Positions 1 through 64,000 of a stretch of DNA of 64,000 nucleotides are shown here, piece after piece. The DNA comes from a virus (lineage: Duplodnaviria; Heunggongvirae; Uroviricota; Caudoviricetes). The stretch's first letter is position 1, and every line of letters begins with the position of its first letter. The notes below the pieces were generated by a model. It searched no databases, was not told the DNA's origin, and worked only from the letters and a program-made list of their open reading frames with translations. Location of the stretch: the IMG/VR virus record IMGVR_UViG_2579778660_000001; one strand, 5' to 3'. Both the position numbers and the translations under genes were made by a program.

Positions 1-1
1 C

Positions 2-2509
2 GATGGTAGTGCCAATATCGACCTGCCGGGCGTGAATAAAGCAGGTAATCAGAGCACTACCGGTAATGCTGCAACCGCTACAAAACTGCAAACAGCCCGC
101 ACAATCAACGGTGTTAAGTTTGATGGTTCTGCGAACATTTCGATACCAACAATCACGTCCAGAGGGCGTGTTACTGCGCTCACCGATACAACACAAGGTG
201 CTGCTACTGGATTGCAGATGTATGAGGCGTACAACAATAGCTACCCGACCGCGTATGGCAACGTATTGCACATGAAAGGTGCGAGTGCTGCTGGTGAGGG
301 CGAGTTGCTTATTGGCTGGAGTGGTACGAGCGGTGCACATGCGCCGGTTTTCATTCGCTCCCGAAGAGATTACGCTGATGCGGCATGGTCAGCGTGGGCG
401 CAGGTATATACATCAAGGGACTCCATTCCTGGTGTGAATGCCACTGGCAATCAGAATACAACTGGCAATGCAGCAACTGCTACAAAACTACAGACGGCAA
501 GAACTATCGGCGGAGTTAGCTTTGATGGTACTGCGAATATTAATTTACCTGGTGTTAACGTTGCGGGTAATCAGAATACATCCGGTAACGCGGCTACAGC
601 GACCAAGTTACAAACCGCGAGAACTATAAATGGGGTGTCGTTTGACGGTTCTAAAAACATTGAGCTAACTCCAAGGTCTATAGGCACGATCAACTCAACA
701 ACAATGTCTTTTAGTGGTGGTGCTGGATGGTTCAAGCTGGCAACTGTAACCATGCCACAGGCCAGTTCTATGGTTTACATAAGCCTGATTGGTGGTGCTG
801 GATATAATGTTAACTCCCCTATGCAGGCTGGTATATCTGAACTTGTTCTTCGTGCGGGAAATGGGAATCCAAAAGGTCTTACCGGTGCGTTATGGCGACG
901 GACATCGGTTGGATTTACTAATTTTGCATGGGTGAATACATCCGGTGATACCTATGATGTTTATGTTGAAATAGGTAATTACGCCACGGGTGTAAATATC
1001 CAGTGGGATTATACCAGGAACGCCAGCGTAACGATTCATACATCACCATCTTATACAGCGGATAAACCAACAGGCCTGACAGATGGAACTGTATATGTCA
1101 TTTACAGTTCGCACATTAAACCGACCGCCACGGATGTCGGCGCATTCCCAATAACCGGAGGAAATCTCAAAGGCGGTTTAACGGCTACTGGTGAGATCAT
1201 TTCAAAATCGGCGAATGGTCAGCGCATTGCCTACGGAAACTACGGATTCTTTATCCGAAACGATGGTTCACACACATTTTTCATGTTGACCGATTCGGGT
1301 AACAGCCTGGGAACCTATAATAATTTAAGGCCGCTTATTATTAACAACGCCAATGGTACTGTTACGATCGGTAATGGACTCAATGTTACTGGCGGCATCA
1401 ATGGTAGTTTGAACGGTAATGCTGCAACTGCAACAAAACTGCAAACAGCACGCACAATCGGCGGAGTGTCATTCGATGGTAGTGCCAATATCGACCTGCC
1501 GGGCGTGAATAAAGCAGGTAATCAGAGCACTACCGGTAATGCCGCAACCGCAACGAAACTACAGACTGCACGCACAATCGGCGGCGTGTCGTTCGATGGT
1601 AGTGCCAATATCGACCTGCCGGGCGTGAATAAAGCAGGTAATCAGAGCACTACCGGCAATGCTGCAACTGCAACAAAACTGCAAACAGCACGCACAATAG
1701 GCGGAGTGTCATTCGATGGTAGTGCCAATATCGACCTGCCGGGCGTGAATAAAGCAGGTAATCAGAGCACTACCGGTAATGCCGCAACCGCAACGAAACT
1801 ACAGACTGCACGCACTATCAACGGTGTTAAGTTTGATGGTTCTGCAAATATTACTTTAACTGCTGCTAACCTTGGCCTGAGCGATTCAAGCGGATATGTT
1901 GGGCGTTTGGTGAATACCCAGGTTTTCACTTCATCAGGTACGTATACCCCAACCCCAGGAACAAAACGGATCAGGGTCACAATAACGGGCGGCGGTGGCG
2001 GAGGGGGCGGCTGCAAGGCATACTCGAACAGCGAGACGTTTTTCGGTGCTGGCGGTGGGGCCGGTGGGACAATAATTTCAATAATGACCCCGACACAGAA
2101 TAGTTATCCAGTCACTATCGGCGCAGGTGGGGCCGGTGGTGTTAGTGCGACGAACGGCACCAGTGGCGGGAAAAGCGTATTCGCATCGTTAATTGCTCCT
2201 GGTGGCTCAGGCGGCGGAAAGTCAGGAGTCACAAACACAAACGGTGGTAACGGAGGTGTGCCGAGTACTGGCGATATCCGCATCACTGGTGGATATGGAG
2301 GCGACGGTCAGTCCGGAAATATCGGCGTCAGCGGTGAAGGCGGAACATCGTACTGGGGCGGCGGTGGACGTGCAGGCGCTGGCGGTGGTGTTATCGGTAA
2401 AGCATATGGTTCAGGCGGAGGTGGCGCATACGATGCCGGTTATAGCGGAACCAGTATGACGGGCGGGAAAGGCGCTTCAGGGATTTGTATTATCGAGGAG
2501 TTTGCATAA
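2..2509 (+). CDS. tail fibre protein, 5' partial (reading frame is open from the first bases of the window)
   Basis: Reiterated 40-aa motif GNAATATKLQTARTI(G/N)GV(S/K)FDGSANI typical of enterobacterial phage tail fibres; Gly-rich C-terminus; followed by an overlapping assembly-chaperone gene. The track start at 32 is GTG but the frame continues upstream. Confidence 0.85.
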   Translation, partial: DGSANIDLPGVNKAGNQSTTGNAATATKLQTARTINGVKFDGSANISIPTITSRGRVTALTDTTQGAATGLQMYEAYNNSYPTAYGNVLHMKGASAAGEGELLIGWSGTSGAHAPVFIRSRRDYADAAWSAWAQVYTSRDSIPGVNATGNQNTTGNAATATKLQTARTIGGVSFDGTANINLPGVNVAGNQNTSGNAATATKLQTARTINGVSFDGSKNIELTPRSIGTINSTTMSFSGGAGWFKLATVTMPQASSMVYISLIGGAGYNVNSPMQAGISELVLRAGNGNPKGLTGALWRRTSVGFTNFAWVNTSGDTYDVYVEIGNYATGVNIQWDYTRNASVTIHTSPSYTADKPTGLTDGTVYVIYSSHIKPTATDVGAFPITGGNLKGGLTATGEIISKSANGQRIAYGNYGFFIRNDGSHTFFMLTDSGNSLGTYNNLRPLIINNANGTVTIGNGLNVTGGINGSLNGNAATATKLQTARTIGGVSFDGSANIDLPGVNKAGNQSTTGNAATATKLQTARTIGGVSFDGSANIDLPGVNKAGNQSTTGNAATATKLQTARTIGGVSFDGSANIDLPGVNKAGNQSTTGNAATATKLQTARTINGVKFDGSANITLTAANLGLSDSSGYVGRLVNTQVFTSSGTYTPTPGTKRIRVTITGGGGGGGGCKAYSNSETFFGAGGGAGGTIISIMTPTQNSYPVTIGAGGAGGVSATNGTSGGKSVFASLIAPGGSGGGKSGVTNTNGGNGGVPSTGDIRITGGYGGDGQSGNIGVSGEGGTSYWGGGGRAGAGGGVIGKAYGSGGGGAYDAGYSGTSMTGGKGASGICIIEEFA
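1410..1850 (+). repeat. tandem 120-bp in-frame repeats (about 3.7 copies, near-identical) inside the tail fibre gene
   Basis: Direct reading: the unit aacggtaatgctgcaactgcaacaaaactgcaaacagcacgcacaatcggcgg...ccggt recurs at 120-bp period; degenerate copies at 1-120 and 430-660. Confidence 0.85.
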
Positions 2510-2919
2510 TGAATACGTCATATGCAGTTATTGAAAATGGGATGGTTGTGAATGTCATTGTCTGGGATGGCGAGGCTGAATTCACAGTGCCGGATAATCA
2601 GCAGCTCATTAATATTTCTGATATCAGTGAGCAGCCCGGAATCGGCTGGGTGTATTCAGACGGGGGATTTACTGCGCCACCCACTCCGGAACGTTCTCAT
2701 GATGAACTGGTAGCTGACGCTGAACAGAAAAAACAGTCGCTGATTGATACCGCAATGGCTTCCATTAGTCTTATTCAACTGAAATTACAGGCCGGACGGA
2801 ATCTTACGCATGCTGAAACCACCCGTCTTAACGCTGTGTTGGATTATATCGATGCGGTGACCGCAACGGATACCAGCACTGCACCAGATGTCAATTGGCC
2901 AGCGTTCCCGGAGGCGTAG
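2509..2919 (+). CDS. tail fibre assembly / chaperone protein (U-like)
   Basis: ATG overlaps the tail-fibre stop (TAATG) with GGAG 12 nt upstream; C-terminus ...DTSTAPDVNWPAFPEA resembles Tfa-family chaperones; position immediately 3' of the fibre gene. Confidence 0.6.
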   Translation: MNTSYAVIENGMVVNVIVWDGEAEFTVPDNQQLINISDISEQPGIGWVYSDGGFTAPPTPERSHDELVADAEQKKQSLIDTAMASISLIQLKLQAGRNLTHAETTRLNAVLDYIDAVTATDTSTAPDVNWPAFPEA

Positions 2920-3314
2920 TCCATTTAATGAAATATCTGGATCGCTGGAAGCATCGACTGGTTCCAGTGCATCCAGATAAGATGATTACTGTTCATGCTT
3001 CAAGAGCGAGCGCATACTGCATCCAGGCCAATCTAACTTTCATTCGACCAGAGTGTCACCTCTCAAAAGCATTTTTTGACTCTGGTCGTTCAGCCTTTTT
3101 GCCGCTCGCCTTATCCTCAAAAATTAGCTCACATCCTGCGCTTTCAAGGGCATTTCGTTGCAAAGCGGTGTTTTGGTCATTTGTTGATATGCGAATGTAT
3201 CCAATAAGCATATGTCTCCCTTGTATGCTAAGGATACGATTCTAGAAGATGTCCTGTAAGGAAATAACAAACTGACTAAGTTAGTGGCGCATTAGATGTT
3301 ATTTCTGGAGGGGT

Positions 3315-3641
3315 ATGTTTGCAGATTATGAAAATCTGGCTGTAGTAGTCATAACATCCCTACTAAGTGGAACCGGCGTATTCCTTCTCGGAGTCAGAGA
3401 CGGGCGCATTTCTGCGTCCCTGCTCAATCTTGCGAGTGAATTGTTTACTGCGGTAACAGCCGGGCTTGCGGGGTATGGGGTGGCGGTTAGCCAAGAATGG
3501 CCTGAAGGTATCATTTTCTGCGTTGTTCTGATTGCCAGTAACAACGGAAGAGAAATTTTACAGGGCTTGAAGTCCAGAGCTAGTAACGTCTTGAATCTCT
3601 TAAGCGTAATAGCGAATGGGGGAAAAGGTGGAGAGAAATAA
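3315..3641 (+). CDS. putative holin (LydA-like), 108 aa, predicted membrane helices
   Basis: GGAGGGG RBS; hydrophobic segments; size and position match the first gene of the P1 darA/lyd operon (recalled gene order, not searched). Confidence 0.45.
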   Translation: MFADYENLAVVVITSLLSGTGVFLLGVRDGRISASLLNLASELFTAVTAGLAGYGVAVSQEWPEGIIFCVVLIASNNGREILQGLKSRASNVLNLLSVIANGGKGGEK

Positions 3642-4087
3642 TGGGTAACTTTGGGAATTATTTCATTTTTATCATGGCATTTGTTGCCATCATTGACCGT
3701 TTCATTTTTCGTCGCAAGAGTGTTGAGATTTTGAGTATTGGTGACGCTGTAGTGAAAGAATCCGCTATAGCATTTCCTGTTTCGCTACGTGTTAAGCGAA
3801 GCTGGGTCAGCAATGCTCAAATCGAATATTGGTTGCAAGACCTGAAAAATCCATCTGTGGTTATTTCAGGGAAAACGCGACCAGTTGACGCCTCAAAACG
3901 CGGTGAGAGAGAAGAGTATTTGCTCATCGATACGAAATATCTTGAGCCAACGAAGTGGGATCTGAAAGTCACATTGACTAACGGTAACTGCCGACTGAAT
4001 CCGCTTTATCGCATTTTCCCTATCAATGACTGCATAGAGCGCCAGTTTACGATCGAAAAGCGTGAAGGAGACTGGGATGTCAAATAA
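3641..4087 (+). CDS. putative antiholin / lysis-associated protein (LydB-like), 148 aa
   Basis: TAATG overlap with the upstream gene; N-terminal transmembrane helix; size consistent with LydB. Confidence 0.35.
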   Translation: MGNFGNYFIFIMAFVAIIDRFIFRRKSVEILSIGDAVVKESAIAFPVSLRVKRSWVSNAQIEYWLQDLKNPSVVISGKTRPVDASKRGEREEYLLIDTKYLEPTKWDLKVTLTNGNCRLNPLYRIFPINDCIERQFTIEKREGDWDVK

Positions 4088-4697
4088 GAATAATTATGTT
4101 CTTCTTAATTATGATGAGTTAAACGAAAAGGGGCTGGCAAAACTCGTCAAAGAAATCAGCAAAGGTGGTTACAAGATAGCGAGGGTGATCCCTGCAAGTA
4201 ATGGCAGGAAGAAAGATGGGATCATGACGCGCACGTTTACCCTTATTGGTCTTGATGAACAGACAATGGAAGTTCAGGTTAACGATACCGGTGATATATC
4301 TGGGATCAAACTGAATGGTAAAACAGTACCGTTCAAGCCAGTAAAAACAATGTCGGCTTTGGGGCAATCTCTTGCGGCTTTATTTAATCGCGGAGCAACT
4401 TCTTTCCAGAAGTCATTAGCTCGAAAACTTGCTCGTGCAGCAAAAAATATTGATGACGAAAATAAGAAGCGGCAGGGAGTTAAATCCAACGCTCAGAAAT
4501 TAGCTGAAGCGAAAGAATCACGTGATGCACTCCGTGAAGATATCGCTAATGCTAACGACAAACTGTCTAAACTCCAGAGCAAGTCAGACAAAGTAATGCA
4601 AGATACGGGTAACGTTAAAGCTGCCTTGTCTCAGGAAGTAGCTAAGACACGTGCTCTTAAAGAAGAAATCGCGCGCCTGGAGGATGAGCATGATTAA
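4077..4697 (+). CDS. Hdf-like coiled-coil virion protein
   Basis: AAGGAG RBS 6 nt before ATG at 4077 (track start 4062 is less likely); Lys/Glu-rich coiled-coil C-terminus; sits immediately 5' of the DarA-like gene. Confidence 0.35.
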   Translation: MSNKNNYVLLNYDELNEKGLAKLVKEISKGGYKIARVIPASNGRKKDGIMTRTFTLIGLDEQTMEVQVNDTGDISGIKLNGKTVPFKPVKTMSALGQSLAALFNRGATSFQKSLARKLARAAKNIDDENKKRQGVKSNAQKLAEAKESRDALREDIANANDKLSKLQSKSDKVMQDTGNVKAALSQEVAKTRALKEEIARLEDEHD

Positions 4698-6615
4698 CAA
4701 TCCTTTACGAATTAATATTCAGTCTACTTTTGCTGATACGATCCCCGGCTATATGCCAGGTCGCTGGTCTTCAGAAGAATTAAGCGAAGATGACCTGATT
4801 TTTGAGGCGGCGACCTTAGAAGATATTGAGCTTGCCTATATGGGCAATGAAATTCTGGTTGTGTCTGACGAAGCTATGTTTGAGTCCATAACTACAACCA
4901 GAATTCGGTTAGCTCAAACAATGCGAGCTTTCGTCCGTGCGCTGAATCGTGGCCTGAATGGTACGAATATTATGGCAGGGACTGATGAAGCCGGGACCGA
5001 TGAAAATGGACGTAATTGTATTGGTGGTGCGATTATCGGTCGTGTACGTCGGGTAGCTAATATCCCTGTTTTGACCGCGCAGATACCGCTTACTGACGGG
5101 CAGAGTACAAGCATAATTTTCCACTCTCCAACAGCTGACGGGGCAAAAATAAAGAGTAACGACGAGCTTGTTGCATTTCAGTTTTTACTTAATAAGCGTA
5201 ACGTAACTCACGTTGTCGCCCCGATTGGCGGGAGAGATGTTTCTTTAAGCCAGGTATGCCAGGCGCTATCTAATTTGATTGAGCGTAACAGCGAAAAATT
5301 TAAGAAAGCAAAAGAGCGCCAGGACAAAATGAAGGCAGATATTGAGAGTTATCTCAATGAAGCAGATAAACTGGCAGAAGAACGGTCAATAACAATTGAT
5401 CAGGTGGACGTTGCGCAACGTGGGCTGACTGAAAAGCGTGCTGCTCTTACGGAGATGCAAAAAAAACTTGATGCCCAGAAAGCCATCAACGAGGAATTAC
5501 AAGAAAAACGCGATAAATTGTTGTCTGCTAAAGGTGAAAAAACGAAGGAGCGAGCGTTTAGTGACCAGCTGCGACATGTAAAACATAATCTTGCCATTGA
5601 CGGAAAAACAGTGCTGGATAATGGCGCTGAAGTTAATTATGTCACGTCCGGCAGTGACAATTTCGTTACGATAGTAGCACCTGAAGGTAAATTCAGTATT
5701 GATGCCAGTGCTGTCAAAGGAGGCAGTTTGGCAGATGCTGCAACCAAATTACTTAAAGCCTACCGAGAGCATAACGCAGATAAATATAAAGTTGATGTGT
5801 TACCAGGCCAGCAGGAAGACTCCGAACCACCACAGACAGCCCCCGAGACGAACCCAGTATCACAACCAGAGAGCCAAGATGTAGGTAAATACCACTATGC
5901 ACTTCAATCTCGCCCGGCTGGTGTTGGTGCTGTGCCGGATGGGAATAAAGCCGTGCTTGATCGTCCTGACCAGGCTGATCAGTATTACGGATATGCTCGT
6001 CACGGTATCATTACGTATGACCGTAAACTGACAGATGAAGAAGTCAGCCAGTACGAGTTGCTCTATCTTCCTGATGAAGATGAGCTGAAAGATTTTGCAG
6101 GCCAATTGGTTGTGTCCAGCATGTCTAAACATATTGATGGCTATGTGGACCTGTTTGGCAGTGACCTGAAAACATTCAAGGCGCAAGTGAAAATTCTTTT
6201 CCGCAAAGCGTTTCCAAACGTGGCGTATCCACTTGGTGATGGGGAGAACCTTTTCATTATGGACGTGTATAACGCCCTTCAAAATTATTCAAGCGAAGTA
6301 AAAACAGAGCATGTGGTTGAGCCAGAATCACAACCACAACCAGCACCAGAACAGGAGCCGGAGCCAGAAGAAGCGGGTGAATCAGCAAGTGAAGCTGATC
6401 AGGAGGCAGATAAAGCGCTGGAGTACCTGAAATCCGTGCCGGAGCAGTTTACATCCCGCGATCTGACGGTCATCAGTACTGAACTTGATCATGTACAGGA
6501 AGCAGCAAATGCTCTAATCAGTGCAGGTCGATACGACGAGAACGAAGCCACTGTGGGTGCAGCAGTTGACTACCTGATCAACATTCTGGCTGAAATTCAG
6601 CAGGGAGGTGCTTAA
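4690..6615 (+). CDS. DarA-like internal head protein (defence against restriction), 641 aa
   Basis: GGAGGA RBS with ATG at 4690 overlapping the upstream stop; size close to P1 DarA; coiled-coil and Pro/Glu-rich acidic linker; operon context with a DarB-like gene elsewhere in the window. Confidence 0.45.
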   Translation: MINNPLRINIQSTFADTIPGYMPGRWSSEELSEDDLIFEAATLEDIELAYMGNEILVVSDEAMFESITTTRIRLAQTMRAFVRALNRGLNGTNIMAGTDEAGTDENGRNCIGGAIIGRVRRVANIPVLTAQIPLTDGQSTSIIFHSPTADGAKIKSNDELVAFQFLLNKRNVTHVVAPIGGRDVSLSQVCQALSNLIERNSEKFKKAKERQDKMKADIESYLNEADKLAEERSITIDQVDVAQRGLTEKRAALTEMQKKLDAQKAINEELQEKRDKLLSAKGEKTKERAFSDQLRHVKHNLAIDGKTVLDNGAEVNYVTSGSDNFVTIVAPEGKFSIDASAVKGGSLADAATKLLKAYREHNADKYKVDVLPGQQEDSEPPQTAPETNPVSQPESQDVGKYHYALQSRPAGVGAVPDGNKAVLDRPDQADQYYGYARHGIITYDRKLTDEEVSQYELLYLPDEDELKDFAGQLVVSSMSKHIDGYVDLFGSDLKTFKAQVKILFRKAFPNVAYPLGDGENLFIMDVYNALQNYSSEVKTEHVVEPESQPQPAPEQEPEPEEAGESASEADQEADKALEYLKSVPEQFTSRDLTVISTELDHVQEAANALISAGRYDENEATVGAAVDYLINILAEIQQGGA

Positions 6616-6983
6616 TGACCATCTCTGTTTTAGACCGCCTGAAATTAGGTAAAGAGCTATCAGATCTAATGCAGGCGCAGAAAACTGCGCCAGTATTGCA
6701 ACGCGTCACCATTGGTAAGCAGATTGTTGATGTGATGCTGAAATTGGGCCTGGGGACTGCCGCGCAACCGGCAGCGGAACCGCAACAACAGACTGATCCT
6801 GTTGTAGATGAAGTCCCTAAGATAGTGACTGACTTCCTGGGCGGTGTGTTCACAAAGTCCACACAAATGGAATTTATTGATGCGCTGCGTGGGATCTCAA
6901 ACTATGTTGGCGAGTTCCTTACGTTGGAGCAGGCTAAAGTACAGACCATAAGCTGGGTGAAAGCCAACGGTTATGCCGGGTAA
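6615..6983 (+). CDS. DdrA-like small protein, 122 aa
   Basis: TAATG overlap with the DarA-like gene; size matches the P1 ddrA position; followed by a terminator. Confidence 0.35.
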   Translation: MTISVLDRLKLGKELSDLMQAQKTAPVLQRVTIGKQIVDVMLKLGLGTAAQPAAEPQQQTDPVVDEVPKIVTDFLGGVFTKSTQMEFIDALRGISNYVGEFLTLEQAKVQTISWVKANGYAG

Positions 6984-6986
6984 TCA

Positions 6987-7012
6987 AAAGGGGGTGAAAT
7001 CCCCCTTTCACT
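6987..7012 (+). terminator. intrinsic terminator-like hairpin (aaaggggg-tgaaat-ccccctttc)
   Basis: GC stem followed by a T-rich stretch directly after the stop at 6983. Confidence 0.5.
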
Positions 7013-7065
7013 TCTCTGTTCTCACATAAATCACACTCTTTTTACACTCACAGCTTTCTCTATAG

Positions 7066-8463
7066 TTGGAGTGTATTTTGAACAAATCAGTTACTTCTGC
7101 GCTTTCCGAGGCCGCAGATATTAACAGCGTCATTGCTCTGGTTTCTTCATTAGAGAGGAAAGAAACACGCATGGGGCGAAGTAGCTACGTAGTCACCAGC
7201 AAAGGCGCAGAGGTAAAGACGGCTTTTAAGGTCGTTGATGCCAGCAGTCTAATCATTTCGAACAACCTTGACGGTACGATTAACCCGGCCTTCCCGGAAG
7301 AACTCCAACCACGAGATCGTACCCGGCTATCCAGCAAACTCCAGGTTAACCGTATTGCCTCCGATTTACGCCCGGCACAATTAACGGATTCCGGTATGAG
7401 CAGCCACGGAGCGCCGATAGTTGGTGCGGACAACGTTGTTGAATCCGGCAACGGAAGGAGTATGGGTATCTGGCGTGCCTATGAGCAAGGACAGGCGGAT
7501 GAGTATCGCCAGTACCTGATCGACCATGCGAAAGAGTTTGGTCTGAATCCTGACGAAATTTCGCAAATGTCTATGCCCGTACTGGTGCGAGAAAGACTCA
7601 CAGATGTAGACCGCGCTCAATTTGCCCGCGATTCAAACATTAGCGATCTGCAAGAGATGGCAGCAAGTGAAAAAGCGTATGCGGATGCGCAATTTCTCAC
7701 TGAGAGCGTCATGGCGCTATTTAATCCTTCAGATGATGGAAATCTGCTGGCGCGGTCCAATGATGCGTTTATTCGTGCGTTTTTGCGCGAAATTGGCGAT
7801 ACAGCGACGGCAGGCTTGCTTACTGCCGATGGGCGTCCCACGAAACAGCTTATCGATCGCATCCAGAATGCAATTTTTGCCAAAGCGTACAAGGATGAAA
7901 GGCTTGTTCGGCTGGTGTCGGAAGAGCCAGATCCGGAAATGCGTAATATCCTGACCGCATTAAATACGGCAGCCAGCGATTTTGCGCAAATGCAGTCGCT
8001 GTCTGGCGACGCTCACCATGACGCAGTAACAGGCTTAGTGGACGGTATAGAGCAGGTTAATGGCCTGGATACACAGGCGATAGCAGCACTCCAGGAAGCA
8101 ATCAATCTTGTACGTGAAGCCAAAGACAACGGTCAGGCCGTTGAAGAAGTGATCGCCCAAAGGGGGTTATTCGGTGACAGTACACCGGAAGCTGAGGCAT
8201 TGGCGCTATTCATCGTAGCAAATAATCGCAGTGCGAAGCGTATGGGGGCAGCATTCAAAAAAATGGCGCAAAAAATCAACGACGAGCTGACTCATAAACA
8301 ACAGGCATTGGGCGATATGTTCGGCGGTGGCGATGTTGATCTGCGTCGTATTTTGTCTGCTGTATCTGATGAAATTGAGGGTGAATTTGGCGAAGGGAAA
8401 GGTCTGAACTTTGCTATGTTTGAAAATTCTACAGTTCTAAATAATTGCCGTATGGGAAACTAA
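7066..8463 (+). CDS. hypothetical virion/morphogenesis-associated protein, 465 aa
   Basis: Long ORF with TTG start (uncertain) and no recognisable motif; lies between the Dar-like operon and the portal-like gene. Confidence 0.45.
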   Translation: MECILNKSVTSALSEAADINSVIALVSSLERKETRMGRSSYVVTSKGAEVKTAFKVVDASSLIISNNLDGTINPAFPEELQPRDRTRLSSKLQVNRIASDLRPAQLTDSGMSSHGAPIVGADNVVESGNGRSMGIWRAYEQGQADEYRQYLIDHAKEFGLNPDEISQMSMPVLVRERLTDVDRAQFARDSNISDLQEMAASEKAYADAQFLTESVMALFNPSDDGNLLARSNDAFIRAFLREIGDTATAGLLTADGRPTKQLIDRIQNAIFAKAYKDERLVRLVSEEPDPEMRNILTALNTAASDFAQMQSLSGDAHHDAVTGLVDGIEQVNGLDTQAIAALQEAINLVREAKDNGQAVEEVIAQRGLFGDSTPEAEALALFIVANNRSAKRMGAAFKKMAQKINDELTHKQQALGDMFGGGDVDLRRILSAVSDEIEGEFGEGKGLNFAMFENSTVLNNCRMGN

Positions 8464-8527
8464 ACCAACCGCTGAAATCACATACTGATTATGCTGCCGC
8501 AAAACTGGAAACAATTTGCGGTGATTC

Positions 8528-10210
8528 ATGGCAACGAAAGACAAAAATAAAGGCTTTCTGTCAGCATTGAAGAAAGCCTTCAACGGTGGTGATGTTACGC
8601 CCGCCGATCCGGTCGTTTTTACGAGCGGACATAGTGTCGTTGCTCGTTCCGGCCTGTCTGCTTTACGTCCAGGCATCCTGGGGAGCAATAGCGATGGCAT
8701 GACGAGTGAGGCAGATTCAATTTCTTTATCCGCTGAACTGCCCGGCGAGCGCCTGCAAAAGTACAACATCCTGGAAACGATGGCTAAAAGCCCGACTATC
8801 TCGACGGCTTTAAACATTCACATTGCACATGCGCTTGCGCCTTCAAAAAAAACCGGACAGGCATTCATCCTTTCGCCAAAGGATGGTTCCGATGCCGAGG
8901 CAGTAAGTAGATGTGAAGAGTTAACCGCTGATTTGGGGGCGATGATTAATGACGGACTTCCTTCATGGGCCATGATCATGGCGATCTTTGGGGTGTCTTA
9001 TGTCCGACCTTATGCTGAACAGGGCAGGGGGATAACAGGCATTGAGTCCAGTTATTACACTCTGCCACATTTCGTCCAGGAATTTTATCGCGGTAGCCAG
9101 CTGGTTGGATTCAGTGGTGATTACATCCTGGATACGCATAGTTTGCGCAGAGTAATAACCGAACCGTGGAATCTGGTTTCCATGAAAAATCCCTATTGGA
9201 CGCCACAGCATAAAGTTATTCCGGTTAGCTACGGCACAAAAGGGTACTCACTGTTAAGTGATCAGGCTGATAAGCCGTTAATGGAGACGCAGAATTACGG
9301 AACTTCATTCCTGGAATACAGCTATGAACCTTACCTTAATTTATGTGCTTCGCTCGCCGCGCTGAAATCAACGCGAAATAATGCAGCCAAAATTGACCGC
9401 CTGATTGCTCTTACGACGAACACACTGGACCCGGTTAATGCGGCGAACTATACGCGTGGCGTCAGCCAGGCATTGAAGCGTCATAGTGACCTGGTGGCGC
9501 AAAGGTCGATTAATGCTAACGCTATTCCGACTGTGCTTAACCATCTGATACCTGTTATGGGGGACGGGAAGAACGGCATCACCATTGATACGCAATCTAT
9601 ACCCGCAGATATCAGTGGTATCGAAGACGTTATGTTTCACCTCCGGCAGCTTGCTGCAAGCCTCGGCATTGACGCAACAATGCTTGGCTGGGCGGATCAG
9701 ATGAGCGGAGGGCTTGGAGAAGGCGGCTGGCAGCAAACTGCTATCCAGGCTGCATTGCGTGCGAACTGGATCAGACAGGCCGCCCAGCGAACTATTTATC
9801 GGCTTCTGGACATTCACCTCGCTTATAAATACGGCAAGGTTTACACCGAAACAAACCGCCCTTATGACGTGCAATTCAACTCAATGAACACTGCTATTCA
9901 GGAAGAGGAAAACCGGGAACTGGATGCACGCGCTAACTTTGTTGCTGTCATCTCGCAAATAATGGACCAGATCCAGAACAACCCGAAACTGGCTGGTAGT
10001 GACGCGTTTATGCGTTATCTGTTCACCGAGCAGTTGCACATCGACGATGACACTCTCAACACCATGATCAAAGAGTTTAAGGCGAATGAATCAGAGCAAA
10101 ACAACGAGCATGGTATGTACGAATCCGCGCCGTTGTCGTCCGGTGACGATCCGGAAAACTGGACGCCAGAACAGTTAATAAACTTTGCAAAATTTGTGAT
10201 GAGCAATTAA
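8528..10210 (+). CDS. portal (head-tail connector) protein, 560 aa
   Basis: Central segment NYGTSFLEYSYEPYLNLCASL resembles the YGRSYIEEYLGDLRSLENL region of T7-type portals (recalled); followed by a scaffold/protease-like gene. Confidence 0.5.
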   Translation: MATKDKNKGFLSALKKAFNGGDVTPADPVVFTSGHSVVARSGLSALRPGILGSNSDGMTSEADSISLSAELPGERLQKYNILETMAKSPTISTALNIHIAHALAPSKKTGQAFILSPKDGSDAEAVSRCEELTADLGAMINDGLPSWAMIMAIFGVSYVRPYAEQGRGITGIESSYYTLPHFVQEFYRGSQLVGFSGDYILDTHSLRRVITEPWNLVSMKNPYWTPQHKVIPVSYGTKGYSLLSDQADKPLMETQNYGTSFLEYSYEPYLNLCASLAALKSTRNNAAKIDRLIALTTNTLDPVNAANYTRGVSQALKRHSDLVAQRSINANAIPTVLNHLIPVMGDGKNGITIDTQSIPADISGIEDVMFHLRQLAASLGIDATMLGWADQMSGGLGEGGWQQTAIQAALRANWIRQAAQRTIYRLLDIHLAYKYGKVYTETNRPYDVQFNSMNTAIQEEENRELDARANFVAVISQIMDQIQNNPKLAGSDAFMRYLFTEQLHIDDDTLNTMIKEFKANESEQNNEHGMYESAPLSSGDDPENWTPEQLINFAKFVMSN

Positions 10211-10223
10211 CCGGAGGGAAATA

Positions 10224-11222
10224 ATGCAATCACTGAATACTGTTACGGATCGCTTCTCCCTGGTAGAGAAAATCCGCAAACACACACCGCAGAACAACCG
10301 AAATTACGTCATTCAGTCGGTACGAGACACATTCAACTCGCCAGAAACAAAAGAGCGTATCGCGCTGGGTGAGATGTATGGTTATTACGGTCATGGTCGC
10401 CGGGCGATGCACTATAACAAAACGAAAAGCCTGAACTTGCCGGAAGTCTCTGTTGTGATGGTAGATGGGAAGGCTGTTGTATTGGAGAACGTGCCGTCAA
10501 ACAGGACTATCGACATTTCGATTGACGACAACGGCATTGTTACTCATACGCAGGAAATACTGGATACAGACACCGGGCGTATTGTTCAGGGCATGATTAA
10601 TTCTGGTGCTGGTGGTTGGTCGTGGGCTACATCTGGTCCAGATTCATCGGTATCCCTGGTAAAGTCTTTCCACGGCTTTGATTACGTAACTGTGCCTAAC
10701 TATATCAGCCTCGACAAGAAAAGCCTGATGCTTGAAGCAGCAGAAGAGCGCGATGCGGCTATTCATGCAGCACTTATCGAACAAGGTTTTACCGATAACG
10801 CTGCTACGGATCTGGTTCACCACTTTTCAGCAATGAAAAACCAGCAAGCCATGCTCGAATCTGCACATCGTGAAGCCCTGGAATCAGAATTGATGCTCCT
10901 TGAAGTGGAAAACATACAGCTTCGAGATAAGCTGCGCGCTCAAACAGCGATGATGGAAAGCCAGGGGGAAAATGCAAAGCAATGCCGCCGGATTTTGCGT
11001 GACGCTATCCAGGAAATGCCTGTTTTTATCAGCGCAGAACAGCGCCGGGCGCTCTGCCGTATGCAGTCTGAAGATGATGCCCGCATAGTGGCTGCGATGC
11101 TTGAATCTCTTGGGGCAAATGCTACTTATGGCTTACCGGTATCAGGCAAGAAAGAACCAGAGTTATCACCGAAGGAGAACAAAAACACCACCCCGTTACT
11201 CTTCGTTTCGCGACGGGCATAA
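10224..11222 (+). CDS. head scaffolding / prohead protease-like protein, 332 aa
   Basis: GGAGGG RBS; coiled-coil C-terminal half; position immediately after the portal gene. Confidence 0.4.
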   Translation: MQSLNTVTDRFSLVEKIRKHTPQNNRNYVIQSVRDTFNSPETKERIALGEMYGYYGHGRRAMHYNKTKSLNLPEVSVVMVDGKAVVLENVPSNRTIDISIDDNGIVTHTQEILDTDTGRIVQGMINSGAGGWSWATSGPDSSVSLVKSFHGFDYVTVPNYISLDKKSLMLEAAEERDAAIHAALIEQGFTDNAATDLVHHFSAMKNQQAMLESAHREALESELMLLEVENIQLRDKLRAQTAMMESQGENAKQCRRILRDAIQEMPVFISAEQRRALCRMQSEDDARIVAAMLESLGANATYGLPVSGKKEPELSPKENKNTTPLLFVSRRA

Positions 11223-11233
11223 CCGTCGAATGA

Positions 11234-11250
11234 AATCAAATTTCTAACAT
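11234..11250 (-). promoter_or_regulatory. operator-like site (ATGTTAGAAATTTG on the minus strand)
   Basis: One of about 12 copies of the ATGTTAGAAAACTAATT-type motif; adjacent 18-bp palindrome AGTGTATTTATATACACT. Confidence 0.5.
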
Positions 11251-11337
11251 AGTGTATTTATATACACTGTTGATTCTGTCCGATGTGATCGAGTAGGATC
11301 GCGGTCACTGCTCCGGTAGCGACTGCCAAAAAAAGCA

Positions 11338-11362
11338 AAAGCCGCTGAGAAGCGGCTTTTTG
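11338..11362 (+). terminator. intrinsic terminator (agccgctgagaagcggct + T run)
   Basis: Perfect GC hairpin followed by TTTTT. Confidence 0.75.
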
Positions 11363-11422
11363 GTGTATAAATCCACTGGCATAGATTTATACGGTAGATA
11401 GATTTTTTCACGGAACTATCTG

Positions 11423-12385
11423 GTGAATATTTTAAATTCAGTTTCAGTAACTTTCAACACTTCTGAGTATAAAAACAACACTGAATACCACAAAAAAATC
11501 AAAGGTCATCAGTTGAGTTTTTTTGCTCGTCATATCGGTCTTCTTTCCCCTTCACATAGCGCCATTATTGCCGAGTTCGCCAACCTGGCAGGGGCTACCG
11601 ATGAATACATGATCCGTCGCTCATATGCTGATATGTCCGAGATTACAGGACGCAGTATTTCTACTGTACGCCGGGCATTTGCTGAAGCGACGAAGTGCGG
11701 AATGCTTGTTAGGCAACATCAGGTAGCGAATAACAATGCCCAGGTGTGTAACGTATATCGGTTTACGACACAATTTCTCCACTTCATTCATGTAGCAATG
11801 GAGATAGGGGGTAAGCAGGGCATCAAATTTGCCAACGCCACAAAACTGGTTAAGCAGTTGATTTCAAAGGTTCGTTATTTTTTTGAAACTGGGAACCCCC
11901 TGTTCAAATTGAACAAGTCCCCCCATGTTCAAAATGAACAGCCAATAGAAAATAAGAGTCACTCTATAGCAAAAAGAAGAGAAAGATCATGCGCGGTTCA
12001 GCCAAAGGCTTCACCAGCAGATAGTTCTCAAGCGGATAATGGGGTGCTGGATAAAAAACCAGTGATCAGGGAAGAACATACCAACCGCTGCCTGGCGGCG
12101 GCAAAAGCGAGAGCTGCAAAGCGTCGTTCAGACGAGGGGCACGCAAAACGGCAGGCTCTGTATCGTACCGCTGAAAAGTTGGCAAAAAAATTTGCATGGA
12201 TACGTAGTGCCGCTACCGCAGTGAATAAGCCTAAACAATCCAGCGCCCTGGATTTCTCAATGGATTATTCTGGCTCCCAGGGGTGTGCAACCATTGGTGA
12301 AGCCTTTGACCTGATGAAACAGCGTGGCTATCGGTCTGAATTTGACCGGGAGGATTGGTCAATCCCTGCGGGATTCAGGGGATGA
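11423..12385 (+). CDS. helix-turn-helix DNA-binding protein (possible replication or immunity regulator), 320 aa
   Basis: Winged-helix-like segment ITGRSISTVRRAFAEATKCGML; basic C-terminal half; GTG start without a clear RBS, so the true start may be internal. Confidence 0.45.
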   Translation: MNILNSVSVTFNTSEYKNNTEYHKKIKGHQLSFFARHIGLLSPSHSAIIAEFANLAGATDEYMIRRSYADMSEITGRSISTVRRAFAEATKCGMLVRQHQVANNNAQVCNVYRFTTQFLHFIHVAMEIGGKQGIKFANATKLVKQLISKVRYFFETGNPLFKLNKSPHVQNEQPIENKSHSIAKRRERSCAVQPKASPADSSQADNGVLDKKPVIREEHTNRCLAAAKARAAKRRSDEGHAKRQALYRTAEKLAKKFAWIRSAATAVNKPKQSSALDFSMDYSGSQGCATIGEAFDLMKQRGYRSEFDREDWSIPAGFRG

Positions 12386-12524
12386 CCTGTGTGCCTACAA
12401 AACATCCCAATGATCGGCAAATGCTCGCTCGATGATTTGTATTAGAAAATTAATTTGCTGTTTCTAAATCGGAATGTATGATCTGCATCATCGACTGAAG
12501 TCATCCATTGCTGAAATTTTTAGT

Positions 12525-12553
12525 TGATCTTCCATGTTTTCAGGCTTATATTC
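12525..12553 (+). promoter_or_regulatory. candidate sigma70 promoter (TTGATC - 17 bp - TATATT) driving the c4/icd-like region
   Basis: Good -35/-10 hexamers with 17-bp spacing upstream of a 240-bp non-coding structured segment. Confidence 0.4.
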
Positions 12554-12559
12554 ATGCCG

Positions 12560-12790
12560 TCGTAGCAAATTCTGCGACCAGGTTTGACAGCCTGAATGTT
12601 AGTGCGGACAACCGCAGATTTCCGATATTGCGGTATTTTTGTGTCCGTAAACCGCGTTACGCCCGAATTATGGTGGGGCGTGATGGGGAGGCTTCGGCCT
12701 GCTGGTTTCACTAACGCCAGTCTGTCAACCCTGTCACGTCCTGCCACCTGTTTGACAGCGGGTAGCAGGTTGTTAAACCTGTTAGTGAGG
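12560..12790 (+). ncRNA. candidate c4-like antisense regulatory RNA region
   Basis: No credible ORF; direct repeats gtttgacagc at 12572 and 12751 with complementary ctgtcaac at 12721; a UUCG tetraloop hairpin (aggcttcggcct); immediately 5' of an Icd-like ORF, as in the P1 immI arrangement. Confidence 0.35.
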
Positions 12791-12798
12791 CCGTAACT

Positions 12799-13023
12799 AT
12801 GGTTAATGCCAATCCTTGCTCACGTCCAGAATTCATCTGGCGTTTCCACTCCCTGCAAAAACACTGCGATCACTTCGCAATTGCCGCAACCGAAAAAGAA
12901 GCCCGTTCTCTGATCCCTGATCAGCATGGTGTTCTTACTGGTCGTTTCTCTACTTCCCCACAACCAAACACTAATCCCTGGTATCGCAATATTACCAATC
13001 CCAGCATTGCGGAGGCACACTGA
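12799..13023 (+). CDS. Icd-like small protein (cell-division-inhibitor family), 74 aa
   Basis: Motif PEFIWRFHSLQKH...AATEKEARS; a diverged paralogue at 51993-52190; translationally chained (TGATG) to downstream small ORFs. Confidence 0.4.
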   Translation: MVNANPCSRPEFIWRFHSLQKHCDHFAIAATEKEARSLIPDQHGVLTGRFSTSPQPNTNPWYRNITNPSIAEAH

Positions 13024-13142
13024 TGGATATCTGCCTTCATGAATGCTTTTAACCGGATGATGTCGGAGGCTGAGCACCGAGGAAAACGCTGGTATCACCC
13101 CAAAATGGGGCAATTCCAGGTGATCGGTTGGGGAGGTGAGTG

Positions 13143-13340
13143 ATGGACATCATGCAGGCGGTAAAAAAAATCAGGGAAGAACAGGCTGAAGTGTGCCGCC
13201 GTAAAGCATGGAGTGTTGGTGTATGGGCCTGGCCTGATAATTACTCTACTACCGGATGGTTTTGTATTAATGGACTCCAGATCCGGGAAGTTGATTTATC
13301 GACGGCTGATATAGTCGGTAATGATTGGTTCGTGACTTGA
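13143..13340 (+). CDS. DUF2829-like small protein, 65 aa
   Basis: GGAGGTGAG RBS with ATG at 13143; motifs A.VCRRKAW and C-terminal GNDWFV; occupies the slot where an antirepressor would be expected. Confidence 0.4.
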   Translation: MDIMQAVKKIREEQAEVCRRKAWSVGVWAWPDNYSTTGWFCINGLQIREVDLSTADIVGNDWFVT

Positions 13341-13348
13341 AGCGTGAT

Positions 13349-13373
13349 GCCCCGGCCTGGTCGGGGCTTTTTT
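13349..13373 (+). terminator. intrinsic terminator (gccccg-gcctggt-cggggc + TTTTTT)
   Basis: Strong GC hairpin and T run between convergent genes. Confidence 0.75.
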
Positions 13374-13858
13374 CATGCCTCATTAGTTGAGGTTGCTGCG
13401 TCTCCGACTGGTAACAGAGCGGTATTGCGTGGTTCGCCAGCAGGCCAGCGATAGCCAGACACTCTTGATGTTGGGAATGCGCGAATATTAACCGCATCCC
13501 CCTGGTTCCCACCCAGGACAAGCAGATCGCCATTGGCGCGGCGTCCGACAACGAAGCCTACGTGCCCACCGCCTACGCGGGTAAATACAACGATACATCC
13601 GTATGCCGGTGTATCTAATTTCTCGCCCCAATCCAGATAGGATTTTGCCGACTCAAATCTTGTTGAGCGGATGCCTACACGTTCCAGCATTGCACCGACA
13701 AATGCTGCGCACCACGGCGTTTCATCGTCTTTAATTCCGCCGCGCTTGATGTCGCGCCAAAACTGAACGATTTCAGGGTTGTGTTTAGCGCCTTTTATTT
13801 CAGTCAGGCCAATGTGCTTACGTGCTTCAATTAGCCAGCGAGGTTCAATGTTTGCCAT
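13373..13858 (-). CDS. CHAP-domain peptidoglycan hydrolase (Cys/His peptidase), 161 aa
   Basis: Catalytic-type motifs PWCAAFV (Cys) and GGHVGFVV (His); divergent from the DarB-like gene. Confidence 0.55.
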   Translation of the reverse strand: MANIEPRWLIEARKHIGLTEIKGAKHNPEIVQFWRDIKRGGIKDDETPWCAAFVGAMLERVGIRSTRFESAKSYLDWGEKLDTPAYGCIVVFTRVGGGHVGFVVGRRANGDLLVLGGNQGDAVNIRAFPTSRVSGYRWPAGEPRNTALLPVGDAATSTNEA

Positions 13859-13932
13859 ATTTTTTTCCGGTCATGGGTTAATAAGTAGGCAAACTATGGG
13901 GGGTATGTGATTTTGACGGTAGTATCGTCCCC

Positions 13933-16900
13933 GTGAAAATAACATTCTCCATACCCTCTCAACCGTACCGCATAGCGGATTTTTTACGGTTTAGAGGGGG
14001 TAATCCTTTGGATAAACTACTTCATTCAATCAGTGAAGCTTCCAGCTTAGGCGAACTGATTGAAATTGTTAGTCGGTTGCATAAATTACGTGCTGTTGCG
14101 ACCTTTGGCGTTAAGAAAGTCGATGGTGTCAGCATTCAAAAAACACGGCGGGCAGCAAACAACGCCGCAGTAGAGCTTCTTAATTCCCTTCCGCCCGGCT
14201 TCGATGGGGCGAAATTAACTGACGAACAGCGTCAGATTCTTGCCGGGTATACCGGTGAAGGCGGCCTGACAGATGGTGAGGGCAGCCAATACGAATACTA
14301 CACGCCACAGTTTATGGCTGAAGGTATATGGGATCTGTTTGCTGACTACGGTATTGATGGCGGGCACGTACTGGAACCATCAGCGGGCACAGGTATTTTC
14401 CAGGAGACAAAACGACAGGGCATGATAATGACCAGCGCCGAACTGTCTCCGATTTCCGGTCGAATAAACCAGCTTTTGCACCCGGAAGACGATGTGAATA
14501 TCGGGGCGTTTGAGGCGCTGGCGGCGAAAGACGCAATGTATGATCACGCTGTTGGTAACGTACCGTTTGGTGAAGGGCGTTCCGGTGTCGCCGGGCTTGA
14601 TCCGGCATATGCAAACGAGAAGAACGTTGGCAATTACTTTGTGCTGCGCACGATCGACAAGGTTAAGCCTGGTGGGCTTATCGTATTGGTGGTGCCGAAT
14701 GGCATGACCGATGGTACGAAATATAAAAAATTGCGCGATAAAGTCAGCCGTAAAGCGGAATTTTTGGGCGCACATCGTATGCCTTCCGGTACGTTCAGCG
14801 AATCCGGTACAGATACCGTGGTGGACGTATGGGTATTGCGTAAACACCCGGAAACCTTCCTGGAGATGATCCCCGACACGGATGATTCAACACTCAAATC
14901 GGCAAACGTCCTTTGGGATACCTTCCTCAAAGGAAAATGGTTTACAACCGAAGGGAAGCGATTTGTTTACGGCGACATGGAACGTACCAGCTTCCGCAAT
15001 ACCCTGGTGGTGAAAAAGGACGGTCGTGTATCCAATGAGTCGATGAAAACCGCGCTATCTCGTCGCTTTGATAGTCGCATCAATTGGGATTTGCTCGGCG
15101 TAACTACTCAGGCATGGCAGGGCGCGAAAGTGGGCGATAAACGCCTAGTAGGCGGCATCTGGCATGAGTTTGATGGCCTGAAATGGGTCAAGGACACGAC
15201 AACCAAATCCTCCGCGCTTGATGTAAGTCGATATGGTGTTTCGACATTCGGTGATCTGCAAACAACGTTCCAATCAACAAACGGCATTCTGGCTCTGTCA
15301 TGGGGGCAGATATCCGCGATCGCTTCCGACTATCCATCGGTTATCAGTGATGAAGTAGCGGCAATGATTCGCTTTGCTGGGAAACAACGCGAAAAAGACC
15401 GTGAGCGCATTATGCGCGGTGCGCTGATCGGGCAACTTATCAATAAAGCGCTGGATAAGCGTAACCTTGGTGAAAACGTCGATGATGAACTGGCTGATGC
15501 CGCACGTCTGACGGCTGCCGAAGTTGCTAAATATGGCCCACCACACGCCATTAAGCTAAACGACATTACCGAAGCGGGCGCGAAGAACTGGCTGACATTC
15601 ACCGGGAACGTCAATCAGGACGGTGAAGCATCCGATCTGCTGTCCGGACGGCTTGATGTTAGCAAAGGGGCTGCTGGTATTGATTTCACTCGTCCGGAAC
15701 AGGTTGTGACACACCTTTTCAGCGATGTTGCCCTTAATCCTATCAATCTTGATGACTTCCGCGAGGCGTTTAAAGGCGAACTGCCAGAAGACGACGATCA
15801 AGCACTGGAATACCTGGCGAAATTCGACGATATCGCTATTGATGGATATGGTTGCCTGCTACCGATGGGCCGTGCCACTAGCGGTGATATTAAATCAAAA
15901 GTGGCACTGCTGGTGGGCTGGCGAGACGCGTCCACAGGAGAGCGGAAGGCCAACTTTGAGCGCCAGCTTTCAAAAATCGAAGAGAAACGCACGTTTACAC
16001 CGCTGAACAAAGTCACGGTAAACCTTAACGCACGGTGGTTGGATCGCCGCCTGATAAAAGAGTTCCTGGCAGAGCAGGGCTATGACGAGTTTAAGTATAC
16101 AGAACCCGACCTTAAGGTTGAGAACGGCATTCTGGTATCCCCGGACGATTACGAAGGTAAGGACGGGGTATTTACTGGCTACCAGCTACGAACCGTAAAC
16201 GGCAAAAACGGGAACGAGTTCAAGAAAGCGAATAACAAAGATGGCTTCCTGAATCAGCTTGAGAACTACCTGAACGGTGTTAAACCGCGCGGACAGAACG
16301 CTAACGAGTACCTGGACAAAATCGCCCAGCTTGAGACGAGTTTTAACGACTGGTTAAGAACTCACCCGCAGGCAGACCAGATCGCCCGCGATTATAACGA
16401 CGCCTTTAACGGTTATATTCCATTTACCCATTCAGACGCACCCCTGGGGCTTGAAGGCATCAGCGGGAAACGTATACCGCTTTCTTACCAGAACGAAGAA
16501 GTTCGTCGTCTGTCGGAAGATGGGCGCGGGATTATGGGATTCGGAACTGGTTTGGGTAAAACGACGACCGCGCTGGCACTGGAAGCCTATAACTTTGAAA
16601 CCGGGCGAACCAAACGTACCTGTATCGTTGTTCCAAAGGCCGTATACCAGAACTGGTATCACGAGGCACAGAGCTTCTACAGTGCAGATGCCTTCGCCAA
16701 TATGATGTTTATCGGTCTGGACGAAGTGCGCGATGGTGACGGAAATATTCAGACTGCCCCAGTGCTCGACCAGGACGGCACCCCGCGACTTGATAACGAC
16801 GGCAATCCGATCACCCGTAATGTTGTTAAAGAATCCGCCAGTGCCGTTATCGCTCAACGCATGAACATGATCCCATCGTCGAACTGGCGAACGGTCATCA

Positions 16901-19900
16901 TGACAAAAGAGCAGTTCGCATCTATCCCGTTGCGCGATGAAACCATCGGAGAAAACTCACAGCAGGCTGTCTTTAATGCCGCCGAAATGGGGCGTCTTGA
17001 CCTGGCGTCAGGCAAGCACCGTGATGCGCAGAAGAAGAACAAGATTAAGGACCAGGCCGCGAATACCGGTACAGCGAAGAAGCAGAATATCCCGTACTTT
17101 GAGGATATGAACTTCGATAGCGTAATTGCCGACGAAGGGCACAACTACCGCAACTCCTTTGGTGCCGGGCGTGAAGCGGGGCAACTGGCATATTTACCTA
17201 ATCCGGCGGTATCCAAAATGGCCCGTGACATGGCTGTAAAAGCTGCGTACATGATGAAACGTCACAATGGGCGCGGCGTCGTAATGCTGACAGCAACTCC
17301 GCTGGTTAATAGCCCTATTGACGCCTTCAACATGCTGTCAACGGTGATCCCTCAGCACGAGTGGATGCACATGGGGATTATTACCCCTGACGACTTTGTC
17401 CGAGTGTTCGGTAAAACAGCCACTGTTCAGGTCCAGAAAATTTCTGGCGAAGTGGAAGAGAAACAGGGGCTGGTGGGCTTCCAGAACCTTGATGGTCTGC
17501 GTGGCATTTTCCACCGCTGGACAACGCTTAAAACGGCTTCCGATGTTGGTGCAACGGTAAAAATCCCGGATATCGTCGAAAACACCTTGCAGATCCCAAT
17601 GACTCCAGAGCAGCAAGCAGCTTATGAAGAGCTTCGTAAACGCGCGCAGGAGTTAAGTCGTGGTGATGACGTCACTGTCGATGATGAAGGCAATATCACT
17701 CGCGGGAAACCGGATGATTTCATTTTCTCTATCATTCGCGACATGGATAAGGTCGCTATCGACCCGGATCTTTACGCCAGCGCTATCACATTCCAGTTCC
17801 CTGTAGAACTTACTGAACAGGTGAAGTCTATAGCTAATAACCTACCAAAAGTGGCTGGTGGGAAAGCGGCAGACGATGCAGAAGAAGCAGAGGAGGATGC
17901 GACCGGAGGCCTGGTCAGTACCCGTACCAGCAAGGTTGTAGCTACAACATTTAGTGAGCATCCAAATCACGTCGAATTGCGTGCCAGCATTGACCTGGAG
18001 GCTGAAATACTCAAGGCAATTGCTGATGCAGGCATCGACATGAAACAGGTGTCACACCCGATCCCGCCTAAGTATGCCGCACTTATCGAGAACCTTCGTG
18101 AAGGGCTTAAGAACGGTAAGCAAATTATCTTTATCGACGAGAAAGCCCAGCACCAGAAACTACGTCGCATCATTGCCAGTGCGTTGCAAATGCCAGAGCA
18201 GGAGATAGGCATTATCAATGCTACGACTGTTAGCCAGGCTGGTGGTGTTAAGCTGAAAAAGGTCAAAAAACCGACCGAACCGACGCCAAACAAAGACGGT
18301 GAATACAAAGAAGGCGCATGGGAAACCTACTACAGTAAACTGGCCCAATATGAGGATTATCTCTCTGCTAAAAATGATGCTGGCCTTGAGGGGATGGAAG
18401 GTATTGCTGCCGACTATAACGAAGGGCGCACGCAAATCATTATCTGTAACAAGAAAGCCGAAGTAGGTATCAACCTGCATATTGGAACGACCGATATTCA
18501 CCACCTGACACTACCCTGGACTCCTGCCAGTATCGACCAACGAAATGGGCGCGGTGCGCGCGTAGGTTCTCCGCAAGAGAAGGTTAATGTTCACTATTAT
18601 TGTGGCAAAGGCACATTCGATGACTTCCGTCTGGATACGCTTAAACGTAAGAAAGACTGGATCAAGATGGTGATGACCTCCGATATGTCAGAGATCGCCA
18701 ATGGTGATGCGGATGACGCTGATGAACGCGCCATTATGCTGGCGGCAAATCCGGAAGAACGACGCGCAATTATGGCTCGTCAGTCGAAAGAACGTGAGGA
18801 ACGCCTGCGACTTAAAGCGCAACGCGAAGCCAATAATGCTCTCGATAACTACCTGAAAGCGGCGAATGCTGCCGGGAAGGATATCGGCATGATGGAGGCA
18901 GAACTGAAAAGCGCGATGGAGCAGGCGCAACGATACCAGAGTGATCTGGATGGACTGATTAAGAGCGGCATCAACAAAAACGGACAGAAATATACGCTTT
19001 CAGCACTAAGCAAAGCTAAAAAAAGAGTGCGTGAATTGCGATTTGCAATCACCAGGGCGAAGGACGCGGATACTGTTATGAAACGCTCTCGTGGTGATGT
19101 GGAGCGTGCTATTAAGTCTGGTGTGCTGGATATCAGTATCGATGTTATTCAGAACCCGCAGGAGTATATGCGCACTGGCAAGAACATCCTGTTGCATAAA
19201 GGTAGTTACTACCGTGCAGTCATTGATGCTGAATACGAGACAACGGCGATTGTACGCGTGACACAAATTGAGGGCGAAAAAGCGCAATACACCTGCCGCG
19301 TCGCCTGGCTGGATAGAGCAAGTCGCAACTCTCGTTCTCCTGGCTCAACCATGACATTACCGTTTGACTCAGTGGTTGAAGCGGTAACATTTGAAGAGGG
19401 GGTGGCTGAATCACGAGAAATAGCGGCACGTGGTGTTCAAAGCCACCAGCTTTCAACCTCTCTTTCTCGCGATCAATTCTATGACGCTATTCGTAGCGGT
19501 GTTATGCGGGTAACTGGGAAAGATCGTGGCGGTTGGCAAGGAGCACCGGATGTAAACTATTGGGCTTATCGTAACGCCAATGGTCAGATTCAAATGGCCT
19601 TTACCTATGGCGGGATGATTGGTCAAAAAATTAGCGCATCTGGAAGTGACGAGATAGCACCTGAACAATGGATTTATCCTGATGTAAACGACGAAGCATT
19701 AAAACGCGAAGTCGCGAAAATCCAGACAGGTGATAACCCACTTCGTATTTCAGAGGCAGAAGGTTTTCTCCGTGCATTGTTTGGCTTCGATTATGAGCAA
19801 GGTATGGAAGCATGGGGCGCTCAGGCCACTATGGATGATGTGGTCAAGGCGTTCGATGGCTGGATGGCAGGGCGCGATCTCTCCGGGCGTTCACTTGAAA

Positions 19901-20850
19901 AAGTGACTCAGGAAGATGTCCGCAGCTTGTTCCGCAAGCCAAATGGAGAAGGCCTGGAAACGTACTGGCGAGGCGTGCTTTCTTTCCGCGATTTCCAGGG
20001 GCGCATGAAAGCCTTCACCAATGGTTCGGAGATTTCGCAGATGTTCGAACAACTGCGAACGTCCAAAATCATAACCAAAATTGAGAAAACACGCATGGCG
20101 CTAAATGCATGGCGTGATGCGCTGTTTGATCAGTACAAAATGCAAAGTGATGCAGATGGTTGGGCGTCACTTGCCTCGTTGGCAGATCAGTCAGTTTACA
20201 GTGCGCAACTAAGCATTTCTAATGCCGATAATCCGCTTGAAACATCTGCAACAGTCTGGATTAAAGCGGGGGCGTTAATTCATGCATTTGAGGATAAAAG
20301 CATTACCCGTGATGATTTCGCAGATGCAGATAGCTTGAATCGTCTTGTCGGGATGGCTATACGCCATGCTAACGCCTTAAAAGCGGGCGGGTATGTGGAA
20401 GAGTTGCCTGATGCTCTGAAATCTGCAACGTGGGATGACTTTGTGTCGCTTAAAAATAGTGGCGCTACGGAGTCAGAGATTGCTGAACGTCTTGCGGCGG
20501 CTAAGACTGAACGGGAAGAACAGGCTGATGCTGCTGAGAACAAGGCTGACGAGGCAGCAAATGATGATTACATTATCGTGGTAAACGATAAGCCTATTCG
20601 CGCCAAAGCACGTGTCCGCGGTCGCTGGTGGAGCGTAAGTGAAGACGCTGGTGCTGTTTATCTCATTGCAGATATGCCCGGATCTTCATCTATTCGCAAC
20701 GCAAAAGATGCCATCAAGAAAATCGGTGGGCGTTTCTGGAACTTCGAAGTTAACCCGGTTGCCGATGTGGACTTTGACCGTCCGGCCTGGATGGTATCGA
20801 CGCGCTATTCAATTGATGAAGTGCGTAAAATCATTGAAGCGGCGGCTTAA
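13933..20850 (+). CDS. DarB-like giant antirestriction protein: N6-adenine methyltransferase fused to an SF2 helicase, 2305 aa
   Basis: SAM-binding motif VLEPSAGTGIF and NPPY-like GNVPFG in the N-terminal part; Walker A GFGTGLGKTTTALA, DEAH-like VIADEGHNY and motif VI QRNGRGAR in the middle. Start codon uncertain (GTG at 13933 or TTG near 14006). Confidence 0.7.
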   Translation: MKITFSIPSQPYRIADFLRFRGGNPLDKLLHSISEASSLGELIEIVSRLHKLRAVATFGVKKVDGVSIQKTRRAANNAAVELLNSLPPGFDGAKLTDEQRQILAGYTGEGGLTDGEGSQYEYYTPQFMAEGIWDLFADYGIDGGHVLEPSAGTGIFQETKRQGMIMTSAELSPISGRINQLLHPEDDVNIGAFEALAAKDAMYDHAVGNVPFGEGRSGVAGLDPAYANEKNVGNYFVLRTIDKVKPGGLIVLVVPNGMTDGTKYKKLRDKVSRKAEFLGAHRMPSGTFSESGTDTVVDVWVLRKHPETFLEMIPDTDDSTLKSANVLWDTFLKGKWFTTEGKRFVYGDMERTSFRNTLVVKKDGRVSNESMKTALSRRFDSRINWDLLGVTTQAWQGAKVGDKRLVGGIWHEFDGLKWVKDTTTKSSALDVSRYGVSTFGDLQTTFQSTNGILALSWGQISAIASDYPSVISDEVAAMIRFAGKQREKDRERIMRGALIGQLINKALDKRNLGENVDDELADAARLTAAEVAKYGPPHAIKLNDITEAGAKNWLTFTGNVNQDGEASDLLSGRLDVSKGAAGIDFTRPEQVVTHLFSDVALNPINLDDFREAFKGELPEDDDQALEYLAKFDDIAIDGYGCLLPMGRATSGDIKSKVALLVGWRDASTGERKANFERQLSKIEEKRTFTPLNKVTVNLNARWLDRRLIKEFLAEQGYDEFKYTEPDLKVENGILVSPDDYEGKDGVFTGYQLRTVNGKNGNEFKKANNKDGFLNQLENYLNGVKPRGQNANEYLDKIAQLETSFNDWLRTHPQADQIARDYNDAFNGYIPFTHSDAPLGLEGISGKRIPLSYQNEEVRRLSEDGRGIMGFGTGLGKTTTALALEAYNFETGRTKRTCIVVPKAVYQNWYHEAQSFYSADAFANMMFIGLDEVRDGDGNIQTAPVLDQDGTPRLDNDGNPITRNVVKESASAVIAQRMNMIPSSNWRTVIMTKEQFASIPLRDETIGENSQQAVFNAAEMGRLDLASGKHRDAQKKNKIKDQAANTGTAKKQNIPYFEDMNFDSVIADEGHNYRNSFGAGREAGQLAYLPNPAVSKMARDMAVKAAYMMKRHNGRGVVMLTATPLVNSPIDAFNMLSTVIPQHEWMHMGIITPDDFVRVFGKTATVQVQKISGEVEEKQGLVGFQNLDGLRGIFHRWTTLKTASDVGATVKIPDIVENTLQIPMTPEQQAAYEELRKRAQELSRGDDVTVDDEGNITRGKPDDFIFSIIRDMDKVAIDPDLYASAITFQFPVELTEQVKSIANNLPKVAGGKAADDAEEAEEDATGGLVSTRTSKVVATTFSEHPNHVELRASIDLEAEILKAIADAGIDMKQVSHPIPPKYAALIENLREGLKNGKQIIFIDEKAQHQKLRRIIASALQMPEQEIGIINATTVSQAGGVKLKKVKKPTEPTPNKDGEYKEGAWETYYSKLAQYEDYLSAKNDAGLEGMEGIAADYNEGRTQIIICNKKAEVGINLHIGTTDIHHLTLPWTPASIDQRNGRGARVGSPQEKVNVHYYCGKGTFDDFRLDTLKRKKDWIKMVMTSDMSEIANGDADDADERAIMLAANPEERRAIMARQSKEREERLRLKAQREANNALDNYLKAANAAGKDIGMMEAELKSAMEQAQRYQSDLDGLIKSGINKNGQKYTLSALSKAKKRVRELRFAITRAKDADTVMKRSRGDVERAIKSGVLDISIDVIQNPQEYMRTGKNILLHKGSYYRAVIDAEYETTAIVRVTQIEGEKAQYTCRVAWLDRASRNSRSPGSTMTLPFDSVVEAVTFEEGVAESREIAARGVQSHQLSTSLSRDQFYDAIRSGVMRVTGKDRGGWQGAPDVNYWAYRNANGQIQMAFTYGGMIGQKISASGSDEIAPEQWIYPDVNDEALKREVAKIQTGDNPLRISEAEGFLRALFGFDYEQGMEAWGAQATMDDVVKAFDGWMAGRDLSGRSLEKVTQEDVRSLFRKPNGEGLETYWRGVLSFRDFQGRMKAFTNGSEISQMFEQLRTSKIITKIEKTRMALNAWRDALFDQYKMQSDADGWASLASLADQSVYSAQLSISNADNPLETSATVWIKAGALIHAFEDKSITRDDFADADSLNRLVGMAIRHANALKAGGYVEELPDALKSATWDDFVSLKNSGATESEIAERLAAAKTEREEQADAAENKADEAANDDYIIVVNDKPIRAKARVRGRWWSVSEDAGAVYLIADMPGSSSIRNAKDAIKKIGGRFWNFEVNPVADVDFDRPAWMVSTRYSIDEVRKIIEAAA

Positions 20851-20886
20851 CAGATATGGAGCGGCCTCGAAAGAGGCCGAATTAAA

Positions 20887-21321
20887 ATGACAACATTGAT
20901 CGACACAGTAAAACCAACGGAATCCTACCTTGAGGACATTTTGCCGCAGGCGCTCAATGGCAGGAGTGAAGAGGCATTTCTGGATGCATATCTGAATGGC
21001 ATGGTGGAAAGGCTGAAACGAGATCCACAGCTTTATCACCTTTATGGGCCGTGGTGGCCTGCGCTTAAAACGTTATTGCTGGAGCGCGGCGACATATCAT
21101 TTGGACAAGTTGTAGATAGTGATGTGGCAGAGATCTACAAAATGAGTCGCCCGGCGCTTACGGTTTTGGCTGGGCATCTGTATTCGAGCGATCGCCTGGA
21201 AAATGACGCGGTATACAATCCTGTTCATGCTCTGGAAGTCGCGCTTTATGCTGATGATACAGAGCCATACGTATACACAAGTTACGACGAGTCTATAGAG
21301 AAATATCGAATCGTGGAGTAG
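20887..21321 (+). CDS. hypothetical protein, 144 aa (darB operon partner)
   Basis: Tightly linked 37 nt after the darB stop; acidic; no recognisable motif. Confidence 0.45.
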   Translation: MTTLIDTVKPTESYLEDILPQALNGRSEEAFLDAYLNGMVERLKRDPQLYHLYGPWWPALKTLLLERGDISFGQVVDSDVAEIYKMSRPALTVLAGHLYSSDRLENDAVYNPVHALEVALYADDTEPYVYTSYDESIEKYRIVE

Positions 21322-21323
21322 CC

Positions 21324-21563
21324 ATGCGAAAGAATCGTAGGTTTACGATCGACGACTTAAAAGCGTACTCACAAGGGAAGGGATACGCCCTTGAATACCA
21401 CCGTTATAAGCGAGTATTTACCCTGCGGCATATAGAAAACCCTTCGAAATGGGGATGGATTTATTTTCCGCACACTGACGATAAGCTGGTGGGGCTTGTT
21501 GATGATTTATCCTATGAAGGATGGATGATTGCTATCGACAAGGCGGTTACGGAAATTAACTAA
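21324..21563 (+). CDS. hypothetical protein, 79 aa
   Basis: Starts 3 nt after the upstream stop; Trp/Tyr-rich. Confidence 0.4.
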   Translation: MRKNRRFTIDDLKAYSQGKGYALEYHRYKRVFTLRHIENPSKWGWIYFPHTDDKLVGLVDDLSYEGWMIAIDKAVTEIN

Positions 21564-21758
21564 CCGGATAAAGTAAACCATTAAAAATAACAAGTTGGGT
21601 AAATGACATACAATTTACCCGGCTTGTTGACCCGCATCACCATTTATTCTAAAAACAAGTCCGACCTGTTGCATTCGCCTATCTCTTTAGTAGTATTCCC
21701 CTCGATTTTGATAAAGCTAACGATCTTGTTATTATCGTGTTCATGATTTAAGGAATTT

Positions 21759-21775
21759 TGTGTTAGAAAATTGAT
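21759..21775 (+). promoter_or_regulatory. operator-like site TGTGTTAGAAAATTGAT overlapping the start of the VRR-NUC gene
   Basis: Motif copy. Confidence 0.5.
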
Positions 21776-22217
21776 GCGAAGACGCAGGCATCATAGTGCG
21801 TATTCTGAAATATCCCCGCACGCTGCTGCACTGAGAGAGTTAGAAAGAAATCCTGACTTATTAAAACGGAATTACGAACATTACGAACAGGTTCGCGTTC
21901 TGGATTGGCTGTATCGCAACATGCGATACGTGTATGAGCACACACACTCAACACCGAACGGCGGCCTGAGAGGCAAAAGGACAGCCATTAAGATGGTGGC
22001 AGAAGGTCAGAAGAAGGGCTATCCGGACCTTTCTATTGACCTTGCTCGTGGTGGGTATCACGGAATGCGCATTGAGATGAAGCACGGGAGAAACCGTCTG
22101 ACTCCCGAACAGCTCGTCTGGATGACTCGCCTCACGGAAGCAGGCTATTACTGCTTTGAGGCGCGCAGTGCCGATGAAGCCATAAAAGCTATCACGGAAT
22201 ATGTAAATCTTGATTAA
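21774..22217 (+). CDS. VRR-NUC family nuclease, 147 aa
   Basis: PD-(D/E)xK-type motifs GYPDLSI and IEMK; ATG at 21774 (track start at TTG 21771). Confidence 0.6.
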   Translation: MRRRRHHSAYSEISPHAAALRELERNPDLLKRNYEHYEQVRVLDWLYRNMRYVYEHTHSTPNGGLRGKRTAIKMVAEGQKKGYPDLSIDLARGGYHGMRIEMKHGRNRLTPEQLVWMTRLTEAGYYCFEARSADEAIKAITEYVNLD

Positions 22218-22231
22218 ACGGAGAAATCGTT

Positions 22232-22432
22232 TTGCGTTTACTTAACGTGGCTGAACTTATCCCTGCAGGAACTAATGCTATCGCTCGGCGTCGCTCATGG
22301 CAGCAGGCTCTATGTATTGAGATCTCGAAACGTATCAATGGAAGTTTTGAAGCTCGCAATATTGTTACTGGCGATAAGGTTCACATAACCCCGGAAAGTG
22401 CAAGCGCTGATGATTGGGAGTTTGTACATTGA
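22232..22432 (+). CDS. DUF2829-like small protein, 66 aa
   Basis: Motifs AIARRRSW and C-terminal ADDWEFV. Confidence 0.4.
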   Translation: MRLLNVAELIPAGTNAIARRRSWQQALCIEISKRINGSFEARNIVTGDKVHITPESASADDWEFVH

Positions 22433-22445
22433 GCAAAAAATATTA

Positions 22446-22728
22446 TGTGAGTCTGGCGTTCGCTGACGATGCGGGGAGGACGCGGAGTATCACGTTGAGC
22501 ACACCGGTTAAGGCTGTGACAGCGCCGTTAATCCGTGAAGCTCTCAGAGAGCTGGAATTGGGTGAAAACTCGGCACTGTTGTCGGTTAGTTGGTTAGGGA
22601 AAATGTCAGAGAAACAATACGTGGATGGAGTTACCCCAATAACAGTAATGAGGCTACTTTCATTGCTGCAATGGGCCATCGTACCTGTATTTATCGCGTA
22701 TCTTATTTATGAGGTTGCAACACAGTAA
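22446..22728 (+). CDS. small membrane-anchored protein, about 94-99 aa
   Basis: C-terminal transmembrane helix; start ambiguous (TTG 22429 or GTG 22446); followed by a terminator. Confidence 0.4.
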
Positions 22729-22745
22729 TTGCATAAAAACCCGCC

Positions 22746-22773
22746 AATTAGCGGGTTTTTTGTTTACTGCATC
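22746..22773 (+). terminator. intrinsic terminator (aaacccgc-caatta-gcgggttt + T run)
   Basis: Hairpin plus TTTTTT. Confidence 0.75.
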
Positions 22774-22802
22774 TTCCGATACCGTCATCAAACTAATAAA
22801 AT

Positions 22803-22819
22803 ATGTTAGAAAACTAATT
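22803..22819 (+). promoter_or_regulatory. operator-like site ATGTTAGAAAACTAATT (consensus copy)
   Basis: About 25 bp upstream of the ATG at 22842. Confidence 0.55.
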
Positions 22820-22841
22820 TAGCAAAGTGACGGGAACAGCA

Positions 22842-24050
22842 ATGAGTCAACACACTGATACTTCTAATCTGGAAATTATCTCGACAGCAATTGAAACGCT
22901 GCGCACACAAATCGCTCTTATACAGAAACGGAATCCGGGTGATGACCTGTCAAAGCGACTGCACGAGAGTGTCATTGCCACTACAGATAACCTGGTGGCG
23001 GAAATCAACAAGCTGCTTGATGATGGGGCAGTTGATTACAATAAGCTGGTGGATCAGTTTGAGGAATACCAACAAGCCGTTAATGATGGCTTGAGCCGTT
23101 TTTCGCAAGTCACAGGCGTATCAGCGACAGTTGAAAGCCTGGGTGATGCAGTTAATCAATTTGCCGCGAATATGCGTAATGAGATCGGCAATCTGGAAGC
23201 GCGTCTTGAACAGGCAAATACACTGCGTAAATCTGCCGAAGCCGATTTGAACCGTTACAAAAAAGACTATCCGCCCAGCCTGACAAAGCGGCTGGATGTT
23301 GCGGAGAAGGATAACCGCACGCTGAAAAGAGAGCGCCGGGAACTAAAAGAGCGTTTAACCAGGCTCAATCAGCAATGCATTGATTATCAAGGCGAAGGCG
23401 TCACACTGCGTAAAAAGTTGGCTACAGCGCAGAGCATTATCGAAACATTAAAGCGAGAGTGCTCACAGCTTGGTCACGATCTGAACCGTGCTTGTGGCAT
23501 GGGACAAAGACCAGAGACATTTCCACTTATGTATGATGGGCGGGATGCCATTGCCTACATCCATGAGTATCCGCACGGCCTGGTTGCGGAAACTGGGCAG
23601 CGTGGCGAAGCACTGCTGACGGCTAATTACCATCAACAAATCAGAACCAATCGCCTGTTAACGATGGATGTGATCCCATCGGTGTGGGGAACGCCGCTTT
23701 ACTATCGCCTGCCGGGCTTCGAAAAGGACTGGAATACCGACATAGACGAATGTCTCGCAGATAAAATTATGGCGTACCTGGAGACGGATTTTCCGCGCTT
23801 ATATCGCCGGATTATGGACTCTAAGGATGCGCCAATCGATGAATTAAAAATGCGTCCGGAGACGCTGGAGGCAATCAAGCAGACGGAGTTTGATACTGTA
23901 TTCAGTGTGGCCTGCATTCCAAGCTGTTTCCATGAAAGCATTCCGTTCATGCAAGGAGATCGTCGTCAGGAAATCATTGACGCTTGCCGGGTATGGGCGA
24001 ACGAATGGGATAAGAAGAATGGGGGTGTAGAAGATCTTTACGGGAAATAA
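22842..24050 (+). CDS. hypothetical coiled-coil protein, 402 aa
   Basis: ATG at 22842 (track start is an upstream GTG); long ORF with coiled-coil N-terminal half. Confidence 0.5.
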   Translation: MSQHTDTSNLEIISTAIETLRTQIALIQKRNPGDDLSKRLHESVIATTDNLVAEINKLLDDGAVDYNKLVDQFEEYQQAVNDGLSRFSQVTGVSATVESLGDAVNQFAANMRNEIGNLEARLEQANTLRKSAEADLNRYKKDYPPSLTKRLDVAEKDNRTLKRERRELKERLTRLNQQCIDYQGEGVTLRKKLATAQSIIETLKRECSQLGHDLNRACGMGQRPETFPLMYDGRDAIAYIHEYPHGLVAETGQRGEALLTANYHQQIRTNRLLTMDVIPSVWGTPLYYRLPGFEKDWNTDIDECLADKIMAYLETDFPRLYRRIMDSKDAPIDELKMRPETLEAIKQTEFDTVFSVACIPSCFHESIPFMQGDRRQEIIDACRVWANEWDKKNGGVEDLYGK

Positions 24051-24069
24051 TGTGTTAGAAATCTAAAAT
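24051..24069 (+). promoter_or_regulatory. operator-like site TGTGTTAGAAATCTAAAAT
   Basis: Immediately after the stop at 24050, at the head of a 1.2-kb non-coding region. Confidence 0.45.
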
Positions 24070-24699
24070 TACGATTCGAATGTATTGATTGTGAAGGTAA
24101 CTTAACATAGAATTTTCCTTGCTGGTGGGCGGCACCCACGTTTCGCTTGCTGGGCTTGATAGTCACTTATTGGTTATTGTTCGCCCACCAGCATTTAACA
24201 AATTAAAGCGTTAGAAAAGTATAGTAACGCAAGAGCACGCTTTGGCACCGTGCAGGCCAAAGTTCAGCAGGTTTAGTGCGGAAAGTGGTTTCAGAGAGAG
24301 CACTTTGCGGAGTAAACGACAGTACATGTTGAGCCACGGAAGGTCTTTTTAAGGTGTTCATTGATGATGGTCCGGCAGAGAGTAACGGTACATGCTGCAT
24401 CTAATCATCAATGCACATCTTCAACATTAAGGAGGCATAGGGATTTTTGTGGCGGTTACCTTTTGCCCTGAGTCTCCTTAATGTTGCGGTAATGCACCTA
24501 TGCGGATGTGGCCTTGCATTGTGTCTTGAAAGAATGGGGTAAGGCCGGGGACATCCCCAGGGGGAGGCACCCCCGCTGCAACGAACAGCCACAGACGGCA
24601 GTCGAGTGATGGGAACGTGCAAAGACTTTAAACCTCGTTATGGCTGGCGTGGCAAACGCGACAACCGAGACAGAGCGGTGACGGGCGGAGAGAGTGCCG

Positions 24700-24825
24700 C
24701 ATCAAGAAAGAAGCCGACTTGTGATCCCTTTCAGCGGGCATTTGAAAGTGAATCCAGTTCAGGCAGTCGGCTTCTTTCTTGTGTGAGATGTAGCGTATTT
24801 GCCCATCTTCGGGTGGGCTTTTTTA
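24700..24825 (+). ncRNA. candidate structured small RNA ending in an intrinsic terminator
   Basis: 12-14-bp inverted repeat gaaagaagccgact / agtcggcttctttc followed by hairpin gccca-tcttcg-tgggc and a TTTTTT run at 24801-24825; no ORF with an RBS. Confidence 0.3.
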
Positions 24826-25284
24826 GGGTTTTCGTCATGGTTAGCGACTTTGCGGCGGTTTAGAACCCGACCATTAAAGTAAATGCAAACGATGATCTGA
24901 TGATGGTAGCGGCCTAAGAAGCCTGACGCCACGGGGTATGAGTCGTCCCCCGTCAAAAAATCGACCGCAGAGTGTCCCCGTCTGTGTATTAGGGAACGGG
25001 GAGGCATAACAGGCAAGGGCGCTGGTGTGATTAACCAGATGAATGAGAAGGGTCAGGTCTTTCTGGTCAGCGCCCTTACCTGTTACGTCCCTCCCGCGTA
25101 ACAGCCATTGCTTGATGGTATATGGGAAAGTTTGTTGGTTACGGGTATATCCCGTCATGCTGAAGGCGCTAATCACGCTGGAAGCCAGGGTTATGCATCC
25201 CCTGTTACTGAATTGCAGCCAGGGCGCGGTGCGCCGAAAAGCATACGGAGGTGGAAGCCCTCGCCGGAGACGTACCCGGCAAGT

Positions 25285-25360
25285 GATGGTGTAGCTCAGC
25301 GGTTAGAGCGGTTGACTGTTAATCAACGGGTCGATGGTTCAAATCCATCCACCATCGCCA
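25285..25360 (+). tRNA. tRNA-Asn (anticodon GUU)
   Basis: Cloverleaf folded by hand: acceptor gatggtg/caccatc, D arm gctc/gagc, anticodon loop CUGUUAA, T loop TTCAAAT, encoded CCA. Confidence 0.85.
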
Positions 25361-25362
25361 AT

Positions 25363-25438
25363 GCCGGTTTAGCTCAGTTGGTAGAGCGCCTGCCTTGTAA
25401 GCAGGATGTCAGCGGTTCGAGTCCGTTAACCGGCACCA
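25363..25438 (+). tRNA. tRNA-Thr (anticodon UGU)
   Basis: Acceptor gccggtt/aaccggc, anticodon loop CUUGUAA, T loop TTCGAGT, encoded CCA; 2 nt after tRNA-Asn. Confidence 0.85.
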
Positions 25439-25903
25439 ACACAACAGGTAAGGGTATTTTGCGACGTCGGAGATCGCCGTGCTTGGCAGAGGGTTCGAAT
25501 CCCTACGAAGTACCCTTACCGTTGTGATGAAGTGCAGCTCTTTGAAGCAACCAGAAGATAAGCATCTGGCTTCACAACATAAACCGCAGGAACGACCAAT
25601 AAACGGTAGTCCGTATGGAGAACACCCCGTTGAGGAAGAGGCCTGGCCGGAACCGTAACCGGCACCACAACGTTGAGAACATTGGCGTAACGGGATCATA
25701 TCCCAATCTATGAATAAATGTCGCGAGGCAGCGTGACAACCAGTGTTCTCAACGTTGTGGTGGATTCGCAGACTGATGCGATAGCTTTCTTGGATGTTAG
25801 GGAAATGCGGCCGCAAATCTTCCCTTTCGCGAGCGGTGATCGTCCGTAGTCCTAATTGGCTGCACCGTATGCCGGAGATTCAGTACCGGCCACCACAACG
25901 GCC

Positions 25904-25990
25904 GGAGAGTAGGGAGCATGGTGCTCAAGCGGTCTTGAAAACCGTCCCATTGCGCAAGCGATGATGGTTCGATTCCATTACTCTCCGCCA
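25904..25990 (+). tRNA. putative class-II tRNA, Ser-like (anticodon UGA), possibly a pseudo-tRNA
   Basis: Acceptor ggagagt/actctcc, anticodon arm gcggt-CUUGAAA-accgt, long variable arm, T arm gatgg-TTCGATT-ccatt, discriminator G and CCA; but A at position 8 and an atypical D arm. Confidence 0.4.
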
Positions 25991-26253
25991 GCGCAACGTT
26001 AAGAGTATTTGGCTAATTAAGCGAATGCCGGAAGCAGAACCGGATCACCAAATGCGTACAGGCGTCATCGCCGCCCAGCCAGCCAAGTGCTCTTACCATT
26101 GCGGTGAATGCGGCTAAGCGCACGCGGAACAGTTAAAACAATCCTTATTAGTGGTTAAATCAAACATCCCGGCGTTAATTGTTAACTGGTTAACGTCACC
26201 TGGAGGCACCAGGCACCGCAGCTTTTTTATTCGTTAAATAATGGAGTGAGAGG

Positions 26254-26472
26254 ATGCAGAACAATCCGAACAAATGTCGAACGCTATGGGTGCGGCTATA
26301 TATTTATGTCGTCCTCTGTTTGATTGTGTCACTGGTTCTGTATGTTTGGCTTTTGCCAAATATGATCTCATCTGACAGCACAATACTTGTATTGTTGGGA
26401 GTCCTTCTCGCGCTCATTTACCCGGCTTTTGCAGTAGTCTTTTTTCGCAAAAAAATCCAGGAAATTGATTAA
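26254..26472 (+). CDS. small integral membrane protein, 72 aa
   Basis: GGAGTGAGAGG RBS; two predicted membrane helices; TGATTAATG coupling to the downstream lipoprotein gene. Confidence 0.5.
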   Translation: MQNNPNKCRTLWVRLYIYVVLCLIVSLVLYVWLLPNMISSDSTILVLLGVLLALIYPAFAVVFFRKKIQEID

Positions 26473-27299
26473 TGAAAAAAACGTTGATTAGTGCAGCGAT
26501 TATTTTTGGTTCTTTATGTCTGACCGGATGCGACCGGGTAGAACCAGGCAATGTAGGGATCAAAGTAAATAAGCTGGGGGATGATAAAGGTGTCGGCGAA
26601 GTAGTTGGCGTTGGTCGCTACTGGACAGGCTGGAACACAGAAGTTTATATCTTCCCGACCTTTAAGCAAATGAAGACCTATGATGATCCGTTCAGCTTCC
26701 AAATGAGCGACGGGACAACAATTGGTTACCACATTGGTGTAGCTTACAAGGTTGATCCGGCAAAAGTCACAACTGTATTTCAGACCTACCGCAAAGGCGT
26801 GGATGACATTACCGACACCGACCTGCGCCAGAAGATTGCCGACGCACTTAACCGACTGGCCAGCAAAATGACCACCGACAAATTTATCGACGGTGGCAAG
26901 TCTGAACTGCTGGATGCAGCTCTTAAAGACATCCAGGAAGAAATGACGCCCATCGGTATTCAGGTAATGAGCCTCTCATATGTGGGCAAGCCGGAGTACC
27001 CGCCAACCGTTATCGACAGCATTAATGCCAAAGTCACGGCGAACCAGAAAACTCTGCAACGCGAGCAGGAAGTCAAGCAACGCGAAGCAGAAGCCAACAT
27101 GCTGCGCGCAGAAGCTGCCGGACAGGCCGATGCCATTCGCACAAAAGCCCAGGCTGAAGCTGATGCCATTCGTTTACGCGGTGAGGCTCTGCGCCAGAAC
27201 CCCGGCGTTATGGAGTTGGAAGCGATCAACAAATGGAACGGAACGCTACCGCAGTATATGACCAGTAATACCGCTGTTCCGTTTGTTCCGGTGAAATAA
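26472..27299 (+). CDS. SPFH/band-7 domain lipoprotein (Plp-like), 275 aa
   Basis: Lipobox LCLTGC after a signal peptide; SPFH-like core; Ala/Glu/Gln-rich coiled-coil tail. Confidence 0.6.
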   Translation: MKKTLISAAIIFGSLCLTGCDRVEPGNVGIKVNKLGDDKGVGEVVGVGRYWTGWNTEVYIFPTFKQMKTYDDPFSFQMSDGTTIGYHIGVAYKVDPAKVTTVFQTYRKGVDDITDTDLRQKIADALNRLASKMTTDKFIDGGKSELLDAALKDIQEEMTPIGIQVMSLSYVGKPEYPPTVIDSINAKVTANQKTLQREQEVKQREAEANMLRAEAAGQADAIRTKAQAEADAIRLRGEALRQNPGVMELEAINKWNGTLPQYMTSNTAVPFVPVK

Positions 27300-27312
27300 C
27301 CAAATAGAGAAC

Positions 27313-27444
27313 ATGATGGAATTTTGGACGTTTGCCGACAAGAACCCTTGGTGGACATTTTTATTTCTGCTGGTGGTTGCATATGGGGTCGAGCAAGCAG
27401 CAAAAGCCTTACGCGGTCCTGGCAAAAAGCGTAAGCGGAATTAA
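27313..27444 (+). CDS. possible small membrane protein, 43 aa
   Basis: ORF MMEFWTFADKNPWWTFLFLLVVAYGV... directly after the lipoprotein gene; weak RBS; below the track threshold. Confidence 0.25.
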   Translation: MMEFWTFADKNPWWTFLFLLVVAYGVEQAAKALRGPGKKRKRN

Positions 27445-27452
27445 CAGTAATC

Positions 27453-27528
27453 TGGCCCTTTAGCTCAGTGGTTAGAGCTGGCGACTCATAATCGCACGGT
27501 CACCGGTTCAAGTCCGGTAGGGGCCACC
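27453..27528 (+). tRNA. tRNA with anticodon CAU, ileX-like (tRNA-Ile2, lysidine type)
   Basis: Sequence ggccctttagctcagtggttagagc...gactcataatcgc...ggttcaagtcc...ggggccacca closely resembles E. coli ileX (recalled); clean cloverleaf. Confidence 0.8.
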
Positions 27529-27983
27529 ATATTTGGTTGTAACACGGCGTATGGCACATGCGTCGTTAGCGGTCTGGTGACGTTAAAGGGGTTATCTTTT
27601 CCCCTAGCTCAGGCAACAAACCAGGTAGCCGGAATGTGCAAGCCCCGTTCATATCGTCGGACCGAGGACTCACCATCCTGGCGATTCGGTGTGACAGCCG
27701 GAAGAGTACGGCGCACAACAGGAAAAGGCGTTTAATTAACGCGAGCGCCGTTTCCGTTGTGGTAATTGCGGCTATGCGCTCGTGGCGAAGCCATTTTCAT
27801 TCATTGAGGTTCTGATAAGTGTCGTCGCCGGGCGTGGCTGACCTGGCAGGTGGAGGCACCACCGCCACAACTCCTTTCAATTCATCATATAGCCGCTCAG
27901 GCTGTAACCCTTAATTAATACGAAGTTTCGACATCTCTATCGGTTTAACCGAGAGATGGTCGCGCGTGTAAAAAGGAGACGTT

Positions 27984-28559
27984 ATGTTAATGGCGAACGA
28001 TAACGCATATGCAGAAGAAGATCTCATTTTGAGTGACTTCATAGGGAAGCAGGAACGCTGGACCCAAAAGCGAGAGGAACTTTACGCCTCATTAGTTCGC
28101 AAAGGCGTCAATATCGAAACCGCACAGAGCGGCGATATGACAGTGGTAAGCGTTGGATTGCACGGTGTAAGCGTGTCAGCAATCAATCATGAGCCATACG
28201 TTGCGTTATCCGAGTCAATGGTAAGGTTAGTTAAGTTCCTGAAGTACACAGAAGCGAATAATGTAATCATTGGCAAAAAGAATATCCCTTTTTCCTCGGC
28301 TTTTTACTGGATGATGAAAGGGCTTGATGCCAGGCGGACATCATGGCCTAAAGGGAGCTATATATCGATGTTCCGTGGCAGCATTGGCAGCAAAGAAAAG
28401 CTCTTCGAATTCTTGCCGGAAGAGGCATTCGATATTGTGGAAGGGTGCGATGTGATGGTGATGCCTCGCCTGGTAATGATGAATGGTGATTTACAGGCGC
28501 AGACAGACTGGTTTGCAACTGGTGTGGATATTATCGCGACTGACTGGGAGGCTTTCTGA
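27984..28559 (+). CDS. hypothetical protein, 191 aa
   Basis: AAAAGGAGA RBS; long ORF. Confidence 0.5.
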   Translation: MLMANDNAYAEEDLILSDFIGKQERWTQKREELYASLVRKGVNIETAQSGDMTVVSVGLHGVSVSAINHEPYVALSESMVRLVKFLKYTEANNVIIGKKNIPFSSAFYWMMKGLDARRTSWPKGSYISMFRGSIGSKEKLFEFLPEEAFDIVEGCDVMVMPRLVMMNGDLQAQTDWFATGVDIIATDWEAF

Positions 28560-28951
28560 TGTACGGGACTACCAAATTAAGCACTCAACAGGCCACCAAT
28601 ATGGAGTGGTCTATCGCTAACTGTAAGATCGTGTCATGCAATGCCACGCGTACTGATGTGGGCCATAAAAGCACTATAACAGGCTATCTGGTAATGACCA
28701 CCAGGGGGATGAGGGTTAGATTTCGCTGGAAAGCAGAGCAAGTAACGCCATTCAGAGAGCCATCAATGCCGCTGCAGGTTGAGCAGGATTATCTATGTTT
28801 ACCAGAAATAGATGGCGGAATGCTGGTGGAGTCTGATGGTAGTAAGGCTGATTTTGAAGCCAATTTGAAGCTGGCACAGGCCGTAATCAATAGTTATCGC
28901 GGACAGTGGATCGCAAAAGTGAAACATGTTGTTCGTTTGTCTCGCTGGTAG
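28559..28951 (+). CDS. hypothetical protein, 130 aa
   Basis: TGATG coupling to the upstream gene. Confidence 0.45.
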   Translation: MYGTTKLSTQQATNMEWSIANCKIVSCNATRTDVGHKSTITGYLVMTTRGMRVRFRWKAEQVTPFREPSMPLQVEQDYLCLPEIDGGMLVESDGSKADFEANLKLAQAVINSYRGQWIAKVKHVVRLSRW

Positions 28952-29059
28952 CATTAGATATTTAGTATTAATTTTCTAATACAATCATCTTTTTGCCAGT
29001 CTATACAGTTTTAACATTCTCATTATCATCCCCTCGGTCATTTCCTGCCCGGGGGATTA

Positions 29060-29452
29060 ATGGAACAAATCAGCAGCGCAGAAATTGCGGATATCATGAT
29101 TAGGGCTGACTGCTATCTGACAGTCACTGAAATTACCATTCTCGCCAAAGAAAAATACCCTCATCTCCATGTTTCACGGGTAAGTGTAACTAACATCATT
29201 CGTCATTTTGTTCGTTCAAGCAGGGCAATCTGTGAGCTTGATGATCGCGTTTACCCACGAAAATACTGGTTGCATGGCCTGAACGGATATCAGTTCAAGG
29301 TGCGTGGGCGAACCCCTGAATACGGCAGTTTACTGGTTAAAAACTGTAGCAGGAAATCAGTCGAACAGGCGCGAAAAGAGCAACGAGAGCTGGTGGACAT
29401 GGCGAATAAGCTGTGGAATGCCGCCGTTAAAAAGCGTGGTGTTGCTTTATGA
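29060..29452 (+). CDS. hypothetical basic protein, possibly a late-promoter activator (Lpa-like position)
   Basis: Immediately 5' of pacA and overlapping its start; functional call by position only. Confidence 0.3.
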   Translation: MEQISSAEIADIMIRADCYLTVTEITILAKEKYPHLHVSRVSVTNIIRHFVRSSRAICELDDRVYPRKYWLHGLNGYQFKVRGRTPEYGSLLVKNCSRKSVEQARKEQRELVDMANKLWNAAVKKRGVAL

Positions 29453-30813
29453 GTCTGGTTAATTGGGAGGAGCACCGCGCCCGCTTTATAGCGTTGCGTG
29501 AAGAAAAAGGGATCACTGTAAAGGAATACTGTGAGGAGCATGGCCTTAGCTTCAATACAGCCAGAAAGCATCTCAATATGAAAAAAAATGAGGTGCGGTC
29601 GCAGGTAAAGACAACAAAAAAAAGCACCAAATCACCTGAAAAAAAACGGGCAGGAAGAGCAACAAAAAAGCAGGAAGAGGGTGCAGGAAAAACAAAATTT
29701 ACAGAAATTGACAATTCGCAGGGCGCAGGTTCTTTCCGAAGTATGCCGAGAAAGAAAACTTCGGATCATGAAAATAATTCAAATAATAACAATGAGATAA
29801 AAGAATCCGTCAGGAGATCATTACGCGAAAAAATGGCGAAAATGATCCCCGAAGAAGATAAAAGCGCCCCAAAAATTGAGGGATCTTCTGCAATGATCCC
29901 TGACGGTGCTGTGCAGCGTGCCACATTGCCAACTACGAATGTAGCTCGCGATATGATGAAGAACGGCGCAGAAGAACACCTGCGGTTAGCAATTCAAATG
30001 GCGCAAGAGCGCGCACTTCAGTATCAAAGCATTGTTGATCAGGAGGCCGAACGTCTACAGGCGGAAATAGACACCCTGGGCGATAAAGAGCCAGAAGGAA
30101 TGCACCCTGGGCAGCGCCTTCTCGGTCTAATCAGTGACGCGGCCTACTACATGAATGATTTTATCAGTAGGTTGGCAGCTATTTATCAGTCCGAACAAAA
30201 GCTGCGACAGGGGGATGAAAAGCTTCGTCAGAGCGCTCGCCAGCAAGCATTCAAAGAGGCTGAGGCCAGAGAAAAACTCGAATTAGCACGCCTACAGGCC
30301 GAACAGCGTGGCAAAGAGATTGAATATCGCATTGGCGCTGACGCACGCGCAGCCAGAGTTATCGCCGCCGCTATACGTATGCGTGAGCGCGAGGAACTGG
30401 ATGATATCGGTGTTGCTGAATACATCGAGCGCCAGGGTGTCAGCGTCCCGGCTATCCTCGCGGCGCGCGCGGCGAAAGCTATCACTCTTCTCGAACCACC
30501 TGTTTCTGACGTCAATGATGTTGATGATGAACAGCTGGACAAAGAGGCAAGGGAGTTTGCAACGCTTCAGGCTAACCATCCGCAATGGCTGGCAGAGCGC
30601 CGGGCGGATGTGGCAACCATTGTTGAAGAATTGGGGTGCGGAGATTACGACCGCAATGGCGAGCGTAAAGCTGGAGAATTCGAGGCCAACGACGAAGAGC
30701 TGGATATTGACCCTTCGGCAACGGCTGAAATTTACGGTGATTATGATGCATCTGATGCAGGGTATGACGCCGGAGATGATGATATCGCGATAGAACCGCC
30801 GGAGGATGATTAA
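29449..30813 (+). CDS. pacA: terminase small subunit / pac-recognition protein (PacA-like), 454 aa
   Basis: ATGA overlap with the upstream gene; basic N-terminal region and highly acidic C-terminus; directly precedes the terminase ATPase; GATC-rich segment inside the gene. Confidence 0.6.
   Translation: MSLVNWEEHRARFIALREEKGITVKEYCEEHGLSFNTARKHLNMKKNEVRSQVKTTKKSTKSPEKKRAGRATKKQEEGAGKTKFTEIDNSQGAGSFRSMPRKKTSDHENNSNNNNEIKESVRRSLREKMAKMIPEEDKSAPKIEGSSAMIPDGAVQRATLPTTNVARDMMKNGAEEHLRLAIQMAQERALQYQSIVDQEAERLQAEIDTLGDKEPEGMHPGQRLLGLISDAAYYMNDFISRLAAIYQSEQKLRQGDEKLRQSARQQAFKEAEAREKLELARLQAEQRGKEIEYRIGADARAARVIAAAIRMREREELDDIGVAEYIERQGVSVPAILAARAAKAITLLEPPVSDVNDVDDEQLDKEAREFATLQANHPQWLAERRADVATIVEELGCGDYDRNGERKAGEFEANDEELDIDPSATAEIYGDYDASDAGYDAGDDDIAIEPPEDD
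29760..29900 (+). promoter_or_regulatory. candidate pac cleavage region (GATC cluster)
   Basis: Five GATC sites (29764, 29816, 29844, 29882, 29895) within about 135 bp inside pacA, as hexamers of the form NGATCN; P1 pac is a Dam-methylated hexamer cluster inside pacA. Confidence 0.35.
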
Positions 30814-32321
30814 TGGCTGGCAGGCGCAAGGTTAAATGCGTCACCAGAGATCCACGCTGGCGCGATATGGTAATCAAATACCGCTACAACTTTACCCAGG
30901 CTGTTGTCGATATTTTTGGGATGTTCCCCTCCCACCAGCAGCAGCAGATCATTCAGTCCGTACAGGAAACGGGGAGTAGGACTACCGTCACGTCCGGACA
31001 CGGAACGGGGAAGTCGTCCCTTACCGCGATGTTGCTGTTGATTTTTATGATCCTGTTCCCCGATGCCCGTGTCATCATTGTTGCTAACAAGATAGGCCAG
31101 GTAAAAACAGGCGTATTCAAATACGTTAAACAGTATTGGGCGAATGCAGTTAAGCGTCATGGGTGGTTGCAGACCTATTTTGTCCTCTCTGACACCATGT
31201 TTTATGAGCGCTCCCGTAAGGGGATTTGGGAAGTTCTCTGCAAAGGTTATCGACTCGGCAACGAAGAAGCGCTGGCGGGGGAACACGCGGCACATTTGCT
31301 TCTAATTCTGGATGAAGCATCTGGTATATCTGATAAGGCGATCGGCGTAATGACCGGTGCTCTTACTGAAGAAGATAACCGGATGTTGATGCTATCCCAG
31401 CCAACAAGGCCAAGTGGTTATTTCTACGATTCGCACCATTCTCGAGCAAAAACCCCAGACAACCCGAAAGGGATCTGGACAGCAATTGTTCTTAACTCGG
31501 AAGAATCACCGTTCGTCACACCACAATTCATCAAGGAGAAGCTTCTGGAATATGGCGGGCGCGATTCTATTGAGTACATGGTCAAGGTGCTTGGTCAGTT
31601 CCCACGAGAAATTAACGGCTATTTGCTTGGTCGTGATGAATGCGATCGCGCTGCTCGCCGCAAGGTGTTGTTGGAGAAAAACTGGGGATGGGTGGCAACG
31701 GCTGACGTTGGTAATGGGCGAGATAAGTCGGTCCTCAACATCTGCAAGGTATCAGGTCACAGGGATAAGCGGCGCGTTGTTAACTTTAAGGTAATGGAGA
31801 TGCCTGGCACTATGGACCCATTGGCCTTTGCTGACTTCATATATAACGAATGTACGCCGGAAAAATACCCGAATATAACAATCGCGGTTGATGCTGATGG
31901 TTTTGGTTCTGATACGTGTGCGCAGTTGGTGCGTCGTGGTGCGAACCCGGTACGTATTCGGTGGGGAAAACCCATGTTTGCGAACAAAGACAGGGAGCGA
32001 TTTGTTAATCAGCGAGCCTACGCAAATATTATGGCGCGTGATGCCATAAAGTCAGGGCGTATGCGGATAGACAGTGACTCTAAAACGGCAGAGCAAGCGT
32101 CAAAAATCCCCTTTTTACTGAATGAAGAAGGGAAAATGGCGATGATGCGCAAAGAGCACATGCGGCAAAAGCTAAACATCAAATCGCCTGACCGATGGGA
32201 TACCTACTGCTTCACTATGCTGGTGGACTATGTGCCTGCTAATGAAGATATTGGTGCCGAAATGGCAACTTTCCGAGATCAGGTTCTGGCGGATATCGAA
32301 ATGCCGGATCTGGATATATAA
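30813..32321 (+). CDS. pacB: terminase large subunit (PacB-like), 502 aa
   Basis: Walker A GHGTGKSS and Walker B LLLILDEASG; TAATG overlap with pacA; size close to P1 PacB. Confidence 0.75.
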   Translation: MAGRRKVKCVTRDPRWRDMVIKYRYNFTQAVVDIFGMFPSHQQQQIIQSVQETGSRTTVTSGHGTGKSSLTAMLLLIFMILFPDARVIIVANKIGQVKTGVFKYVKQYWANAVKRHGWLQTYFVLSDTMFYERSRKGIWEVLCKGYRLGNEEALAGEHAAHLLLILDEASGISDKAIGVMTGALTEEDNRMLMLSQPTRPSGYFYDSHHSRAKTPDNPKGIWTAIVLNSEESPFVTPQFIKEKLLEYGGRDSIEYMVKVLGQFPREINGYLLGRDECDRAARRKVLLEKNWGWVATADVGNGRDKSVLNICKVSGHRDKRRVVNFKVMEMPGTMDPLAFADFIYNECTPEKYPNITIAVDADGFGSDTCAQLVRRGANPVRIRWGKPMFANKDRERFVNQRAYANIMARDAIKSGRMRIDSDSKTAEQASKIPFLLNEEGKMAMMRKEHMRQKLNIKSPDRWDTYCFTMLVDYVPANEDIGAEMATFRDQVLADIEMPDLDI

Positions 32322-32323
32322 AA

Positions 32324-32340
32324 GCCCCGCAGTGCGGGGC
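32324..32340. terminator. bidirectional terminator-like hairpin (gccccgc-agt-gcggggc) between convergent genes
   Basis: Perfect 7-bp GC stem; weak T run. Confidence 0.4.
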
Positions 32341-32349
32341 CGGTGGTGA

Positions 32350-33387
32350 TTACCAGAGCTTTGCGGCGCGCTGCGTTTGGGGGAATGTGTATCCGTAACG
32401 TTCTTCGATTGCTTTGCCGTATTTTTTACGCGCTTCATTCAGTTTGATGCCGGTCAGGTCGTCTCCAGAGGCCATCATTACGTCTAACAATTCCAGATCC
32501 ATTTTATCCAGCCTTGCCATTGCTTCACGCGATGTACGAATCTTACGTTCAATGATATGGCGAATAGCCGGATCGGCATCCTCCAGCATCTTAGCTGATT
32601 TCTGCTTAAGGTTTTCGTTGCGGATATCGATGTTCCTTAAGATATACGACTTCGCAACGTAGCTTGGCTGATGTTTTTCCAGGTCACGAACACGATATAA
32701 GCTAAAGTCGCCGAGAAGGCTGCAAGGCACCGATTCGACGCCAGAATAAATTGTAATGCTACGGCGTTCACCAACATTATTGACAACGGGGATCGTTGTC
32801 TTCGGTAGTTTTGCGAAAACGAATGCGCCATGTGCGCCAACTCTAAAGCGAGAAAGGGCATTGCTGCCTTCGATGTTTGTTGTCAGCACAACATCTGTAT
32901 ATGCCTCTTTACGCGCCCGGTAGACCTCGCCTTCAGGCTCAGCTTCAAAGAAGCGCTGTTCTTCTTCAAGAGCACCTACGATTTGAGAAAAAACCCTATT
33001 TTTCAGGCTTTTCTTTATGATTTTGTCGTATTTTTTGAGCAATTGTTCACGTGTAAATGTACGTGTTGTTGTAGCGCTTTGCACAACAACATGCGTGCTT
33101 TGATTGGTGTCCTCAATGATGAATGGGATCGGAGAATATACAGACTCAACAATGTTAGACGCTTTGCCGTCAGCATTACGGCACAAGTCAACAAAGGCTT
33201 TCCATTCTGCGAGGCACTTTTCAGCTTCTTCTAGTACATTTTGGTCGTGTGTTAGTGCAACGTGGCGGAATTCCTCGCCAGCATAACTGGTATCATGGAA
33301 AACAGAGTTTGCGACCACCAGCTCTTTCCACCGTTCAGCGGTTTGCAGGAACCGTTTGTACTCTTTCTCGATCGACTTCTTACTCAT
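32350..33387 (-). CDS. candidate C1-type immunity repressor by position (c1 slot between pacB and the rox-dre unit), 345 aa
   Basis: Position matches c1 in the P1-family pac-c1-lox arrangement; an operator-like motif lies in its own upstream region; no motif-level identification possible. Confidence 0.4.
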   Translation of the reverse strand: MSKKSIEKEYKRFLQTAERWKELVVANSVFHDTSYAGEEFRHVALTHDQNVLEEAEKCLAEWKAFVDLCRNADGKASNIVESVYSPIPFIIEDTNQSTHVVVQSATTTRTFTREQLLKKYDKIIKKSLKNRVFSQIVGALEEEQRFFEAEPEGEVYRARKEAYTDVVLTTNIEGSNALSRFRVGAHGAFVFAKLPKTTIPVVNNVGERRSITIYSGVESVPCSLLGDFSLYRVRDLEKHQPSYVAKSYILRNIDIRNENLKQKSAKMLEDADPAIRHIIERKIRTSREAMARLDKMDLELLDVMMASGDDLTGIKLNEARKKYGKAIEERYGYTFPQTQRAAKLW

Positions 33388-33410
33388 TATTCCTACTCGA
33401 TTTAGTTTTC

Positions 33411-33427
33411 TAACATAAAATCCCTAT
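33411..33427 (-). promoter_or_regulatory. operator-like site ATGTTAGAAAACTAAAT upstream of the c1-slot gene
   Basis: Motif copy 24 bp upstream of the start at 33387. Confidence 0.55.
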
Positions 33428-33600
33428 GACAAATCTATGTCGAATAACAGAGTGAGTAAAGGATCGAACTATGATTTTTTTGTCATCAACTTTAGAAAAC
33501 CAACCGTTGAAACCACACTTCGCAAATTAAAGACCATGAAGGCAACGTGTTACTGTCCATCATCAATCTATGATGGATTACAAAAAAAATCGGCATTTTA

Positions 33601-33634
33601 TAACTTTAAATAATGGGGATTATTTAAAGTTAGG
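33601..33634 (+). other. rox-type (lox-like) site-specific recombination site
   Basis: TAACTTTAAATAAT-GGGG-ATTATTTAAAGTTA: 14-bp perfect inverted arms around a 4-bp spacer. The arms match the rox site of the Dre recombinase as I recall it (spacer GCCA there), and share ATAACTT...ATA with loxP arms. Confidence 0.8.
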
Positions 33635-33784
33635 CTATAATCATGTGTAGATGAACAGTATTGACATCACTGAAAATACGTGCCTCGAATCAAAGGCTTG
33701 TATTTTGAAAATTAACTTATAGCTACCCTGTCATTTTTATATTTTTCGCGTAGCGTCATATGTATATAGAGGCGAAATAGTTTC

Positions 33785-34813
33785 ATGGGAGAATTAATTA
33801 TCTCTGGCAGTTCCGGTGGTTTTCTGCGCAACATTGGCAAAGAGTACCAGGAAGCCGCAGAAAACTTTATGCGGTTCATGAATGACCAGGGGGCTTATGC
33901 GCCGAATACTCTGCGCGACCTCCGGTTGGTGTTTCATTCCTGGGCGCGCTGGTGTCACGCTCGCCAGCTCGCCTGGTTCCCGATCTCACCAGAAATGGCC
34001 CGCGAGTATTTTCTTCAGCTGCATGATGCCGATCTGGCTTCGACCACCATTGATAAGCACTACGCCATGCTGAACATGCTGCTTTCGCATTGTGGCCTTC
34101 CGCCACTTTCGGATGATAAAAGTGTTTCTCTGGCTATGCGGCGCATCCGGCGCGAAGCGGCAACTGAAAAAGGCGAACGAACAGGCCAGGCTATACCGCT
34201 GCGGTGGGACGATCTGAAACTGCTCGACGTCCTGTTGTCCAGGTCAGAACGGCTGGTGGACCTGCGCAACCGGGCTTTTCTCTTTGTTGCATACAATACG
34301 CTGATGCGTATGTCGGAAATCTCGCGTATTCGTGTAGGAGATCTGGACCAAACAGGTGACACTGTCACGCTACATATTTCACACACGAAGACAATAACGA
34401 CCGCCGCCGGGCTTGATAAGGTGCTTTCCCGTCGCACTACCGCTGTGCTGAATGACTGGCTGGATGTTTCCGGGCTTCGCGAACATCGTGACGCAGTGCT
34501 GTTCCCGCCGATACACCGTAGCAATAAGGCCAGGATCACGACAACGCCCCTTACTGCACCTGCAATGGAGAAAATATTCAGCGACGCCTGGGTGTTGCTG
34601 AATAAAAGAGATGCTACGCCAAACAAAGGGAGATACCGGACGTGGACCGGGCATAGTGCACGCGTCGGGGCCGCTATTGATATGGCTGAAAAGCAGGTGT
34701 CTATGGTGGAGATCATGCAGGAAGGAACCTGGAAGAAACCGGAAACACTTATGCGGTATCTGCGCCGTGGCGGTGTGTCTGTGGGGGCTAATAGCCGCCT
34801 GATGGATTCGTAA
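33785..34813 (+). CDS. dre: Dre-like tyrosine site-specific recombinase (Cre homologue), 342 aa
   Basis: Extended colinearity with P1 Cre (WARWC..WFP, LNMLLS..GLP..SD..VSLAMRRIRRE, AYNTLMRMSEISRIRV, GHSARVGAA..MA, W...LMRYLR), catalytic R/H-x-x-R/W/Y in place; rox-type site 150 bp upstream. Confidence 0.9.
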   Translation: MGELIISGSSGGFLRNIGKEYQEAAENFMRFMNDQGAYAPNTLRDLRLVFHSWARWCHARQLAWFPISPEMAREYFLQLHDADLASTTIDKHYAMLNMLLSHCGLPPLSDDKSVSLAMRRIRREAATEKGERTGQAIPLRWDDLKLLDVLLSRSERLVDLRNRAFLFVAYNTLMRMSEISRIRVGDLDQTGDTVTLHISHTKTITTAAGLDKVLSRRTTAVLNDWLDVSGLREHRDAVLFPPIHRSNKARITTTPLTAPAMEKIFSDAWVLLNKRDATPNKGRYRTWTGHSARVGAAIDMAEKQVSMVEIMQEGTWKKPETLMRYLRRGGVSVGANSRLMDS

Positions 34814-34814
34814 A

Positions 34815-34831
34815 TTAAATTTCTAACACAT
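34815..34831 (-). promoter_or_regulatory. operator-like site ATGTGTTAGAAATTT
   Basis: Between the dre stop and the next operon. Confidence 0.45.
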
Positions 34832-34886
34832 CTTTTTAGATTAACGCCTTTGATGTAAAGTACCCTCGCCTATTTAGGAGGGTGCT

Positions 34887-35231
34887 TTGCAGAGTCAAAT
34901 CACGGAATCAAGACGCTTCAAGGTGGATGGTTACACCGTAACCTTCGCTGCTGGTGTTAAGAACAGTCATGCTGTCGTTGTGTTCGGCATCATGACCGGG
35001 CTTGAGGCCGTCCCTGTGTTTACCCTCGAAAAAAACTGGCGAAATCTGGAGGAAGCAGAAAGCTACGTCCGGAAAGTAACCATCATTGCCGCCGAAAAAC
35101 TCCTGGCCCACTATCAGGAAAATTATCGCACTATGGTCGAGAAGATTAATCTCGCTTTCACTCGCCCCACTACCGGCTTTATTGCACCGGATACTAATGC
35201 AGGTCGCTATCCTGCAAGGGGGCGTCGGTGA
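34887..35231 (+). CDS. hypothetical protein, 114 aa
   Basis: GGAGGG RBS with TTG start. Confidence 0.4.
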   Translation: MQSQITESRRFKVDGYTVTFAAGVKNSHAVVVFGIMTGLEAVPVFTLEKNWRNLEEAESYVRKVTIIAAEKLLAHYQENYRTMVEKINLAFTRPTTGFIAPDTNAGRYPARGRR

Positions 35232-35704
35232 AAACTTATTACACATCTCTGAATTGTTACCCGTCTTCCTATCCAGAATTATCCGGGAAGCTGTTAGCTC
35301 TATTAGCTAAAGCACCTACGGAATGGTTTAAGCCAGTCGTTATCAATCCACACTTCCTGGATTACGGATCTGTTCGCACTCGTAACGAACTCAAAAACCT
35401 ACTGGCGCATGGATTCATTCGACACCGTGCCGCGAAAGGCTATCAGTTAGCGATTGCGCCAGAAGAGGCTGTGCGGCTATTCGCATATCGTGACAGCCAG
35501 ACAAAAGCTCGGGTAATAGCTCAAATACTTCATAACGGCAGCACCTATGCCCGCCAGTTTGGCGGCGACACGTCGCAGTTCTTGCGGGCGGTGCGATCGC
35601 TGGAGGAGCAAGGAGTTATTGAAAGTTCCTGTCTTCCTGTTCCTACCGTTCCACATATCAAACGTCGGGTTTACACCTTCACGCAGAGAGCTAAAAAACA
35701 ATGA
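35228..35704 (+). CDS. hypothetical protein, 158 aa
   Basis: Overlaps the neighbouring genes at both ends (operon). Confidence 0.45.
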   Translation: MKTYYTSLNCYPSSYPELSGKLLALLAKAPTEWFKPVVINPHFLDYGSVRTRNELKNLLAHGFIRHRAAKGYQLAIAPEEAVRLFAYRDSQTKARVIAQILHNGSTYARQFGGDTSQFLRAVRSLEEQGVIESSCLPVPTVPHIKRRVYTFTQRAKKQ

Positions 35705-36195
35705 TTTACGTAAAAGTGAAACGCCTACATCCGGCAGCAAAACTTCCAGCTTATGCCACCTCCGGATCGGCGGCGATGGATTTTGAGGCTGTTGAAATAA
35801 AACCATGCGTCGATAGCAATGGTGCAATTTCCTCAAGCTGGTGGGTGTATACCGGACTGGCTATGGAGATCCCGCCCGGCTGGTGTCTGAAACTCTATCC
35901 GCGATCCGGATTGGGCTGCAAAAAACATACTCGCCTGGCTAACTGCGTAGGAATTATCGACTCCGATTATCGCGGCGAAATCATGGCAAAACTGATTACT
36001 GATCCCGGCGGGGAAGGCGTTTGTCTCAAGCCTGGAATGGCTGTCATGCAAGGAATTTTTGAACGTGTTGAACAAGTCTCACTAGTCGAGGTTGAGGAAC
36101 TCAACGAAACGGAACGTGGTGCTGGTGGCTTTGGTAGCACATCGGAAGGCCACTTTGAAATTAAGCGTTCACCGCTTCAGTACGAAAAGTTATAA
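35701..36195 (+). CDS. dut: dUTP diphosphatase (trimeric dUTPase)
   Basis: Motifs PRSGLG, GIIDSDYRGE and C-terminal RGAGGFGSTS. Confidence 0.8.
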   Translation: MIYVKVKRLHPAAKLPAYATSGSAAMDFEAVEIKPCVDSNGAISSSWWVYTGLAMEIPPGWCLKLYPRSGLGCKKHTRLANCVGIIDSDYRGEIMAKLITDPGGEGVCLKPGMAVMQGIFERVEQVSLVEVEELNETERGAGGFGSTSEGHFEIKRSPLQYEKL

Positions 36196-36209
36196 GCAGA
36201 GAAAAGACT

Positions 36210-36911
36210 ATGAATAACATGGCAACGAAAGAGCTTTTTAAGTTCCTTCCCAAATACAAAGCTCACAAAAACGTTAGTGCATCGAAAATCAAAAATGTTG
36301 TTATTTTCGGAGTAACTGATGCCCCACTTTGGGGCAGCATCGAACTCGTTGAACCAAAAGGGGCAACAGTTTGTGTTGACGCAATGTTTTTACAAAAACA
36401 CCGACCAAAAACTGGCGGGTATCTGATCGTTTATGAAAACGGTTATCTGTTCTATGCCCCGGAGAAACCATTTGAGGAACGCTATGGCCTGGTTAACGAC
36501 GTCTCCAAAAATGGAACCACGGTCATCATTACGGATGACAACGGCGAGATGATTAATCTTACCGGGAGCGTAACTATTTCTGCTGGTGGCATCACCACCC
36601 AGCAAGAAGAAATCGACCTTGAAGCAGCCGACTTTTCTGACGCGCTGATGTGGCTGAAGGATGGCAAGAAAGTTGCCCGGCGCGGGTGGAACGGCGAAAA
36701 CCAATTCTGCTGGCTGGTTCCAGACAAACACGGCGCTTCAAGACTAACCCCTATAAAACATGCCATCAATGGAGAGCTTGAAATCAATTTCGACTCTCCT
36801 CTTGCTCCTTATGGTACGCATTTCGCTTTGAAAAATGCACAAGGTGTAGTTGTTCCGTGGGTGCCTTCTGTAGGCGACTTACTGGCATGTGACTGGTTTG
36901 TAGTGGAGTGA
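36210..36911 (+). CDS. two-domain protein with C-terminal DUF2829-like domain, 233 aa
   Basis: C-terminal segment FSDALMWLKDGKKVARRGWNGENQFCWLV...PWVPSVGDLLACDWFVVE matches the DUF2829 pattern. Confidence 0.45.
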   Translation: MNNMATKELFKFLPKYKAHKNVSASKIKNVVIFGVTDAPLWGSIELVEPKGATVCVDAMFLQKHRPKTGGYLIVYENGYLFYAPEKPFEERYGLVNDVSKNGTTVIITDDNGEMINLTGSVTISAGGITTQQEEIDLEAADFSDALMWLKDGKKVARRGWNGENQFCWLVPDKHGASRLTPIKHAINGELEINFDSPLAPYGTHFALKNAQGVVVPWVPSVGDLLACDWFVVE

Positions 36912-36917
36912 TTTAAC

Positions 36918-37718
36918 GTGGAAAATACTAAAGCAATTCAATACCGCTTGCGTAATGGCCTGCTGGTGGCTGTTAACGCCGACATGTCACTGCCGTTTGA
37001 CACGATTGAACGTACTATCATGACGTATCTCGGCTTTAATGAAGAGCTGAATGAAGAGCATGGCGTAGCTATATGGAGTGATGCAGGAAGCGGCGTTCAT
37101 CGTTACATCACCGCCAGGGGCAAAGACTACTCTCTGGAAGAACTGTTTACCCTTGCACAGTCTTTCGAATGTGTAGCATTAGACATGTTTAATGATCCTG
37201 CTATAGCGCAACGACTTATACGCGAGCTTGGGCTATCCGTTACACCAATTATCTTTAAGAATGGCAGCCTGACTGGCACATGGCGCGTAGAACGCATCTC
37301 AAACTACCTTCCATATAACCGACAGTTAAATGGAGTAATCTCCGGCGTTAATCAGCCCGTAGCGTGTGAAAATGTAAACCTGGTTGCCGCTGTTTTGGCA
37401 ACCGCATGTCGTGTTATCGGTTTGGCTAAACAGGCTTTTATTCATTTCCCAAATGGTGCAGAAGGTAGCGCAGAGATTATCGCGTGTGATTTCGAATTTA
37501 CCTGGATGCTACGCGAATATCTGGACCAAACAGTGTTCCGCGCCGAAGAACTGGATATGTATATCACGTCAACGATTCCTGATGATGTACGTGCTGAAGC
37601 AATCGCCACAGCAAGGGCCAAATGCCGTGCGGCGATTGCAGAGCAGGCCAAAGAAGAACCGTCCGATGAAGCCGTGGCTGATGTTGAAGCAGAGGTAGCG
37701 GAGGATGCTGACGCCTAA
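36918..37718 (+). CDS. hypothetical protein with acidic C-terminus, 266 aa
   Basis: GTG start with GGAGTGA RBS; long ORF. Confidence 0.45.
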   Translation: MENTKAIQYRLRNGLLVAVNADMSLPFDTIERTIMTYLGFNEELNEEHGVAIWSDAGSGVHRYITARGKDYSLEELFTLAQSFECVALDMFNDPAIAQRLIRELGLSVTPIIFKNGSLTGTWRVERISNYLPYNRQLNGVISGVNQPVACENVNLVAAVLATACRVIGLAKQAFIHFPNGAEGSAEIIACDFEFTWMLREYLDQTVFRAEELDMYITSTIPDDVRAEAIATARAKCRAAIAEQAKEEPSDEAVADVEAEVAEDADA

Positions 37719-37773
37719 AAACATCACCGAATTAGCTGGCTGACAGCAGAAAAAATCATTGAGTGATAGTAGG

Positions 37774-37804
37774 AAGCCCGCCTGGTTGAGCGGGCTTCTT
37801 TTCA
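37774..37804 (+). terminator. terminator hairpin (gaagcccgc-ctggttga-gcgggcttc + TTTT) between convergent operons
   Basis: 9-bp GC stem with T run. Confidence 0.65.
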
Positions 37805-38182
37805 AATATTGGGACCAAATAATTCACGTAGTTTTTCCGCTACTGAAGATACGGGGATTTCACCAGTTGCGGCCCCCACCGCTAGTTCCACCAGCACGGG
37901 AGAATCATATACCTGTATGCCGTTACGGCGTAGAAATAGCAGCGCACTGTTTAGCGCGGTACGCTTATTGGCATCATTGAATATATGCCCTCTCGCCGTA
38001 GCTACCAGGTAGGTGGCGGAGACTTCGAAAAGGTCGGTGATCTCTTCGTAGGCAACTCTGGCCTGAACTCTACCGATAATGGCCTCTGCCCTACCCGGAT
38101 CTGACATTCCCGGCAGGCCGCCGTAGCGGCTTATATTCGCATCATGAAGCGCAATAAGTTCTTCCGGTGATATATGCCTCAT
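37802..38182 (-). CDS. doc: Doc toxin (death on curing; Fic-fold kinase), 126 aa
   Basis: Near-identical to P1 Doc as recalled ([39 protein letters not shown]...); overlaps the phd stop. Confidence 0.95.
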
Positions 38183-38403
38183 TATCGGTTAACCAGTTCC
38201 TTGTTGGTGGAGTCCAGGGTGTCAAACAGGGATGCAAATTCAGCATCCAGCGCCGCTTTTTTGTAGGCTTCAAAAGTAGCCTTGCTGACAATTACTGCTG
38301 GCTCTCGGCCTCTGCGGGTGATTTCAACCTCTTCCCCGGCTTCAACATTGTTGAGCACTTCAGAAAGGTTGCCGCGCGCGGTACGGAAGTTAATGGATTG
38401 CAT
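38182..38403 (-). CDS. phd: Phd antitoxin (prevent host death), 73 aa
   Basis: Near-identical to P1 Phd ([49 protein letters not shown]...); true start is the ATG at 38403 (track start is 2 codons upstream). Confidence 0.95.
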
Positions 38404-38475
38404 AAACACCTCATGTACTCGTTATGTGTACACAACTATAAACTTCACAGGTATAAAGCACCAGCACTTTGCAGC

Positions 38476-38865
38476 TTAAATCACCGGACAATCGTCAAAT
38501 TCCCCACTTCGGACATCATTGATGACATGAGTGATCACACCAAAAACAGCATTACTCCCCGTGCATCCATCGTCATCCACTGGTAACGCCTCTTTCCTCC
38601 CGGTGCTTAAATCCTCCAGGTGCTGGCGCGGATACTTCCTGTATCTCTTTATGCGATATTCACCCTCCATAGCGCACACAAGCAGAGAACCATCAACCGG
38701 AGTAAGCGAGGAATCAACCACCAGCAAAGCACCCTGCAATATTCCCTCACGGTGATGGCTATCAGCTGCCCGCATGAAGTAGGTTGCTGATGGATGCCTG
38801 ATTAGTTGCTGATCAAGAGAAATTCGGCTTTCAACATAATCCGCCGCAGGAGAAGGGAAGCCCAT
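38476..38865 (-). CDS. humD: HumD (UmuD'-like S24 peptidase-fold mutagenesis protein), 129 aa
   Basis: GFPSPAADYVE...HPSATYF... aligns with UmuD; humD-phd-doc order as in P1. Confidence 0.8.
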   Translation of the reverse strand: MGFPSPAADYVESRISLDQQLIRHPSATYFMRAADSHHREGILQGALLVVDSSLTPVDGSLLVCAMEGEYRIKRYRKYPRQHLEDLSTGRKEALPVDDDGCTGSNAVFGVITHVINDVRSGEFDDCPVI

Positions 38866-38963
38866 AGCGTTTTACCTCAATGATACTGTTTATTCATACA
38901 GTATACATTAAAGATGCTTGAAGTGTGCAATAGCGCGATGCTTTGCGCTCGCCTGGTGGTGCG

Positions 38964-39215
38964 TTATTTTTTGGCTATATCTTCTTTCTGATACACCGGA
39001 TCGCTCCCTTTTGGCAACTGGAGGCTTAACTGCCGGTAGTGCCGTAGCCGTTCCATGAAATAGGCGCGCAGGTTTTCCGGTTGCTCACGGGCCACCTGCT
39101 CTGCAATCACAGGTATATTCAGCCGTTCTTTGTAAGCAACGCCGCTGGCGGCAAGGTCTACGTTCACCTTGTCTCGCTCTTCCTGGCTTTTAGCTGCTAT
39201 ATTTCGATCTGACAC
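38964..39215 (-). CDS. hot: Hot (homologue of DNA polymerase III theta subunit, HolE-like), 83 aa
   Basis: [43 protein letters not shown] parallels E. coli theta (recalled). Confidence 0.75.
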
Positions 39216-39247
39216 AAGAAACCTCCAGGAGTTAGTGGATCAGGCAC

Positions 39248-39598
39248 ATGCACAACAACGTTCTCAATGTTAGCCGTTCAATTCAGACAATCAGAGACTG
39301 CACCAGTGTGGTGGCATCAATCCCATTGCGAAACAGCATAGACGAACTGCAAATTCGTGTATTGAATCTGAATCAGGCTAATAAGCAATTGCGCTTTATT
39401 TTGACGCTGAAAAGTGAAACAGAGGGGATAAAGCACAGCGTAAAAGTATTTTCTGAGGCCATTCTGCTTAATGAGAAGCTCCGGCATCTGGTAAGGCCAG
39501 AACGTCAATATCCTGACGTCCTGGCGCGTGAAAAAGACCTTCTTTCTGAAGTTCAGGATAGGGTGATCGATTTCGTCAAATGCTATCCCCTGCATTGA
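39248..39598 (+). CDS. hypothetical protein, 116 aa
   Basis: Isolated plus-strand ORF; AGGAG 14 nt upstream. Confidence 0.35.
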   Translation: MHNNVLNVSRSIQTIRDCTSVVASIPLRNSIDELQIRVLNLNQANKQLRFILTLKSETEGIKHSVKVFSEAILLNEKLRHLVRPERQYPDVLAREKDLLSEVQDRVIDFVKCYPLH

Positions 39599-39867
39599 GG
39601 GCAGGTGTTCCCTTCCGCAAAGTAGGGAAAACTGCTATCAAGTTCATCACACCATCTGCGATGGTCGTAGCACCAAAACGCCTCCCACGGTGCACGGAAA
39701 TACTTCATCCACCAGGACACTCGATCAGGTATATCTGCTGGTGGCAGTTCTTCTGGCAATAATTTGCCTGATAATTCCCTTTCCGCCCGCGACAGCATTT
39801 TTTTGAGGCTCGCGTTCTCTTTTTCAAGCTCATCTACGCGCACCTGTAATTCAGCTTTCGTTGGCAT
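39583..39867 (-). CDS. hypothetical protein with C-terminal Cys cluster, 94 aa
   Basis: Start re-assigned to MPTKAEL (GAGG RBS; overlaps the upstream stop); CPQC-type zinc-ribbon-like end. Confidence 0.4.
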   Translation of the reverse strand: MPTKAELQVRVDELEKENASLKKMLSRAERELSGKLLPEELPPADIPDRVSWWMKYFRAPWEAFWCYDHRRWCDELDSSFPYFAEGNTCPQCRG

Positions 39868-40789
39868 GGCCCGCCTCATGCTTTTCAGCCACCAGCGGCA
39901 ATAAAGCCCTGGCCATCTTATGAACCAATAGTGCATCAATAATGCCAAGCGTATGCCCCGGCTTAATGTTTAATGCCGCCTCAAGGTGACACCTTTCCAG
40001 GCCACTTTTCTCGGCTTGTTTATGATGATCTGGTGTAATAACGTCGCCCAAAACACGGCTAATTCTTTCTCGTAATTGCTGGGTGCCAGCACACTTGATC
40101 GCTGTATCGTGGAGACGGTTAACCAGTTCGCGATAAACATGCGGCTTAATTCGGATACGTTCACCGGTGACGCCCTTTCCTGGCGCTGGCACCGAACTAT
40201 CCGGAATATCCGGATAGTTGCCAGCCTCGTAAGCTACCCGCAGCCAGTGCATGAATGTTTCAGTGGACACACAACCACAGTCCACATCGATTTTCCCGCG
40301 TTGCTGTTCCAGCCATTGCCCAAAATCCAACCTGTAAGTCTTACTTTCAAGTTCATCACCATTGAACTCGACTTTCTGCGACGCTATGAGAGCTGATTCG
40401 TATTGTTCGCGAGTGACAACTGACTGGTATTCATCGCTATCAAGGTCACCAATTGGAAGCTCAATCTCACAACAAAAATTGCGCCCAAAGAAAGTGTCTT
40501 TTTTGTGGTCTGAGCCAAAAGCAAAAGTCGCGCATGGTGCCATTAAATTGACACTGGGTAGGTAACAATAACTCATTCCATCAGGCCACCCGCCGCACTT
40601 AGGCAGCTCCTTCACTAACAAGTCGATAAGCTTCATTTTTTTATCATCTTTGCAAGCCGCCAAAGCCATTTGGGCAAGTGCCAATACTTCATCTGCCGTA
40701 TATCCAGCACCGTGACCATACATTTCGATACGGGAAATAATCTCTGATATACGCTCTTCAGTGATTCTGGTCATTTCTTTTTGCGCCAT
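39851..40789 (-). CDS. hypothetical protein, 312 aa
   Basis: Shares the ...YRELVN.L.D.A...GT.QLRER... segment with the C-terminus of the DUF4406-like protein (49930-50541). Confidence 0.5.
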   Translation of the reverse strand: MAQKEMTRITEERISEIISRIEMYGHGAGYTADEVLALAQMALAACKDDKKMKLIDLLVKELPKCGGWPDGMSYCYLPSVNLMAPCATFAFGSDHKKDTFFGRNFCCEIELPIGDLDSDEYQSVVTREQYESALIASQKVEFNGDELESKTYRLDFGQWLEQQRGKIDVDCGCVSTETFMHWLRVAYEAGNYPDIPDSSVPAPGKGVTGERIRIKPHVYRELVNRLHDTAIKCAGTQQLRERISRVLGDVITPDHHKQAEKSGLERCHLEAALNIKPGHTLGIIDALLVHKMARALLPLVAEKHEAGHANES

Positions 40790-41145
40790 TTCTTTTCACA
40801 TTCCTTAGTCCATTTTTCAATGTTCATTTTGGCAATATCAGTCATTCCATCACCTAAGAAATACTTTCTCCGGTATGTCTTGCACTTAAACCACACTACA
40901 ACAGCCACCAGCCAGAAAATAAAAGGCCATACAGCAATACCAACGACAGCCGCGATAAAGCCCAATATCCATAAATGAAGCTCTCCAACTTCTGTTTCCG
41001 GCAATATTCTTAAAGAATTAAACAGCAGGCTGAACGAATGGTCGTATGCATTGGCAGTATAAGACATGCAATCCATATAATTAAAGTCATAGCCTGCGGC
41101 TGCCGCCCATAATGGGCGGTCAAGAAAATGTTTTAGTGTCATCAT
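40771..41145 (-). CDS. membrane protein, 124 aa
   Basis: Two hydrophobic helices and a basic C-terminus. Confidence 0.45.
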   Translation of the reverse strand: MMTLKHFLDRPLWAAAAGYDFNYMDCMSYTANAYDHSFSLLFNSLRILPETEVGELHLWILGFIAAVVGIAVWPFIFWLVAVVVWFKCKTYRRKYFLGDGMTDIAKMNIEKWTKECEKKWRKKK

Positions 41146-41151
41146 ATTAAT

Positions 41152-41541
41152 TTAAGGTTCAGACCAGTTATCTTCAATAGCAATGCTTAATCTTTGTAGC
41201 CATTCTGCTAATTTCAGCATTGCTTCTCTTTCGCTTAAACCACGAGGAAAATCATCAAGCGATATTGTTGGCTTGAAGCCCCCGTAATTATCCATTTCAA
41301 CGGTCAGATTTTGCTCCAGTACGGTATTCCTTACGCGGCTATTGTGGCGAAGCAAATATACTGAACGTGATTTATTGGTTTTGTGGTCGAGCTGATGTTC
41401 GGTAAGTATCATCTGGCTTTTGCCATGACTATTACCTCTCCACATACTTACCTCACTTAATAAAACAACTCCATACGTAGTTGATGATTTTTTCCCACGT
41501 AATATAAATCTGCACTCCGGCAGTAAAACCAAAGCCAACAA
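41152..41541 (-). CDS. hypothetical protein (start may be internal)
   Basis: ORF in the operon; no motif. Confidence 0.35.
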   Translation of the reverse strand: MLALVLLPECRFILRGKKSSTTYGVVLLSEVSMWRGNSHGKSQMILTEHQLDHKTNKSRSVYLLRHNSRVRNTVLEQNLTVEMDNYGGFKPTISLDDFPRGLSEREAMLKLAEWLQRLSIAIEDNWSEP

Positions 41542-41623
41542 TTGCTGAAAAAATCAAAACATTTACTTTTGACATTATAAATTTTCTCTCGGTGTCGTAG
41601 GTGATAGCACCATAATTGATAAT

Positions 41624-41875
41624 TTAGTGAGTTAGCAGTTCCATTTTTTGGATGATTTCCGCATGAGCATCATCGTTATCAACACTTAACTCGTTTAATG
41701 CCTCTCGCACCACATCAACTTCTTCTGGTTGGAAGAAATCATCTCGGTAGTCACCAAATAGAACCGAAACAAGCCTGCCACCAGCAACATCAAGATTGGC
41801 GCTAACAGGTGGCTCTTTACCATCCTCAAATTCGACTACAAAAGTTATTTTTCCCATCGTTACCACCAGCGACAA
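41624..41875 (-). CDS. hypothetical small acidic protein
   Basis: Operon context. Confidence 0.35.
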   Translation of the reverse strand: MSLVVTMGKITFVVEFEDGKEPPVSANLDVAGGRLVSVLFGDYRDDFFQPEEVDVVREALNELSVDNDDAHAEIIQKMELLTH

Positions 41876-41939
41876 ATTGAATACAAACCCAGTGCTGCCG
41901 CCATCACAATTCCTACCGTGGTGAATGCTTCAGGCCAGC

Positions 41940-42782
41940 TCATTGATTCACCTCCTGCGGCGGTTCTGGTAGCGGCATCCAGTGGGTTACCTCTTTGAGA
42001 TGCAGGTCTTCGCCGTCGCCGTCATCCCACGTTGGATTGCCATCATCAAACCAGTCGCCATATACGCCAACCTGAGTGTTTGGTATGTTGGGCCAATAGT
42101 TATTTTTGAAATCAGCAGCTAATACATAGCGCTGCTTTTCACCCATTTCCGGCATCCGCTCGCTTACCGGAATCCATTTACCCGGCACGGTAGCGGGTTC
42201 ACTGCCGGGTAGTTGCGGCGCGGCTGCGAGCATGGCCTCGGTTTCCGCAATCAGGTTGTGAGGTAGTTGGCATCCTGCATTTTGCATGCCGTGGCCAAAT
42301 GCCAGCCAGCGCCGAAGCATGTCCGCTGAACCATCCGGAATTACCGGAGAGTTGCCAGCCAGCGCGTTCAACTTGTAAGCCTGGCTTACAGGTTCGGCAC
42401 TATGAAGCATGGCAGCTCGGCAGGCGTTCCAGCCAGATGTTCGCCCAAGCGCGTAAACTTCAGATGGCTCAAGATAATCAATGTCATGCCCGTCCTCATC
42501 GTCGTTCTCAGGTAATGCAGCAGGTACTACCGGTACTGGCGGGGCGGCATAAACAGGAATAACGTCCGATTGCTCTTTATTGCTTTCATCCGTTAAAGCC
42601 CAGAATAATTTTCCAGCCGGATGTTTGAAAATATAAGCAACTGGTTCTGCTTCCAGCGATGCCAGAGCAATTCGTGCCAGTTCTTCCGCTTCTTCTGCTG
42701 GCAGTACAACGTTGCTACCAGGTCCGTATGTTTCGCGCCACTGCTTGATTGTCAGCAGTCGCTCTTTGGTAATAGTGGTCAT
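41940..42782 (-). CDS. DUF551-like phage protein, 280 aa
   Basis: C-terminal ...THWMPLPEPP, the characteristic DUF551 ending (recalled). Confidence 0.45.
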   Translation of the reverse strand: MTTITKERLLTIKQWRETYGPGSNVVLPAEEAEELARIALASLEAEPVAYIFKHPAGKLFWALTDESNKEQSDVIPVYAAPPVPVVPAALPENDDEDGHDIDYLEPSEVYALGRTSGWNACRAAMLHSAEPVSQAYKLNALAGNSPVIPDGSADMLRRWLAFGHGMQNAGCQLPHNLIAETEAMLAAAPQLPGSEPATVPGKWIPVSERMPEMGEKQRYVLAADFKNNYWPNIPNTQVGVYGDWFDDGNPTWDDGDGEDLHLKEVTHWMPLPEPPQEVNQ

Positions 42783-43120
42783 TTGTTAATCCTCAAAACT
42801 TTATGCCCGGGCGCAAAAGCACGCGTTTTGTCTTTGCTTATTCGCCAGCCATCCTTGCGCGCCTCTTTTGCACAGCCAGCCCATGACGTACCTATATACT
42901 CACCGAAGTCTGGCGACTTATATTTGCCATCTGTACACTGGAGGCAGTCACAATAGAGATGCATGGTGTAACTTGCGGCAATAGCCATATCACTCTCCTT
43001 TAGTGCGCAAATGGTTTTTTCCAGCGGTTTTGCGCCGCGCTGGGCTTTTTGCAAAAACCACAATCCATCATCCCGTAATATTTCATCAACCCCATCCGTC
43101 GGTTGCTGAGTCTCACCCAC
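42779..43120 (-). CDS. hypothetical Cys-rich protein (alternative: two coupled small genes, with the distal one starting at the internal ATG after AAGGAGAGTGAT)
   Basis: GTG start without RBS; an internal copy of the junction motif TAAAGGAGAGTGATATGG suggests the real gene is the 69-aa C-terminal part (MAIAASYTMHLYCDCLQC...). Confidence 0.35.
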   Translation of the reverse strand: MGETQQPTDGVDEILRDDGLWFLQKAQRGAKPLEKTICALKESDMAIAASYTMHLYCDCLQCTDGKYKSPDFGEYIGTSWAGCAKEARKDGWRISKDKTRAFAPGHKVLRINK

Positions 43121-43351
43121 TGCCAGACGCCAGGAGCGTTTCTACGAACTAACAGAATCTTTGCTTTACGGTTTTTCATCGCTTTGCTCTCCTGCGTCTC
43201 TTTGCTGCTCGTCGTGCCGCTGCAATACCGGTATGGCGGCGCTTTGGTGCCGGGATGATGTTGTCAGCCATCAGGACATGTGGCTTTGCAATTAGCGCAG
43301 AAGCCCAAAAACGAGTCGGGTACGGTAACAAGCCGATACATGCCACACGCA

Positions 43352-43609
43352 TTACTCACCTCCTTTAATGCGAATGCCAGCGGCGCGGATGGCGTCAGCG
43401 CAATAATCGATAGCGCAGTTGTGTCCTTTGCCGAAATCATCCTCAGCCATCACTTTGTCATCGAGTTTTATCTCGATAGCTGCGCGAGATGCCTGCCATG
43501 CCCTCCATGCCATTTCCGTGGATGAATAAACATACCCGCAATCACCATATACAAGGCTTAAATTTTGCTTTTTCGCGAACTCCAAAAACTGCTTTCTTGA
43601 TTCGTCCAT
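43352..43609 (-). CDS. hypothetical protein, 85 aa, ending ...GIRIKGGE
   Basis: Start re-assigned to MDESRKQ (ATG 2 nt after the upstream stop, RBS GGAGAG embedded in the upstream C-terminal codons). Confidence 0.45.
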   Translation of the reverse strand: MDESRKQFLEFAKKQNLSLVYGDCGYVYSSTEMAWRAWQASRAAIEIKLDDKVMAEDDFGKGHNCAIDYCADAIRAAGIRIKGGE

Positions 43610-43610
43610 A

Positions 43611-44513
43611 TCACTCTCCTTTGATGCGAATACCAGCAAGCCAGTTTCTTATGCCGATATATTCAGCATTCCTGAAACCGCTTTTTACATATATAAATGG
43701 CAAGCGAAGATTGTGACCATTGGCTGCCAGGTAGTCTTTACAACCCTGTTCGGTGAAACAGCAGGTAACGAATTCATCAATATCTTTCACAGCAACGCGC
43801 CGCCATTTTTCTGGTGGCTCTCGAAAGTTTTCGTGAAGTAGTTCGAGACGACGACTTTGGCGTTTATTGGCTTCATTGCCATCTTCATCAACCCAGACAA
43901 TCCGGTCATAGTCATAATCAGCATCAACAACGATTTCGCGCTTTTGATACACACAAAACATAGGGTCTGACGTTATTCGATTATCCTGTGTTCGAATATT
44001 TTCACCGATGATGCCAAACGAATCTGGTGCAGATTTTGTCTGCAACTCTTCGATACGTTCAGCCATCGCAGCACACTCTTCAAAGTTGCTTAATGCTTTT
44101 CGCTCCGATTCAGCGCATTGTTTTTCCAGTTCTGCTATGCGCTTACCTCCATCCGCGATTACTCCCTCGTAATGCTCGCGCTGCTCGTTGAGTTTTGATT
44201 TTGCCGACTCCAGTTGTTTTGTTAGTTCCACAATACGGCAAACATCGTTGATACGCGTTTCCTCTAATGCGTTGATCTCATCCAGTAGTGCCAGTGCAAC
44301 TTTTGGTGGGATAGCCGCGATATAACGGGCATTGGCACTAGCGTTCCTCTGTCCATCAATGCCAGGCCAGTCAATAAAGTATCCGCAATGCCTACCCTCA
44401 GACGTGCGCGCAGGATAAATGCCGTTATGTCCCGGCAAAATATATGCTACCCATTCATCTTGCGTTGCCTGCTCCGCTGCCTCGCGCAACTCCTGATAGT
44501 TAGTTTCACTCAC
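43611..44513 (-). CDS. Ead/Ea22-like protein, 300 aa, ending ...GIRIKGE
   Basis: N-terminus MSETNYQELREAAEQ and coiled coil paralogous to 48635-49120; the C-terminal IKGE codons carry the RBS for the next gene. Confidence 0.5.
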   Translation of the reverse strand: MSETNYQELREAAEQATQDEWVAYILPGHNGIYPARTSEGRHCGYFIDWPGIDGQRNASANARYIAAIPPKVALALLDEINALEETRINDVCRIVELTKQLESAKSKLNEQREHYEGVIADGGKRIAELEKQCAESERKALSNFEECAAMAERIEELQTKSAPDSFGIIGENIRTQDNRITSDPMFCVYQKREIVVDADYDYDRIVWVDEDGNEANKRQSRRLELLHENFREPPEKWRRVAVKDIDEFVTCCFTEQGCKDYLAANGHNLRLPFIYVKSGFRNAEYIGIRNWLAGIRIKGE

Positions 44514-44700
44514 TATCTGCTCCTTCCGCTTTCTCTGCTTTATCCGCCATGATTTCCAGCTTTTGTGCTGCTGATGCCGCTAACATTTGAAATTCTTCAT
44601 CTGTTTCAACTGGAATTGGTACAAACCTGACTCCAATTTGAGCAAGGCTATGCGCCATCTCTAGACTTGCTCTTAACTCTGCTGGTGAGGCTTTATTCAT
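44506..44700 (-). CDS. hypothetical small protein, 64 aa
   Basis: Overlaps the downstream start. Confidence 0.35.
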   Translation of the reverse strand: MNKASPAELRASLEMAHSLAQIGVRFVPIPVETDEEFQMLAASAAQKLEIMADKAEKAEGADSE

Positions 44701-44796
44701 TTGGCTTCCTCCTTCCGATACATCATGATTGCCAGACCTCCCTTTGTAGTAATGCGGATGGTGCTGCCTGGCTCCATGCTCATGCCTTTATCCCAA

Positions 44797-45792
44797 TCAG
44801 TTATTAAACGTGATTACTCCGCGCTCGATGGCGAAGTCAAAAAGCTGGTTAGCGGCTACGTAAAGGCGTATGCCATGTGCTTTTTCCCATGCCCGGACAT
44901 CGTTTTCTGCGCTTCTGGCGCAGTCATCGCAAAGAGGAACAGCCCAGCGGTCGTGTTCGTTTAACGAGCGGGCGCGGTACATGAACGGGTGGTTAACTTT
45001 GCCACCGCATCCGATGCACGGACGAGAAACCACAAACCGGAGATAAGCCGGGCTTTTACCGAGGACCGCTTTTGGTCGGCGCATATAAAGCAGGCCGGAA
45101 TCCTCATCTACAGACAGGTTGACGATCTGCTCTGCGGTTATGTCCACCAGCTCGCGGGTACTGTGCTCCCAGGTGATATCTGATTCTTTCAGCGTACCGG
45201 TAGGGATTTCAGTTTTTGGCTGACAAAATGCAATGCGACCGGCTTCATCTGGCAGCTCATCTTTCAGATTCCGGCGAATGGCCCAAAAAGTGAGTTCAAC
45301 CATACTCAGATCGCGTTCTGGCGGTAGTTTTAACTCGCTCGCAGCCCAGTTCATAACCCAGTTGGCACGATTCAGGGATAACTGGTCGTCCAGCTTGCTG
45401 TACCCCTTCATCATGTATTCCGCATCATGCTTCCAGCACAGGCGAACGGCAGAGCCGTTATAGAAATGAGTGGTTAGCTGGTGGCTGCAATCGCGCTTAT
45501 CGTGCGCCTGGCAATCGTGGATATTGGAACTTACCCAATGAACAAGCGAATCTTCACCGCCCAACGCGTTAAATACGCGCTCGCTTTGAAAAAACGGTTT
45601 CAGAGACTGGTTGGCAACCAGCGAATAATTCAGATCCACTACGCCATCTGGAGTGTTTTCAGCCTGTTCACGCGGAAGTGGGGAGATAATGAAACGGCGA
45701 CCTGCGCCAATGTAGTTACTGGTGGGCTTGTCTACCGGAAAGACAGCCACACCAGCTCCGTTTACGAAATGAGGTGTGATTATTGCACTCAT
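44797..45792 (-). CDS. hypothetical protein with C-terminal Cys4 cluster (CxxC...C..C), 331 aa
   Basis: Long ORF; an operator-like site in its upstream region. Confidence 0.5.
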   Translation of the reverse strand: MSAIITPHFVNGAGVAVFPVDKPTSNYIGAGRRFIISPLPREQAENTPDGVVDLNYSLVANQSLKPFFQSERVFNALGGEDSLVHWVSSNIHDCQAHDKRDCSHQLTTHFYNGSAVRLCWKHDAEYMMKGYSKLDDQLSLNRANWVMNWAASELKLPPERDLSMVELTFWAIRRNLKDELPDEAGRIAFCQPKTEIPTGTLKESDITWEHSTRELVDITAEQIVNLSVDEDSGLLYMRRPKAVLGKSPAYLRFVVSRPCIGCGGKVNHPFMYRARSLNEHDRWAVPLCDDCARSAENDVRAWEKAHGIRLYVAANQLFDFAIERGVITFNN

Positions 45793-45833
45793 AATGTATA
45801 CCGACTCTGTTTTGTTCCGAGCGGTAAAATAAT

Positions 45834-45866
45834 ATGTTAGAAAACTAAAATCAACGTTCTAACGTA
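45834..45866 (+). promoter_or_regulatory. operator-like pair (ATGTTAGAAAACTAAAA plus inverted half-site CGTTCTAACG)
   Basis: Motif copy with partner forming GTTAGAA-N15-TTCTAAC. Confidence 0.5.
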
Positions 45867-45890
45867 ATTTTGAGTGCGTAAATGATTTGA

Positions 45891-46583
45891 TCAGACTTTA
45901 AGCTGCCCTCCCTTCACCTGCATTAGCGTCAGATTTCCGCAAAAAACCGCGCCCGTGTCTATGTAGTGCTGATTCCAGTATGCTTTTGGTCTTCGTACCG
46001 GTGTGTGCCCAAAGATAAAGCGATCTGCGCCTGTGATTTCTCCACCAATGCCATCTATCGAATCACCGACGCGACTGCGCGACCAGACAACATCAAAAAG
46101 CGACACATCCTTACCGAACTGGTACTCTCCACCTGGATAGTCGGCATGGGCTATAACGATAGTTTCATGCCCGGTGTTCAGCTCAATGATATAGGGCAGA
46201 CGCTTTACCAGCTCCACCAGCGCCCAGGCTAATATTTCCTGATCAGTGTCCAGCATGAAGAACCATTGTCCGCCATTCATTAGCCAGTTATTCACGTTGC
46301 CATCAGGACTTAACGCATCAAGCATCAACCGCTCATGGTTCCCCATTACTGCCCTGAACCAGGGCATCTGCAATAGTTCCAGACATTCGACATTTTCAGT
46401 ACCGCGATCGATAAGGTCGCCAACCGATATCAGTAAATCCTGCGCCGGGTCAAAATCCACACGATGGAGTTCGGACATCAGTCTGGTGTAGCAACCATGC
46501 AGATCACCAACAACCCATATGTTTCTATAGCCAGAACCATCAATACGGCTATATAAATTCACTTCATGCAGAGCCTGGGTCAT
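45891..46583 (-). CDS. Ser/Thr protein phosphatase (lambda-PPase-type calcineurin-like metallophosphatase)
   Basis: Motifs GDLHG, GDLIDRG and GNHE. Confidence 0.8.
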
Positions 46584-46891
46584 GCGGCAACCTTCTCACG
46601 CAGCCAGATACAAACCGGACCATCTTCAGTGTCATGAATAGAGCCAACAAACCAGCCTTCACCCTCTGGTCGCTCCGGTTCCCAGGCGGCAATATCGGGA
46701 CCAGCTGCGTCCAGATCAAAATCATCTTCATCCATACTGCGAATAGTCCACTGAAGATTATTTTCCTTCATCCAGGCGTCAAATTCCTCAGTGGAAATAT
46801 ATTCACGGCCTGCGCAAAACTTTTCATACTCCGGATGTGTCCAGCAGCCATATTCATCACGTTCTACCGGCATTTCTTTAATTGTGCTCAC
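46580..46891 (-). CDS. hypothetical acidic protein, 103 aa
   Basis: ATGA-type overlap. Confidence 0.4.
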
Positions 46892-47112
46892 TCTTCATCC
46901 TCCAAGTCGGCAACGGCCTCCATCACATCAGAACCGCGAATAAACTCAAAAGCACGGCAAGCCATTTCAAACACCTGTTGTTCTTGCGGATGCGGTGACT
47001 CCCAATACTTAAAACCAGGTCGATGCTCGTAACCCATCATGGAATAAAAATCGCCAGCAAGTTCAATCGCGGCATCAACAAGTTCGCGATTTGTCATCGT
47101 TTGTTCTGTCAT
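46888..47112 (-). CDS. hypothetical small protein, 74 aa
   Basis: Operon context. Confidence 0.35.
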   Translation of the reverse strand: MTEQTMTNRELVDAAIELAGDFYSMMGYEHRPGFKYWESPHPQEQQVFEMACRAFEFIRGSDVMEAVADLEDEE

Positions 47113-47417
47113 TTTGTTTTCTCCTGTCTGAACATCACTATCATCAGGTCGCCTTTTGTCGCTATCCTCGCTGTTGTGCCTGGTTCAATGCTGCCAAGTT
47201 CAAATGCGTCATAGAACGCTTCTAATGCCTTCTGGCGTAGTTCCTGTTTGCGCCGTTTTTTCCACTGTTTCAGGAAAATGGAACCCAGCCATCGCCATGT
47301 ACGGGACATGATGAAAAACCAACCGAGAAGTGCCAGACCGGTATTCAGGAGCGTATCGATCGTTATTGTCGTGTCGATATTCACTGGCTGCTTCCGTTGC
47401 GAATCTGTTCCGCCCAT
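47109..47417 (-). CDS. small membrane protein, 102 aa
   Basis: Hydrophobic helix; overlaps neighbours. Confidence 0.35.
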   Translation of the reverse strand: MGGTDSQRKQPVNIDTTITIDTLLNTGLALLGWFFIMSRTWRWLGSIFLKQWKKRRKQELRQKALEAFYDAFELGSIEPGTTARIATKGDLMIVMFRQEKTK

Positions 47418-48313
47418 TCTTCAAGGGATTTCTCCGCATATTCACCGGACAGGCCATCAAGCGGATGCGGTTCATTAGCCAACTCTTCTTTCGCTGACAA
47501 AATCATGCGTGTAACGTCGAAAACTTCACGCAAAGACTTATTGATAAATCCGTGATTGAACGCAGCAGCAAGACGGCTTGCGGTGTAGTTAATCCCCTCG
47601 TTGCGTGCCTCCGCACGTACTTCAGCCAGGAAAGCGTCGGTTGCTGGGGTGTCGATATTAGGCAGAAGCGCATAATCGCAAATCGTATCGATCGCAGGAT
47701 CACAACAGTCATCCTCGTTGCGTGGTCGTTCGCCAACCTTCGTTGACGATTGCATGATGATTCCCCAGCAAATACTATCGACCTCTTCGCTCCATCCATC
47801 GCAAGCATCACCGCGATAGTCGTCGATTGCAGCCTCAGCCGATTCGATAGCTTCCTCAGCAGTTTTGTGCCATTCGAAATTATGCTCAGAGCCATATGAG
47901 AAATATGAATGTCCCGCCTTCAGCCCCGCATTCTCCGCCGCCAGCGCCGCGCAATTACCCTCCAGCTCTGCAATGCGCTGTTTTGCGGCATCAAGTTCAA
48001 TCGATAATTTTTCCAACTGCTCTTTATGCTTCTTGTATTCCTGATATGCGTGCCAGGACTGACCTTTGCGCACACTATCAGTAATATCAGTAATCTGTTC
48101 TGGTGTTAGCGTGGTCAGTGGCTGTGCTGGGAAAATCAGCACTTTCCCGGAATCCCAATCAAAACCAGCGTGAATTGACTGAACCTCAACTGAAGGTGTT
48201 GAACCAATGCTGCCAGGCGAATGAACAACGATCGTTACATCCATATCGCGACGATGGCTGTGGTTGTTGGACAAAATACGATTCACCAACTCAGAAAATT
48301 TGGAAAATTTCAT
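47381..48313 (-). CDS. Ea22-like protein, about 310 aa
   Basis: Start re-assigned to MKFSKFS (ATGA overlap with the upstream stop); C-terminal domain paralogous to 49117-49626 (TPATD.FL.EV..EAR.EG...). Confidence 0.5.
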
Positions 48314-48633
48314 GCTGATTCCCTTTGATCTTCCTGGATAATGTTGTTGCAATCTTTCACGCACTCGTTGCAGATGAAAGCGTTGTCCCCAGCAATTAAC
48401 TTTTTAACGGTGTGCTGGGATTTGTTGCAGAAGCTGCAATAAAGCGTTGGACTGGCTGATACGGATGGTGCGCCAGATGTCAGCCGCGCGATGTCGTTCT
48501 TGCGACGCAATATCACACGGCTGCACTCAACCAGCATCTCCGGGGATATACCCTCCTCCGTGGCGAGCGCCTCCAGACGTTCGAGCAAGCGAAATACTTT
48601 TTCCTGGGTGATTGCATAATGCGATGTGGTCAT
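48310..48633 (-). CDS. small protein with ClpX-type N-terminal zinc-binding domain (C4 zinc finger), 107 aa
   Basis: [27 protein letters not shown] parallels the ClpX ZBD [27 protein letters not shown] (recalled); start re-assigned to MTTSHY (RBS from the upstream IKGE codons). Confidence 0.55.
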
Positions 48634-48634
48634 C

Positions 48635-49120
48635 TCACTCTCCTTTGATGCGAATGCCTGTTGCAATGCTGTTTATGATGCTGTCAGTGCATGGGGTAGA
48701 AAGCTGGGCATCTCCAGCAATTTTCATGACATCAACATCTGCATATCGAATACCGAGGTGTATCAGACCGGCTATACCTGACTTAAGCCGAGCATTTTCC
48801 ATAAACAGATCCTTTGCCCGCTGTTTTTCTGCCTCAAGCTCAACGCGCAACTTCCCTACCGTTAGCGCAATATCCTCGTTCTCCTGGTCGCGGCGTTTGA
48901 TGTACTGCTGGTTTCTTTCCCGTTCATCCAGTAGTGCCAGCACGGTTTCTGGTCCGGCCAGAAATTTGAAGGCGTTGAGCGCATCAATATCCACACCGTA
49001 ATCTTTAAGTTCCTGTTCACTTAACAAATCATCATCAGCTGGCAACATTAACAGGCGTTCCATTGCTGGAATTGCACGTTCCGCCGCCTCACGCAGTGCC
49101 TGATAATCAATCTTGCTCAT
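48635..49120 (-). CDS. Ead/Ea22-like coiled-coil protein, 161 aa, ending ...GIRIKGE
   Basis: Paralogue of 43611-44513. Confidence 0.45.
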
Positions 49121-49626
49121 TGGATGACTCCTTTACGAAGCTGTTCGGCGATATCTTCGAGAACGCCATCAGAGAATGAGCGGTCAAAATCGCCTTCCGG
49201 CGCATTAGCCATAAACTCAGTAGAGGTAAGAATCATCCGGGCAATATCCGCGGCGTTCTTCGCAGTATCATCAATAAAACCAGCTACCCAGGCAGCCAGC
49301 ATTCTGTTCGCCACAAAGTAAGCGCCCTCCTTGCGTGCTTCAGTCTTCACTTCATCCAGGAAAGTGTCGGTCGCAGGAGTAGTTTTTTGTGGTGATAGGG
49401 CGATACGAATTGTTTCAAGAGCTGGATCTATTTCCACTGTTGGCACCTTGATAAAACCAAGCTGCACGCCATTCATAATGAACGTGCGGCGATCCTCACA
49501 TATCGCCTTCAGTCTCGCATTCTCCGCAGCCAGCGCCGCGCGCTCTTTCTCAAGTCGGGAAATTTCCGTTACATACTCAGCGTTACGCTCTGCCAGTTGT
49601 GCGGGCGTTAAACCTTCAGACTTCAT
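49117..49626 (-). CDS. Ea22-like C-terminal-domain protein, 169 aa
   Basis: Paralogue of the C-terminus of 47381-48313. Confidence 0.45.
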   Translation of the reverse strand: MKSEGLTPAQLAERNAEYVTEISRLEKERAALAAENARLKAICEDRRTFIMNGVQLGFIKVPTVEIDPALETIRIALSPQKTTPATDTFLDEVKTEARKEGAYFVANRMLAAWVAGFIDDTAKNAADIARMILTSTEFMANAPEGDFDRSFSDGVLEDIAEQLRKGVIQ

Positions 49627-49933
49627 ACACTCTCCTTTCGAAATAAACGTACTGATTAATCATGCCCAGGGGCATTTCGAGTTTTTCTGCGATCTCACGG
49701 CGGGGAACACCACACCGATGAAGCTGCCGTGCCAGTTCTATATCGCCCTGCCGGTATTTGGCTGACGGGTGAAAGTCTCCTTTCAGAATCATGCAGATCC
49801 GCAGTTGCCGCGCTTTGGTTCTGACAGCACTACCGGTACGCCCGATCAGCCTCCCAATACTCTCGACTGTCATAGTCCCGGCGCACTGGCGGAGTATCAT
49901 GATTTCTGCCCTTCCCCATCCCCGCCAGCTCAC
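49616..49933 (-). CDS. small helix-turn-helix regulator
   Basis: HTH-like segment TVESIGRLIGRTGSAVRTKARQL; start may be internal (MILRQC). Confidence 0.4.
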   Translation of the reverse strand: MSWRGWGRAEIMILRQCAGTMTVESIGRLIGRTGSAVRTKARQLRICMILKGDFHPSAKYRQGDIELARQLHRCGVPRREIAEKLEMPLGMINQYVYFERRVYEV

Positions 49934-50541
49934 ACAGAACTCCTTCTAACCAAAAGAACGCCATCTTCAGAAACAACGTTGCAGGACTTCAGGTAATTCA
50001 TTGCCTCTTTCGGTAATGGATTCTTTGGATCGGCGTTTGCCAGGGATTTCGATAACCTCATGATAAATTTGATCATTACCTTCTGGCGGAGCTTGTGCTC
50101 ATGAGATAAAGACAGGTAATAGGAAATGGTATGGGCTAAACGCTCACGAAGCTGTTCTGTGCCGTGATATACAGCAGCGATATCACGCAGTGCATTGACC
50201 AGTTCCCGGTAAATATGCGGAGCAACCTGGCATTCAATGTTGGTTGGTGACTCATAAATTACATTCAGCCCCAGCTTTTTAGCCAGCTCGTGCTCTGCAC
50301 GAGCGCCAACTGATTCCTCCCACCCCTTGAGCAAATAGACCGCATTAGCCGAACGCACCATTGCAAGGCAAATATCCATGTATTCGCTCTGGCAGAGGCC
50401 AGCAGGTAACAGCGCCGGATTCATAACAATATGCCCTACCTCCATCAGCTCTTTTGCTTTCGAAAAAAACGCTGTGCGGTTGTAGTCGGGATAACCAGTC
50501 ATCGGACCCGCGATGTAAATTTTCATAATGCGTTTTGACAT
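49930..50541 (-). CDS. DUF4406-like protein (nucleoside 2-deoxyribosyltransferase-like fold), about 203 aa
   Basis: N-terminal KIYIAGPMTGYPDYN...VMNPA; start re-assigned to MSKRIMKIY (TGATG coupling to an upstream 51-aa peptide gene). Confidence 0.5.
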   Translation of the reverse strand: MSKRIMKIYIAGPMTGYPDYNRTAFFSKAKELMEVGHIVMNPALLPAGLCQSEYMDICLAMVRSANAVYLLKGWEESVGARAEHELAKKLGLNVIYESPTNIECQVAPHIYRELVNALRDIAAVYHGTEQLRERLAHTISYYLSLSHEHKLRQKVMIKFIMRLSKSLANADPKNPLPKEAMNYLKSCNVVSEDGVLLVRRSSV

Positions 50542-50696
50542 CAAAGTTTCCCCAGGAACGTTACGCAAAAGTTGATGAGAGCAAAGAGTTCAATGCCCAG
50601 CTCAAACAACGCCAGGACAGTGAAAAACAGGACATATAGCAACCCAATTTCTGTATCGGATTGCTGGTGGATTGCACTAATTGCGACAAGCATCAT
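50541..50696 (-). CDS. possible 51-aa hydrophobic leader peptide (first gene of the leftward early operon)
   Basis: AGGAGG RBS; ORF MMLVAISAIHQQSDTEIGLLYVLFFTVLALFELGIELFALINFCVTFLGKL; below the track size threshold. Confidence 0.3.
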   Translation of the reverse strand: MMLVAISAIHQQSDTEIGLLYVLFFTVLALFELGIELFALINFCVTFLGKL

Positions 50697-50735
50697 GACC
50701 TCCTGATATAGCGTCTGAAAAAAGTATCTTCATTT

Positions 50736-50768
50736 TGTGTTAGAAAATCAATTTTGATTTTCTAACAT
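50736..50768. promoter_or_regulatory. palindromic double operator (GTTAGAAAATCAA-tt-TTGATTTTCTAAC) in the divergent promoter region between ref and the leftward early operon
   Basis: Perfect 13-bp inverted arms; P1 ref is known to be repressor-controlled. Confidence 0.65.
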
Positions 50769-50812
50769 GTTTGATCAACCATAGCGGCTATGTAGACAAA
50801 CCGGGTATTTCT

Positions 50813-51388
50813 ATGAAGCAAAGCTATTGGGAGAAACAGACACAAAAAGCCCTGCAAAAACTGGCTGATCCGAAATGGCGGGAGGAACAAAGGGCAAAGC
50901 GTCTTCAGCAAGCTCAACGCCAGCAGCAGCGTGCGCGAGAAAAAGCCGCATCGCCTGAATATCGGCAAAAGAAAATTGAAAAAGCGAAGCAATATGAACA
51001 GCGAAGAAAAGAGAAGGCCGCTTCTGCTCCTGTCAAAAAAACTCGCGCGTCACGCGGCCTGAAAGGCAGAACACTCACAGCAGATGAGCGCCGGATACAA
51101 ACTGCCATCGGTGCTCTCCCCTGCATTGCCTGCCATATGCACGGACAGCATAGCCCTGTGGTATCCCTGCACCACATCTTCGGAAGAACAGCAGAGAACG
51201 CGCATAAATACGTCCTCCCTTTGTGTAAATGGCACCATCAACACGCAGCGCCAGCAGAGATCCGCGAGCAATACCCCTGGTTGGTTCCTGTTCATGCTGA
51301 TGGAAAAATAGGCGGTAAAGCAGATTTCAGGCGGCACAATGCTGATGAAATGACGTTGTATCAGATGGCGATTGAATTGACGAATTAG
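50813..51388 (+). CDS. ref: Ref (recombination enhancement function; HNH-type RecA-dependent nuclease)
   Basis: Basic N-terminal tail with ADPKWREEQ and C-terminal HNH-like Cys/His core CIACHMHGQH...HHIFGR...LCKWHH; alternative TTG start at 50771. Confidence 0.65.
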   Translation: MKQSYWEKQTQKALQKLADPKWREEQRAKRLQQAQRQQQRAREKAASPEYRQKKIEKAKQYEQRRKEKAASAPVKKTRASRGLKGRTLTADERRIQTAIGALPCIACHMHGQHSPVVSLHHIFGRTAENAHKYVLPLCKWHHQHAAPAEIREQYPWLVPVHADGKIGGKADFRRHNADEMTLYQMAIELTN

Positions 51389-51399
51389 TTTTCTAACAT
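51383..51399 (-). promoter_or_regulatory. operator-like site ATGTTAGAAAACTAATT (exact consensus copy)
   Basis: Immediately after the ref stop. Confidence 0.5.
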
Positions 51400-51719
51400 T
51401 TTAAGTTGAATTATAAATTTCTCCGATGTACATTCACTACCGATTGGCACACCGGTCAACTTTTTGAGACAAACTGTATAGTTTTTCGTATTATTGCCGC
51501 CGCCATACCTATGGCGGTGCAATATAGGTGGCTGAAAAGCCCCCGTTGACTCACGGTGTTCCAGCCTTTATTGCGCCGCCACCAGACCGTGGAACAGTCG
51601 ATGGCGGCTCCGAAAGCAAGGAGTCACTACACTATGAACAGCTACTGTCTTTTCCCGTCACTCGTTGTCCGCCACTCACGCGATAATCTGCATTCTTTAC
51701 TCGCGCTGGGGGTGTCAAA

Positions 51720-51887
51720 ATGACCGTTCGCTACCTCAACTTTCAAATCCAGAACATCACTGGCGGTTGCTATGACTGGTTTGTCACTCTCGGAAAAGAA
51801 GTGATCACCGGGAAGCTGGATGAAGTGAAAGCTAAAGCAATGGCCTACGCCTGCAAGCAAGCCCGGAAGAAATCCGCCAAAGCATAA
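51720..51887 (+). CDS. possible small protein, 55 aa, translationally coupled to a 29-aa upstream leader ORF (51634-51722)
   Basis: AAGGAG RBS before the leader ATG; ATGA overlap between leader and 55-aa ORF; not in the track. Confidence 0.3.
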   Translation: MTVRYLNFQIQNITGGCYDWFVTLGKEVITGKLDEVKAKAMAYACKQARKKSAKA

Positions 51888-51992
51888 AATACTGACTTTT
51901 GCGCCCTGGCATTATCGTGGGGTATATTTCTACGGCACCTTAGAAAAACGGGTGCCGGGATTGGAACCTCACGCGGTAGCTCCTTAACTTAG

Positions 51993-52190
51993 TCAAAGGA
52001 GGCTGCCAATATCGCTACTATCCCCACCCCAACTCATTCTGAATTTATCTGGCGTTTCTATTCCTGCCAAAAACACCTGTATATCTGCGTCATGGCTGCA
52101 ACCGAAGCAGAAGCTCGTTCATACCTTCCCCTGGCGGAACGGGGCGTAATTGGTGATAAACAGATACTGGGAAACAGTGGAACTACATGA
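51993..52190 (+). pseudogene. Icd-like paralogue lacking a canonical start codon
   Basis: Translation SEFIWRFYSCQKH...AATEAEARS parallels 12799-13023; AAGGAGG RBS is followed by an ATC codon, and the first in-frame ATG is at 52092. Confidence 0.3.
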
Positions 52191-52274
52191 GGCGGGAGTA
52201 ATTCGTGACCTGATGGAGAATTCCGTTCCCCGCCGCTATCGTGCAGGGAACGGCATCTCCGTGGTTAAAGGTGT

Positions 52275-52667
52275 TTAAAGCTCACCTGCGCGCTGTTTTT
52301 CAAGCACAGATTTAACATTTGGCGCTTTCCCTTTAAAAGAATGGAAAGTGCCACATTTTTCTGTTTTAACCTCGCGCAGAGCTTCGCCGTCGGCGTTCTG
52401 CCATTGATGGGATAATGTCATATCACCGCGAGAAGGAACATCCAGCGAGTACAGCGTGTAAGTTCCCCCCATCTCCGCATACTCCTGGAACACATAGCTC
52501 ATTACGTCAGATTCAGTTTTTCGGTGTGCGTTATCAACCTTATTCCCATTCAGAAATATGGCATCTGGATAGATTTTTATATCAAACCGACCGCACTTAA
52601 CTTGTAAATCTCCGGCGCTCGCGATCAAAGGGAAAGACGCCAGTAAAGCAATAGCCAATCTTTTCAA
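52275..52667 (-). CDS. secreted protein with signal peptide, 130 aa
   Basis: N-terminal MKRLAIALLASFPLIASA signal peptide. Confidence 0.5.
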   Translation of the reverse strand: MKRLAIALLASFPLIASAGDLQVKCGRFDIKIYPDAIFLNGNKVDNAHRKTESDVMSYVFQEYAEMGGTYTLYSLDVPSRGDMTLSHQWQNADGEALREVKTEKCGTFHSFKGKAPNVKSVLEKQRAGEL

Positions 52668-52687
52668 TTCTGCCTCCGCTGCGTAAC

Positions 52688-53311
52688 TTATTGCCCGTAT
52701 TTTTTACACCATTGCTCTGCCATTTGTTTGGCTAAAGGCCCGGCTACTGCACTGTATTCTGCTGTTTTACTTTGCACACATGAAGCAGATGGTTTTTTAT
52801 TTCGCTGCTCGGTTAGTTTGCGCTCATAAGCCATCATGCTATCGAACCCGGCAATATCACTTTGGCGAAGCATTCCCTTTTTAACCAAAAATTGCTGCCC
52901 CTCTGGCACCAACGCAAGCATAAAAAGAGGTTGCAATAACTCACCTAATCCTTGCTGGCGATACACTTCGAATTGCTGCCATCCCTGACTTAATCTGGAA
53001 AGAGTATCTTTGGTTGAATAACCTGTTTTTGTTATAGCTTTGTCCGTCAGATATGCTGTATATGCAAAAACGCAAAAGTCAGTTTTACCAATAAACTGAG
53101 TTCCAACAGGCCGTAATGGAATGCCCTCCCTCTTGCAAAAGTCCATAATGGCCGCTTGTGAATGAACTCCACCAGCGTTATTCATAACCTGCTGCCCTGC
53201 CCTGAATTGTGCAGGTAACGCAGTTGCATTGGCAGTATTAGCAGATACGCATCCCAACATAGCCGCGAGCGCGGCCCCTAAAGCCCTTAACTTCACTACA
53301 CCATCCTTCAT
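52688..53311 (-). CDS. secreted or periplasmic protein with signal peptide, 207 aa
   Basis: Signal-peptide-like N-terminus; several Cys residues. Confidence 0.5.
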   Translation of the reverse strand: MKDGVVKLRALGAALAAMLGCVSANTANATALPAQFRAGQQVMNNAGGVHSQAAIMDFCKREGIPLRPVGTQFIGKTDFCVFAYTAYLTDKAITKTGYSTKDTLSRLSQGWQQFEVYRQQGLGELLQPLFMLALVPEGQQFLVKKGMLRQSDIAGFDSMMAYERKLTEQRNKKPSASCVQSKTAEYSAVAGPLAKQMAEQWCKKYGQ

Positions 53312-53527
53312 GCAAACAAAATGAAGTTTTATGTTATAAAAACAATTAACTACATAAACATGATTTAGGCCAAATTTCGGTTAAAAAATAAAATCCACCA
53401 AAAGTGGTTGACACTATTTTGGAAATCACAAACTGCACATAATCCATCGCGCTAACGGCTCCCGTTGAAGGTTCTTTTGACGATTAACTTTCAGCCGAAG
53501 CGCGGTAGGGAGTCATAACGCCAAAGC

Positions 53528-53553
53528 AGGCCGCCATGTGCGGCCTTTTTTTG
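53528..53553 (+). terminator. intrinsic terminator / possible attenuator (aggccgc-catgt-gcggcct + T7) immediately 5' of an RBS
   Basis: Strong hairpin and T run 20 nt before the GGAGG RBS of the gene at 53580. Confidence 0.55.
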
Positions 53554-53579
53554 TATCCGTCATCCGTGGAGGAAGGACA

Positions 53580-54233
53580 ATGGAAAAGATCGCAATATTC
53601 AGCCTGACCACCAGCAAGCCTCAAATGCTCACTGCAATACTGAAAGACGGTGCTCTCATTATTAACGAAGTAAAACCCCTTCCCGCGTCAGCATTGGAGC
53701 AAAAGCAAAAAATTCCTCCAGCTATAGCAGCCCTGCGGAAAAGCAAATTTAAGGTACTGGTAGACGAAATTACGCCAACGATCTCCGCTGGCACCGGAGC
53801 AAGCCAGGTGACTCTCAAGACCCGTCATGCCGATGGCAGAGCAGCAATCATCGTCGGGATGGAAAGATACAGAGAGTTAAAACTCCAGAAGCTATTATCC
53901 CTGCCGCAAAATAACAAAGGTGCTTTCGAAATCCCTGACTCCATCGTTGACACCGAATACAACGGTAACGGAGAAGAAGTCTACCGGGTGAACTGGCAGG
54001 ATATCAGGCCGGAGCATATTTTGATGATCCTGTGTTGCTACGCGACCGTATACCACAATGTAGCCAGTGCGGATTACGTAGAGCAGATGACCGGTACAGT
54101 CGAGAAAGAGCAAAAAACAGGCATACTCGCTTCGTTCCTGTCCATTATTGGGCATGAAAAAGTTAAAGCAGGCACCTCCCAGCCAAAGGCACTGACTGGG
54201 AAAGAAGTTGATGAAGATACCGTGATACTTTGA
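53580..54233 (+). CDS. hypothetical protein, 217 aa
   Basis: GGAGGAAGG RBS with ATG at 53580 (track start is further upstream). Confidence 0.5.
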   Translation: MEKIAIFSLTTSKPQMLTAILKDGALIINEVKPLPASALEQKQKIPPAIAALRKSKFKVLVDEITPTISAGTGASQVTLKTRHADGRAAIIVGMERYRELKLQKLLSLPQNNKGAFEIPDSIVDTEYNGNGEEVYRVNWQDIRPEHILMILCCYATVYHNVASADYVEQMTGTVEKEQKTGILASFLSIIGHEKVKAGTSQPKALTGKEVDEDTVIL

Positions 54234-54236
54234 TCA

Positions 54237-54368
54237 CATTAGTAGCTTTGTTAACTCCCTCAATACCAGGTAGAAGAGTAACAAAAATATTGACGCCAGT
54301 ATTTGCGTGGTCAATGAAGCGTTCATAAACAGATCAATTAGCATTAATAATTCGAAGATAACATCCAT
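54237..54368 (-). CDS. possible 44-aa hydrophobic peptide (type-I-toxin-like or holin-like)
   Basis: ORF MDVIFELLMLIDLFMNASLTTQILASIFLLLFYLVLRELTKLLM with GGAG 9 nt upstream; convergent on the previous gene; not in the track. Confidence 0.25.
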
Positions 54369-54561
54369 GTCATTCACTCCGTTTAATTTTTAATCTAATG
54401 CCAGCAAATGAAGCTGGCCCCCGCATAAAGATTAATGAAAGTCACTTGTCACCAGTGAGGGGATTTATGAACCACATCCCCCTGAACTGGTGTCCTGTCT
54501 GTTTCTCGCATTTCACACCCTGCATACAGTTTCCCCCAGGTTATGACTGAGAGGCTTTGTT

Positions 54562-54891
54562 ATGGGCTATAGCAGACTCGACGATAGGTACATTGAAGAC
54601 GATATTTTTCGTGCGCTGTTTCACCAGGAAATGATTAAGCGGGTATCGGAGTATCACTCTGATAATTTCCAGTACACGATAAAGATTGATGAAGTATATC
54701 GTTCAGACCTTGCAGCCTACAGGGCGTATGGCAATGCAGATTTGCGCTGGGTATTCCGGGTGCTGGTGGGCCATGAGTCAGAAATGGAAGAAATGCCCGC
54801 CGGGACCACGTTAACTCTTCCTGATGTGGCATGGCTGAGGAACAAGATCCGTGATTACGCGAGCGCGGAACCGGAGATAGAAAATGCCTGA
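54562..54891 (+). CDS. hypothetical protein, 109 aa
   Basis: Overlaps the downstream start (ATGCCTGA). Confidence 0.45.
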   Translation: MGYSRLDDRYIEDDIFRALFHQEMIKRVSEYHSDNFQYTIKIDEVYRSDLAAYRAYGNADLRWVFRVLVGHESEMEEMPAGTTLTLPDVAWLRNKIRDYASAEPEIENA

Positions 54892-56077
54892 TTTCCTGAA
54901 AAAACAGGACGGGCGCTATATCACTGACGGCCTGTCCTCTAAGGACTTCACGCGTTTATTCGAGATTATCAGGAAAGAACAAACCCGTAAGCGCCGACAA
55001 GCTCACCGGACGCTGACGCCAGGTAGACTGAGGAACAAATCCGCCGAAGATATTCTCAAGTTAGGGAAGAAAAAAGGCGGCACGTTCTTCACGCGAGACG
55101 ACCTGAAAGGTTTCGAAAAGCTACGGAGTAAAACGCGCGAAAAATATGACAGCAAGACGGCTGGCATCACATACGCCCAGCTGGTGGCATCCAGCCAGGC
55201 AATCGATATTAAGCGTGCAAATAACGCCGTGGATGACGGATCTGGTATCAAAAGAGCTACCCCCGTATCTCTTCGCCACAATGTGATTAATATCCGCGTA
55301 GAAGCATCGGATATATCCGTCCACCAGCACCATATCGTCCGGATACGCTTTGAAGAATGGGATCAGATGGTTGATGACATCGCAGAAGACGATAAATCAG
55401 CTCTCAAAATCACTAAATCACTGTGCGCCGGGCGAGTGTCTTTCGATTGTGACTGTGGTCGTCATCAATACTGGTATCGTTACATCGCCACTGCGGGTAA
55501 CTTTGCCCTGGCACCGCCAAAAGAATACGCCTATCCAAAAGTTCGCAACCCGAACCTGCAAGGCGTCGCCTGTAAACACGTGATCCACTCAATGACGCGG
55601 TTACAGTCCGCCAGTTGGCAAATGAGTATTGCTCGTGCGCTACAAAAGGCTGCAACGCAAATTGCATTTGGTGACGATCGCCGCCGTACAACCAAACACT
55701 TCTCAAAAGAAGACGAGAAGGAGTTTAATCGCAATCGTAGCAGTAAAACGAACGTTGAAGCCGCCAAACGCGAATGGAGACTCTATCAGAAGCGCCAGGC
55801 AGCTTTAAGTTCAAAACTGGCAAAGGACAACGGCAAGATCGACAAGCTACGTGACCAATTGACCAGGGCCAGAAAGTTGTCAGACGCACAGAAAAAACGG
55901 GCGGCTGCAAAAGAAGCGGCCTTGCAACGAGAGAAGCAGAAAAACAAGGAGCTTCAGCAACGCCTTGCCGATCAGTTCGCACTGAAGAAGCAGGCGTTCA
56001 TTGATGCGCTTGTCATGGCAGGAACGTCACCTGAGCAAGCTGAAAAAATGTTTATAGAGTACGTGAAAAAAGCATAA
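54884..56077 (+). CDS. SWIM-type zinc-finger protein with basic coiled-coil C-terminus, 397 aa
   Basis: CDCGRHQYWYRY...ACKHV matches the SWIM CxC-x(n)-CxH pattern. Confidence 0.45.
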   Translation: MPDFLKKQDGRYITDGLSSKDFTRLFEIIRKEQTRKRRQAHRTLTPGRLRNKSAEDILKLGKKKGGTFFTRDDLKGFEKLRSKTREKYDSKTAGITYAQLVASSQAIDIKRANNAVDDGSGIKRATPVSLRHNVINIRVEASDISVHQHHIVRIRFEEWDQMVDDIAEDDKSALKITKSLCAGRVSFDCDCGRHQYWYRYIATAGNFALAPPKEYAYPKVRNPNLQGVACKHVIHSMTRLQSASWQMSIARALQKAATQIAFGDDRRRTTKHFSKEDEKEFNRNRSSKTNVEAAKREWRLYQKRQAALSSKLAKDNGKIDKLRDQLTRARKLSDAQKKRAAAKEAALQREKQKNKELQQRLADQFALKKQAFIDALVMAGTSPEQAEKMFIEYVKKA

Positions 56078-56110
56078 ACCACACATAGCCTAGTAGTTTA
56101 TGCTGGGCTT

Positions 56111-56839
56111 TCATTTTTTTGAAAGATCAATTCCAGTATTATCAAATAAACTGGAAATATCAGACACCAATTTATTAAAATGCTTGTCATCATTATAGAA
56201 TGATGTGCTTTTTATAGCGACTATAAAATCACATAAATCTTGCGGAGATTCAATGCTAACACCCTTATTTTTATATAGTTCAATAATACTGCCAACATCA
56301 GTATGCAATAGTTTTATCGCACCACAAATTTCTCGCTGTTTCGTAGCTAGGTCATTAAGTTTATTTTCATTTTCATCTAATATTTGTTTTGAATATTTAG
56401 CGTCATTGGTTGCTTGATTTAACTTTGTTTTCTTTCTTTGCAATTCTATTCTTTTATCATAATCAGCAACTTCATCTAAATATCTTATTTCAGTGTATAA
56501 TTTACTTGTTAGCTTAGATATCGTCAGTGTGAGAATAGGAGCTAATACAGATGCAAATACTCCATAAATAAATGGGATTACAACGTGACAAACCCACGGG
56601 GGTACAATCCAATTATCAAAGAACGGTACATTACCACCAACAAAAACAATAGATAATGTATATAGGATGTCGTCCTTTGACTTTAATATAATTAAAATAT
56701 CCTTCCAGTTAAGGATTAGAAAAGAAATGACAACATATGCAAAAACCTTGTTAAATATTTTATCTTTTATTATTTCAGAAAATGATTTTAGTTCTGTTTC
56801 ATTTATAGACGGATTATCTTTAACTTTTTCTGACATCAT
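56111..56839 (-). CDS. AT-rich membrane protein, candidate abortive-infection / defence effector, 242 aa
   Basis: AGGA RBS; 3-4 predicted transmembrane helices then a coiled-coil cytoplasmic domain; the gene is markedly AT-rich compared with its flanks. Confidence 0.5.
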   Translation of the reverse strand: MMSEKVKDNPSINETELKSFSEIIKDKIFNKVFAYVVISFLILNWKDILIILKSKDDILYTLSIVFVGGNVPFFDNWIVPPWVCHVVIPFIYGVFASVLAPILTLTISKLTSKLYTEIRYLDEVADYDKRIELQRKKTKLNQATNDAKYSKQILDENENKLNDLATKQREICGAIKLLHTDVGSIIELYKNKGVSIESPQDLCDFIVAIKSTSFYNDDKHFNKLVSDISSLFDNTGIDLSKK

Positions 56840-56860
56840 AGCTTATCCTGATTACTTTTA

Positions 56861-57061
56861 TTATGGATAGTTAAAAGATTCAACAGGTGATGGTGGCTGA
56901 ATTGGGTAATGTTTCTTCTCGTACTCCTCAATGAGAAGACTCATAACCTCAAAGAAATCACCTTCCGGAGTATTCATTTCCGGTTCGTTATCGAACATCG
57001 GTTCGACCGCACGCAGTGCGGCCTCATAATCTTGTTCTGTACGGATAGGTTTAATGTTCAT
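56861..57061 (-). CDS. small protein resembling the N-terminal domain of long HigA-type antitoxins, 66 aa
   Basis: Pattern I.TEQDYEAAL..VE...D.EP.....GD.FEVMSLLIEEYE, as in the E. coli YgjM/HigA N-domain (recalled); no clear RBS. Confidence 0.3.
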   Translation of the reverse strand: MNIKPIRTEQDYEAALRAVEPMFDNEPEMNTPEGDFFEVMSLLIEEYEKKHYPIQPPSPVESFNYP

Positions 57062-57074
57062 TAATTACAAAGGA

Positions 57075-57100
57075 AAGCCCACTTGCTAAGTGGGCTTTTT
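57075..57100. terminator. bidirectional terminator hairpin (agcccact-tgcta-agtgggct)
   Basis: 8-bp stem flanked by an A run and a T run. Confidence 0.6.
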
Positions 57101-57117
57101 GTATGTGTTTTACTATA

Positions 57118-57456
57118 TCAGGCTGCTTTTTTATTCATGTTCCGCTGAGAAATAAATTTTTCAGCAGTATTGATACGACTTAACTCTTCCTGAACGCGCA
57201 TATCATTTTCGACTTCCCACAGATCTACTGCGGTCTGAAGATTAATCCAAAAATCTACAGAAGTATCGAATGCTTTTGCCAGGCGATATGCCATATCCAT
57301 CGTTAGCTTACGATTATTATTAACAAGAGCACTTACGGTGTTACGATGAACATGAAGTATTTCTGCTAACTCGTTGATCTTCAGCTCTAACGGCTCCAGG
57401 TATTCGTACAGCAGGATATCACCTACGGTCGTCGGTTTTCTGGTTGCCTGTTTCAT
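57118..57456 (-). CDS. higA: HigA-family antitoxin (XRE helix-turn-helix), 112 aa
   Basis: GDILLYEYLEPLELKINELAEILHVHRNTVSALVNNNRKLTMDMAYRLAKAF...FWINLQ is the canonical HigA HTH pattern. Confidence 0.8.
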   Translation of the reverse strand: MKQATRKPTTVGDILLYEYLEPLELKINELAEILHVHRNTVSALVNNNRKLTMDMAYRLAKAFDTSVDFWINLQTAVDLWEVENDMRVQEELSRINTAEKFISQRNMNKKAA

Positions 57457-57527
57457 TTTTTTGCCCTTACTAGCGTGCGTATTAAGTGGACTCTGGTCAG
57501 AACCCGGTCCGTAACCGGGTATCTGTT

Positions 57528-57830
57528 TTAGTATTTGTGAGGGTCGAGATACAAGTCCTCGGCCTTTCCGTTAACCCACTTAAAAATTAACCTATATTGC
57601 TTATTCACCCTTACTGATGAATAGCCATTTAGCTTCCCTGACAGTTCCTCATACCGATTACCTGGTGGTGATCTTAAATCCTTACAGGTAGTTGCGGCAT
57701 TGATAATGTCCAACTTCCGTGACAATGTCATATGAATATCAGGAGGTATCTTTCTATGTGGTGTTGAAAATTCAAAAAAATCATCAAGCCACGCATCCCT
57801 GAAATCCTTTATGTTAATTTTTTTGGTCAT
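57528..57830 (-). CDS. higB: HigB-family toxin (RelE/ParE-fold mRNA interferase), 100 aa
   Basis: C-terminal YRLIFKWVNGKAEDLYLDPHKY killer-protein motif; toxin-first hig gene order. Confidence 0.75.
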   Translation of the reverse strand: MTKKINIKDFRDAWLDDFFEFSTPHRKIPPDIHMTLSRKLDIINAATTCKDLRSPPGNRYEELSGKLNGYSSVRVNKQYRLIFKWVNGKAEDLYLDPHKY

Positions 57831-57980
57831 TAGTCATTTGATCCTCCGTGATGATTACCGAATGCCATAACTATAGCGCACCGTTGCACTGTGCGCAAGT
57901 GCATTTTATGAATTCCCCCTCCTTCATCCAAAATCACAATCTCCCGAAAATCTTCCTTTCGATACCTGACAGATCGACCT

Positions 57981-58784
57981 TTGAGGATGCTTATGGGCCG
58001 TTTTGACGAATGGTTTGCTGACGATGCAAACCTGGCAAGTAAGGAGTCAGAACATGACAGCACGCAGAGAGAAACGCCAGCGCCGATTGAAGCGAATGCA
58101 GGAGGCGCGCCGGAACATGGCAATACCGGTTCGGATTCATTCAGCATTCTGGAAGAGCAACCCGCCGCCAAAGCTGATAGCCATGATAATTTTGCTGATA
58201 GCAACGGTGGCCTTACTCCGGATGCTGGCGAATCAGATATAGCCATACTTCCACCTTCCCTGGCTGGCAGAGAACCAACTCCACAGCTAAAAGCACGCTA
58301 TAACGGGCATAAAGCCTTTAACGACCAAATCCGCGCAGACTGGATGCTGATTATTGAATCCAGCCCAGACGCGTTTCAGGCTCTCTTATATCGACCAGAT
58401 GTTGGCACATATGGGGTAGTCAGCGACGAAACAGGAGAAGAGTCATTCACTGAACTGGATAACAACCAACGCGAACTGACTTACCAGGAACCTGAAATCG
58501 TTTATGTGCTGGATAACCCTGACGGACGTGACTCTTTCCATGCGATTGACGCAGACGGTGAGCAGGATGGCTTAACCGATGATGTTCTGATTCTGCGTAT
58601 TGCAGCAAATAACGTCCCCGTCGGCTCAATTCTTGAATGGAATGAAGAGATGGTAAACGGCGTAGCCCGCCGCTGGTGGTACGTGCACCGTATTTTTAGC
58701 TACGGCACACAGCATGTTGGTTCGCTTTACTACTGCATACCTGCCAGGAATTTTGATACGACTCAAAACGGAGTGATCGAATGA
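57981..58784 (+). CDS. hypothetical acidic structural protein, 267 aa
   Basis: First gene of a four-gene operon that ends with a baseplate-spike-like protein. Confidence 0.45.
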   Translation: MRMLMGRFDEWFADDANLASKESEHDSTQRETPAPIEANAGGAPEHGNTGSDSFSILEEQPAAKADSHDNFADSNGGLTPDAGESDIAILPPSLAGREPTPQLKARYNGHKAFNDQIRADWMLIIESSPDAFQALLYRPDVGTYGVVSDETGEESFTELDNNQRELTYQEPEIVYVLDNPDGRDSFHAIDADGEQDGLTDDVLILRIAANNVPVGSILEWNEEMVNGVARRWWYVHRIFSYGTQHVGSLYYCIPARNFDTTQNGVIE

Positions 58785-59548
58785 CTTCAAATAAAACCCT
58801 CCTGGCGCGAACAGGTGAATGGCAAACCTCACGCACAGGAAAATTCCAGACCACGGGCTTTGAAAACGTGGATAACGCGTTTGCGACGCTAATCAGCAAC
58901 ATTTTTTCTGATATCTTACTGGTGGCCCCCGCGCCGGAAGAAAAACGCTTTGCGTCATTCCTGAATCGTCCACCAGCAGAGCGTGTCTATGTGGCCCGTT
59001 TCGACAATGCGATCGAGTTTCTTAAAGCAGTTCGTCGCGCAAATGCCGGGCAAGGGAGAAAACCTGAAAACCAGAACATTAACCGGGATGCTCTCCCCCT
59101 GGTCAATATCTCACGCACTATGGATATCAATTATATCAACGATGATCAGCAGATTGACCGCAAAAAAGTAGCCAGTTTTTGCGAACCAGATACCGGAATG
59201 CCTTTAGCAGAACTGGAATACACCCAGGCCATTCTGACGTATGACGTTACGTTAATGGCAACTGATAAAGCGACCATGAGTCTGATGTGTAATTCGCTGG
59301 GCGCACGGCTTCGCCTGATGACAGGTACACAATTTGAAGCAACCACTCACCTTGTTCGTGTCCCGGTCCCGCTGATTTGCTCGATACAGGATGCCAAAGA
59401 AGTCGGCTTTACGGATGTTTCAGCACCAATTGGAGAAGAGCGTATTTATGCCACACAAGCGCCGATAAGTGTGATTGCAGACGTGATCACAGCATGGGAG
59501 TTGGACGCAAAACGTATTATTACCGAAACCTCGATATCTATGGGGTGA
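58781..59548 (+). CDS. putative baseplate/tail component, 255 aa
   Basis: ATGA overlap; operon context. Confidence 0.4.
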   Translation: MTSNKTLLARTGEWQTSRTGKFQTTGFENVDNAFATLISNIFSDILLVAPAPEEKRFASFLNRPPAERVYVARFDNAIEFLKAVRRANAGQGRKPENQNINRDALPLVNISRTMDINYINDDQQIDRKKVASFCEPDTGMPLAELEYTQAILTYDVTLMATDKATMSLMCNSLGARLRLMTGTQFEATTHLVRVPVPLICSIQDAKEVGFTDVSAPIGEERIYATQAPISVIADVITAWELDAKRIITETSISMG

Positions 59549-59551
59549 TAA

Positions 59552-60532
59552 GTGGCCCAGGAGTTACAACAATATTTTCTACAGTCAGTGCTCATTAACG
59601 ATAACAAAGTGCCACGAGACTGGATTTTTACCGCAGTATATGTAGAAAAAACCAGCCTCAAAGCCCCTTTGCTAAAACTGGAAATTCATGACGCTACCGG
59701 CACCGTAATTGATGACTGGAAAGCCAAATACGGTGCATCGCTGGTGGCTGAAATGGGCGATCCAAACGGTAATGCAGGCACTTTTAAAACAGATTTCTTT
59801 GTTACGTCTGCAATGCTGGCTGGTGATGTTGTTACCGTTATTGCTGTCAGTGAAGACGTGCGCAGGTTTAAGATCCCCTCCCCGCGCACAAATTTACATA
59901 CCAACAAAACACCAGACGCTATATTCAAGGCATATTCCGGCAAACTTAAAATTACCAGCAGCGTGCTAAAACGCGCAGTTACATATCATCTGAATGCTGG
60001 TGACAAACCGTCAAAAATGCTTTCGGAGATAGCGCGAGACAAAGGTGCATTGTGTTGGGTATGTCGGGGGGAATTTAACTTTTACACCCTGGCTGATCTG
60101 ATGAAGCAAACGCCATCATTTACCTACGAGGGGAATAACCCTAAAGCAGAATACACTTTGTCCAAAATGCGCCTACTCCAACAGGAACATGCGACAACAG
60201 CAAAGAATCAATATCGTTTTGTTGGGTATTCCATGACCGATGGCTACGTCGAATATGGCGATAGCTCACTCCCAGTGCGTTATATATCCGACTCTGATAT
60301 GGAAACTCTTCGCAATATGCAGCTGTCTCTCGTCCCCAAAATGGATATAGAAGTCGCAGGCAATCCTGATATAAAACCGGGGATGGTAATAGAGATTATC
60401 GTATACCGCTATGACCAGGAAAACCGCATTGATGAATCAATGCCCCGTAAGCTGATAGTAAAAAATGTTGCGCACTTTGAGGACCGCGTAGGCTACACAA
60501 CACGAATGATATTGGGAGTGCCTAACAAATGA
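59552..60532 (+). CDS. putative baseplate/tail component, 326 aa
   Basis: Operon context. Confidence 0.4.
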   Translation: MAQELQQYFLQSVLINDNKVPRDWIFTAVYVEKTSLKAPLLKLEIHDATGTVIDDWKAKYGASLVAEMGDPNGNAGTFKTDFFVTSAMLAGDVVTVIAVSEDVRRFKIPSPRTNLHTNKTPDAIFKAYSGKLKITSSVLKRAVTYHLNAGDKPSKMLSEIARDKGALCWVCRGEFNFYTLADLMKQTPSFTYEGNNPKAEYTLSKMRLLQQEHATTAKNQYRFVGYSMTDGYVEYGDSSLPVRYISDSDMETLRNMQLSLVPKMDIEVAGNPDIKPGMVIEIIVYRYDQENRIDESMPRKLIVKNVAHFEDRVGYTTRMILGVPNK

Positions 60533-61182
60533 AGCGTAGAGCGCAAATTGTTGGAACTGTGCACCCGGCAGGGCTTATGCGTGCTCAAGTCCGTGTTTTA
60601 CCTGACTGGAATGGCGTTCCTGATGACGATCTACCCTGGGCGGAATACCAGTTACCCATCGGGAACGCTTTTGTACCTACAGTCAAAGGTGACCTGGTCT
60701 GGGTAGAGTTTCCTTATTTAGATGTTAACGGTCGAATAGACACCAGACGCCCAATGATAGTTGGTGCCGCTCAGGATGCGCCAGGCGGAGTTCCAAACGT
60801 CGCGCCGGAGGCGTCAGGCAATGGTAGCGGCTGGACGCCGCCTGAAGTAGACGGAGCGCCTCCCCGCCCGCAATTTTCGGCGACAAAAGATTTCGTTATT
60901 CACCGCAATAATGTGCTAGAAGTGCGAACGGCTGGCGGTGGATATGAAATAGCCAATACGGCAGCAGGTTCAAGGATTGGCATGAATGAGTCCGGGCAGA
61001 TATATATCATTGGTCCGGCTGATGTAATCGTGAATGCAGGAGGGAGTGTTAACGTCAAATCAGCCAACAACATCAATGTTAATGGGGAAAATATTGCTGT
61101 CACCGCTAACGGGGACATAGCTTTCAAGGCAGGGGGAACCTTTCAGGCCACTGCTGGCAACTTCGATTTCAAGAAAGGATAG
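60529..61182 (+). CDS. baseplate central spike-like protein (gpV-like)
   Basis: N-terminal OB-like region and Gly-rich beta-helix-like C-terminus (...GGYEIANTAAGSRIGMNESGQIYIIGPADVIVNAGGSVNVKSANNINVNGENIAVTANGDIAFKAGG). Confidence 0.45.
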   Translation: MKRRAQIVGTVHPAGLMRAQVRVLPDWNGVPDDDLPWAEYQLPIGNAFVPTVKGDLVWVEFPYLDVNGRIDTRRPMIVGAAQDAPGGVPNVAPEASGNGSGWTPPEVDGAPPRPQFSATKDFVIHRNNVLEVRTAGGGYEIANTAAGSRIGMNESGQIYIIGPADVIVNAGGSVNVKSANNINVNGENIAVTANGDIAFKAGGTFQATAGNFDFKKG

Positions 61183-61212
61183 AAAATGCACCCATTTGTG
61201 TTAGATAATTAA

Positions 61213-61229
61213 CGCGTATTTTCTAACAT
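61213..61229 (-). promoter_or_regulatory. operator-like site ATGTTAGAAAATAC upstream of rdgC-dmt
   Basis: Motif copy about 15 bp before the rdgC start. Confidence 0.5.
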
Positions 61230-61241
61230 AAATGGTGAGAA

Positions 61242-62147
61242 ATGAGATCAGTCGCTTTCAAAAATATCTTCATCTATCGTCTTTCACGCGAAGTTAACTG
61301 GGATACCGCAGAAGTAAATGCAGCCCTTAGCAAGTTTGTGTTTACCCCATGCGGTTCTCAGGATATGGCTAAAGCTGGTTGGACCCCAATTCTTGGCGAC
61401 AACCTCACCCATGAATACCAGGGTTTTCTTCTGATGCAGCATAAACGAGAGGAAAAAATCCTGCCTTCTCAAGTACTCAAAGAAGAGTTACAGAAAAAAA
61501 TCCTGAAACTTGAAGAAGAGCAAGACAGAAAGCTGAAGAAGACCGAAAAAGATTCGCTGAAGGATGAAGTGCTTCACTCTCTTCTTCCTCGCGCTTTCAC
61601 GAGAAAATCAGTCGCTAAAATCCTGATAGACCGAAGCAATCATCTGGTTTTTGTCGAGGCCAGCAGTGCTAAAAAAGCAGAGGATCAGCTGGCTTTGTTA
61701 CGGAAATCGCTTGGCAGCTTGCCCGTTGTCCCCTTCTCTCCGAAAGACCCATTAGAACTGACCATCACTGGCTGGATTAAAGATGGCTTCCCGAACGGTT
61801 TCCGTGCTGGTGAGGAAGCGACTTTAAAAGCATTGCTTGATGATGGCGGCGCGGTCCGCTGCAAAAAAGTGGACCTGCTATCCGACGAGATCATGAGTCA
61901 TATAGAAGCTGGTAAGGTTGCAACCACAGTTGCGGTTAACTGGCAAGACCGTGCATTTTTCAGACTGAATGACGATATGAGTATCAAGGCTTTGTCGTTC
62001 AGCGACGAATTGTACGACCAAAACGACGATATTGATCGAGAGGATGTAGCGCAACGATTTGACGCTGACTTTATCCTGTTTACTGCTGAATTATCAGCCA
62101 TGTTCACTTCGCTAGTGGAGGCCGTTGGTGGTGAAGCAGAACGTTAA
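61242..62147 (+). CDS. rdgC: RdgC recombination-associated protein
   Basis: Long colinear match to E. coli RdgC as recalled ([74 protein letters not shown]). Confidence 0.85.
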
Positions 62148-64000
62148 CCTTAGATATGGTTCTGTTTGCAGTGGAATTGAAGCAGCGAGCATTGCCTGGG
62201 AACCGTTGGGTATGCGTCCGGCGTGGTTTGCTGAAATCGAGCCTTTTCCATCTGCCGTTCTTGCGCACCGCTGGCCCCATGTCGCCAACCTTGGCGATAT
62301 GACAAAACTTGCCAAAAAAGTCCTGGCTGGGGAAATCGAATCCCCTGATGTGCTCGTCGGGGGAACACCTTGTCAGGCATTCAGTATCGCGGGATTACGT
62401 GGTGGGCTTGATGATGAGCGTGGCGCGCTAACTTTAAAGTATGTGGAGCTTGCAAATGCAATTGACGACAAACGGGCTGAGTCATTTCTCAAACCAGCCG
62501 TTATCGTCTGGGAAAATGTCCCAGGAGTCTTGTCATCGGCAGATAACGCCTTCGGATGTTTCCTTGCCGGATTGGCTGGAGAAGATGCGCCATTCGAACC
62601 AGGTGCTCGACCTGAATCACGAAAAAGTAACGCGTTCTGGCGGTGGGATGTCAAAACCAGTTGCCATGCTCCAAAGTGGCCGCAGTGTGGTTGTATTTAT
62701 GGACCGCAGCGAAAAGTGGCCTGGAGAATCCTTGATGCCCAATACTTCGGAGTGGCACAACGACGCCGACGCGTGTTTGTTGTCGCAAGTGCTCGAACAG
62801 ACCTCGATCCCGCAACGATACTTTTTGAGTTCGAAGGCGTGCGCCGGAATATTGCGCCGAGCCGAAAAAAGAAGGAAATCGCTTCCGCCATTATTGCAAA
62901 TGGCGCTGCAATCAGTGGCGAAAGTCTAAATCCATGCCTACACGCTGACATGCCCCCCGGTATGAAATCGACGAAAGCCGTAAACGCTTTCAGGATGGCG
63001 GCATTTGGGGAATATATTGACGATGAAACCGCATCGACAGTAAAGGCAAGAGACTTTAAAGATGCCACTGACCTTGCCGTTTTTAGCAGCACAGGAGCAG
63101 GTTTTTGGTCAGAGGGGCATGGTACATTGCGGGCGCGTGAGCAAGAAAGCCATGAGCATCTTGTTACATTAGCTTTTCCTGAGCATATGAGCGGTACACA
63201 ACATGCTGCAACTAAGAATACTTCACCATCTCTAATGGCTCAAAATCCAACAGCCGTTTGCTATGAAGCAAGAAACGCAAAAGTAGCTGTTCGCCGTCTT
63301 ACCCCTGTCGAATGTGAAAGGCTGCAAGGTTTTCCTGATGGGCATACGTTGATCCCTACGGAAAAGCGTAAAACAATTTCCTCAGATGAACTGGCATACC
63401 TTCGCAATCACTATCCAGATTTAAGCGAAGAAGAGGCCGCGATGCTCGCTGCTGACGGGCCGCGTTACAAAGCGATTGGCAACAGCATGGCAGTTCCTGT
63501 TATGCAATGGATTGGGTGTTGCATTCTTGCGACTGTGGAAGCTAAACAGCCAAAAACAATAAATACCATTACCTACACAAGAATACTCCGGACTCCGGAT
63601 GAATATGAGCGTCCGATCTTCAAATGGGTAGGAGGTAAATTCTCAGAGTTACCTACAGTGCTTGAGCATCTACCACACGGCAAGCGGTTAATAGAACCAT
63701 TCGTTGGTGGCGGTTCCGTATTTACGAATGCAGGATTTCGCCACAACCTGCTTAATGATATTAACGGTGACCTGATTAACTTCTATCAGACATTGCAGCG
63801 AGAAGGACATTCGCTCGTCACGCTGTCATATAGTTTTTTCCAAAATTACAACAACGCTGACGCTTACCTCGAAGTGCGTGAGGCATTTAACAGAGGAAAG
63901 TATGACCAGCTACATCATGCTGCCGCCTTTTTGTACCTTAATCGGCACTGTTTTAATGGCGTAACGCGGTACAACCAAAATGGCGAGTTCAACGTGGGGT
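62128..64000 (+). CDS. dmt: fused DNA methyltransferase (Dmt-like): C5-cytosine MTase domain followed by Dam-type N6-adenine MTase domain; 3' partial, runs off the window
   Basis: Continuous frame with no stop from 62116 to the end. C5-MTase motifs in order: VCSGIEAAS (I), [12 protein letters not shown] (IV), [10 protein letters not shown] (VI), [10 protein letters not shown] (VIII), [18 protein letters not shown] (IX), [10 protein letters not shown] (X); then Dam motifs [10 protein letters not shown] and EPFVGGGSV. Start likely GTG 62128 (GGAGG 6 nt upstream), overlapping the rdgC end. Absent from the ORF track because there is no stop inside the window. Confidence 0.75.

Follow-up and report, generated by a model that had tools for sequence, protein, structure and literature searches.

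A block of early accessory genes, probably repressor-gated and arranged as two tandem units, in a D6-like phage-plasmid prophage

The block of interest lies in a 64,000-nucleotide stretch of DNA (the window) that matches phage D6 at 89–98% identity across most of its length; judged by its sequence, the window is a D6-like (P1-related) phage-plasmid, a plasmid prophage of E. coli. The minus strand carries an unbroken chain of 26 genes (including two tiny membrane-peptide ORFs) running from position 50693 to 39583, which is the counterpart of D6 orf88–orf105. The chain span is 97.6% coding: 15 of the 25 junctions are overlaps of 1–19 bp, eight are gaps of 1–48 bp, and the remaining two are gaps of more than 50 bp. 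The leftward chain ending at about 39583 that was described in the initial annotation is thus real, with its genes back to back and mostly overlapping. The position given there for the block's start, 39248, is not part of it, as it takes in a convergent plus-strand gene that lies outside the leftward chain. The genes and regulatory features discussed below are as follows.

50813–51388, plus strand: ref, RecA-dependent nuclease gene (124.6 bits), divergent from the same operator region as g1
50739–50766: bivalent operator O1 (predicted), two inverted 17-mers with a 6-bp overlap, between the divergent ref and g1
50723–50751, minus strand: putative sigma-70 promoter of g1–g11 (−35 TTGATT at 50751–50746, inside O1; 17-nt spacer; −10 GATACT at 50728–50723)
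50541–50693, minus strand: g1, 50-aa membrane peptide with a hydrophobic segment, D6 orf88 homologue (phrog_8890)
49930–50541, minus strand: g2, N-terminal DUF4406 domain, nucleoside 2-deoxyribosyltransferase-like (120.8 bits; phrog_355, 3e-44)
49616–49933, minus strand: g3, conserved 105-aa putative DNA-binding protein (weak Sigma70_r4_2; phrog_323, 4e-26)
49117–49626, minus strand: g4, coiled-coil protein (Ea22-related PHROGs), C-terminal domain shared with g7
48635–49120, minus strand: g5, Ea22-like (Ead_Ea22, 114.7 bits), N-terminus 54% identical to lambda Ea22
48310–48633, minus strand: g6, ClpX-type C4 zinc-binding domain at residues 62–106 (63.4 bits)
47381–48313, minus strand: g7, 310-aa modular coiled-coil protein of the Ea22 kind (PHROG 368/614)
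46580–47384, minus strand: g8 (DUF4752), g9 and g10, small proteins forming a conserved trio (profile and PHROG matches)
45891–46583, minus strand: g11, Ser/Thr phosphatase of the lambda NinI/P1 Ppp type (Metallophos), 62% identical to lambda NinI and 88% to P1 Ppp
45836–45863: bivalent operator O2 (predicted), internal to the chain, within the 98 bp that separate g11 from g12
45826–45854, minus strand: putative sigma-70 promoter (TTGATT, 17-nt spacer, TATTTT) serving g12 and the distal cargo and overlapping O2
44797–45792, minus strand: g12, DUF968, P1 PdcB homologue (38% identity), 95–99% conserved among D6-like elements
42779–44700, minus strand: g13–g18, exo-xis-like cargo comprising g13 (Orf63 homologue, DUF1382), g14 (Ea22-like) and the small g15–g18
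39583–42782, minus strand: g19–g24, low-GC distal cargo comprising g19 (DUF551), g19b, g20, g20b, g21, g22, g23 and g24
41860–41943, minus strand: g19b, 27-aa TM peptide within the distal cargo
41453–41575, minus strand: g20b, 40-aa TM peptide within the distal cargo
39248–39598, plus strand: convergent gene, D6 orf106 homologue (phrog_2594), sharing 16 bp with the 3' end of g24; outside the operon
32353–33387, minus strand: c1 repressor homologue, intact, 97% identical to D6 C1 and 20% to P1 C1

Every gene of the block has a PHROG family match, nearly all of them to families without an assigned function, as had been anticipated. Profile matches recover the contents that had been named earlier (DUF4406, Ead_Ea22, the ClpX finger, Metallophos and DUF551) and add DUF968, DUF4752 and DUF1382. 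The proposed HTH regulator, g3, fared less evenly: its match to PHROG 323 (annotated 'transcriptional regulator', 4e-26) speaks for the assignment, while the Pfam Sigma70_r4_2 match reaches only 19.2 bits against a cutoff of 25.7. Among relatives g3 is 90–99% identical and g4 is variable. The C-terminal module of g2 is shared with g23 and with P1 PmgT/U. The membrane proteins of the block are g1, g22 and the peptides g19b and g20b.

One gene, g6, stands out among its neighbours as a near-copy of the ClpX zinc-binding domain. Residues 62–106 align with the N-terminal domain of ClpX (PDB 1OVX, 2DS5; E = 1e-14), 26 of 39 positions are identical to the E. coli protein, and both CxxC pairs are retained. 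Unlike ClpX, g6 is phage-encoded, has an unrelated N-terminal region of 60 residues, and contains no AAA+ ATPase module. Proteins of this type are rare among sequenced phages; in 14 of 15 IMG/VR loci g7 follows g6, and the fifteenth locus ends before g7.

A presence/identity matrix among relatives divides the block into a conserved scaffold (g1–g12) and shuffled cargo (g13–g24), the distal half behaving as a variable accessory region. In P1-like phage-plasmids, the stretch from pmgT to humD has been listed as hypervariable (PMC9603915). Within the cargo, g13 is 75% identical to lambda Orf63, g14 matches Ead_Ea22/lambda Ea22, and g18 is a small Cys-rich protein; an Stx phage has the counterparts of these three and of g19 in matching order within its exo-xis region.

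The closest known arrangement is that of D6 itself (NC_050154, 76.7–84.8 kb), where orf88–orf105 occupy the same site between ref and hot/humD/phd-doc; D6-like plasmid prophages of E. coli and Salmonella carry the same block. The D6 block has the same strand logic and both operators, and its g1–g3, g6 and g8–g12 proteins are 73–99% identical to those described here. However, only 51% of the block DNA matches D6: g4, g5 and g7 are different alleles, and g13–g16 and g19–g22 are absent. No complete E. coli genome covers at least 80% of the region (the best reaches 70%), and one IMG/VR contig shows 99–100% protein identity across g1–g13.

Similar blocks of small, nonessential genes are found in P1: pmgN-pmgO-pmgP-ppp-pmgQ (Oppp/Op83), pmgR-pmgS (Op86a,b) and pmgT-pmgU-pmgV (OpmgT/Op88). 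Upstream of each, 17-bp C1 operators overlap sigma-70 promoters, and these operons share with our block the phosphatase (88% identity) and a PmgT/U-related domain. Gene order and content differ in that here ppp sits beside the pdcB homologue, with ref as divergent neighbour. The lambda/Stx exo-xis region (orf60a-orf63-orf61-orf73-ea22 plus variable genes) likewise has Orf63 and Ea22-type proteins in common with the block; g13, g14, g18 and g19 are colinear with their counterparts in an Stx phage, and the two share an identical 21-nt ea22 3' end/SD junction. Both are repressor-controlled early leftward units (for our block, by prediction) that combine a conserved block with a variable set. Unlike the exo-xis region, the block does not lie between exo and xis, has no pL/N antitermination context, yields no detectable homologues of orf60a, orf61 or orf73/TraR, and sits alongside genes of the nin-region type (NinI phosphatase) and of the P1 type.

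Directly upstream of the chain lies a real palindrome, placed by the initial annotation near 50736–50768. It consists of 28 bp at 50739–50766, GTTAGAAAATCAATTTTGATTTTCTAAC, in which 13 of 14 arm positions match; the window contains a single copy, and 100 shuffles yielded none. Its two 17-mers occupy 50739–50755 (minus strand) and 50750–50766 (plus strand). The motif core, TTTTCTAAC, is present in nine copies in the window against 0.65 expected, a number reached by none of 100 shuffles. In D6 as in the window, the motif precedes c1 (here at 33398–33414, just upstream of the c1 homologue), ref, pmgS, icd-ant and hrdC-dmt, and a copy with one mismatch lies upstream of lpa. The P1 record annotates C1 operators at c1, pmgR-pmgS, ppp, pmgT and lpa; P1 ref, a lytic gene, and dmt are reported to be under C1 control (PMC4713147). 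At three of the motif sites, two inverted copies overlap by 6 bp and together span 28 bp, precisely the layout of P1 Obanab and Oc1ab. The sequence itself differs from the P1 operator, ATTGCTCTAATAAATTT, with only about half of the consensus positions in common, and identity between the repressors is just 20%. A LexA box was considered as the identity of the motif and rejected.

O1 and O2 are present in D6 and in four E. coli plasmids, and are kept in all IMG/VR D6-like loci that cover their positions (13 of 13 and 11 of 11, respectively), despite differing cargo. Repressor gating, as claimed in the initial annotation, is well supported by comparison: the motif occurs at c1 and at homologues of C1-controlled P1 operons, shows the bivalent geometry of P1 (17 + 17 bp, 6-bp overlap), overlaps promoter-like hexamers and is kept in the relatives; O1 and O2 are accordingly predicted to be operators of the element's own C1.

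The view that the block is one operon of about 20 genes holds in part: the chain is contiguous, but the presence of O2 and a promoter-like site between g11 and g12 argues for two tandem operator-promoter units with their boundary there. Each putative promoter matches the consensus at 8 of 12 positions, and both were therefore missed by a generic promoter scan with a threshold of 9 of 12. The block's other gaps showed no further promoter-like site, and no terminator was found marking the end of either unit.

The scheme that follows builds on the established anatomy, homologies, motif statistics and conservation of the block, but is inferred wherever it concerns binding by C1, the activity of the promoters, the timing of expression or the function of any protein. 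In the lysogen, the C1 homologue would be bound at O1 and O2, each overlapping −35 and spacer sequences of a putative leftward promoter of the sigma-70 type, O1 also facing the divergent ref. Upon infection or induction the repressor would be lost, and g1–g11 and g12–g24 would be transcribed leftward, with polymerase probably running on past the end of the first unit into the second and translation coupled along the chain by the 1–19-bp start/stop overlaps. By analogy with P1 and lambda, expression would be early; that the genes are early and non-structural is well supported by their sequence relationships. The scaffold comprises (i) the first unit, encoding the membrane peptide and the DUF4406, DNA-binding, Ea22-type, ClpX-finger, DUF4752 and phosphatase proteins, and (ii) g12 (DUF968/PdcB). 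The distal part would be interchangeable cargo, largely an exo-xis-type set, traded with lambdoid and Stx prophages. The products are probably dispensable host-interaction factors, rather than virion or replication components.

The initial annotation saw anti-defence or takeover cargo here, a reading that serves only as a heuristic for this block. Could the cargo instead consist mostly of inhibitors of bacterial immune systems (R-M, CBASS, Thoeris, retrons), expressed at once on entry? This possibility overlaps with the explanation above and differs solely in the roles given to the proteins. The genes are small, early and nonessential; the distal half is a variable segment between conserved genes, the kind of pattern by which counter-defence genes of enterobacterial phages have been sought (bioRxiv 10.1101/2023.04.06.535777); and the DUF4406 deoxyribosyltransferase-like fold could act on nucleotide signals. 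However, the searches made, including a PADLOC defence-family search without a match, revealed no block gene with a demonstrated anti-defence homologue; the characterized homologues (Ea22, Orf63, exo-xis) reportedly affect lysogenization and induction; g1–g12 are conserved rather than rapidly turned over; and phages of the P1 family already have, outside this block, injected proteins dedicated to anti-restriction (in D6, homologues of darA, darB, ddrA, ddrB, hdf and ulx). We regard an anti-defence island as possible but doubtful.

The remaining alternatives are less probable still. That the palindrome serves a regulator other than C1 (g3 autoregulation or a host factor), leaving the block outside immunity control, is suggested by g3 itself, a conserved putative HTH protein whose gene belongs to the unit, and by the divergence of the motif from the P1 C1 consensus. 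Nevertheless, the same motif precedes c1 and several P1-C1-type operons far from g3, it has the bivalent layout of the C1 operators in P1, and it is not a LexA box; we consider this unlikely. Slightly less plausible again is expression of the genes in the prophage, from unrepressed internal promoters, as lysogenic-conversion (moron) genes that benefit the host rather than the lytic cycle. Such cargo is frequent in phage-plasmid variable regions (PMC9603915), and the low-GC segment at 40–42 kb is apparently a recent acquisition; against this, the other gaps lack promoter-like sites, the genes appear translationally coupled to their upstream neighbours, and neither profile searches nor PADLOC found resistance, virulence or defence families in the block. 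Finally, the historical P1 names pmgT/U/V ('putative morphogenetic') and the 84% identity of the g23 C-terminus to the P1 PmgT/U region could point to late or morphogenetic functions. We judge these highly improbable, given that P1 pmgT/U/V are nonessential, no structural-protein family match exceeds threshold, and a search of the region for a late promoter of the P1 type (−22 box AGTnACTT plus −10) came up empty, although the last is a weak test.

Overall, the region is probably the early accessory block of a D6-like prophage, organized as two tandem units, each controlled by the C1-type repressor that the element itself encodes. Since the arrangement is already known from P1, D6 and lambda, the block is a well-preserved but ordinary example of small, non-structural accessory genes under a repressor, and not a new system. 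In P1, ppp, pmgT/U/V and gp107 (pdcB) are dispensable for lytic growth (PMC10695390), and for lambda Ea22, Orf63 and the exo-xis region the reported effects are on host physiology and on the choice between lysis and lysogeny, not a block on defence systems (PMC7093339, PMC8614690). As at least 20 of the proteins are without known function, the extension of such a role to the block draws on a few lambda homologues; by this analogy, the products most likely tune host physiology and the outcome of the lysis-lysogeny decision or of induction.

The block consists of 26 consecutive minus-strand genes running from 50693 to 39583: 24 ORFs with phage homologues (g1-g24) and two tiny hydrophobic ORFs (g19b and g20b). 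The coding share of this span is 97.6%; overlaps of 1-19 bp occur at 15 of the 25 junctions, often as ATGA or GTGA, and gaps of more than 50 bp are found at two places only. The initial annotation had described a single leftward operon starting from the palindrome. The unbroken gene chain stands, but an internal operator (O2, discussed below) would divide it into two units, g1-g11 and g12-g24. The left edge, which had been set at 39248, has to be moved: at that position lies a convergent gene on the plus strand (39248-39598), which is outside the chain and overlaps g24 at the 3' end of the latter. The two tiny minus-strand ORFs (41860-41943, 27 aa; 41453-41575, 40 aa) plug what had looked like gaps and are start/stop-coupled to the adjoining genes; the RefSeq plasmid AR_0119 has no annotation in the equivalent stretches. 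Plus-strand ORFs of 100-144 aa within the block were rejected as shadows of the minus-strand genes, because all of the latter have strong PHROG matches and the GC skew is negative throughout.

Every gene of the chain has a strong PHROG match, nearly all of them labelled 'unknown function'. The domains named in the initial annotation (DUF4406, Ead_Ea22, zf-C4_ClpX, Metallophos and DUF551) are indeed present and are confirmed by Pfam, which gives the following assignments.

Pfam domains in the gene chain
g2: DUF4406
g5 and g14: Ead_Ea22
g6: zf-C4_ClpX
g8: DUF4752
g11: Metallophos
g12: DUF968
g13: DUF1382
g19: DUF551

The weakest label is that of g3 as an 'HTH regulator': the Pfam match is sub-threshold, but a PHROG transcription-regulator family is matched at 4e-26.

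Comparison with other elements identifies the window as a D6-like plasmid prophage of the P1 family. Phage D6 is the best phage match to 39000-51500 (megablast; 51% of the query covered, 94% identity), followed by the P1-like phages RCS47, P1, SJ46 and P7; Stx-converting and phiV10-type phages match over short stretches, at 91-94% identity. Among complete E. coli genomes, the best matches to the same query are plasmids of ~90 kb, with a query coverage of at most 70%; the block's combination of cargo genes (g13-g24) was not found in the complete E. coli genomes of the collection (best coverage 70%). In a local blastn comparison the whole window aligns with D6 in reverse orientation, at 89-98% identity across most of its length. 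The block corresponds to D6 orf88-orf105, flanked by ref at one end and by hot, humD and phd-doc at the other end, and one IMG/VR contig encodes g1-g13 proteins that are 99-100% identical.

Several features around the block were recorded along the way. The stretch 51964-53253 is without D6 homology and stands in place of the D6 icd/ant module; it carries two ORFs on the minus strand (52275-52667, 130 aa; 52688-53311, 207 aa) whose N-termini resemble signal peptides, the longer ORF having a possible lipobox. Rfam matches at 12546-12751, 25285-25435 and 27454-27526 correspond to C4 antisense RNA with a1/b1 targets (immI-type immunity, as in P1) and three tRNA genes. In the E. coli AR_0119 plasmid (locus L002, 2333-3820), a group II intron reverse transcriptase/maturase gene lies between humD and hot, adjoining the block.

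The palindrome reported at the head of the chain is real: GTTAGAAAATCAATTTTGATTTTCTAAC occupies 50739-50766 (O1) and is unpaired at its two central positions only. The window contains it a single time, and 100 shuffles gave no occurrence. The outer nine bases of each arm, TTTTCTAAC, form a core that is present in nine copies in the window against 0.65 expected, a count that 0 of 100 shuffles reached, and the sites have a longer, asymmetric consensus in common (a/t-TTAG-TTTTCTAAC-A). In addition to single sites, the core forms three inverted pairs of exactly 28 bp each, at 50739-50766, 45836-45863 (O2) and 61200-61227. This geometry is identical to that of the bivalent C1 operators of P1: in the P1 RefSeq record, C1 operators are annotated as 17-mers, and Obanab and Oc1ab are inverted 17-mer pairs with a 6-bp overlap, spanning 28 bp. 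As with P1-type C1 operators, the window holds asymmetric 17-bp sites, single or in 28-bp inverted pairs; at the two leftward sites, O1 and O2, these overlap sigma-70-type promoter-like sites.

The distribution of the sites is likewise that of a P1-type regulon, with operators upstream of c1 and of early operons. In D6, the motif is found in the same places, namely immediately ahead of c1, in the ref-orf88 interval, between ppp and the pdcB homologue, and upstream of pmgS, of icd-ant and of hrdC-dmt; mapping through D6 places a one-mismatch copy upstream of lpa in the window. The C1 operators annotated in the P1 RefSeq record lie at c1, pmgR-pmgS, the ppp operon, pmgT and lpa, and P1 ref and dmt have been reported as C1-controlled lytic genes (PMC4713147). 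The third bivalent operator of the window, at 61200-61227, is upstream of the hrdC-dmt homologues. A single copy at 51381-51397, kept in all relatives, starts in the last codons of ref, ends just beyond its stop codon and precedes small plus-strand ORFs (the D6 orf86/85 region).

A candidate for the cognate repressor is encoded by an intact 345-aa ORF (32353-33387) that is 97% identical to D6 C1. The operator sequence is not that of P1: TTTTCTAAC agrees with the P1 consensus ATTGCTCTAATAAATTT at about half of the consensus positions, a difference attributable to the divergence of the repressors, since D6 C1 is only ~20% identical to P1 C1 (20.8%, E = 2e-8). The element would so belong to a D6-type specificity group, and not to the P1/P7 immunity group. 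On position, geometry and conservation, we read the palindrome as a putative bivalent D6-type C1 operator.

The second operator, O2 (45836-45863), sits in the 98 bp that separate g11 (phosphatase) from g12 (DUF968). A generic promoter scan with a threshold of 9/12 found no site at either operator; relaxing the threshold to 8/12 yielded two operator-embedded promoter-like sites.

Promoter-like sites at the operators (both minus strand)
O1: -35 TTGATT at 50751-50746, 17-nt spacer, -10 GATACT at 50728-50723
O2: -35 TTGATT at 45854-45849, 17-nt spacer, -10 TATTTT at 45831-45826

In both cases the -35 element and the spacer are covered by the operator, and all other gaps of the block lack a comparable site. 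D6 and four E. coli plasmids retain both operators; among IMG/VR D6-like loci covering the respective position, O1 is present in 13 of 13 and O2 in 11 of 11. The arm towards the leftward genes is invariant, and the opposite arm of O1 varies and reads GTTAGATATT in most relatives. The divergent ref gene is likewise faced by O1. Terminator-like hairpins are at chance level (18 against 13.1 ± 3.4 expected) and none is intergenic; at the convergent junction of g24 with the plus-strand gene, the RNA fold is not unusually stable (z = -1.23), so no clear terminator can be assigned there. No match to the P1 late promoter (-22 box AGTnACTT) was found in the region, in a weak test given that the seven window-wide matches are about the chance level. 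The simplest model is that two tandem repressor-gated promoters, at O1 and O2, would drive the block, with probable read-through from the first unit (g1-g11) into the second (g12-g24).

Comparison with D6 and the four plasmids separates the block into a scaffold (g1-g12) and a cargo region (g13-g24). Within the scaffold, g1-g3, g6 and g8-g12 are found in all or nearly all elements at 69-100% protein identity (g6 is absent from one), while g4, g5 and g7 are Ea22-type coiled-coil proteins that occur as divergent alleles with common N- or C-terminal modules. The cargo genes form a presence/absence patchwork between conserved flanks (g12 on one side, hot/humD on the other), the hallmark of an accessory region. 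In P1-like phage-plasmids, the stretch from pmgT to humD counts among eight hypervariable regions (PMC9603915).

Part of this cargo is of lambdoid origin. The g13 protein shares 75% identity with lambda Orf63 and also matches the entry for the NMR structure of Orf63 (PDB 8DSB, E = 4.5e-22), and the N-termini of g5 and g14 match lambda Ea22. In Stx phage Lys19259Vzw, the exo-xis region just downstream of exo contains homologues of g13, g14, the g19 N-terminus, g18 and the g19 C-terminus, in that order, with DNA identity of up to 97% over 598 bp. Other proteins resemble those of P1: g12 is 38% identical to PdcB, and the g23 C-terminus is 84% identical to the PmgT/U region. A ~50-residue module (H[IV]YRELVN.L.D.A....GT.QLRER) is found in g2 (residues ~100-154; gene 49930-50541) and in g23 (residues ~208-261; gene 39851-40789), and also in the P1 PmgT/U and D6 orf104 proteins, as a mobile domain.

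Two sequence features may mark how the cassettes were exchanged. The block holds two to three copies of the 21-nt sequence ATTCGCATCAAAGGAGAGTGA, and lambda ea22 has the identical sequence at its 3' end (locus L006, 9848-9868). These 21 nt comprise the codons for the conserved ...IRIKGE tail with which Ea22 proteins end, their stop codon and the Shine-Dalgarno sequence of the gene that follows.

Copies of ATTCGCATCAAAGGAGAGTGA in the block
48635-48655
43611-43631
42990-43010
43351-43378 (weaker copy)

Homology breakpoints between relatives fall on this sequence, at 48634, 43611 and about 43000, making it a plausible recombination joint for cassette exchange. The second feature is the 96-bp gap between g12 and g13 (44701-44796), which encodes ...MEPGSTIRITTKGGLAIMMYRKEEAK*, which is what remains of the 3' end of a DUF4752 gene (cf. 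the tail of g8); its stop codon still overlaps the g13 ATG. This remnant is most readily read as the scar of a cassette exchange.

By similarity, g11 encodes a NinI/Ppp-type Ser/Thr phosphatase: it scores 59.5 bits against Metallophos (Pfam cutoff 21.5), matches phrog_246 at 8e-109, and shares 62% identity with lambda NinI and 88% with P1 Ppp. The DUF4406 domain of g2 is related to nucleoside 2-deoxyribosyltransferases (PHROG 355, 3e-44) and is widespread in phages (591 records); because the PDB sequence search gave only a marginal match to such an enzyme (E = 0.34), the assignment rests on Pfam and PHROG. For g12, 19 homologues were collected and an AlphaFold2 model was built (mean pLDDT 59.7), which is confident only at residues ~60-180; a Foldseek search with it against the PDB gave no match with E below 0.8. 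The 'HNH endonuclease' label that g12 carries in PHROG and RefSeq is annotation only. An HNH-type nuclease core common to g12 and Ref was considered and is unproven, the BLASTP match between the two proteins being not significant (E = 0.12).

The scaffold protein g6 (48310-48633, minus) has at its C-terminal end a domain very close to the N-terminal zinc-binding domain (ZBD) of E. coli ClpX: 26 of 39 residues are identical, PDB 1OVX is matched at E = 1e-14, and the Pfam zf-C4_ClpX score is 63.4 bits (cutoff 27). The NCBIfam search returned the ClpX domain as its only match, and g6 scores 45.9 bits against the ClpX equivalog, far under the 359-bit cutoff. The AAA+ ATPase module is absent, and an identification of g6 as ClpX was rejected in favour of a ZBD-only protein. 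Such proteins are rare in sequenced phages (29 records), with full-length g6 in D6-like elements only and partial matches in the P2-like P88. In relatives, g6 precedes a g7-type gene in every locus that reaches that far, and follows either an Ea22-type gene or g3.

Judging by the role known for this domain, a protein with the ZBD and no ATPase could act as a competitor for ClpX adaptors or substrates; in vitro, free ZBD is a competitor, and ClpXP degrades Phd and UmuD'. It is conceivable, though we think it unlikely, that g6 is a phage-captured decoy of the substrate/adaptor-docking domain of ClpX that rewires ClpXP during induction or, more broadly, that at least one of the cargo genes of unknown function is a new counter-defence factor. 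Under such a decoy model, g6 would be produced as soon as repression is lifted, from a conserved site next to genes for Ea22-type coiled-coil proteins; it would (i) titrate ClpX adaptors or ZBD-dependent substrates, or (ii) heterodimerise with ClpX N-domains, and the resulting shift in ClpXP proteolysis might, for example, stabilise ClpXP-sensitive proteins of the element, such as the Phd antitoxin and the UmuD'-like HumD. A literature search on DUF4406, the other DUF names and ClpX-finger phage proteins found nothing useful. A wider anti-defence role of the block, as suggested by its accessory-region position, is a prior expectation and not a finding: variable phage accessory regions are, as a general claim, enriched in counter-defence genes (bioRxiv 10.1101/2023.04.06.535777), and the ten proteins scanned against PADLOC defence families, including the eight longest, gave no match. 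Plaque formation by P1 does not require ppp, pmgT, pmgU, pmgV or gp107 (pdcB) (PMC10695390); by analogy, this points to the block as a set of dispensable early host-interaction genes.

Taken as a whole, the block is the D6-lineage version of known arrangements: in P1, the groups of small nonessential genes that C1 controls, and in lambdoid phages, the exo-xis accessory region under repressor control. By analogy, it would work like both. With respect to the P1 C1 operons, it is a member by repressor family, operator geometry and operator distribution, and differs in operator sequence. With respect to the exo-xis region, it is not a member by location or by full gene set. Instead of the exo-xis interval under pL, it occupies the interval from ref to hot/humD of a plasmid prophage, where exo, bet, xis and int are not adjacent; from the conserved exo-xis block orf60a-orf63-orf61-orf73-ea22 it contains Orf63 (g13) and Ea22 (g5, g14), and tblastn against lambda found no orf60a, orf61 or orf73 in the block.

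The main value of this analysis is housekeeping, in that an 11-kb stretch of 'hypothetical proteins' becomes D6-lineage C1-type accessory operons fused with lambda-type exo-xis cargo. Worth keeping are the internal operator O2, the D6-type operator consensus, the ea22-tail recombination joint and the ClpX-domain protein. The TTTTCTAAC core, in 17-mers and 28-bp pairs, provides a usable putative operator definition for D6-type immunity. With ~26 early genes, the block is a compact, naturally regulated and screenable set, in which the ClpX-domain protein g6 is a specific, testable candidate. Finally, identity of up to 97% over about 0.6 kb and the conserved junction at the ea22 3' end document exchange of DNA between plasmid prophages and integrated Stx/lambdoid prophages, which bears on the movement of accessory genes among E. 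coli prophages.

Follow-up and report, generated by a model that had tools for sequence, protein, structure and literature searches.

A block of about 31 nt recurs at gene junctions in the minus-strand operon of the analyzed window, a stretch of 64,000 nt from a virus of the Caudoviricetes (IMG/VR record IMGVR_UViG_2579778660_000001). Judging from the sequence, we consider it likely (probability roughly 0.7) that this block is a translation-coupling junction that doubles as a linker of about 30 bp for homologous recombination. Because it recurs always between different neighbors, it is most likely a shared splice point at which accessory genes are swapped. The operon sits in a D6/P1-like phage-plasmid, and not in the early left arm of a lambda-type phage.

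Three full and two partial direct copies of the block are distributed across 6.6 kb of this tightly packed operon (Table 1). The full copies have the form (GCT)GGY ATT CGC ATY AAA GGA G, followed by a stop codon and ATG, and end at 48631, 43607, and 43350; one diverged copy and one 3'-half copy are also present, while about 0 are expected from shuffled sequences. A search with ATCAAAGGAGAGTGANATGG, allowing up to three mismatches, returned minus-strand matches at 43606-43625 (no mismatch), 48630-48649 (one), and 42985-43004 (two), compared with a shuffle expectation of 0.03. Similarly, AAAGGAGAGTGW has four exact matches in the window (42990, 43611, 48635, and 49627) versus 0.00 expected by shuffles, and the codon pattern GGN ATT CGY ATY AAA GGA G, encoding G-I-R-I-K-G-E/G, starts at 48658, 43634, and 43378 (3 copies). 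A chance origin of these copies is excluded.

Table 1. Block copies and flanking genes in the window
Feature	Position	Strand	Description
Block copy 1	48631..48658	-	GGC ATT CGC ATC AAA GGA GAG TGA G ATG; last 7 codons and stop of the 161-aa Ead_Ea22 protein, Shine-Dalgarno AAGGAG, ATG of the ClpX zinc finger gene
Block copy 2	43607..43637	-	GCT GGT ATT CGC ATC AAA GGA GAG TGA T ATG; end of the 300-aa Ead_Ea22 protein, start of the 85-aa gene
Block copy 3, GGE variant	43350..43381	-	GCT GGC ATT CGC ATT AAA GGA GGT GAG TAATG; extended Shine-Dalgarno AAGGAGGTGA, stop/start overlap; end of the 85-aa gene, start of a 58-aa ORF
Block copy 4, diverged full copy with indel	42986..43013	-	CATTTGCGCACTAAAGGAGAGTGATATG; not merely a half copy; boundary of a 59-aa ORF and the 69-aa gene
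Partial copy 5, 3' half only	49624..49638	-	AAAGGAGAGTGT ATG (ATG at 49626); start of the 169-aa gene, overlapping the end of the upstream DNA-binding-protein gene
169-aa protein	49117..49626	-	end ...LRKGVIQ*; K-G codons supply AAAGGAG for the next gene (ATGA overlap)
161-aa Ead/Ea22-family protein	48635..49120	-	Pfam PF13935, E 6e-33; end ...ATGIRIKGE; upstream class U2
107-aa ClpX-type zinc finger protein	48310..48633	-	Pfam PF06689; downstream class D10
310-aa coiled-coil protein	47381..48313	-	C-terminal 107 aa paralogous to protein 49117-49626
300-aa Ead/Ea22-family protein	43611..44513	-	Pfam PF13935, E 1e-24; end ...LAGIRIKGE; upstream class U4
85-aa protein MDESRK...AIRAAGIRIKGGE	43352..43609	-	downstream partner D19 and upstream partner U12
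69-aa gene MAIAASY...	42779..42988	-	downstream class D9; RefSeq CDS at the same ATG

The codons for K-G-E (AAAGGAG) are the Shine-Dalgarno sequence of the next gene. In each copy, AAGGAG sits about 6 nt 5' of the next ATG, and the upstream stop codon either overlaps this ATG (TAATG) or precedes it by 1-2 nt, so that the predicted arrangement of Shine-Dalgarno sequence and stop within the I-K-G-E codons, with the next ATG 1-2 nt further on, can be read directly from the sequence. The spacing (AAGGAG-AGTGAK-ATG, with TGA 1-2 nt before ATG) fits a translationally coupled junction, for which a Shine-Dalgarno sequence 5-10 nt before the start and a stop close to that start are expected; the downstream gene may thus be translationally coupled at the block. 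The stop/start of all five boundaries in the window, and of every sampled occurrence elsewhere, is spanned by the block. The four near-identical junctions predicted near 43610, 48634, 43345, and 42990 are all real. The junction located near 43345 corresponds to the GGE variant GGCATTCGCATTAAAGGAGGTGAGTAATG (43350-43378), which is also found behind other upstream genes (L042, L053, L067, L105, L107, and L112). The copy near 42990, earlier regarded as internal, marks a genuine gene boundary: in a 98%-identical plasmid, RefSeq has a 69-aa CDS that begins at that ATG. In other phages (L008, L035, and L039) the 69-aa gene lies directly behind a full GIRIKGE block, and in relative L122 the protein upstream of this copy reads through to ...LRTKGE*.

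Beyond the window, the block was detected in 382 phage records, lambda ea22 among them, and lambdoid, P22-like, and P1/D6-like phages all carry it. Of 5426 complete E. coli genomes, 3068 have the block (median 2 places, up to 11), several copies in one cell being usual. The neighbors of the block vary: 115 sampled occurrences join 13 unrelated upstream classes to 20 downstream classes in 44 combinations, compared with 20 without shuffling and about 59 under random pairing. The pairing is not random, as upstream classes U1 and U5 have just 1-2 partners each. The ClpX zinc finger gene is a rare partner (3/115 occurrences).

Conservation is confined to the block itself. Upstream of it, column conservation drops to background within about 5 nt, and on the other side it does so immediately behind the ATG, leaving a conserved span of about 31 nt, or 33-36 nt with a frequent CGC GCC GCT extension. 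When flank-plus-block queries were used, 571 and 828 E. coli records matched them only as far as query positions 229-235, which is the end of the block. Of 80 genes picked by the Ead_Ea22 N-terminus only, and not by the tail, 64 have the block at their end; over the 31 distinct contexts of this sample, the block is 94.4% identical and the flanks 32-35%, and third-codon positions (95.8%) are no less similar than positions 1 and 2 (93.2%). The tail occurs on at least five unrelated protein families, including Ead_Ea22 proteins (with unrelated C-domains), DUF977, a protein with a weak Mom-like match, and two without a family. Therefore, conservation acts at the level of DNA and not of the peptide.

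Yersinia phages possess their own allele (GGT ATT CGA ATC AAG GGA GAG AGT GAA TGA) with the same behavior: 24 upstream and 23 downstream classes form 48 combinations, and the block is 96.7% identical with flanks at 30-35%. Synonymous changes (CGC/CGA, AAA/AAG) separate the Yersinia allele from that of E. coli, and the amino acid tail of both is identical, an identity obtained from a scan that required the peptide. That alleles are uniform in a host group and different between groups argues for homogenization by recombination over functional constraint nucleotide by nucleotide.

Two natural relatives point to recombination at the block itself. One (L134) aligns first to window positions 49143-48634 (97.3%) and next to 43378-43160 (98.2%), and the 24 nt by which the two alignments overlap are the block; in the other (L008), alignments to 44197-43606 (97.3%) and 43007-42760 overlap by 23 nt. 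Both equal the window with the stretch from one block copy to another removed, and the recombinant joints probably lie inside the block. The differences of these relatives from the window start and stop in two block copies, which lends support to the recombination-joint role suggested in the original prediction. The predicted chimeras of window partners (U2-D19 and U4-D10) were absent from the 5426 E. coli genomes. In an independent sample, the ClpX zinc finger gene has a different junction in 5 of 15 cases and an in-frame fusion in 3 of 15; thus, other routes operate too.

These observations could be accommodated by the following mechanism. Any gene placed behind the block would receive a ready ribosome-binding site, and any gene in front of it would gain just the short G-I-R-I-K-G-E tail. 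The block is about as long as the shortest homology that RecA or lambda Red needs (roughly 30 bp for both, as given in PMC2327257); with 31 nt it is a borderline case that only just reaches the length at which homologous recombination is efficient. Crossovers inside the block, between co-resident phages or between copies in the same genome, would join new neighbors in frame with translation intact. Such recombinants would survive, and constant recopying of the block would maintain its uniformity (concerted evolution); unequal exchange among the copies of the window would yield relatives lacking exactly the intervening genes.

Alternatively, the block may be only a strong initiation or coupling signal, carried along passively while illegitimate recombination and selection create the neighbors, an explanation to which we give little credence. 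The best-conserved part is the 3' half (AAAGGAGAGTGAnATG), which occurs alone as partial copy 5 of the window and in D6; tight or overlapping junctions (ATGA, GTGA, TAATG) are found operon-wide, the same genes also occur with the non-block joints and fusions described above, and a deletion in L104 is joined at the microhomology AAAG(G)AGA. However, the 5' half (GCT GGC ATT CGC ATC) lies 13-27 nt from the ATG, beyond what a Shine-Dalgarno sequence needs, and is equally uniform; in the deletion variants the overlap takes in the full 23-24-nt block and is not limited to a few bases; and the host-group pattern of alleles also speaks against a mere signal. As the block remains constant while its upstream and downstream partners both change, it is not simply riding with one gene.

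Even less probable is that G-I-R-I-K-G-E is a functional C-terminal peptide, such as a docking or degradation tag, and that selection on the peptide keeps the block with DNA similarity as a by-product. E. coli-type and Yersinia-type alleles encode the same peptide despite their synonymous changes, although the scan behind this identity required the peptide, so some peptide constraint may still exist. Many upstream classes have a longer tail in common, R-A-A-G-I-R-I-K-G-E, and the authors who studied Ea22 remarked on a common +GE end (PMC7093339). The tail loosely resembles LRVVK of SspB, a tail that binds the ClpX N-domain, and the ClpX zinc finger gene directly follows copy 1, which is a lead only and is offset by the rarity of this partner. 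Against this reading, third-codon positions are as similar as positions 1 and 2, the opposite of what long-term peptide selection would leave, and non-synonymous tail variants are common (DIRIKGE, NIGIKGE, GIRINGGE, GIRLKGE, and VICIKGE). Moreover, apart from the unrelated families, ORFs of only 31-47 aa bear the tail; extended or fused tails exist (GIRIKGEEHGNKTRG, GIRIKGGE, GIRIKGESE, and IKGDAGEQNDEKP); and lambda, whose Ea22 ends in ...MMSDAGIRIKGE (upstream class U7), retains the block without a following ATG (GAGTGAGATC).

Finally, a simple duplication of one gene pair in this genome, which the original prediction had named as its refutation and which could appeal to the two Ead_Ea22 paralogs among the upstream genes of the window, is refuted with near certainty because the block is widespread and combinatorial, thousands of genomes carrying it beside dozens of different neighbors, and the paralogs are just 32% identical over the N-terminal 79 aa with C-domains unrelated except for the tail, next to downstream genes that are mutually unrelated.

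The recombination-linker reading can be compared with several known systems. Boundary linkers of lambdoid phages are part of the modular theory of Susskind and Botstein and were described for HK620 by Clark et al. (2001), as cited in PMC2327257, which also invokes short conserved flanking sequences for some lambdoid module exchange. Like these linkers, the block is a short conserved gene-boundary sequence with unrelated flanks across phages, a length near the RecA/Red minimum, and a proposed role in module exchange through homologous recombination. Unlike them, it is part of the coding sequence, at the end of the upstream gene, and contains the Shine-Dalgarno sequence, stop, and start, so that it is also a translation signal; furthermore, it is documented at scale, has genus-specific alleles, and reaches P1/D6-like phage-plasmids. 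Thus, while the idea is known, the block appears to be a new, clear, and well-documented example. With translationally coupled junctions (ATGA, TGATG) it shares a stop and start that overlap or lie 1-2 nt apart and a Shine-Dalgarno sequence in the last codons of the upstream ORF; ordinary coupled junctions are gene-specific, whereas here about 31 nt are the same across dozens of unrelated gene pairs. The outcome also resembles that of integron attC cassettes, in which a common boundary element lets unrelated small genes swap in an expressed array, but general homologous recombination is proposed here and no dedicated integrase is implied. Membership in the attC family was rejected, since the block has no imperfect inverted repeat or palindromic arms and its self-fold reaches just -3.6 kcal/mol. 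The Chi octamer GCTGGTGG is likewise absent from the block, whose start GCTGGCAT has only GCTGG in common with it.

Previous studies reported the Ea22 '+GE' C-terminal motif as unexplained (PMC7093339) and the ea22 C-terminal domains as mosaic (PMC10834534); the Shine-Dalgarno sequence is never mentioned in either paper. The same proteins and the same tail were treated there as a protein motif of unknown significance, whereas we read the K/R-G-E codons as a ribosome-binding site serving the next gene and as belonging to a DNA-level joint that is also present on non-Ea22 genes. The '+GE' tail is explained because its codons supply this Shine-Dalgarno sequence, and a simple explanation is thereby offered for the tail and for the interchangeable Ea22 C-terminal domains. 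The block also provides a concrete, countable case for the debate on phage mosaicism, in which conserved linkers and homologous recombination are set against illegitimate recombination and selection. It predicts where insertions and deletions will fall in the accessory regions of P1/D6-like phage-plasmids and of prophages, including Stx prophages, and offers a convenient 31-nt handle for studying minimal-homology recombination among prophages that share a cell. A more far-reaching version, which we think improbable, is that the block is maintained as a 'universal adaptor' making accessory genes exchangeable across lambdoid, P22-like, and P1/D6-like phages, with genus-specific alleles as compatibility tags. 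The pool would then include the C-terminal domains of Ea22 as well as the interiors of members of the hypervariable MD(IT)KS...GIRIKGE family, and the Escherichia/Salmonella and Yersinia alleles would delimit separate recombining gene pools; still more speculative is the addition that the encoded tail might dock tagged proteins to ClpX or a similar partner.

The analysis also revised the annotation of the flanking genes. The two predicted paralogous pairs both hold: proteins 47381-48313 and 49117-49626 have a common 107-aa C-terminal domain (43% identity, E 9e-24), and an N-terminal Ead_Ea22 domain is found in both GIRIKGE-ended proteins. Protein 43352-43609, the third with a GIRIK tail, falls outside both families; it represents E. 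coli in a small hypervariable family in which the 5' and 3' ends are conserved at the DNA level. As predicted, the mechanical ORF starts of several small genes are too far upstream and could be corrected: in RefSeq relatives, the ClpX zinc finger (107 aa) and 69-aa genes begin at the ATG after the block, and the true start of the former is ATG 48633, not TTG 48666. The family labels had been swapped, as the Pfam Ead_Ea22 members are the GIRIKGE-ended proteins and the pair called 'Ea22-like C-domains' has no PF13935 match at E <= 0.01 and no NCBIfam match. RefSeq nonetheless labels a 261-aa homolog of this latter pair 'ead/Ea22-like'.

The junction block, a gene boundary of about 31 nt, reads in its full form GCT GGY ATT CGC ATY AAA GGA GAG TGA n ATG, so that the C-terminal codons K-G-E of the upstream protein (AAA GGA GAG) supply AAGGAG about 6 nt ahead of the next ATG, with the stop codon in between. 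Five copies were located in the window (copies 1 to 5 in the table below). Copy 3 reads ...AAA GGA GGT GAG TAATG, and its GGE variant contains a perfect 10-nt AAGGAGGTGA. The recurrent junction motif of the original prediction is real: the 20-mer on which it was based has 3 matches in the window versus 0.03 expected, and AAAGGAGAGTGW has 4 exact matches versus 0.00 expected.

Block copies and annotated genes in the window
Feature	Position	Strand	Remark
Copy 1	48631-48658	minus	full
Copy 2	43607-43637	minus	full
Copy 3	43350-43381	minus	full, GGE variant
Copy 4	42986-43013	minus	diverged, with indel
Copy 5	49624-49638	minus	3' half only
Ead_Ea22	48635-49120	minus	Pfam
Ead_Ea22	43611-44513	minus	Pfam
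ClpX zinc finger	48310-48633	minus	Pfam
Ref-type RecA-dependent nuclease gene	50771-51388	plus	Pfam PF16786, E 2.5e-36

Some details of that prediction had to be changed. The copy near 42990 had been called internal, yet it is a true boundary, as a 69-aa CDS begins at its ATG in a plasmid that is 98% identical (L122), where the upstream protein runs on to ...LRTKGE*. The predicted starts of the genes behind copies 1 to 4 are 48633, 43609, 43352, and 42988. Both of the proposed pairs of paralogues exist, but their labels were reversed: the GIRIKGE-ended proteins are the Ead_Ea22 pair, and the other pair has no such match. An A-run at 43015-43020 (minus strand) has six A in the window and five in L122; because of this, the 59-aa ORF at 43000-43179 ends at TAA (...KPFAH*) in the window, and its counterpart in L122 continues through the diverged copy 4 to ...HLRTKGE*.

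The copies lie in a dense minus-strand operon of small accessory genes (41.9-50 kb), in which nearly all junctions are ATGA/GTGA/TAATG overlaps or gaps of 1-13 nt. Further operon genes recognized by Pfam include DUF4752, metallophosphatase, DUF968, DUF1382, and DUF551, and eight window proteins compared with NCBIfam yielded no matches. A candidate 28-codon ORF (MSMEPGSTIRITTKGGLAIMMYRKEEAK) was also observed at 44698-44784 (minus) between the DUF968 and DUF1382 genes, sharing an ATGA overlap with the latter. Among genomes, the operon region best matches ~92-kb E. coli plasmids, and the closest phage is the P1-related phage D6 (50% cover, 95% identity). Since no record reached 80% cover of a 7-kb operon query, this stretch is highly mosaic. 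The operon genes are similar to the exo-xis accessory genes of lambdoid phages, whereas the replicon that carries them is a D6/P1-like phage-plasmid. The Ref-type nuclease gene is situated about 850 nt upstream of the point where the mosaic operon begins, and has the same placement in D6 and related plasmids. P1 Ref stimulates RecA-dependent recombination.

A codon-pattern scan of viral contigs retrieved at least 120 loci carrying the block. Clustering of the 220 nt beyond 30 nt on either side divided the 115 occurrences with full flanks, among the matches listed, into 13 upstream and 20 downstream DNA classes, which are joined in 44 combinations (the minimum without shuffling is 20, and about 59 would be seen under random pairing); the pairing of classes is not random. 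Upstream of GGC, conservation drops to background within about 5 nt, and on the other side it does so directly past the ATG. The upstream proteins belong to several unrelated families, namely Ead_Ea22 proteins whose C-terminal domains are unrelated (lambda Ea22, ...MMSDAGIRIKGE, is among them), a DUF977 protein, one weakly Mom-like protein, and two proteins without family, and the downstream genes mostly bear no relation to one another. The 31-nt block is present in 382 phage records, including Stx phages, lambda, and Salmonella and Shigella phages, and, of 5426 complete E. coli genomes, 3068 carry it (6703 places in all, with a median of 2 and at most 11 per genome; 415 on plasmids). A simple duplication of one gene pair, the alternative raised against the original prediction, is rejected by this wide occurrence and by the 44 combinations. 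At lambda-type loci (L055 and L090, class U7-D8), the block behind ea22 is followed by GAGTGAGATCGG without an ATG; in a sister class, a 7-codon ORF (TGATATGAGCAGGAATACGGGTTTGTAA) is seen. Loss of the downstream gene appears to have left the lambda joint behind as a relic.

Selection on the encoded peptide might also keep such a tail uniform. We therefore considered ea22-type genes sampled by their N-terminal domain alone, a sample that is independent of the tail. The block ends 64 of these 80 genes, and over 31 distinct contexts it is 94.4% identical, compared with 32-35% for the flanks. In the same contexts, identity is 95.8% at third-codon positions and 93.2% at positions 1 and 2, so synonymous sites are no freer than the others, and the comparison gives no signal of peptide-level selection in this sample. 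Non-synonymous tail variants are frequent (DIRIKGE, NIGIKGE, GIRINGGE, GIRLKGE, and VICIKGE), extended or fused forms of the tail occur (GIRIKGEEHGNKTRG, GIRIKGGE, and IKGDAGEQNDEKP), and the block is kept in lambda without a following ATG. Judged from these sequence comparisons, the pattern argues for DNA-level identity by descent, probably renewed by recombination, over selection on a peptide.

A codon-neutral scan, which was left out of this test because it presupposes the peptide, revealed a second allele, GGY ATT CGA ATC AAG GGA GAG AGT GAA TGA. Among deposited phages, it is restricted to those of Yersinia enterocolitica, where it forms the 3' end of genes of a small-protein family (MDITKS...LRTAGIRIKGESE), whose E. 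coli counterpart is the 85-aa gene at 43352-43609. When this family was sampled by a DNA pattern for its conserved 5' end alone, 54 block-bearing genes showed 24 interior and 23 downstream classes in 48 combinations, and the Yersinia-type block was 96.7% identical with flanks at 30-35%. On the Yersinia-type phage contigs (L123-L130 and L229-L296), the family comprises hypervariable proteins of 70-120 aa, the interiors of which are largely unalignable and the genes of which have DNA-identical 5' ends (ATGATGGACATAACTAAATC) and 3' ends (the block allele). Each host group has a single, uniform allele, and alleles differ between host groups, a distribution better explained by homogenization through recombination than by constraint on each nucleotide.

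Traces of exchange were found at the block itself. One fetched locus (L134) equals window positions 49143-48634 (97.3%) followed by 43378-43160 (98.2%), with the block as a 24-nt overlap of the two alignments. Compared with L134, the window has an additional 5.3 kb, comprising eleven genes, from copy 1 to copy 3. Another (L008) equals 44197-43606 (97.3%) followed by 43007-42760 (89.6%), with a 23-nt overlap involving copies 2 and 4, and in a third (L112) the upstream flank of copy 1 runs into copy 3's GGE variant. With queries composed of flank, block, and foreign flank, hundreds of E. coli records match only to positions 229-235, where the block ends. Not every combination exists, because the two chimeras predicted from the window's own copies 1 and 2 (U2-D19 and U4-D10) were not found in the 5426 E. 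coli genomes. The original observation is confirmed, and its interpretation as a probable recombination joint at gene junctions is essentially right with the corrections described, in view of the 44 combinations and the overlaps in L134 and L008.

Minimal homology for RecA and Red is roughly 30 bp (PMC2327257), which is about the length of the block. Crossovers inside it would yield in-frame, translatable joints, create new gene neighbourhoods, and keep the block uniform. Ea22 C-terminal domains have been described as mosaic (PMC10834534), and these interchangeable domains may be bracketed by the block on one side and, on the other, by the coiled-coil segment conserved in the centre of ea22. 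In outcome, the block resembles an integron cassette boundary, although it has no attC-type structure, and it does not correspond to a Chi site. The idea that short conserved flanking sequences promote module exchange is established for lambdoid phages (Clark et al. 2001, as cited in PMC2327257). The common '+GE' end of Ea22 was noted as 'of unknown significance' (PMC7093339), the Ea22 papers (PMC7093339 and PMC10834534) do not mention any Shine-Dalgarno sequence, and a literature search for 'IRIKGE', with Clark et al. 2001 outside its reach, returned no paper. The block belongs to a known kind of element, of which it is a clear and large-scale instance that had previously gone unremarked. It gives the Ea22 tail an explanation that is modest but new, and its alleles are genus-specific.

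The block is one route among several, because the independently sampled ClpX-zinc-finger gene lies behind it in 7 of 15 loci and behind another junction (...FEGKR*) in 5, and in the other 3 it forms a fusion with the N-terminus of the 169-aa gene. In these fusions (L221, L223, and L224), the 169-aa gene contributes its first ~17 codons (MKSEGLTPAQLAERNAE), which are in frame with the ClpX-zinc-finger gene at ...ITQ; the Ead_Ea22 gene and copy 1 are deleted, and the deletion did not occur via the block. When the fetched loci were scanned by k-mers for blocks with multiple contexts, the GIRIKGE block ranked at the top, partly by construction since the loci had been chosen on it. The same scan detected the ea22 5' junction (AAAGGAGGCAACCAGTGAGCAAGATTGACTATCAGGCACTGCGTGAA; 19 upstream and 12 downstream classes), the DUF551 3' end (CCGCCGCAGGAGGTGAA; 9 and 12 classes), and a joint within DUF551 genes at ...SPVTPDGWISCSERMP (16 and 16 classes). 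In the window, the ea22-type 5' joint (49088-49140, minus) reads ...L-R-K-G-x-x-Q with a stop that overlaps the start, after which comes AGCAAGATTGAYTATCAGGCACTGCGTGA, and the DUF551 3' end (~41940-41990) reads ...W-M-P-L-P-E-P-P-Q-E with CAGGAGGTGAA as the Shine-Dalgarno sequence.

What the first reader, a model, noticed from the sequence alone, without database searches (positions are those of the whole stretch)
48310..48633. Small early protein carrying a ClpX-type zinc-binding domain: a candidate ClpXP decoy or adaptor
The 107-aa protein contains [27 protein letters not shown], which matches the C4 zinc-binding N-domain of ClpX ([27 protein letters not shown] as I recall it). It has no AAA+ module. 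The ClpX ZBD dimerises and docks adaptors and substrates, so a free-standing copy in a repressor-controlled early operon could heterodimerise with host ClpX or compete for ZBD ligands. That would redirect or inhibit ClpXP, for example to stabilise phage replication or antitoxin proteins. I am not aware of this as a described P1-family function.
Basis: partly seen in the sequence, partly recalled or inferred. Interest (0 to 1): 0.7.

Follow-up and report, generated by a model that had tools for sequence, protein, structure and literature searches.

The report
Phage-plasmid copy of ClpX docking domain
A small gene on this E. coli phage-plasmid encodes a real copy of the zinc-binding docking domain of the host protein-unfolding machine ClpX, fused to a short helical module and lacking the motor; it may divert the factors that normally dock on ClpX, but nobody has tested this.

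Summary
Window 48310-48633 (minus strand) encodes a 107-aa protein. Residues 64-106 are a true ClpX-type C4 zinc-binding domain (ZBD): Pfam PF06689 scores 63 bits against a cutoff of 27, the domain is 65% identical to E. coli ClpX residues 11-50, and the predicted fold matches solved ZBD structures at 1.8 A. There is no AAA+ module.

Residues 1-53 form a family-specific helical hairpin that is found only with this ZBD.

The window is a D6-like (P1-family) phage-plasmid, and the gene is the homologue of D6 orf93 (phrog_6797, unknown function). Relatives occur in 195 of 5,426 complete E. coli genomes, on phage-plasmids and P2-like prophages. RefSeq already names them "ClpX C4-type zinc finger protein"; older records wrongly say "carboxylate--amine ligase".

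No function is published in the corpus searched. The best inference is ZBD mimicry, in which the protein titrates ligands that dock on ClpX's N-domain. Purified free ZBD does this in vitro, and the F16/I46 hydrophobic patch is retained.

Three cautions apply:
- Within the family the ZBD surface evolves faster than the N-domain.
- ZBD proteins without an AAA+ module are abundant in bacteria.
- Frameshifted alleles exist.

Interest is moderate.

The parts
48310..48633 (-). Complete CDS of the 107-aa ZBD protein (D6 orf93 homologue; phrog_6797)
   Evidence: A 99.4% identical gene in plasmid NZ_CP021537 is annotated 'ClpX C4-type zinc finger protein'.
48313..48444 (-). Region encoding the ClpX-type C4 zinc-binding domain (residues 64-107). 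The zinc ligands C66, C69, C88 and C91 correspond to ClpX C14, C17, C36 and C39.
   Evidence: Pfam PF06689 at 63.4 bits; PDB phmmer; Foldseek to 2ds5 and 1ovx; tblastn with ClpX residues 1-70 matches window 48313-48444.
48475..48633 (-). Region encoding the family-specific N-terminal helical hairpin (residues 1-53; helices 10-26 and 31-52).
   Evidence: AF2 model. The module is conserved in distant relatives. A profile search finds it only with the ZBD or in truncated alleles. It has no Pfam, PDB or Ea22 relationship.
48445..48474 (-). Region encoding the low-confidence Ser/Pro-rich linker (residues 54-63, [10 protein letters not shown]). This is the recombination junction seen in chimeric alleles.
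   Evidence: pLDDT is about 60 for residues 51-60. Chimeras P0022 and P0024 switch sequence at 'SGAPSVS'.
48634..48646 (-). Ribosome-binding site (AAAGGAGAG) and the stop codon of the upstream Ead/Ea22-like gene, 1 nt before the ATG.
   Evidence: Read directly from the sequence.
48635..49120 (-). Upstream neighbour, an Ead/Ea22-like protein of 161 aa, tightly coupled to the ZBD gene.
   Evidence: Pfam PF13935 at E=6.4e-33. The same adjacency occurs in D6, other plasmids and a chromosomal element.
47381..48313 (-). Downstream neighbour, an Ea22-like coiled-coil protein of 310 aa. Its ATG overlaps the ZBD gene's stop codon (ATGA).
   Evidence: Homologues are annotated ead/Ea22-like.
50740..50765 (.). 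Perfect 26-bp palindrome (TTAGAAAATCAAAATTGATTTTCTAA) between the ref-like gene and the start of the accessory operon. It is a candidate repressor operator.
   Evidence: 0 expected by chance. The half-site occurs 5 times in the window against 0.46 expected, with shared flanks at 12442 and 28968. Function is inferred, not shown.

Best explanation
The gene encodes a two-module accessory protein of temperate enterobacterial elements. The modules are a conserved N-terminal helical hairpin and a C-terminal bona fide ClpX-type zinc-binding domain, joined by a flexible linker.

The most likely mechanism is mimicry of the ClpX N-domain. The free ZBD presents the same hydrophobic docking groove as ClpX's own ZBD. 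It would therefore compete for proteins that must dock there before ClpXP can act on them. These include the adaptors SspB and RssB, and ZBD-dependent substrates of the lambda-O and MuA class. The result would be selective stabilisation of ZBD-dependent ClpXP clients, while ZBD-independent degradation (plain ssrA tags) is spared. The N-terminal hairpin would add oligomerisation or avidity, or target specificity.

Shown here: domain identity, predicted fold, conservation of the zinc ligands and the hydrophobic patch, absence of a motor, and that the gene is real and widespread.

Inferred: zinc binding, dimerisation, any binding to ClpX ligands or to ClpX itself, the timing of expression, and the benefit to the element.
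For: Domain identity:
- Pfam PF06689 scores 63.4 bits against a cutoff of 27.
- The best PDB hits are the E. coli ClpX ZBD.
- Foldseek gives rmsd 1.8 A and 68% identity to 2ds5, 2ds6 and the ZBD-XB complex 2ds8.

Conserved residues:
- Residues invariant across 19 close and 5 distant family members include all four zinc Cys, L12, F16, I35, V40 and C43; I28 and G30 are invariant in the close family with one conservative change each among the distant members. I46 and I47 stay hydrophobic in 18 of 19 and in all 19 close members, and in all distant ones.
- PMC7804408 states that the hydrophobic region including F16 and I46 is the site for lambda-O, SspB, RssB and trigger factor, and that the ZBD is required for lambda-O degradation.

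Biochemical precedent:
- PMC7226468 (section 3.1) shows that purified ZBD added in trans inhibits RssB-mediated sigma-S degradation by wild-type ClpXP.

Similarity to host ClpX:
- Distant relatives share only 27-46% identity with the window protein in the N-domain. Their ZBDs are nevertheless 65-87% identical to E. coli ClpX, closer than to each other. That pattern fits a constraint to stay like the host ZBD.

Precedent for the strategy:
- Lambda RexB blocks ClpX- and ClpA-dependent proteolysis of lambda-O, Phd and MazE (PMC11077077).
- T4 PinA and T7 gp4.5 block Lon (PMC10286901).

Context:
- The same window carries phd-doc; the review PMC10286901 lists the primary paper by title, and P1 Phd is a ClpXP substrate.
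- ZBD-only proteins recur in unrelated phages: PP9W2, Cr30 and phage G.
Against: - No experiment or complex model links this protein to ClpX, SspB, RssB or any substrate.
- Within the close family the ZBD core evolves about twice as fast at non-synonymous sites as the N-domain (pooled pN/pS 0.56 against 0.30). Some comparisons across ZBD types give omega above 1. Some alleles fall to 45-60% identity with ClpX.
- The close family replaces ClpX P31 with D or E and varies positions 32, 41, 42 and 45, near where the SspB tail is reported to pair (the location is recalled from memory).
- At least 136 of the top 150 ZBD-bearing cluster representatives are too short to hold an AAA+ module, and many carry 2-6 tandem ZBDs. 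The domain may therefore be a generic peptide-binding or dimerisation module.
- Frameshifted or truncated alleles occur, so the gene is dispensable.
- The role of the better-conserved N-domain is unexplained by a pure decoy model.
- Whether Phd degradation needs the ZBD is not known to me.
Confidence: 0.4

Rival explanations
1. The function is independent of ClpXP. The ZBD serves only as a small zinc-stabilised dimerisation or peptide-binding module. The conserved N-hairpin carries the real activity, for example regulating a phage or host partner in the lysis-lysogeny or accessory programme together with the adjacent Ead/Ea22-like proteins.
For: - The N-domain is the more strongly conserved half (pN/pS 0.30 against 0.56).
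- Thousands of ZBD proteins without an AAA+ module exist with diverse architectures.
- Ea22-like genes adjoin the gene in D6-like plasmids, in a chromosomal element and in most P2-like loci.
- Natural chimeras join Ea22-type N-termini to the ZBD (P0022, P0024, P0001, P0004).
- Lambda Ea22 is an early gene that favours lysogeny (PMC7093339, PMC10834534).
Against: - The ZBD is 65-87% identical to the host's own ClpX ZBD and keeps the ligand patch, which is more than a generic zinc ribbon would need.
- Ea22 adjacency is not universal (L009, L017-L019, L021).
- The N-domain has no detectable relationship to Ea22 proteins.
- No alternative partner domain was found for the N-domain.
Confidence: 0.28
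2. The protein is a ClpX-tethered adaptor or a poison subunit. Its ZBD heterodimerises with a ClpX N-domain. This would either deliver a target bound by the N-hairpin to ClpXP for degradation, or disrupt the three ZBD dimers of the hexamer.
For: - The ClpX ZBD is a dimerisation domain (rapid ZBD dimerisation is reported in PMC7226468, and the solved structures are dimers).
- Identity to host ClpX is high, including the C-terminal helix core V40, C43, I46 and I47.
- A second conserved module that could bind cargo is present.
Against: - Dimer-interface residues could not be mapped with the tools available.
- L42 is replaced by V, D or A and residues 41-45 vary.
- ClpX ZBDs are described as constitutive dimers (recalled from Wojtyra et al. 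2003), so exchange with a free ZBD may be slow.
Confidence: 0.14
3. The gene is a prophage-encoded exclusion or defence gene. It uses the same decoy chemistry, but the lysogen benefits by blocking superinfecting phages that need ClpX's N-domain, such as Mu-like transposable phages.
For: - In P2-like prophages every subfamily sits in the variable slot between gpA and the portal gene. From memory, this is the old/tin locus and a known hotspot for anti-phage genes (Rousset et al. 2022).
- The gene is found only in temperate elements.
Against: - PADLOC gives no hit.
- In those loci the gene is co-oriented with the early replication operon rather than standing as an obvious independently expressed moron.
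- In the window it lies in an operon behind an operator-like palindrome, which suggests repression in the lysogen.
- There are no phenotypic data.
Confidence: 0.1
4. The ORF is a decaying remnant of a captured clpX 5' end with no function.
For: Frameshifted and truncated alleles exist.
Against: - There are 12 intact alleles under purifying selection.
- The gene is fused to a conserved non-ClpX N-domain.
- It has its own Shine-Dalgarno sequence and translational coupling.
- It has no DNA-level similarity to host clpX, because only 195 of 5,426 genomes are hit.
- It occurs in at least four kinds of mobile element.
Confidence: 0.02

Closest known systems
[quoted passage not shown]
   Same: - The C-x2-C-x18-C-x2-C zinc-ligand pattern is the same.
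- The window protein is 65% identical over ClpX residues 11-50, and relatives reach 87%.
- The predicted treble-clef fold superposes at 1.8 A.
- The hydrophobic patch residues F16, A29, I46 and I47 are conserved, and Y34 becomes F.
   Different: - It is free-standing, with no linker to an AAA+ ring, no AAA+ module and no ClpP-docking loop.
- The ZBD is C-terminal rather than N-terminal and is preceded by an unrelated helical hairpin.
- P31 is D or E, G18 is N or K, and L42 is V, D or A in the close family.
- It evolves quickly, whereas I would expect the host ZBD to be far more conserved (expectation from memory, not measured here).
Purified ClpX ZBD used in trans as a competitor (PMC7226468; from memory also Wojtyra 2003 and Thibault 2006)
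   Same: It is a motor-less ZBD polypeptide. The laboratory fragment inhibits RssB/sigma-S turnover by competing for the adaptor.
   Different: That is a laboratory fragment, whereas this is a natural gene carrying an extra conserved domain. Competition by this protein is untested.
Anti-adaptors IraD, IraM and IraP, and the prophage regulator AppY (sigma-S stabilisers)
   Same: These are small, horizontally acquired proteins that stabilise a ClpXP client by sequestering RssB. PMC7226468 proposes that the ZBD and IraD dock on overlapping RssB surfaces. AppY is prophage-encoded (PMC10057817).
   Different: There is no sequence or fold relationship. Those proteins bind the adaptor through unrelated folds, whereas this one would copy the protease's own docking domain.
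Phage-encoded inhibitors of host AAA+ proteases: lambda RexB (ClpXP/ClpAP), T4 PinA and T7 gp4.5 (Lon)
   Same: The proposed outcome is the same: protecting phage proteins or antitoxins from host proteolysis (PMC11077077, PMC10286901).
   Different: There is no homology (Pfam, PHROG and PADLOC). RexB is, from memory, a membrane protein of unknown mechanism. None of these proteins is a mimic of a protease domain.
Other ZBD proteins without an AAA+ module (phrog_12435 'protease', Pseudomonas phage PP9W2 65-aa 'Clp protease', Caulobacter phage Cr30, Bacillus phage G gp258, and multi-ZBD bacterial proteins)
   Same: They carry a stand-alone PF06689 domain without a motor, and all are uncharacterised.
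   Different: They lack the N-terminal hairpin that defines phrog_6797. Many are ZBD-only or tandem-ZBD proteins.

Membership tests
zf-C4_ClpX domain (Pfam PF06689) | Profile score above the curated gathering threshold | tested here: met
   63.4 bits against a cutoff of 27, E=1.8e-17, covering profile positions 2-39 of 39.
zf-C4_ClpX domain (Pfam PF06689) | Four zinc-ligand cysteines in CxxC...CxxC spacing, aligned with ClpX C14, C17, C36 and C39 | tested here: met
   C66, C69, C88 and C91 align with the ClpX ligands and are invariant in all 24 family members examined.
zf-C4_ClpX domain (Pfam PF06689) | Treble-clef fold like the solved ClpX ZBD | tested here: met
   The AF2 model has pLDDT 81-86 over the ZBD. 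Foldseek gives 2ds5, 2ds6, 2ds8 and 1ovx at probability 1.00, rmsd 1.8-2.0 A and 68% identity. This is a prediction, not an experiment.
zf-C4_ClpX domain (Pfam PF06689) | Zinc binding and constitutive dimerisation | not testable with these tools
   This needs metal analysis and SEC-MALS or cross-linking. No multimer prediction was available.
ClpX AAA+ unfoldase (NCBIfam NF003745 / TIGR00382) | Full-length equivalog score, with an AAA+ module carrying Walker motifs, pore loops and the ClpP-docking IGF loop | tested here: not met
   45.9 bits against a cutoff of 359, and 41.1 against 370.75. Only profile positions 5-47 are matched, and the protein is 107 aa long. It is not a ClpX.
phrog_6797 (phage protein family, unknown function) | Full-length profile match | tested here: met
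   E=2.5e-54, residues 1-106 matching profile positions 1-106 of 107.
ClpXP adaptors and anti-adaptors (SspB, RssB, IraD/M/P) | Homology to a known adaptor or anti-adaptor family | tested here: not met
   Pfam, NCBIfam and the PDB sequence search return only the ZBD.
ClpXP adaptors and anti-adaptors (SspB, RssB, IraD/M/P) | Physical binding to ClpX or RssB that changes client degradation | not testable with these tools
   This needs binding and degradation assays.
Known anti-phage defence proteins (PADLOC-DB) | Match to a defence-system model | tested here: not met
   0 families at E<=1.
Carboxylate-amine ligase (the name carried by D6, P88 and many GenBank records) | Match to any ligase or ATP-grasp/GCS2-type family | tested here: not met
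   Pfam or NCBIfam give no such hit. The name is a propagated misannotation, and current PGAP uses 'ClpX C4-type zinc finger protein'.
Ead/Ea22-like family (PF13935), the neighbouring genes | Profile or profile-profile similarity of the N-terminal module | tested here: not met
   Pfam gives no hit. hhalign probabilities are 0.1% and 1%.

The most novel reading that the evidence does not exclude
Temperate enterobacterial phages and phage-plasmids carry a natural molecular mimic of the ClpX N-domain. It would act as a decoy or anti-adaptor, sequestering SspB, RssB or lambda-O-class ligands, or capping ClpX's own ZBDs. This would selectively switch off the ZBD-dependent branch of ClpXP proteolysis. 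It would be the first protease-domain mimic described as a phage counter-measure. The fast-evolving ZBD surface would then reflect tuning to different clients or an arms race. The much larger, unstudied world of bacterial ZBD proteins without an AAA+ module could work the same way.
Probability: 0.3. Interest if true: 0.75.

Novelty: new variant of a known kind. Interest (0 to 1): 0.5.

Why it matters
ClpXP controls sigma-S, SOS and mutagenesis proteins, flagellar regulators, antitoxins such as P1 Phd, and phage replication and transposition proteins such as lambda-O and MuA. A mobile-element protein that copies only ClpX's docking domain would be a simple, selective way to rewire that network. 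It would add a new mechanistic class, domain mimicry, to the few known phage inhibitors of host AAA+ proteases.

The protein would also be a ready-made tool for separating ZBD-dependent from ZBD-independent ClpXP functions in vivo. It could give a first functional handle on thousands of uncharacterised ZBD proteins that lack an AAA+ module.

If the protein turns out not to touch ClpXP, the finding reduces to a correctly annotated domain in an accessory gene of unknown role.

Tried and rejected
1. **P1 C1 operator.** The consensus ATTGCTCTAATAAATTT with up to 3 mismatches gives no site in the window. The "repressor-controlled" claim therefore rests only on a different palindrome and half-site motif.
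2. **N-domain partners.** A profile search with the N-domain alone, looking for other fusion partners, returned only truncated or frameshifted alleles of the same gene.
3. **N-domain versus Ea22-like neighbours.** hhalign found no relationship.
4. **Weak profile hits.** Pfam hits Sp-DndD and DUF7836 (E>0.1) and the PHROG "antitoxin" hit (E=0.053) were treated as noise.
5. **PADLOC.** No hit.
6. **Literature.** Ten full-text searches found no paper on a stand-alone phage ZBD protein. The PLoS One motility paper that matched on terms was irrelevant.
7. **Primary ZBD papers not held.** Wojtyra 2003, Thibault 2006 (two papers) and the D6 genome paper could not be read. Statements about SspB-tail pairing with the strand around residues 29-35 and about constitutive dimerisation are therefore from memory. 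The other ZBD structure papers (Donaldson 2003, Park 2007) were not looked up.
8. **Recent capture from E. coli clpX.** Rejected, because blastn at "distant" sensitivity hits only 195 of 5,426 genomes, so it does not hit clpX itself.
9. **Toxin-antitoxin reading.** Rejected, because the neighbours vary between elements.
10. **Multimer prediction.** A heterodimer or homodimer model was not possible with the single-chain tool and its input restrictions.
Full report
**1. The observation**

The ORF lies on the minus strand from ATG 48633 to the TGA stop at 48312-48310. It encodes the 107-aa peptide [10 protein letters not shown]...[27 protein letters not shown]...QRESA.

An AAGGAG Shine-Dalgarno sequence precedes the ATG. 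The upstream gene's stop codon is one base away, and the gene's own stop overlaps the next gene's ATG (ATGA). The gene therefore sits in a translationally coupled minus-strand array.

The evidence for the domain is as follows:
- Pfam zf-C4_ClpX (PF06689) matches residues 65-101 at 63.4 bits against a gathering score of 27, with E=1.8e-17.
- phmmer against PDB sequences returns the E. coli ClpX ZBD first (1ovx E=9.8e-15; 2ds5).
- NCBIfam's ClpX equivalogs match only their first ~50 positions, at 46 bits against a cutoff of 359. The protein is therefore not a ClpX and has no AAA+ module.

**2. Anatomy**

An AF2 model built on 18 family sequences (mean pLDDT 79) shows three parts:
- a helical hairpin, with helices at residues 10-26 and 31-52;
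- a low-confidence Ser/Pro linker at residues 53-63;
- a ZBD at residues 64-106.

Foldseek superposes the ZBD on the crystal and NMR structures of the ClpX ZBD, including the SspB-tail complex 2ds8, at rmsd 1.8-2.0 A and 68% identity. The hairpin matches nothing in the PDB.

In literature numbering, each phage residue number is the ClpX number plus 52. Across 19 close and 5 distant family members, L12, C14, F16, C17, I35, C36, C39, V40 and C43 are invariant. I28 and G30 are invariant in the close family, with one conservative change each (V, A) among the distant members. A29, V33, F/Y34, I46 and I47 are conserved or conservatively replaced. The close family consistently has D or E at P31, N or K at G18, K at R25, and V, D or A at L42.

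**3. What the window is, and where the gene occurs**

The window is a D6-like (P1-family) E. coli phage-plasmid. The gene is the homologue of D6 orf93, at 79% identity.

It belongs to phrog_6797, a family of unknown function, with a full-length match at E=2.5e-54.

D6, P88 and many GenBank entries call it "carboxylate--amine ligase". No profile supports that name. Current PGAP calls it "ClpX C4-type zinc finger protein".

A DNA-level search finds it in 195 of 5,426 complete E. coli genomes. The matches split about evenly between plasmids (106 places) and chromosomes (100 places). The host clpX gene is not among the hits, so this is not a recent capture.

Full-length relatives occur in several settings:
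- Escherichia and Salmonella genomes;
- ~90-kb D6-like and ~108-kb phage-plasmids;
- a chromosomal element next to metG;
- P2-like prophages, where every subfamily occupies the variable slot between the replication gene gpA and the portal gene.

P1 itself lacks the gene.

Ead/Ea22-like genes are usually, but not always, immediate neighbours. Natural chimeras join Ea22-type N-termini to the ZBD at the linker. However, the N-hairpin is not related to Ea22 proteins.

**4. The N-terminal module**

Distant relatives (P0041, P0043, P0097, P0099, P0120, P0180) keep the same hairpin-linker-ZBD layout at only 27-46% N-domain identity.

A profile search with the hairpin alone found no other fusion partner. 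It returned only truncated or frameshifted alleles.

The hairpin is therefore a dedicated partner of this ZBD, and the gene is sometimes lost.

**5. Evolutionary pattern**

Among 12 intact alleles, pooled pN/pS is 0.30 for the N-domain and 0.56 for the ZBD core, at equal synonymous divergence. Several comparisons between ZBD "types" give omega of 1.1-2.7, but on small counts and with non-independent pairs.

Within the close family, the ZBD can fall to 42-50% identity while the N-domain stays at 74-81%. In contrast, the relatives with the most divergent N-domains have ZBDs that are 65-87% identical to E. coli ClpX, closer to ClpX than to each other.

In short, the zinc core and hydrophobic groove are fixed and the periphery is plastic. 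This fits a retained ClpX-like binding groove with a tunable surface. It also fits partial release from ClpX-like constraints. The data do not decide between these.

**6. Regulation**

The P1 C1 operator consensus is absent from the window.

A perfect 26-bp palindrome lies at 50740-50765, between the ref-like gene and the first gene of the accessory operon. Its half-site occurs five times in the window against 0.46 expected. Two of those sites share extended flanks.

From memory, P1 ref is C1-controlled through a bipartite operator. Repressor control of this operon is therefore a reasonable inference, not a result.

**7. Mechanism**

Published biochemistry supplies the key precedents:
- The ZBD is required for lambda-O degradation. 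The hydrophobic region containing F16 and I46 is the shared site for lambda-O, SspB, RssB and trigger factor (PMC7804408).
- Purified ZBD added in trans inhibits RssB-mediated sigma-S turnover by wild-type ClpXP, and the isolated ZBD dimerises (PMC7226468).

A naturally expressed ZBD that keeps that groove would be expected to compete for the same ligands.

Phages are already known to blunt host AAA+ proteases:
- lambda RexB blocks ClpX- and ClpA-dependent proteolysis of lambda-O, Phd and MazE (PMC11077077);
- T4 PinA and T7 gp4.5 block Lon (PMC10286901);
- prophage AppY and the Ira anti-adaptors stabilise sigma-S (PMC10057817).

The same window carries phd-doc and a humD-like gene, and P1 Phd is a ClpXP substrate (the primary paper appears by title in the reference list of the review PMC10286901). 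That link is circumstantial, because P1 has phd-doc without this gene.

I therefore put ZBD mimicry (a decoy or anti-adaptor) first at about 0.4. The alternatives are:
- a ClpXP-independent role centred on the hairpin, about 0.28;
- a heterodimerising adaptor or poison subunit, about 0.14;
- an exclusion function for the lysogen, about 0.1;
- a dead remnant, about 0.02.

**8. Comparison with what is known, and novelty**

The domain is a member of PF06689. The protein is not a ClpX. It is not homologous to any known adaptor, anti-adaptor, protease inhibitor or defence protein.

ZBD proteins without an AAA+ module are not rare. An exhaustive search gave 9,367 cluster representatives at E<=1e-3. 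Of the top 150, 136 are shorter than 350 aa, and many carry 2-6 tandem ZBDs. Unrelated phages also carry ZBD-only proteins: Pseudomonas phage PP9W2, Caulobacter phage Cr30 and Bacillus phage G.

Ten full-text searches found no functional study of any of them. The corpus is incomplete, however, and several primary ZBD papers could not be read.

The domain call itself is already in RefSeq. What would be new is the function: a protease-docking-domain mimic as a phage tool.

**9. Verdict**

The decoy/adaptor interpretation is plausible and has good biochemical precedent, but it is entirely untested.

Three findings temper it:
- the ZBD surface evolves quickly;
- the conserved hairpin is unexplained;
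- ZBD proteins without an AAA+ module are abundant.

Interest is moderate (0.5). The finding is best classed as a new variant of a known kind, namely phage modulators of host AAA+ proteases and stand-alone ZBD proteins.

Noticed in passing
window 50740-50765; also 12442-12453, 28968-28979, 33492-33503: A perfect 26-bp palindrome, TTAGAAAATCAAAATTGATTTTCTAA, lies between the ref-like gene and the accessory operon. Its half-site is enriched in the window (5 found against 0.46 expected). Two sites share the context GATGAT(T)TGTATTAGAAAATTAAT. These are probably D6-type C1 repressor operators, and the P1 operator consensus itself is absent.
   Followed up: partly
window 37802-38403 (minus strand) and 38476-38865 (minus strand): A phd-doc addiction module is present. 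Its Phd is 100% identical to the P1 Phd sequence as I recalled it, and it is followed by a 126-aa Doc. A humD (UmuD'-like) gene lies just upstream. Phd, and UmuD' through UmuD, are ClpXP clients in the literature. The element therefore carries potential beneficiaries of a ClpXP modulator, but P1 has the same genes without the ZBD gene.
   Followed up: partly
D6 locus L001 6001-6321; P88; many GenBank proteins (P0003, P0004, P0008, P0043 and others): The family is widely mislabelled 'carboxylate--amine ligase'. No ligase profile matches it. Newer PGAP records use 'ClpX C4-type zinc finger protein'.
   Followed up: yes
proteins P0022, P0024, P0001, P0004, P0008, P0017 (relatives of window 48310-48633 and 49117-49626): There are natural chimeras. 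In some, the ZBD is joined at the 'SGAPSVS' linker to an Ea22-type coiled-coil N-terminus (AAENAGLK...). In others, the first ~20 residues of the upstream Ea22-like gene (MKSEGLTPAQLAERNAE...) are fused onto the hairpin. This shows recurrent recombination within the gene array.
   Followed up: partly
loci L007/L008 6001-6168, L009 6001-6267; proteins P0208, P0210, P0211, P0214, P0215, P0217, P0219: Frameshifted or truncated alleles keep the hairpin but lose the ZBD. They lie in the P2-like gpA-to-portal slot, so the gene decays in some prophages.
   Followed up: partly
proteins P0038, P0040, P0045, P0053, P0061, P0074 and others: There is a large, apparently unstudied population of bacterial and metagenomic proteins made of 2-6 tandem ClpX-type ZBDs with no AAA+ module. 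Some alternate ZBDs with helical hairpin-like spacers (P0074).
   Followed up: no
window 47381-48313, 48635-49120, 49117-49626 (all minus strand): Three paralogous or mosaic Ead/Ea22-like genes flank the ZBD gene and share coiled-coil segments (AAENA(G/R)LKA). The 169-aa and 310-aa members fall below Pfam's Ead_Ea22 threshold, although homologues are annotated as Ea22-like.
   Followed up: partly
loci L002-L008 (P2-like prophages), about 4400-5950 or 6400-7700: A ParM/StbA-like actin ATPase and a StbB-like gene sit directly after gpA and before the ZBD gene in integrated P2-like prophages. This is an unexpected plasmid-partition cassette in the P2 variable slot.
   Followed up: no
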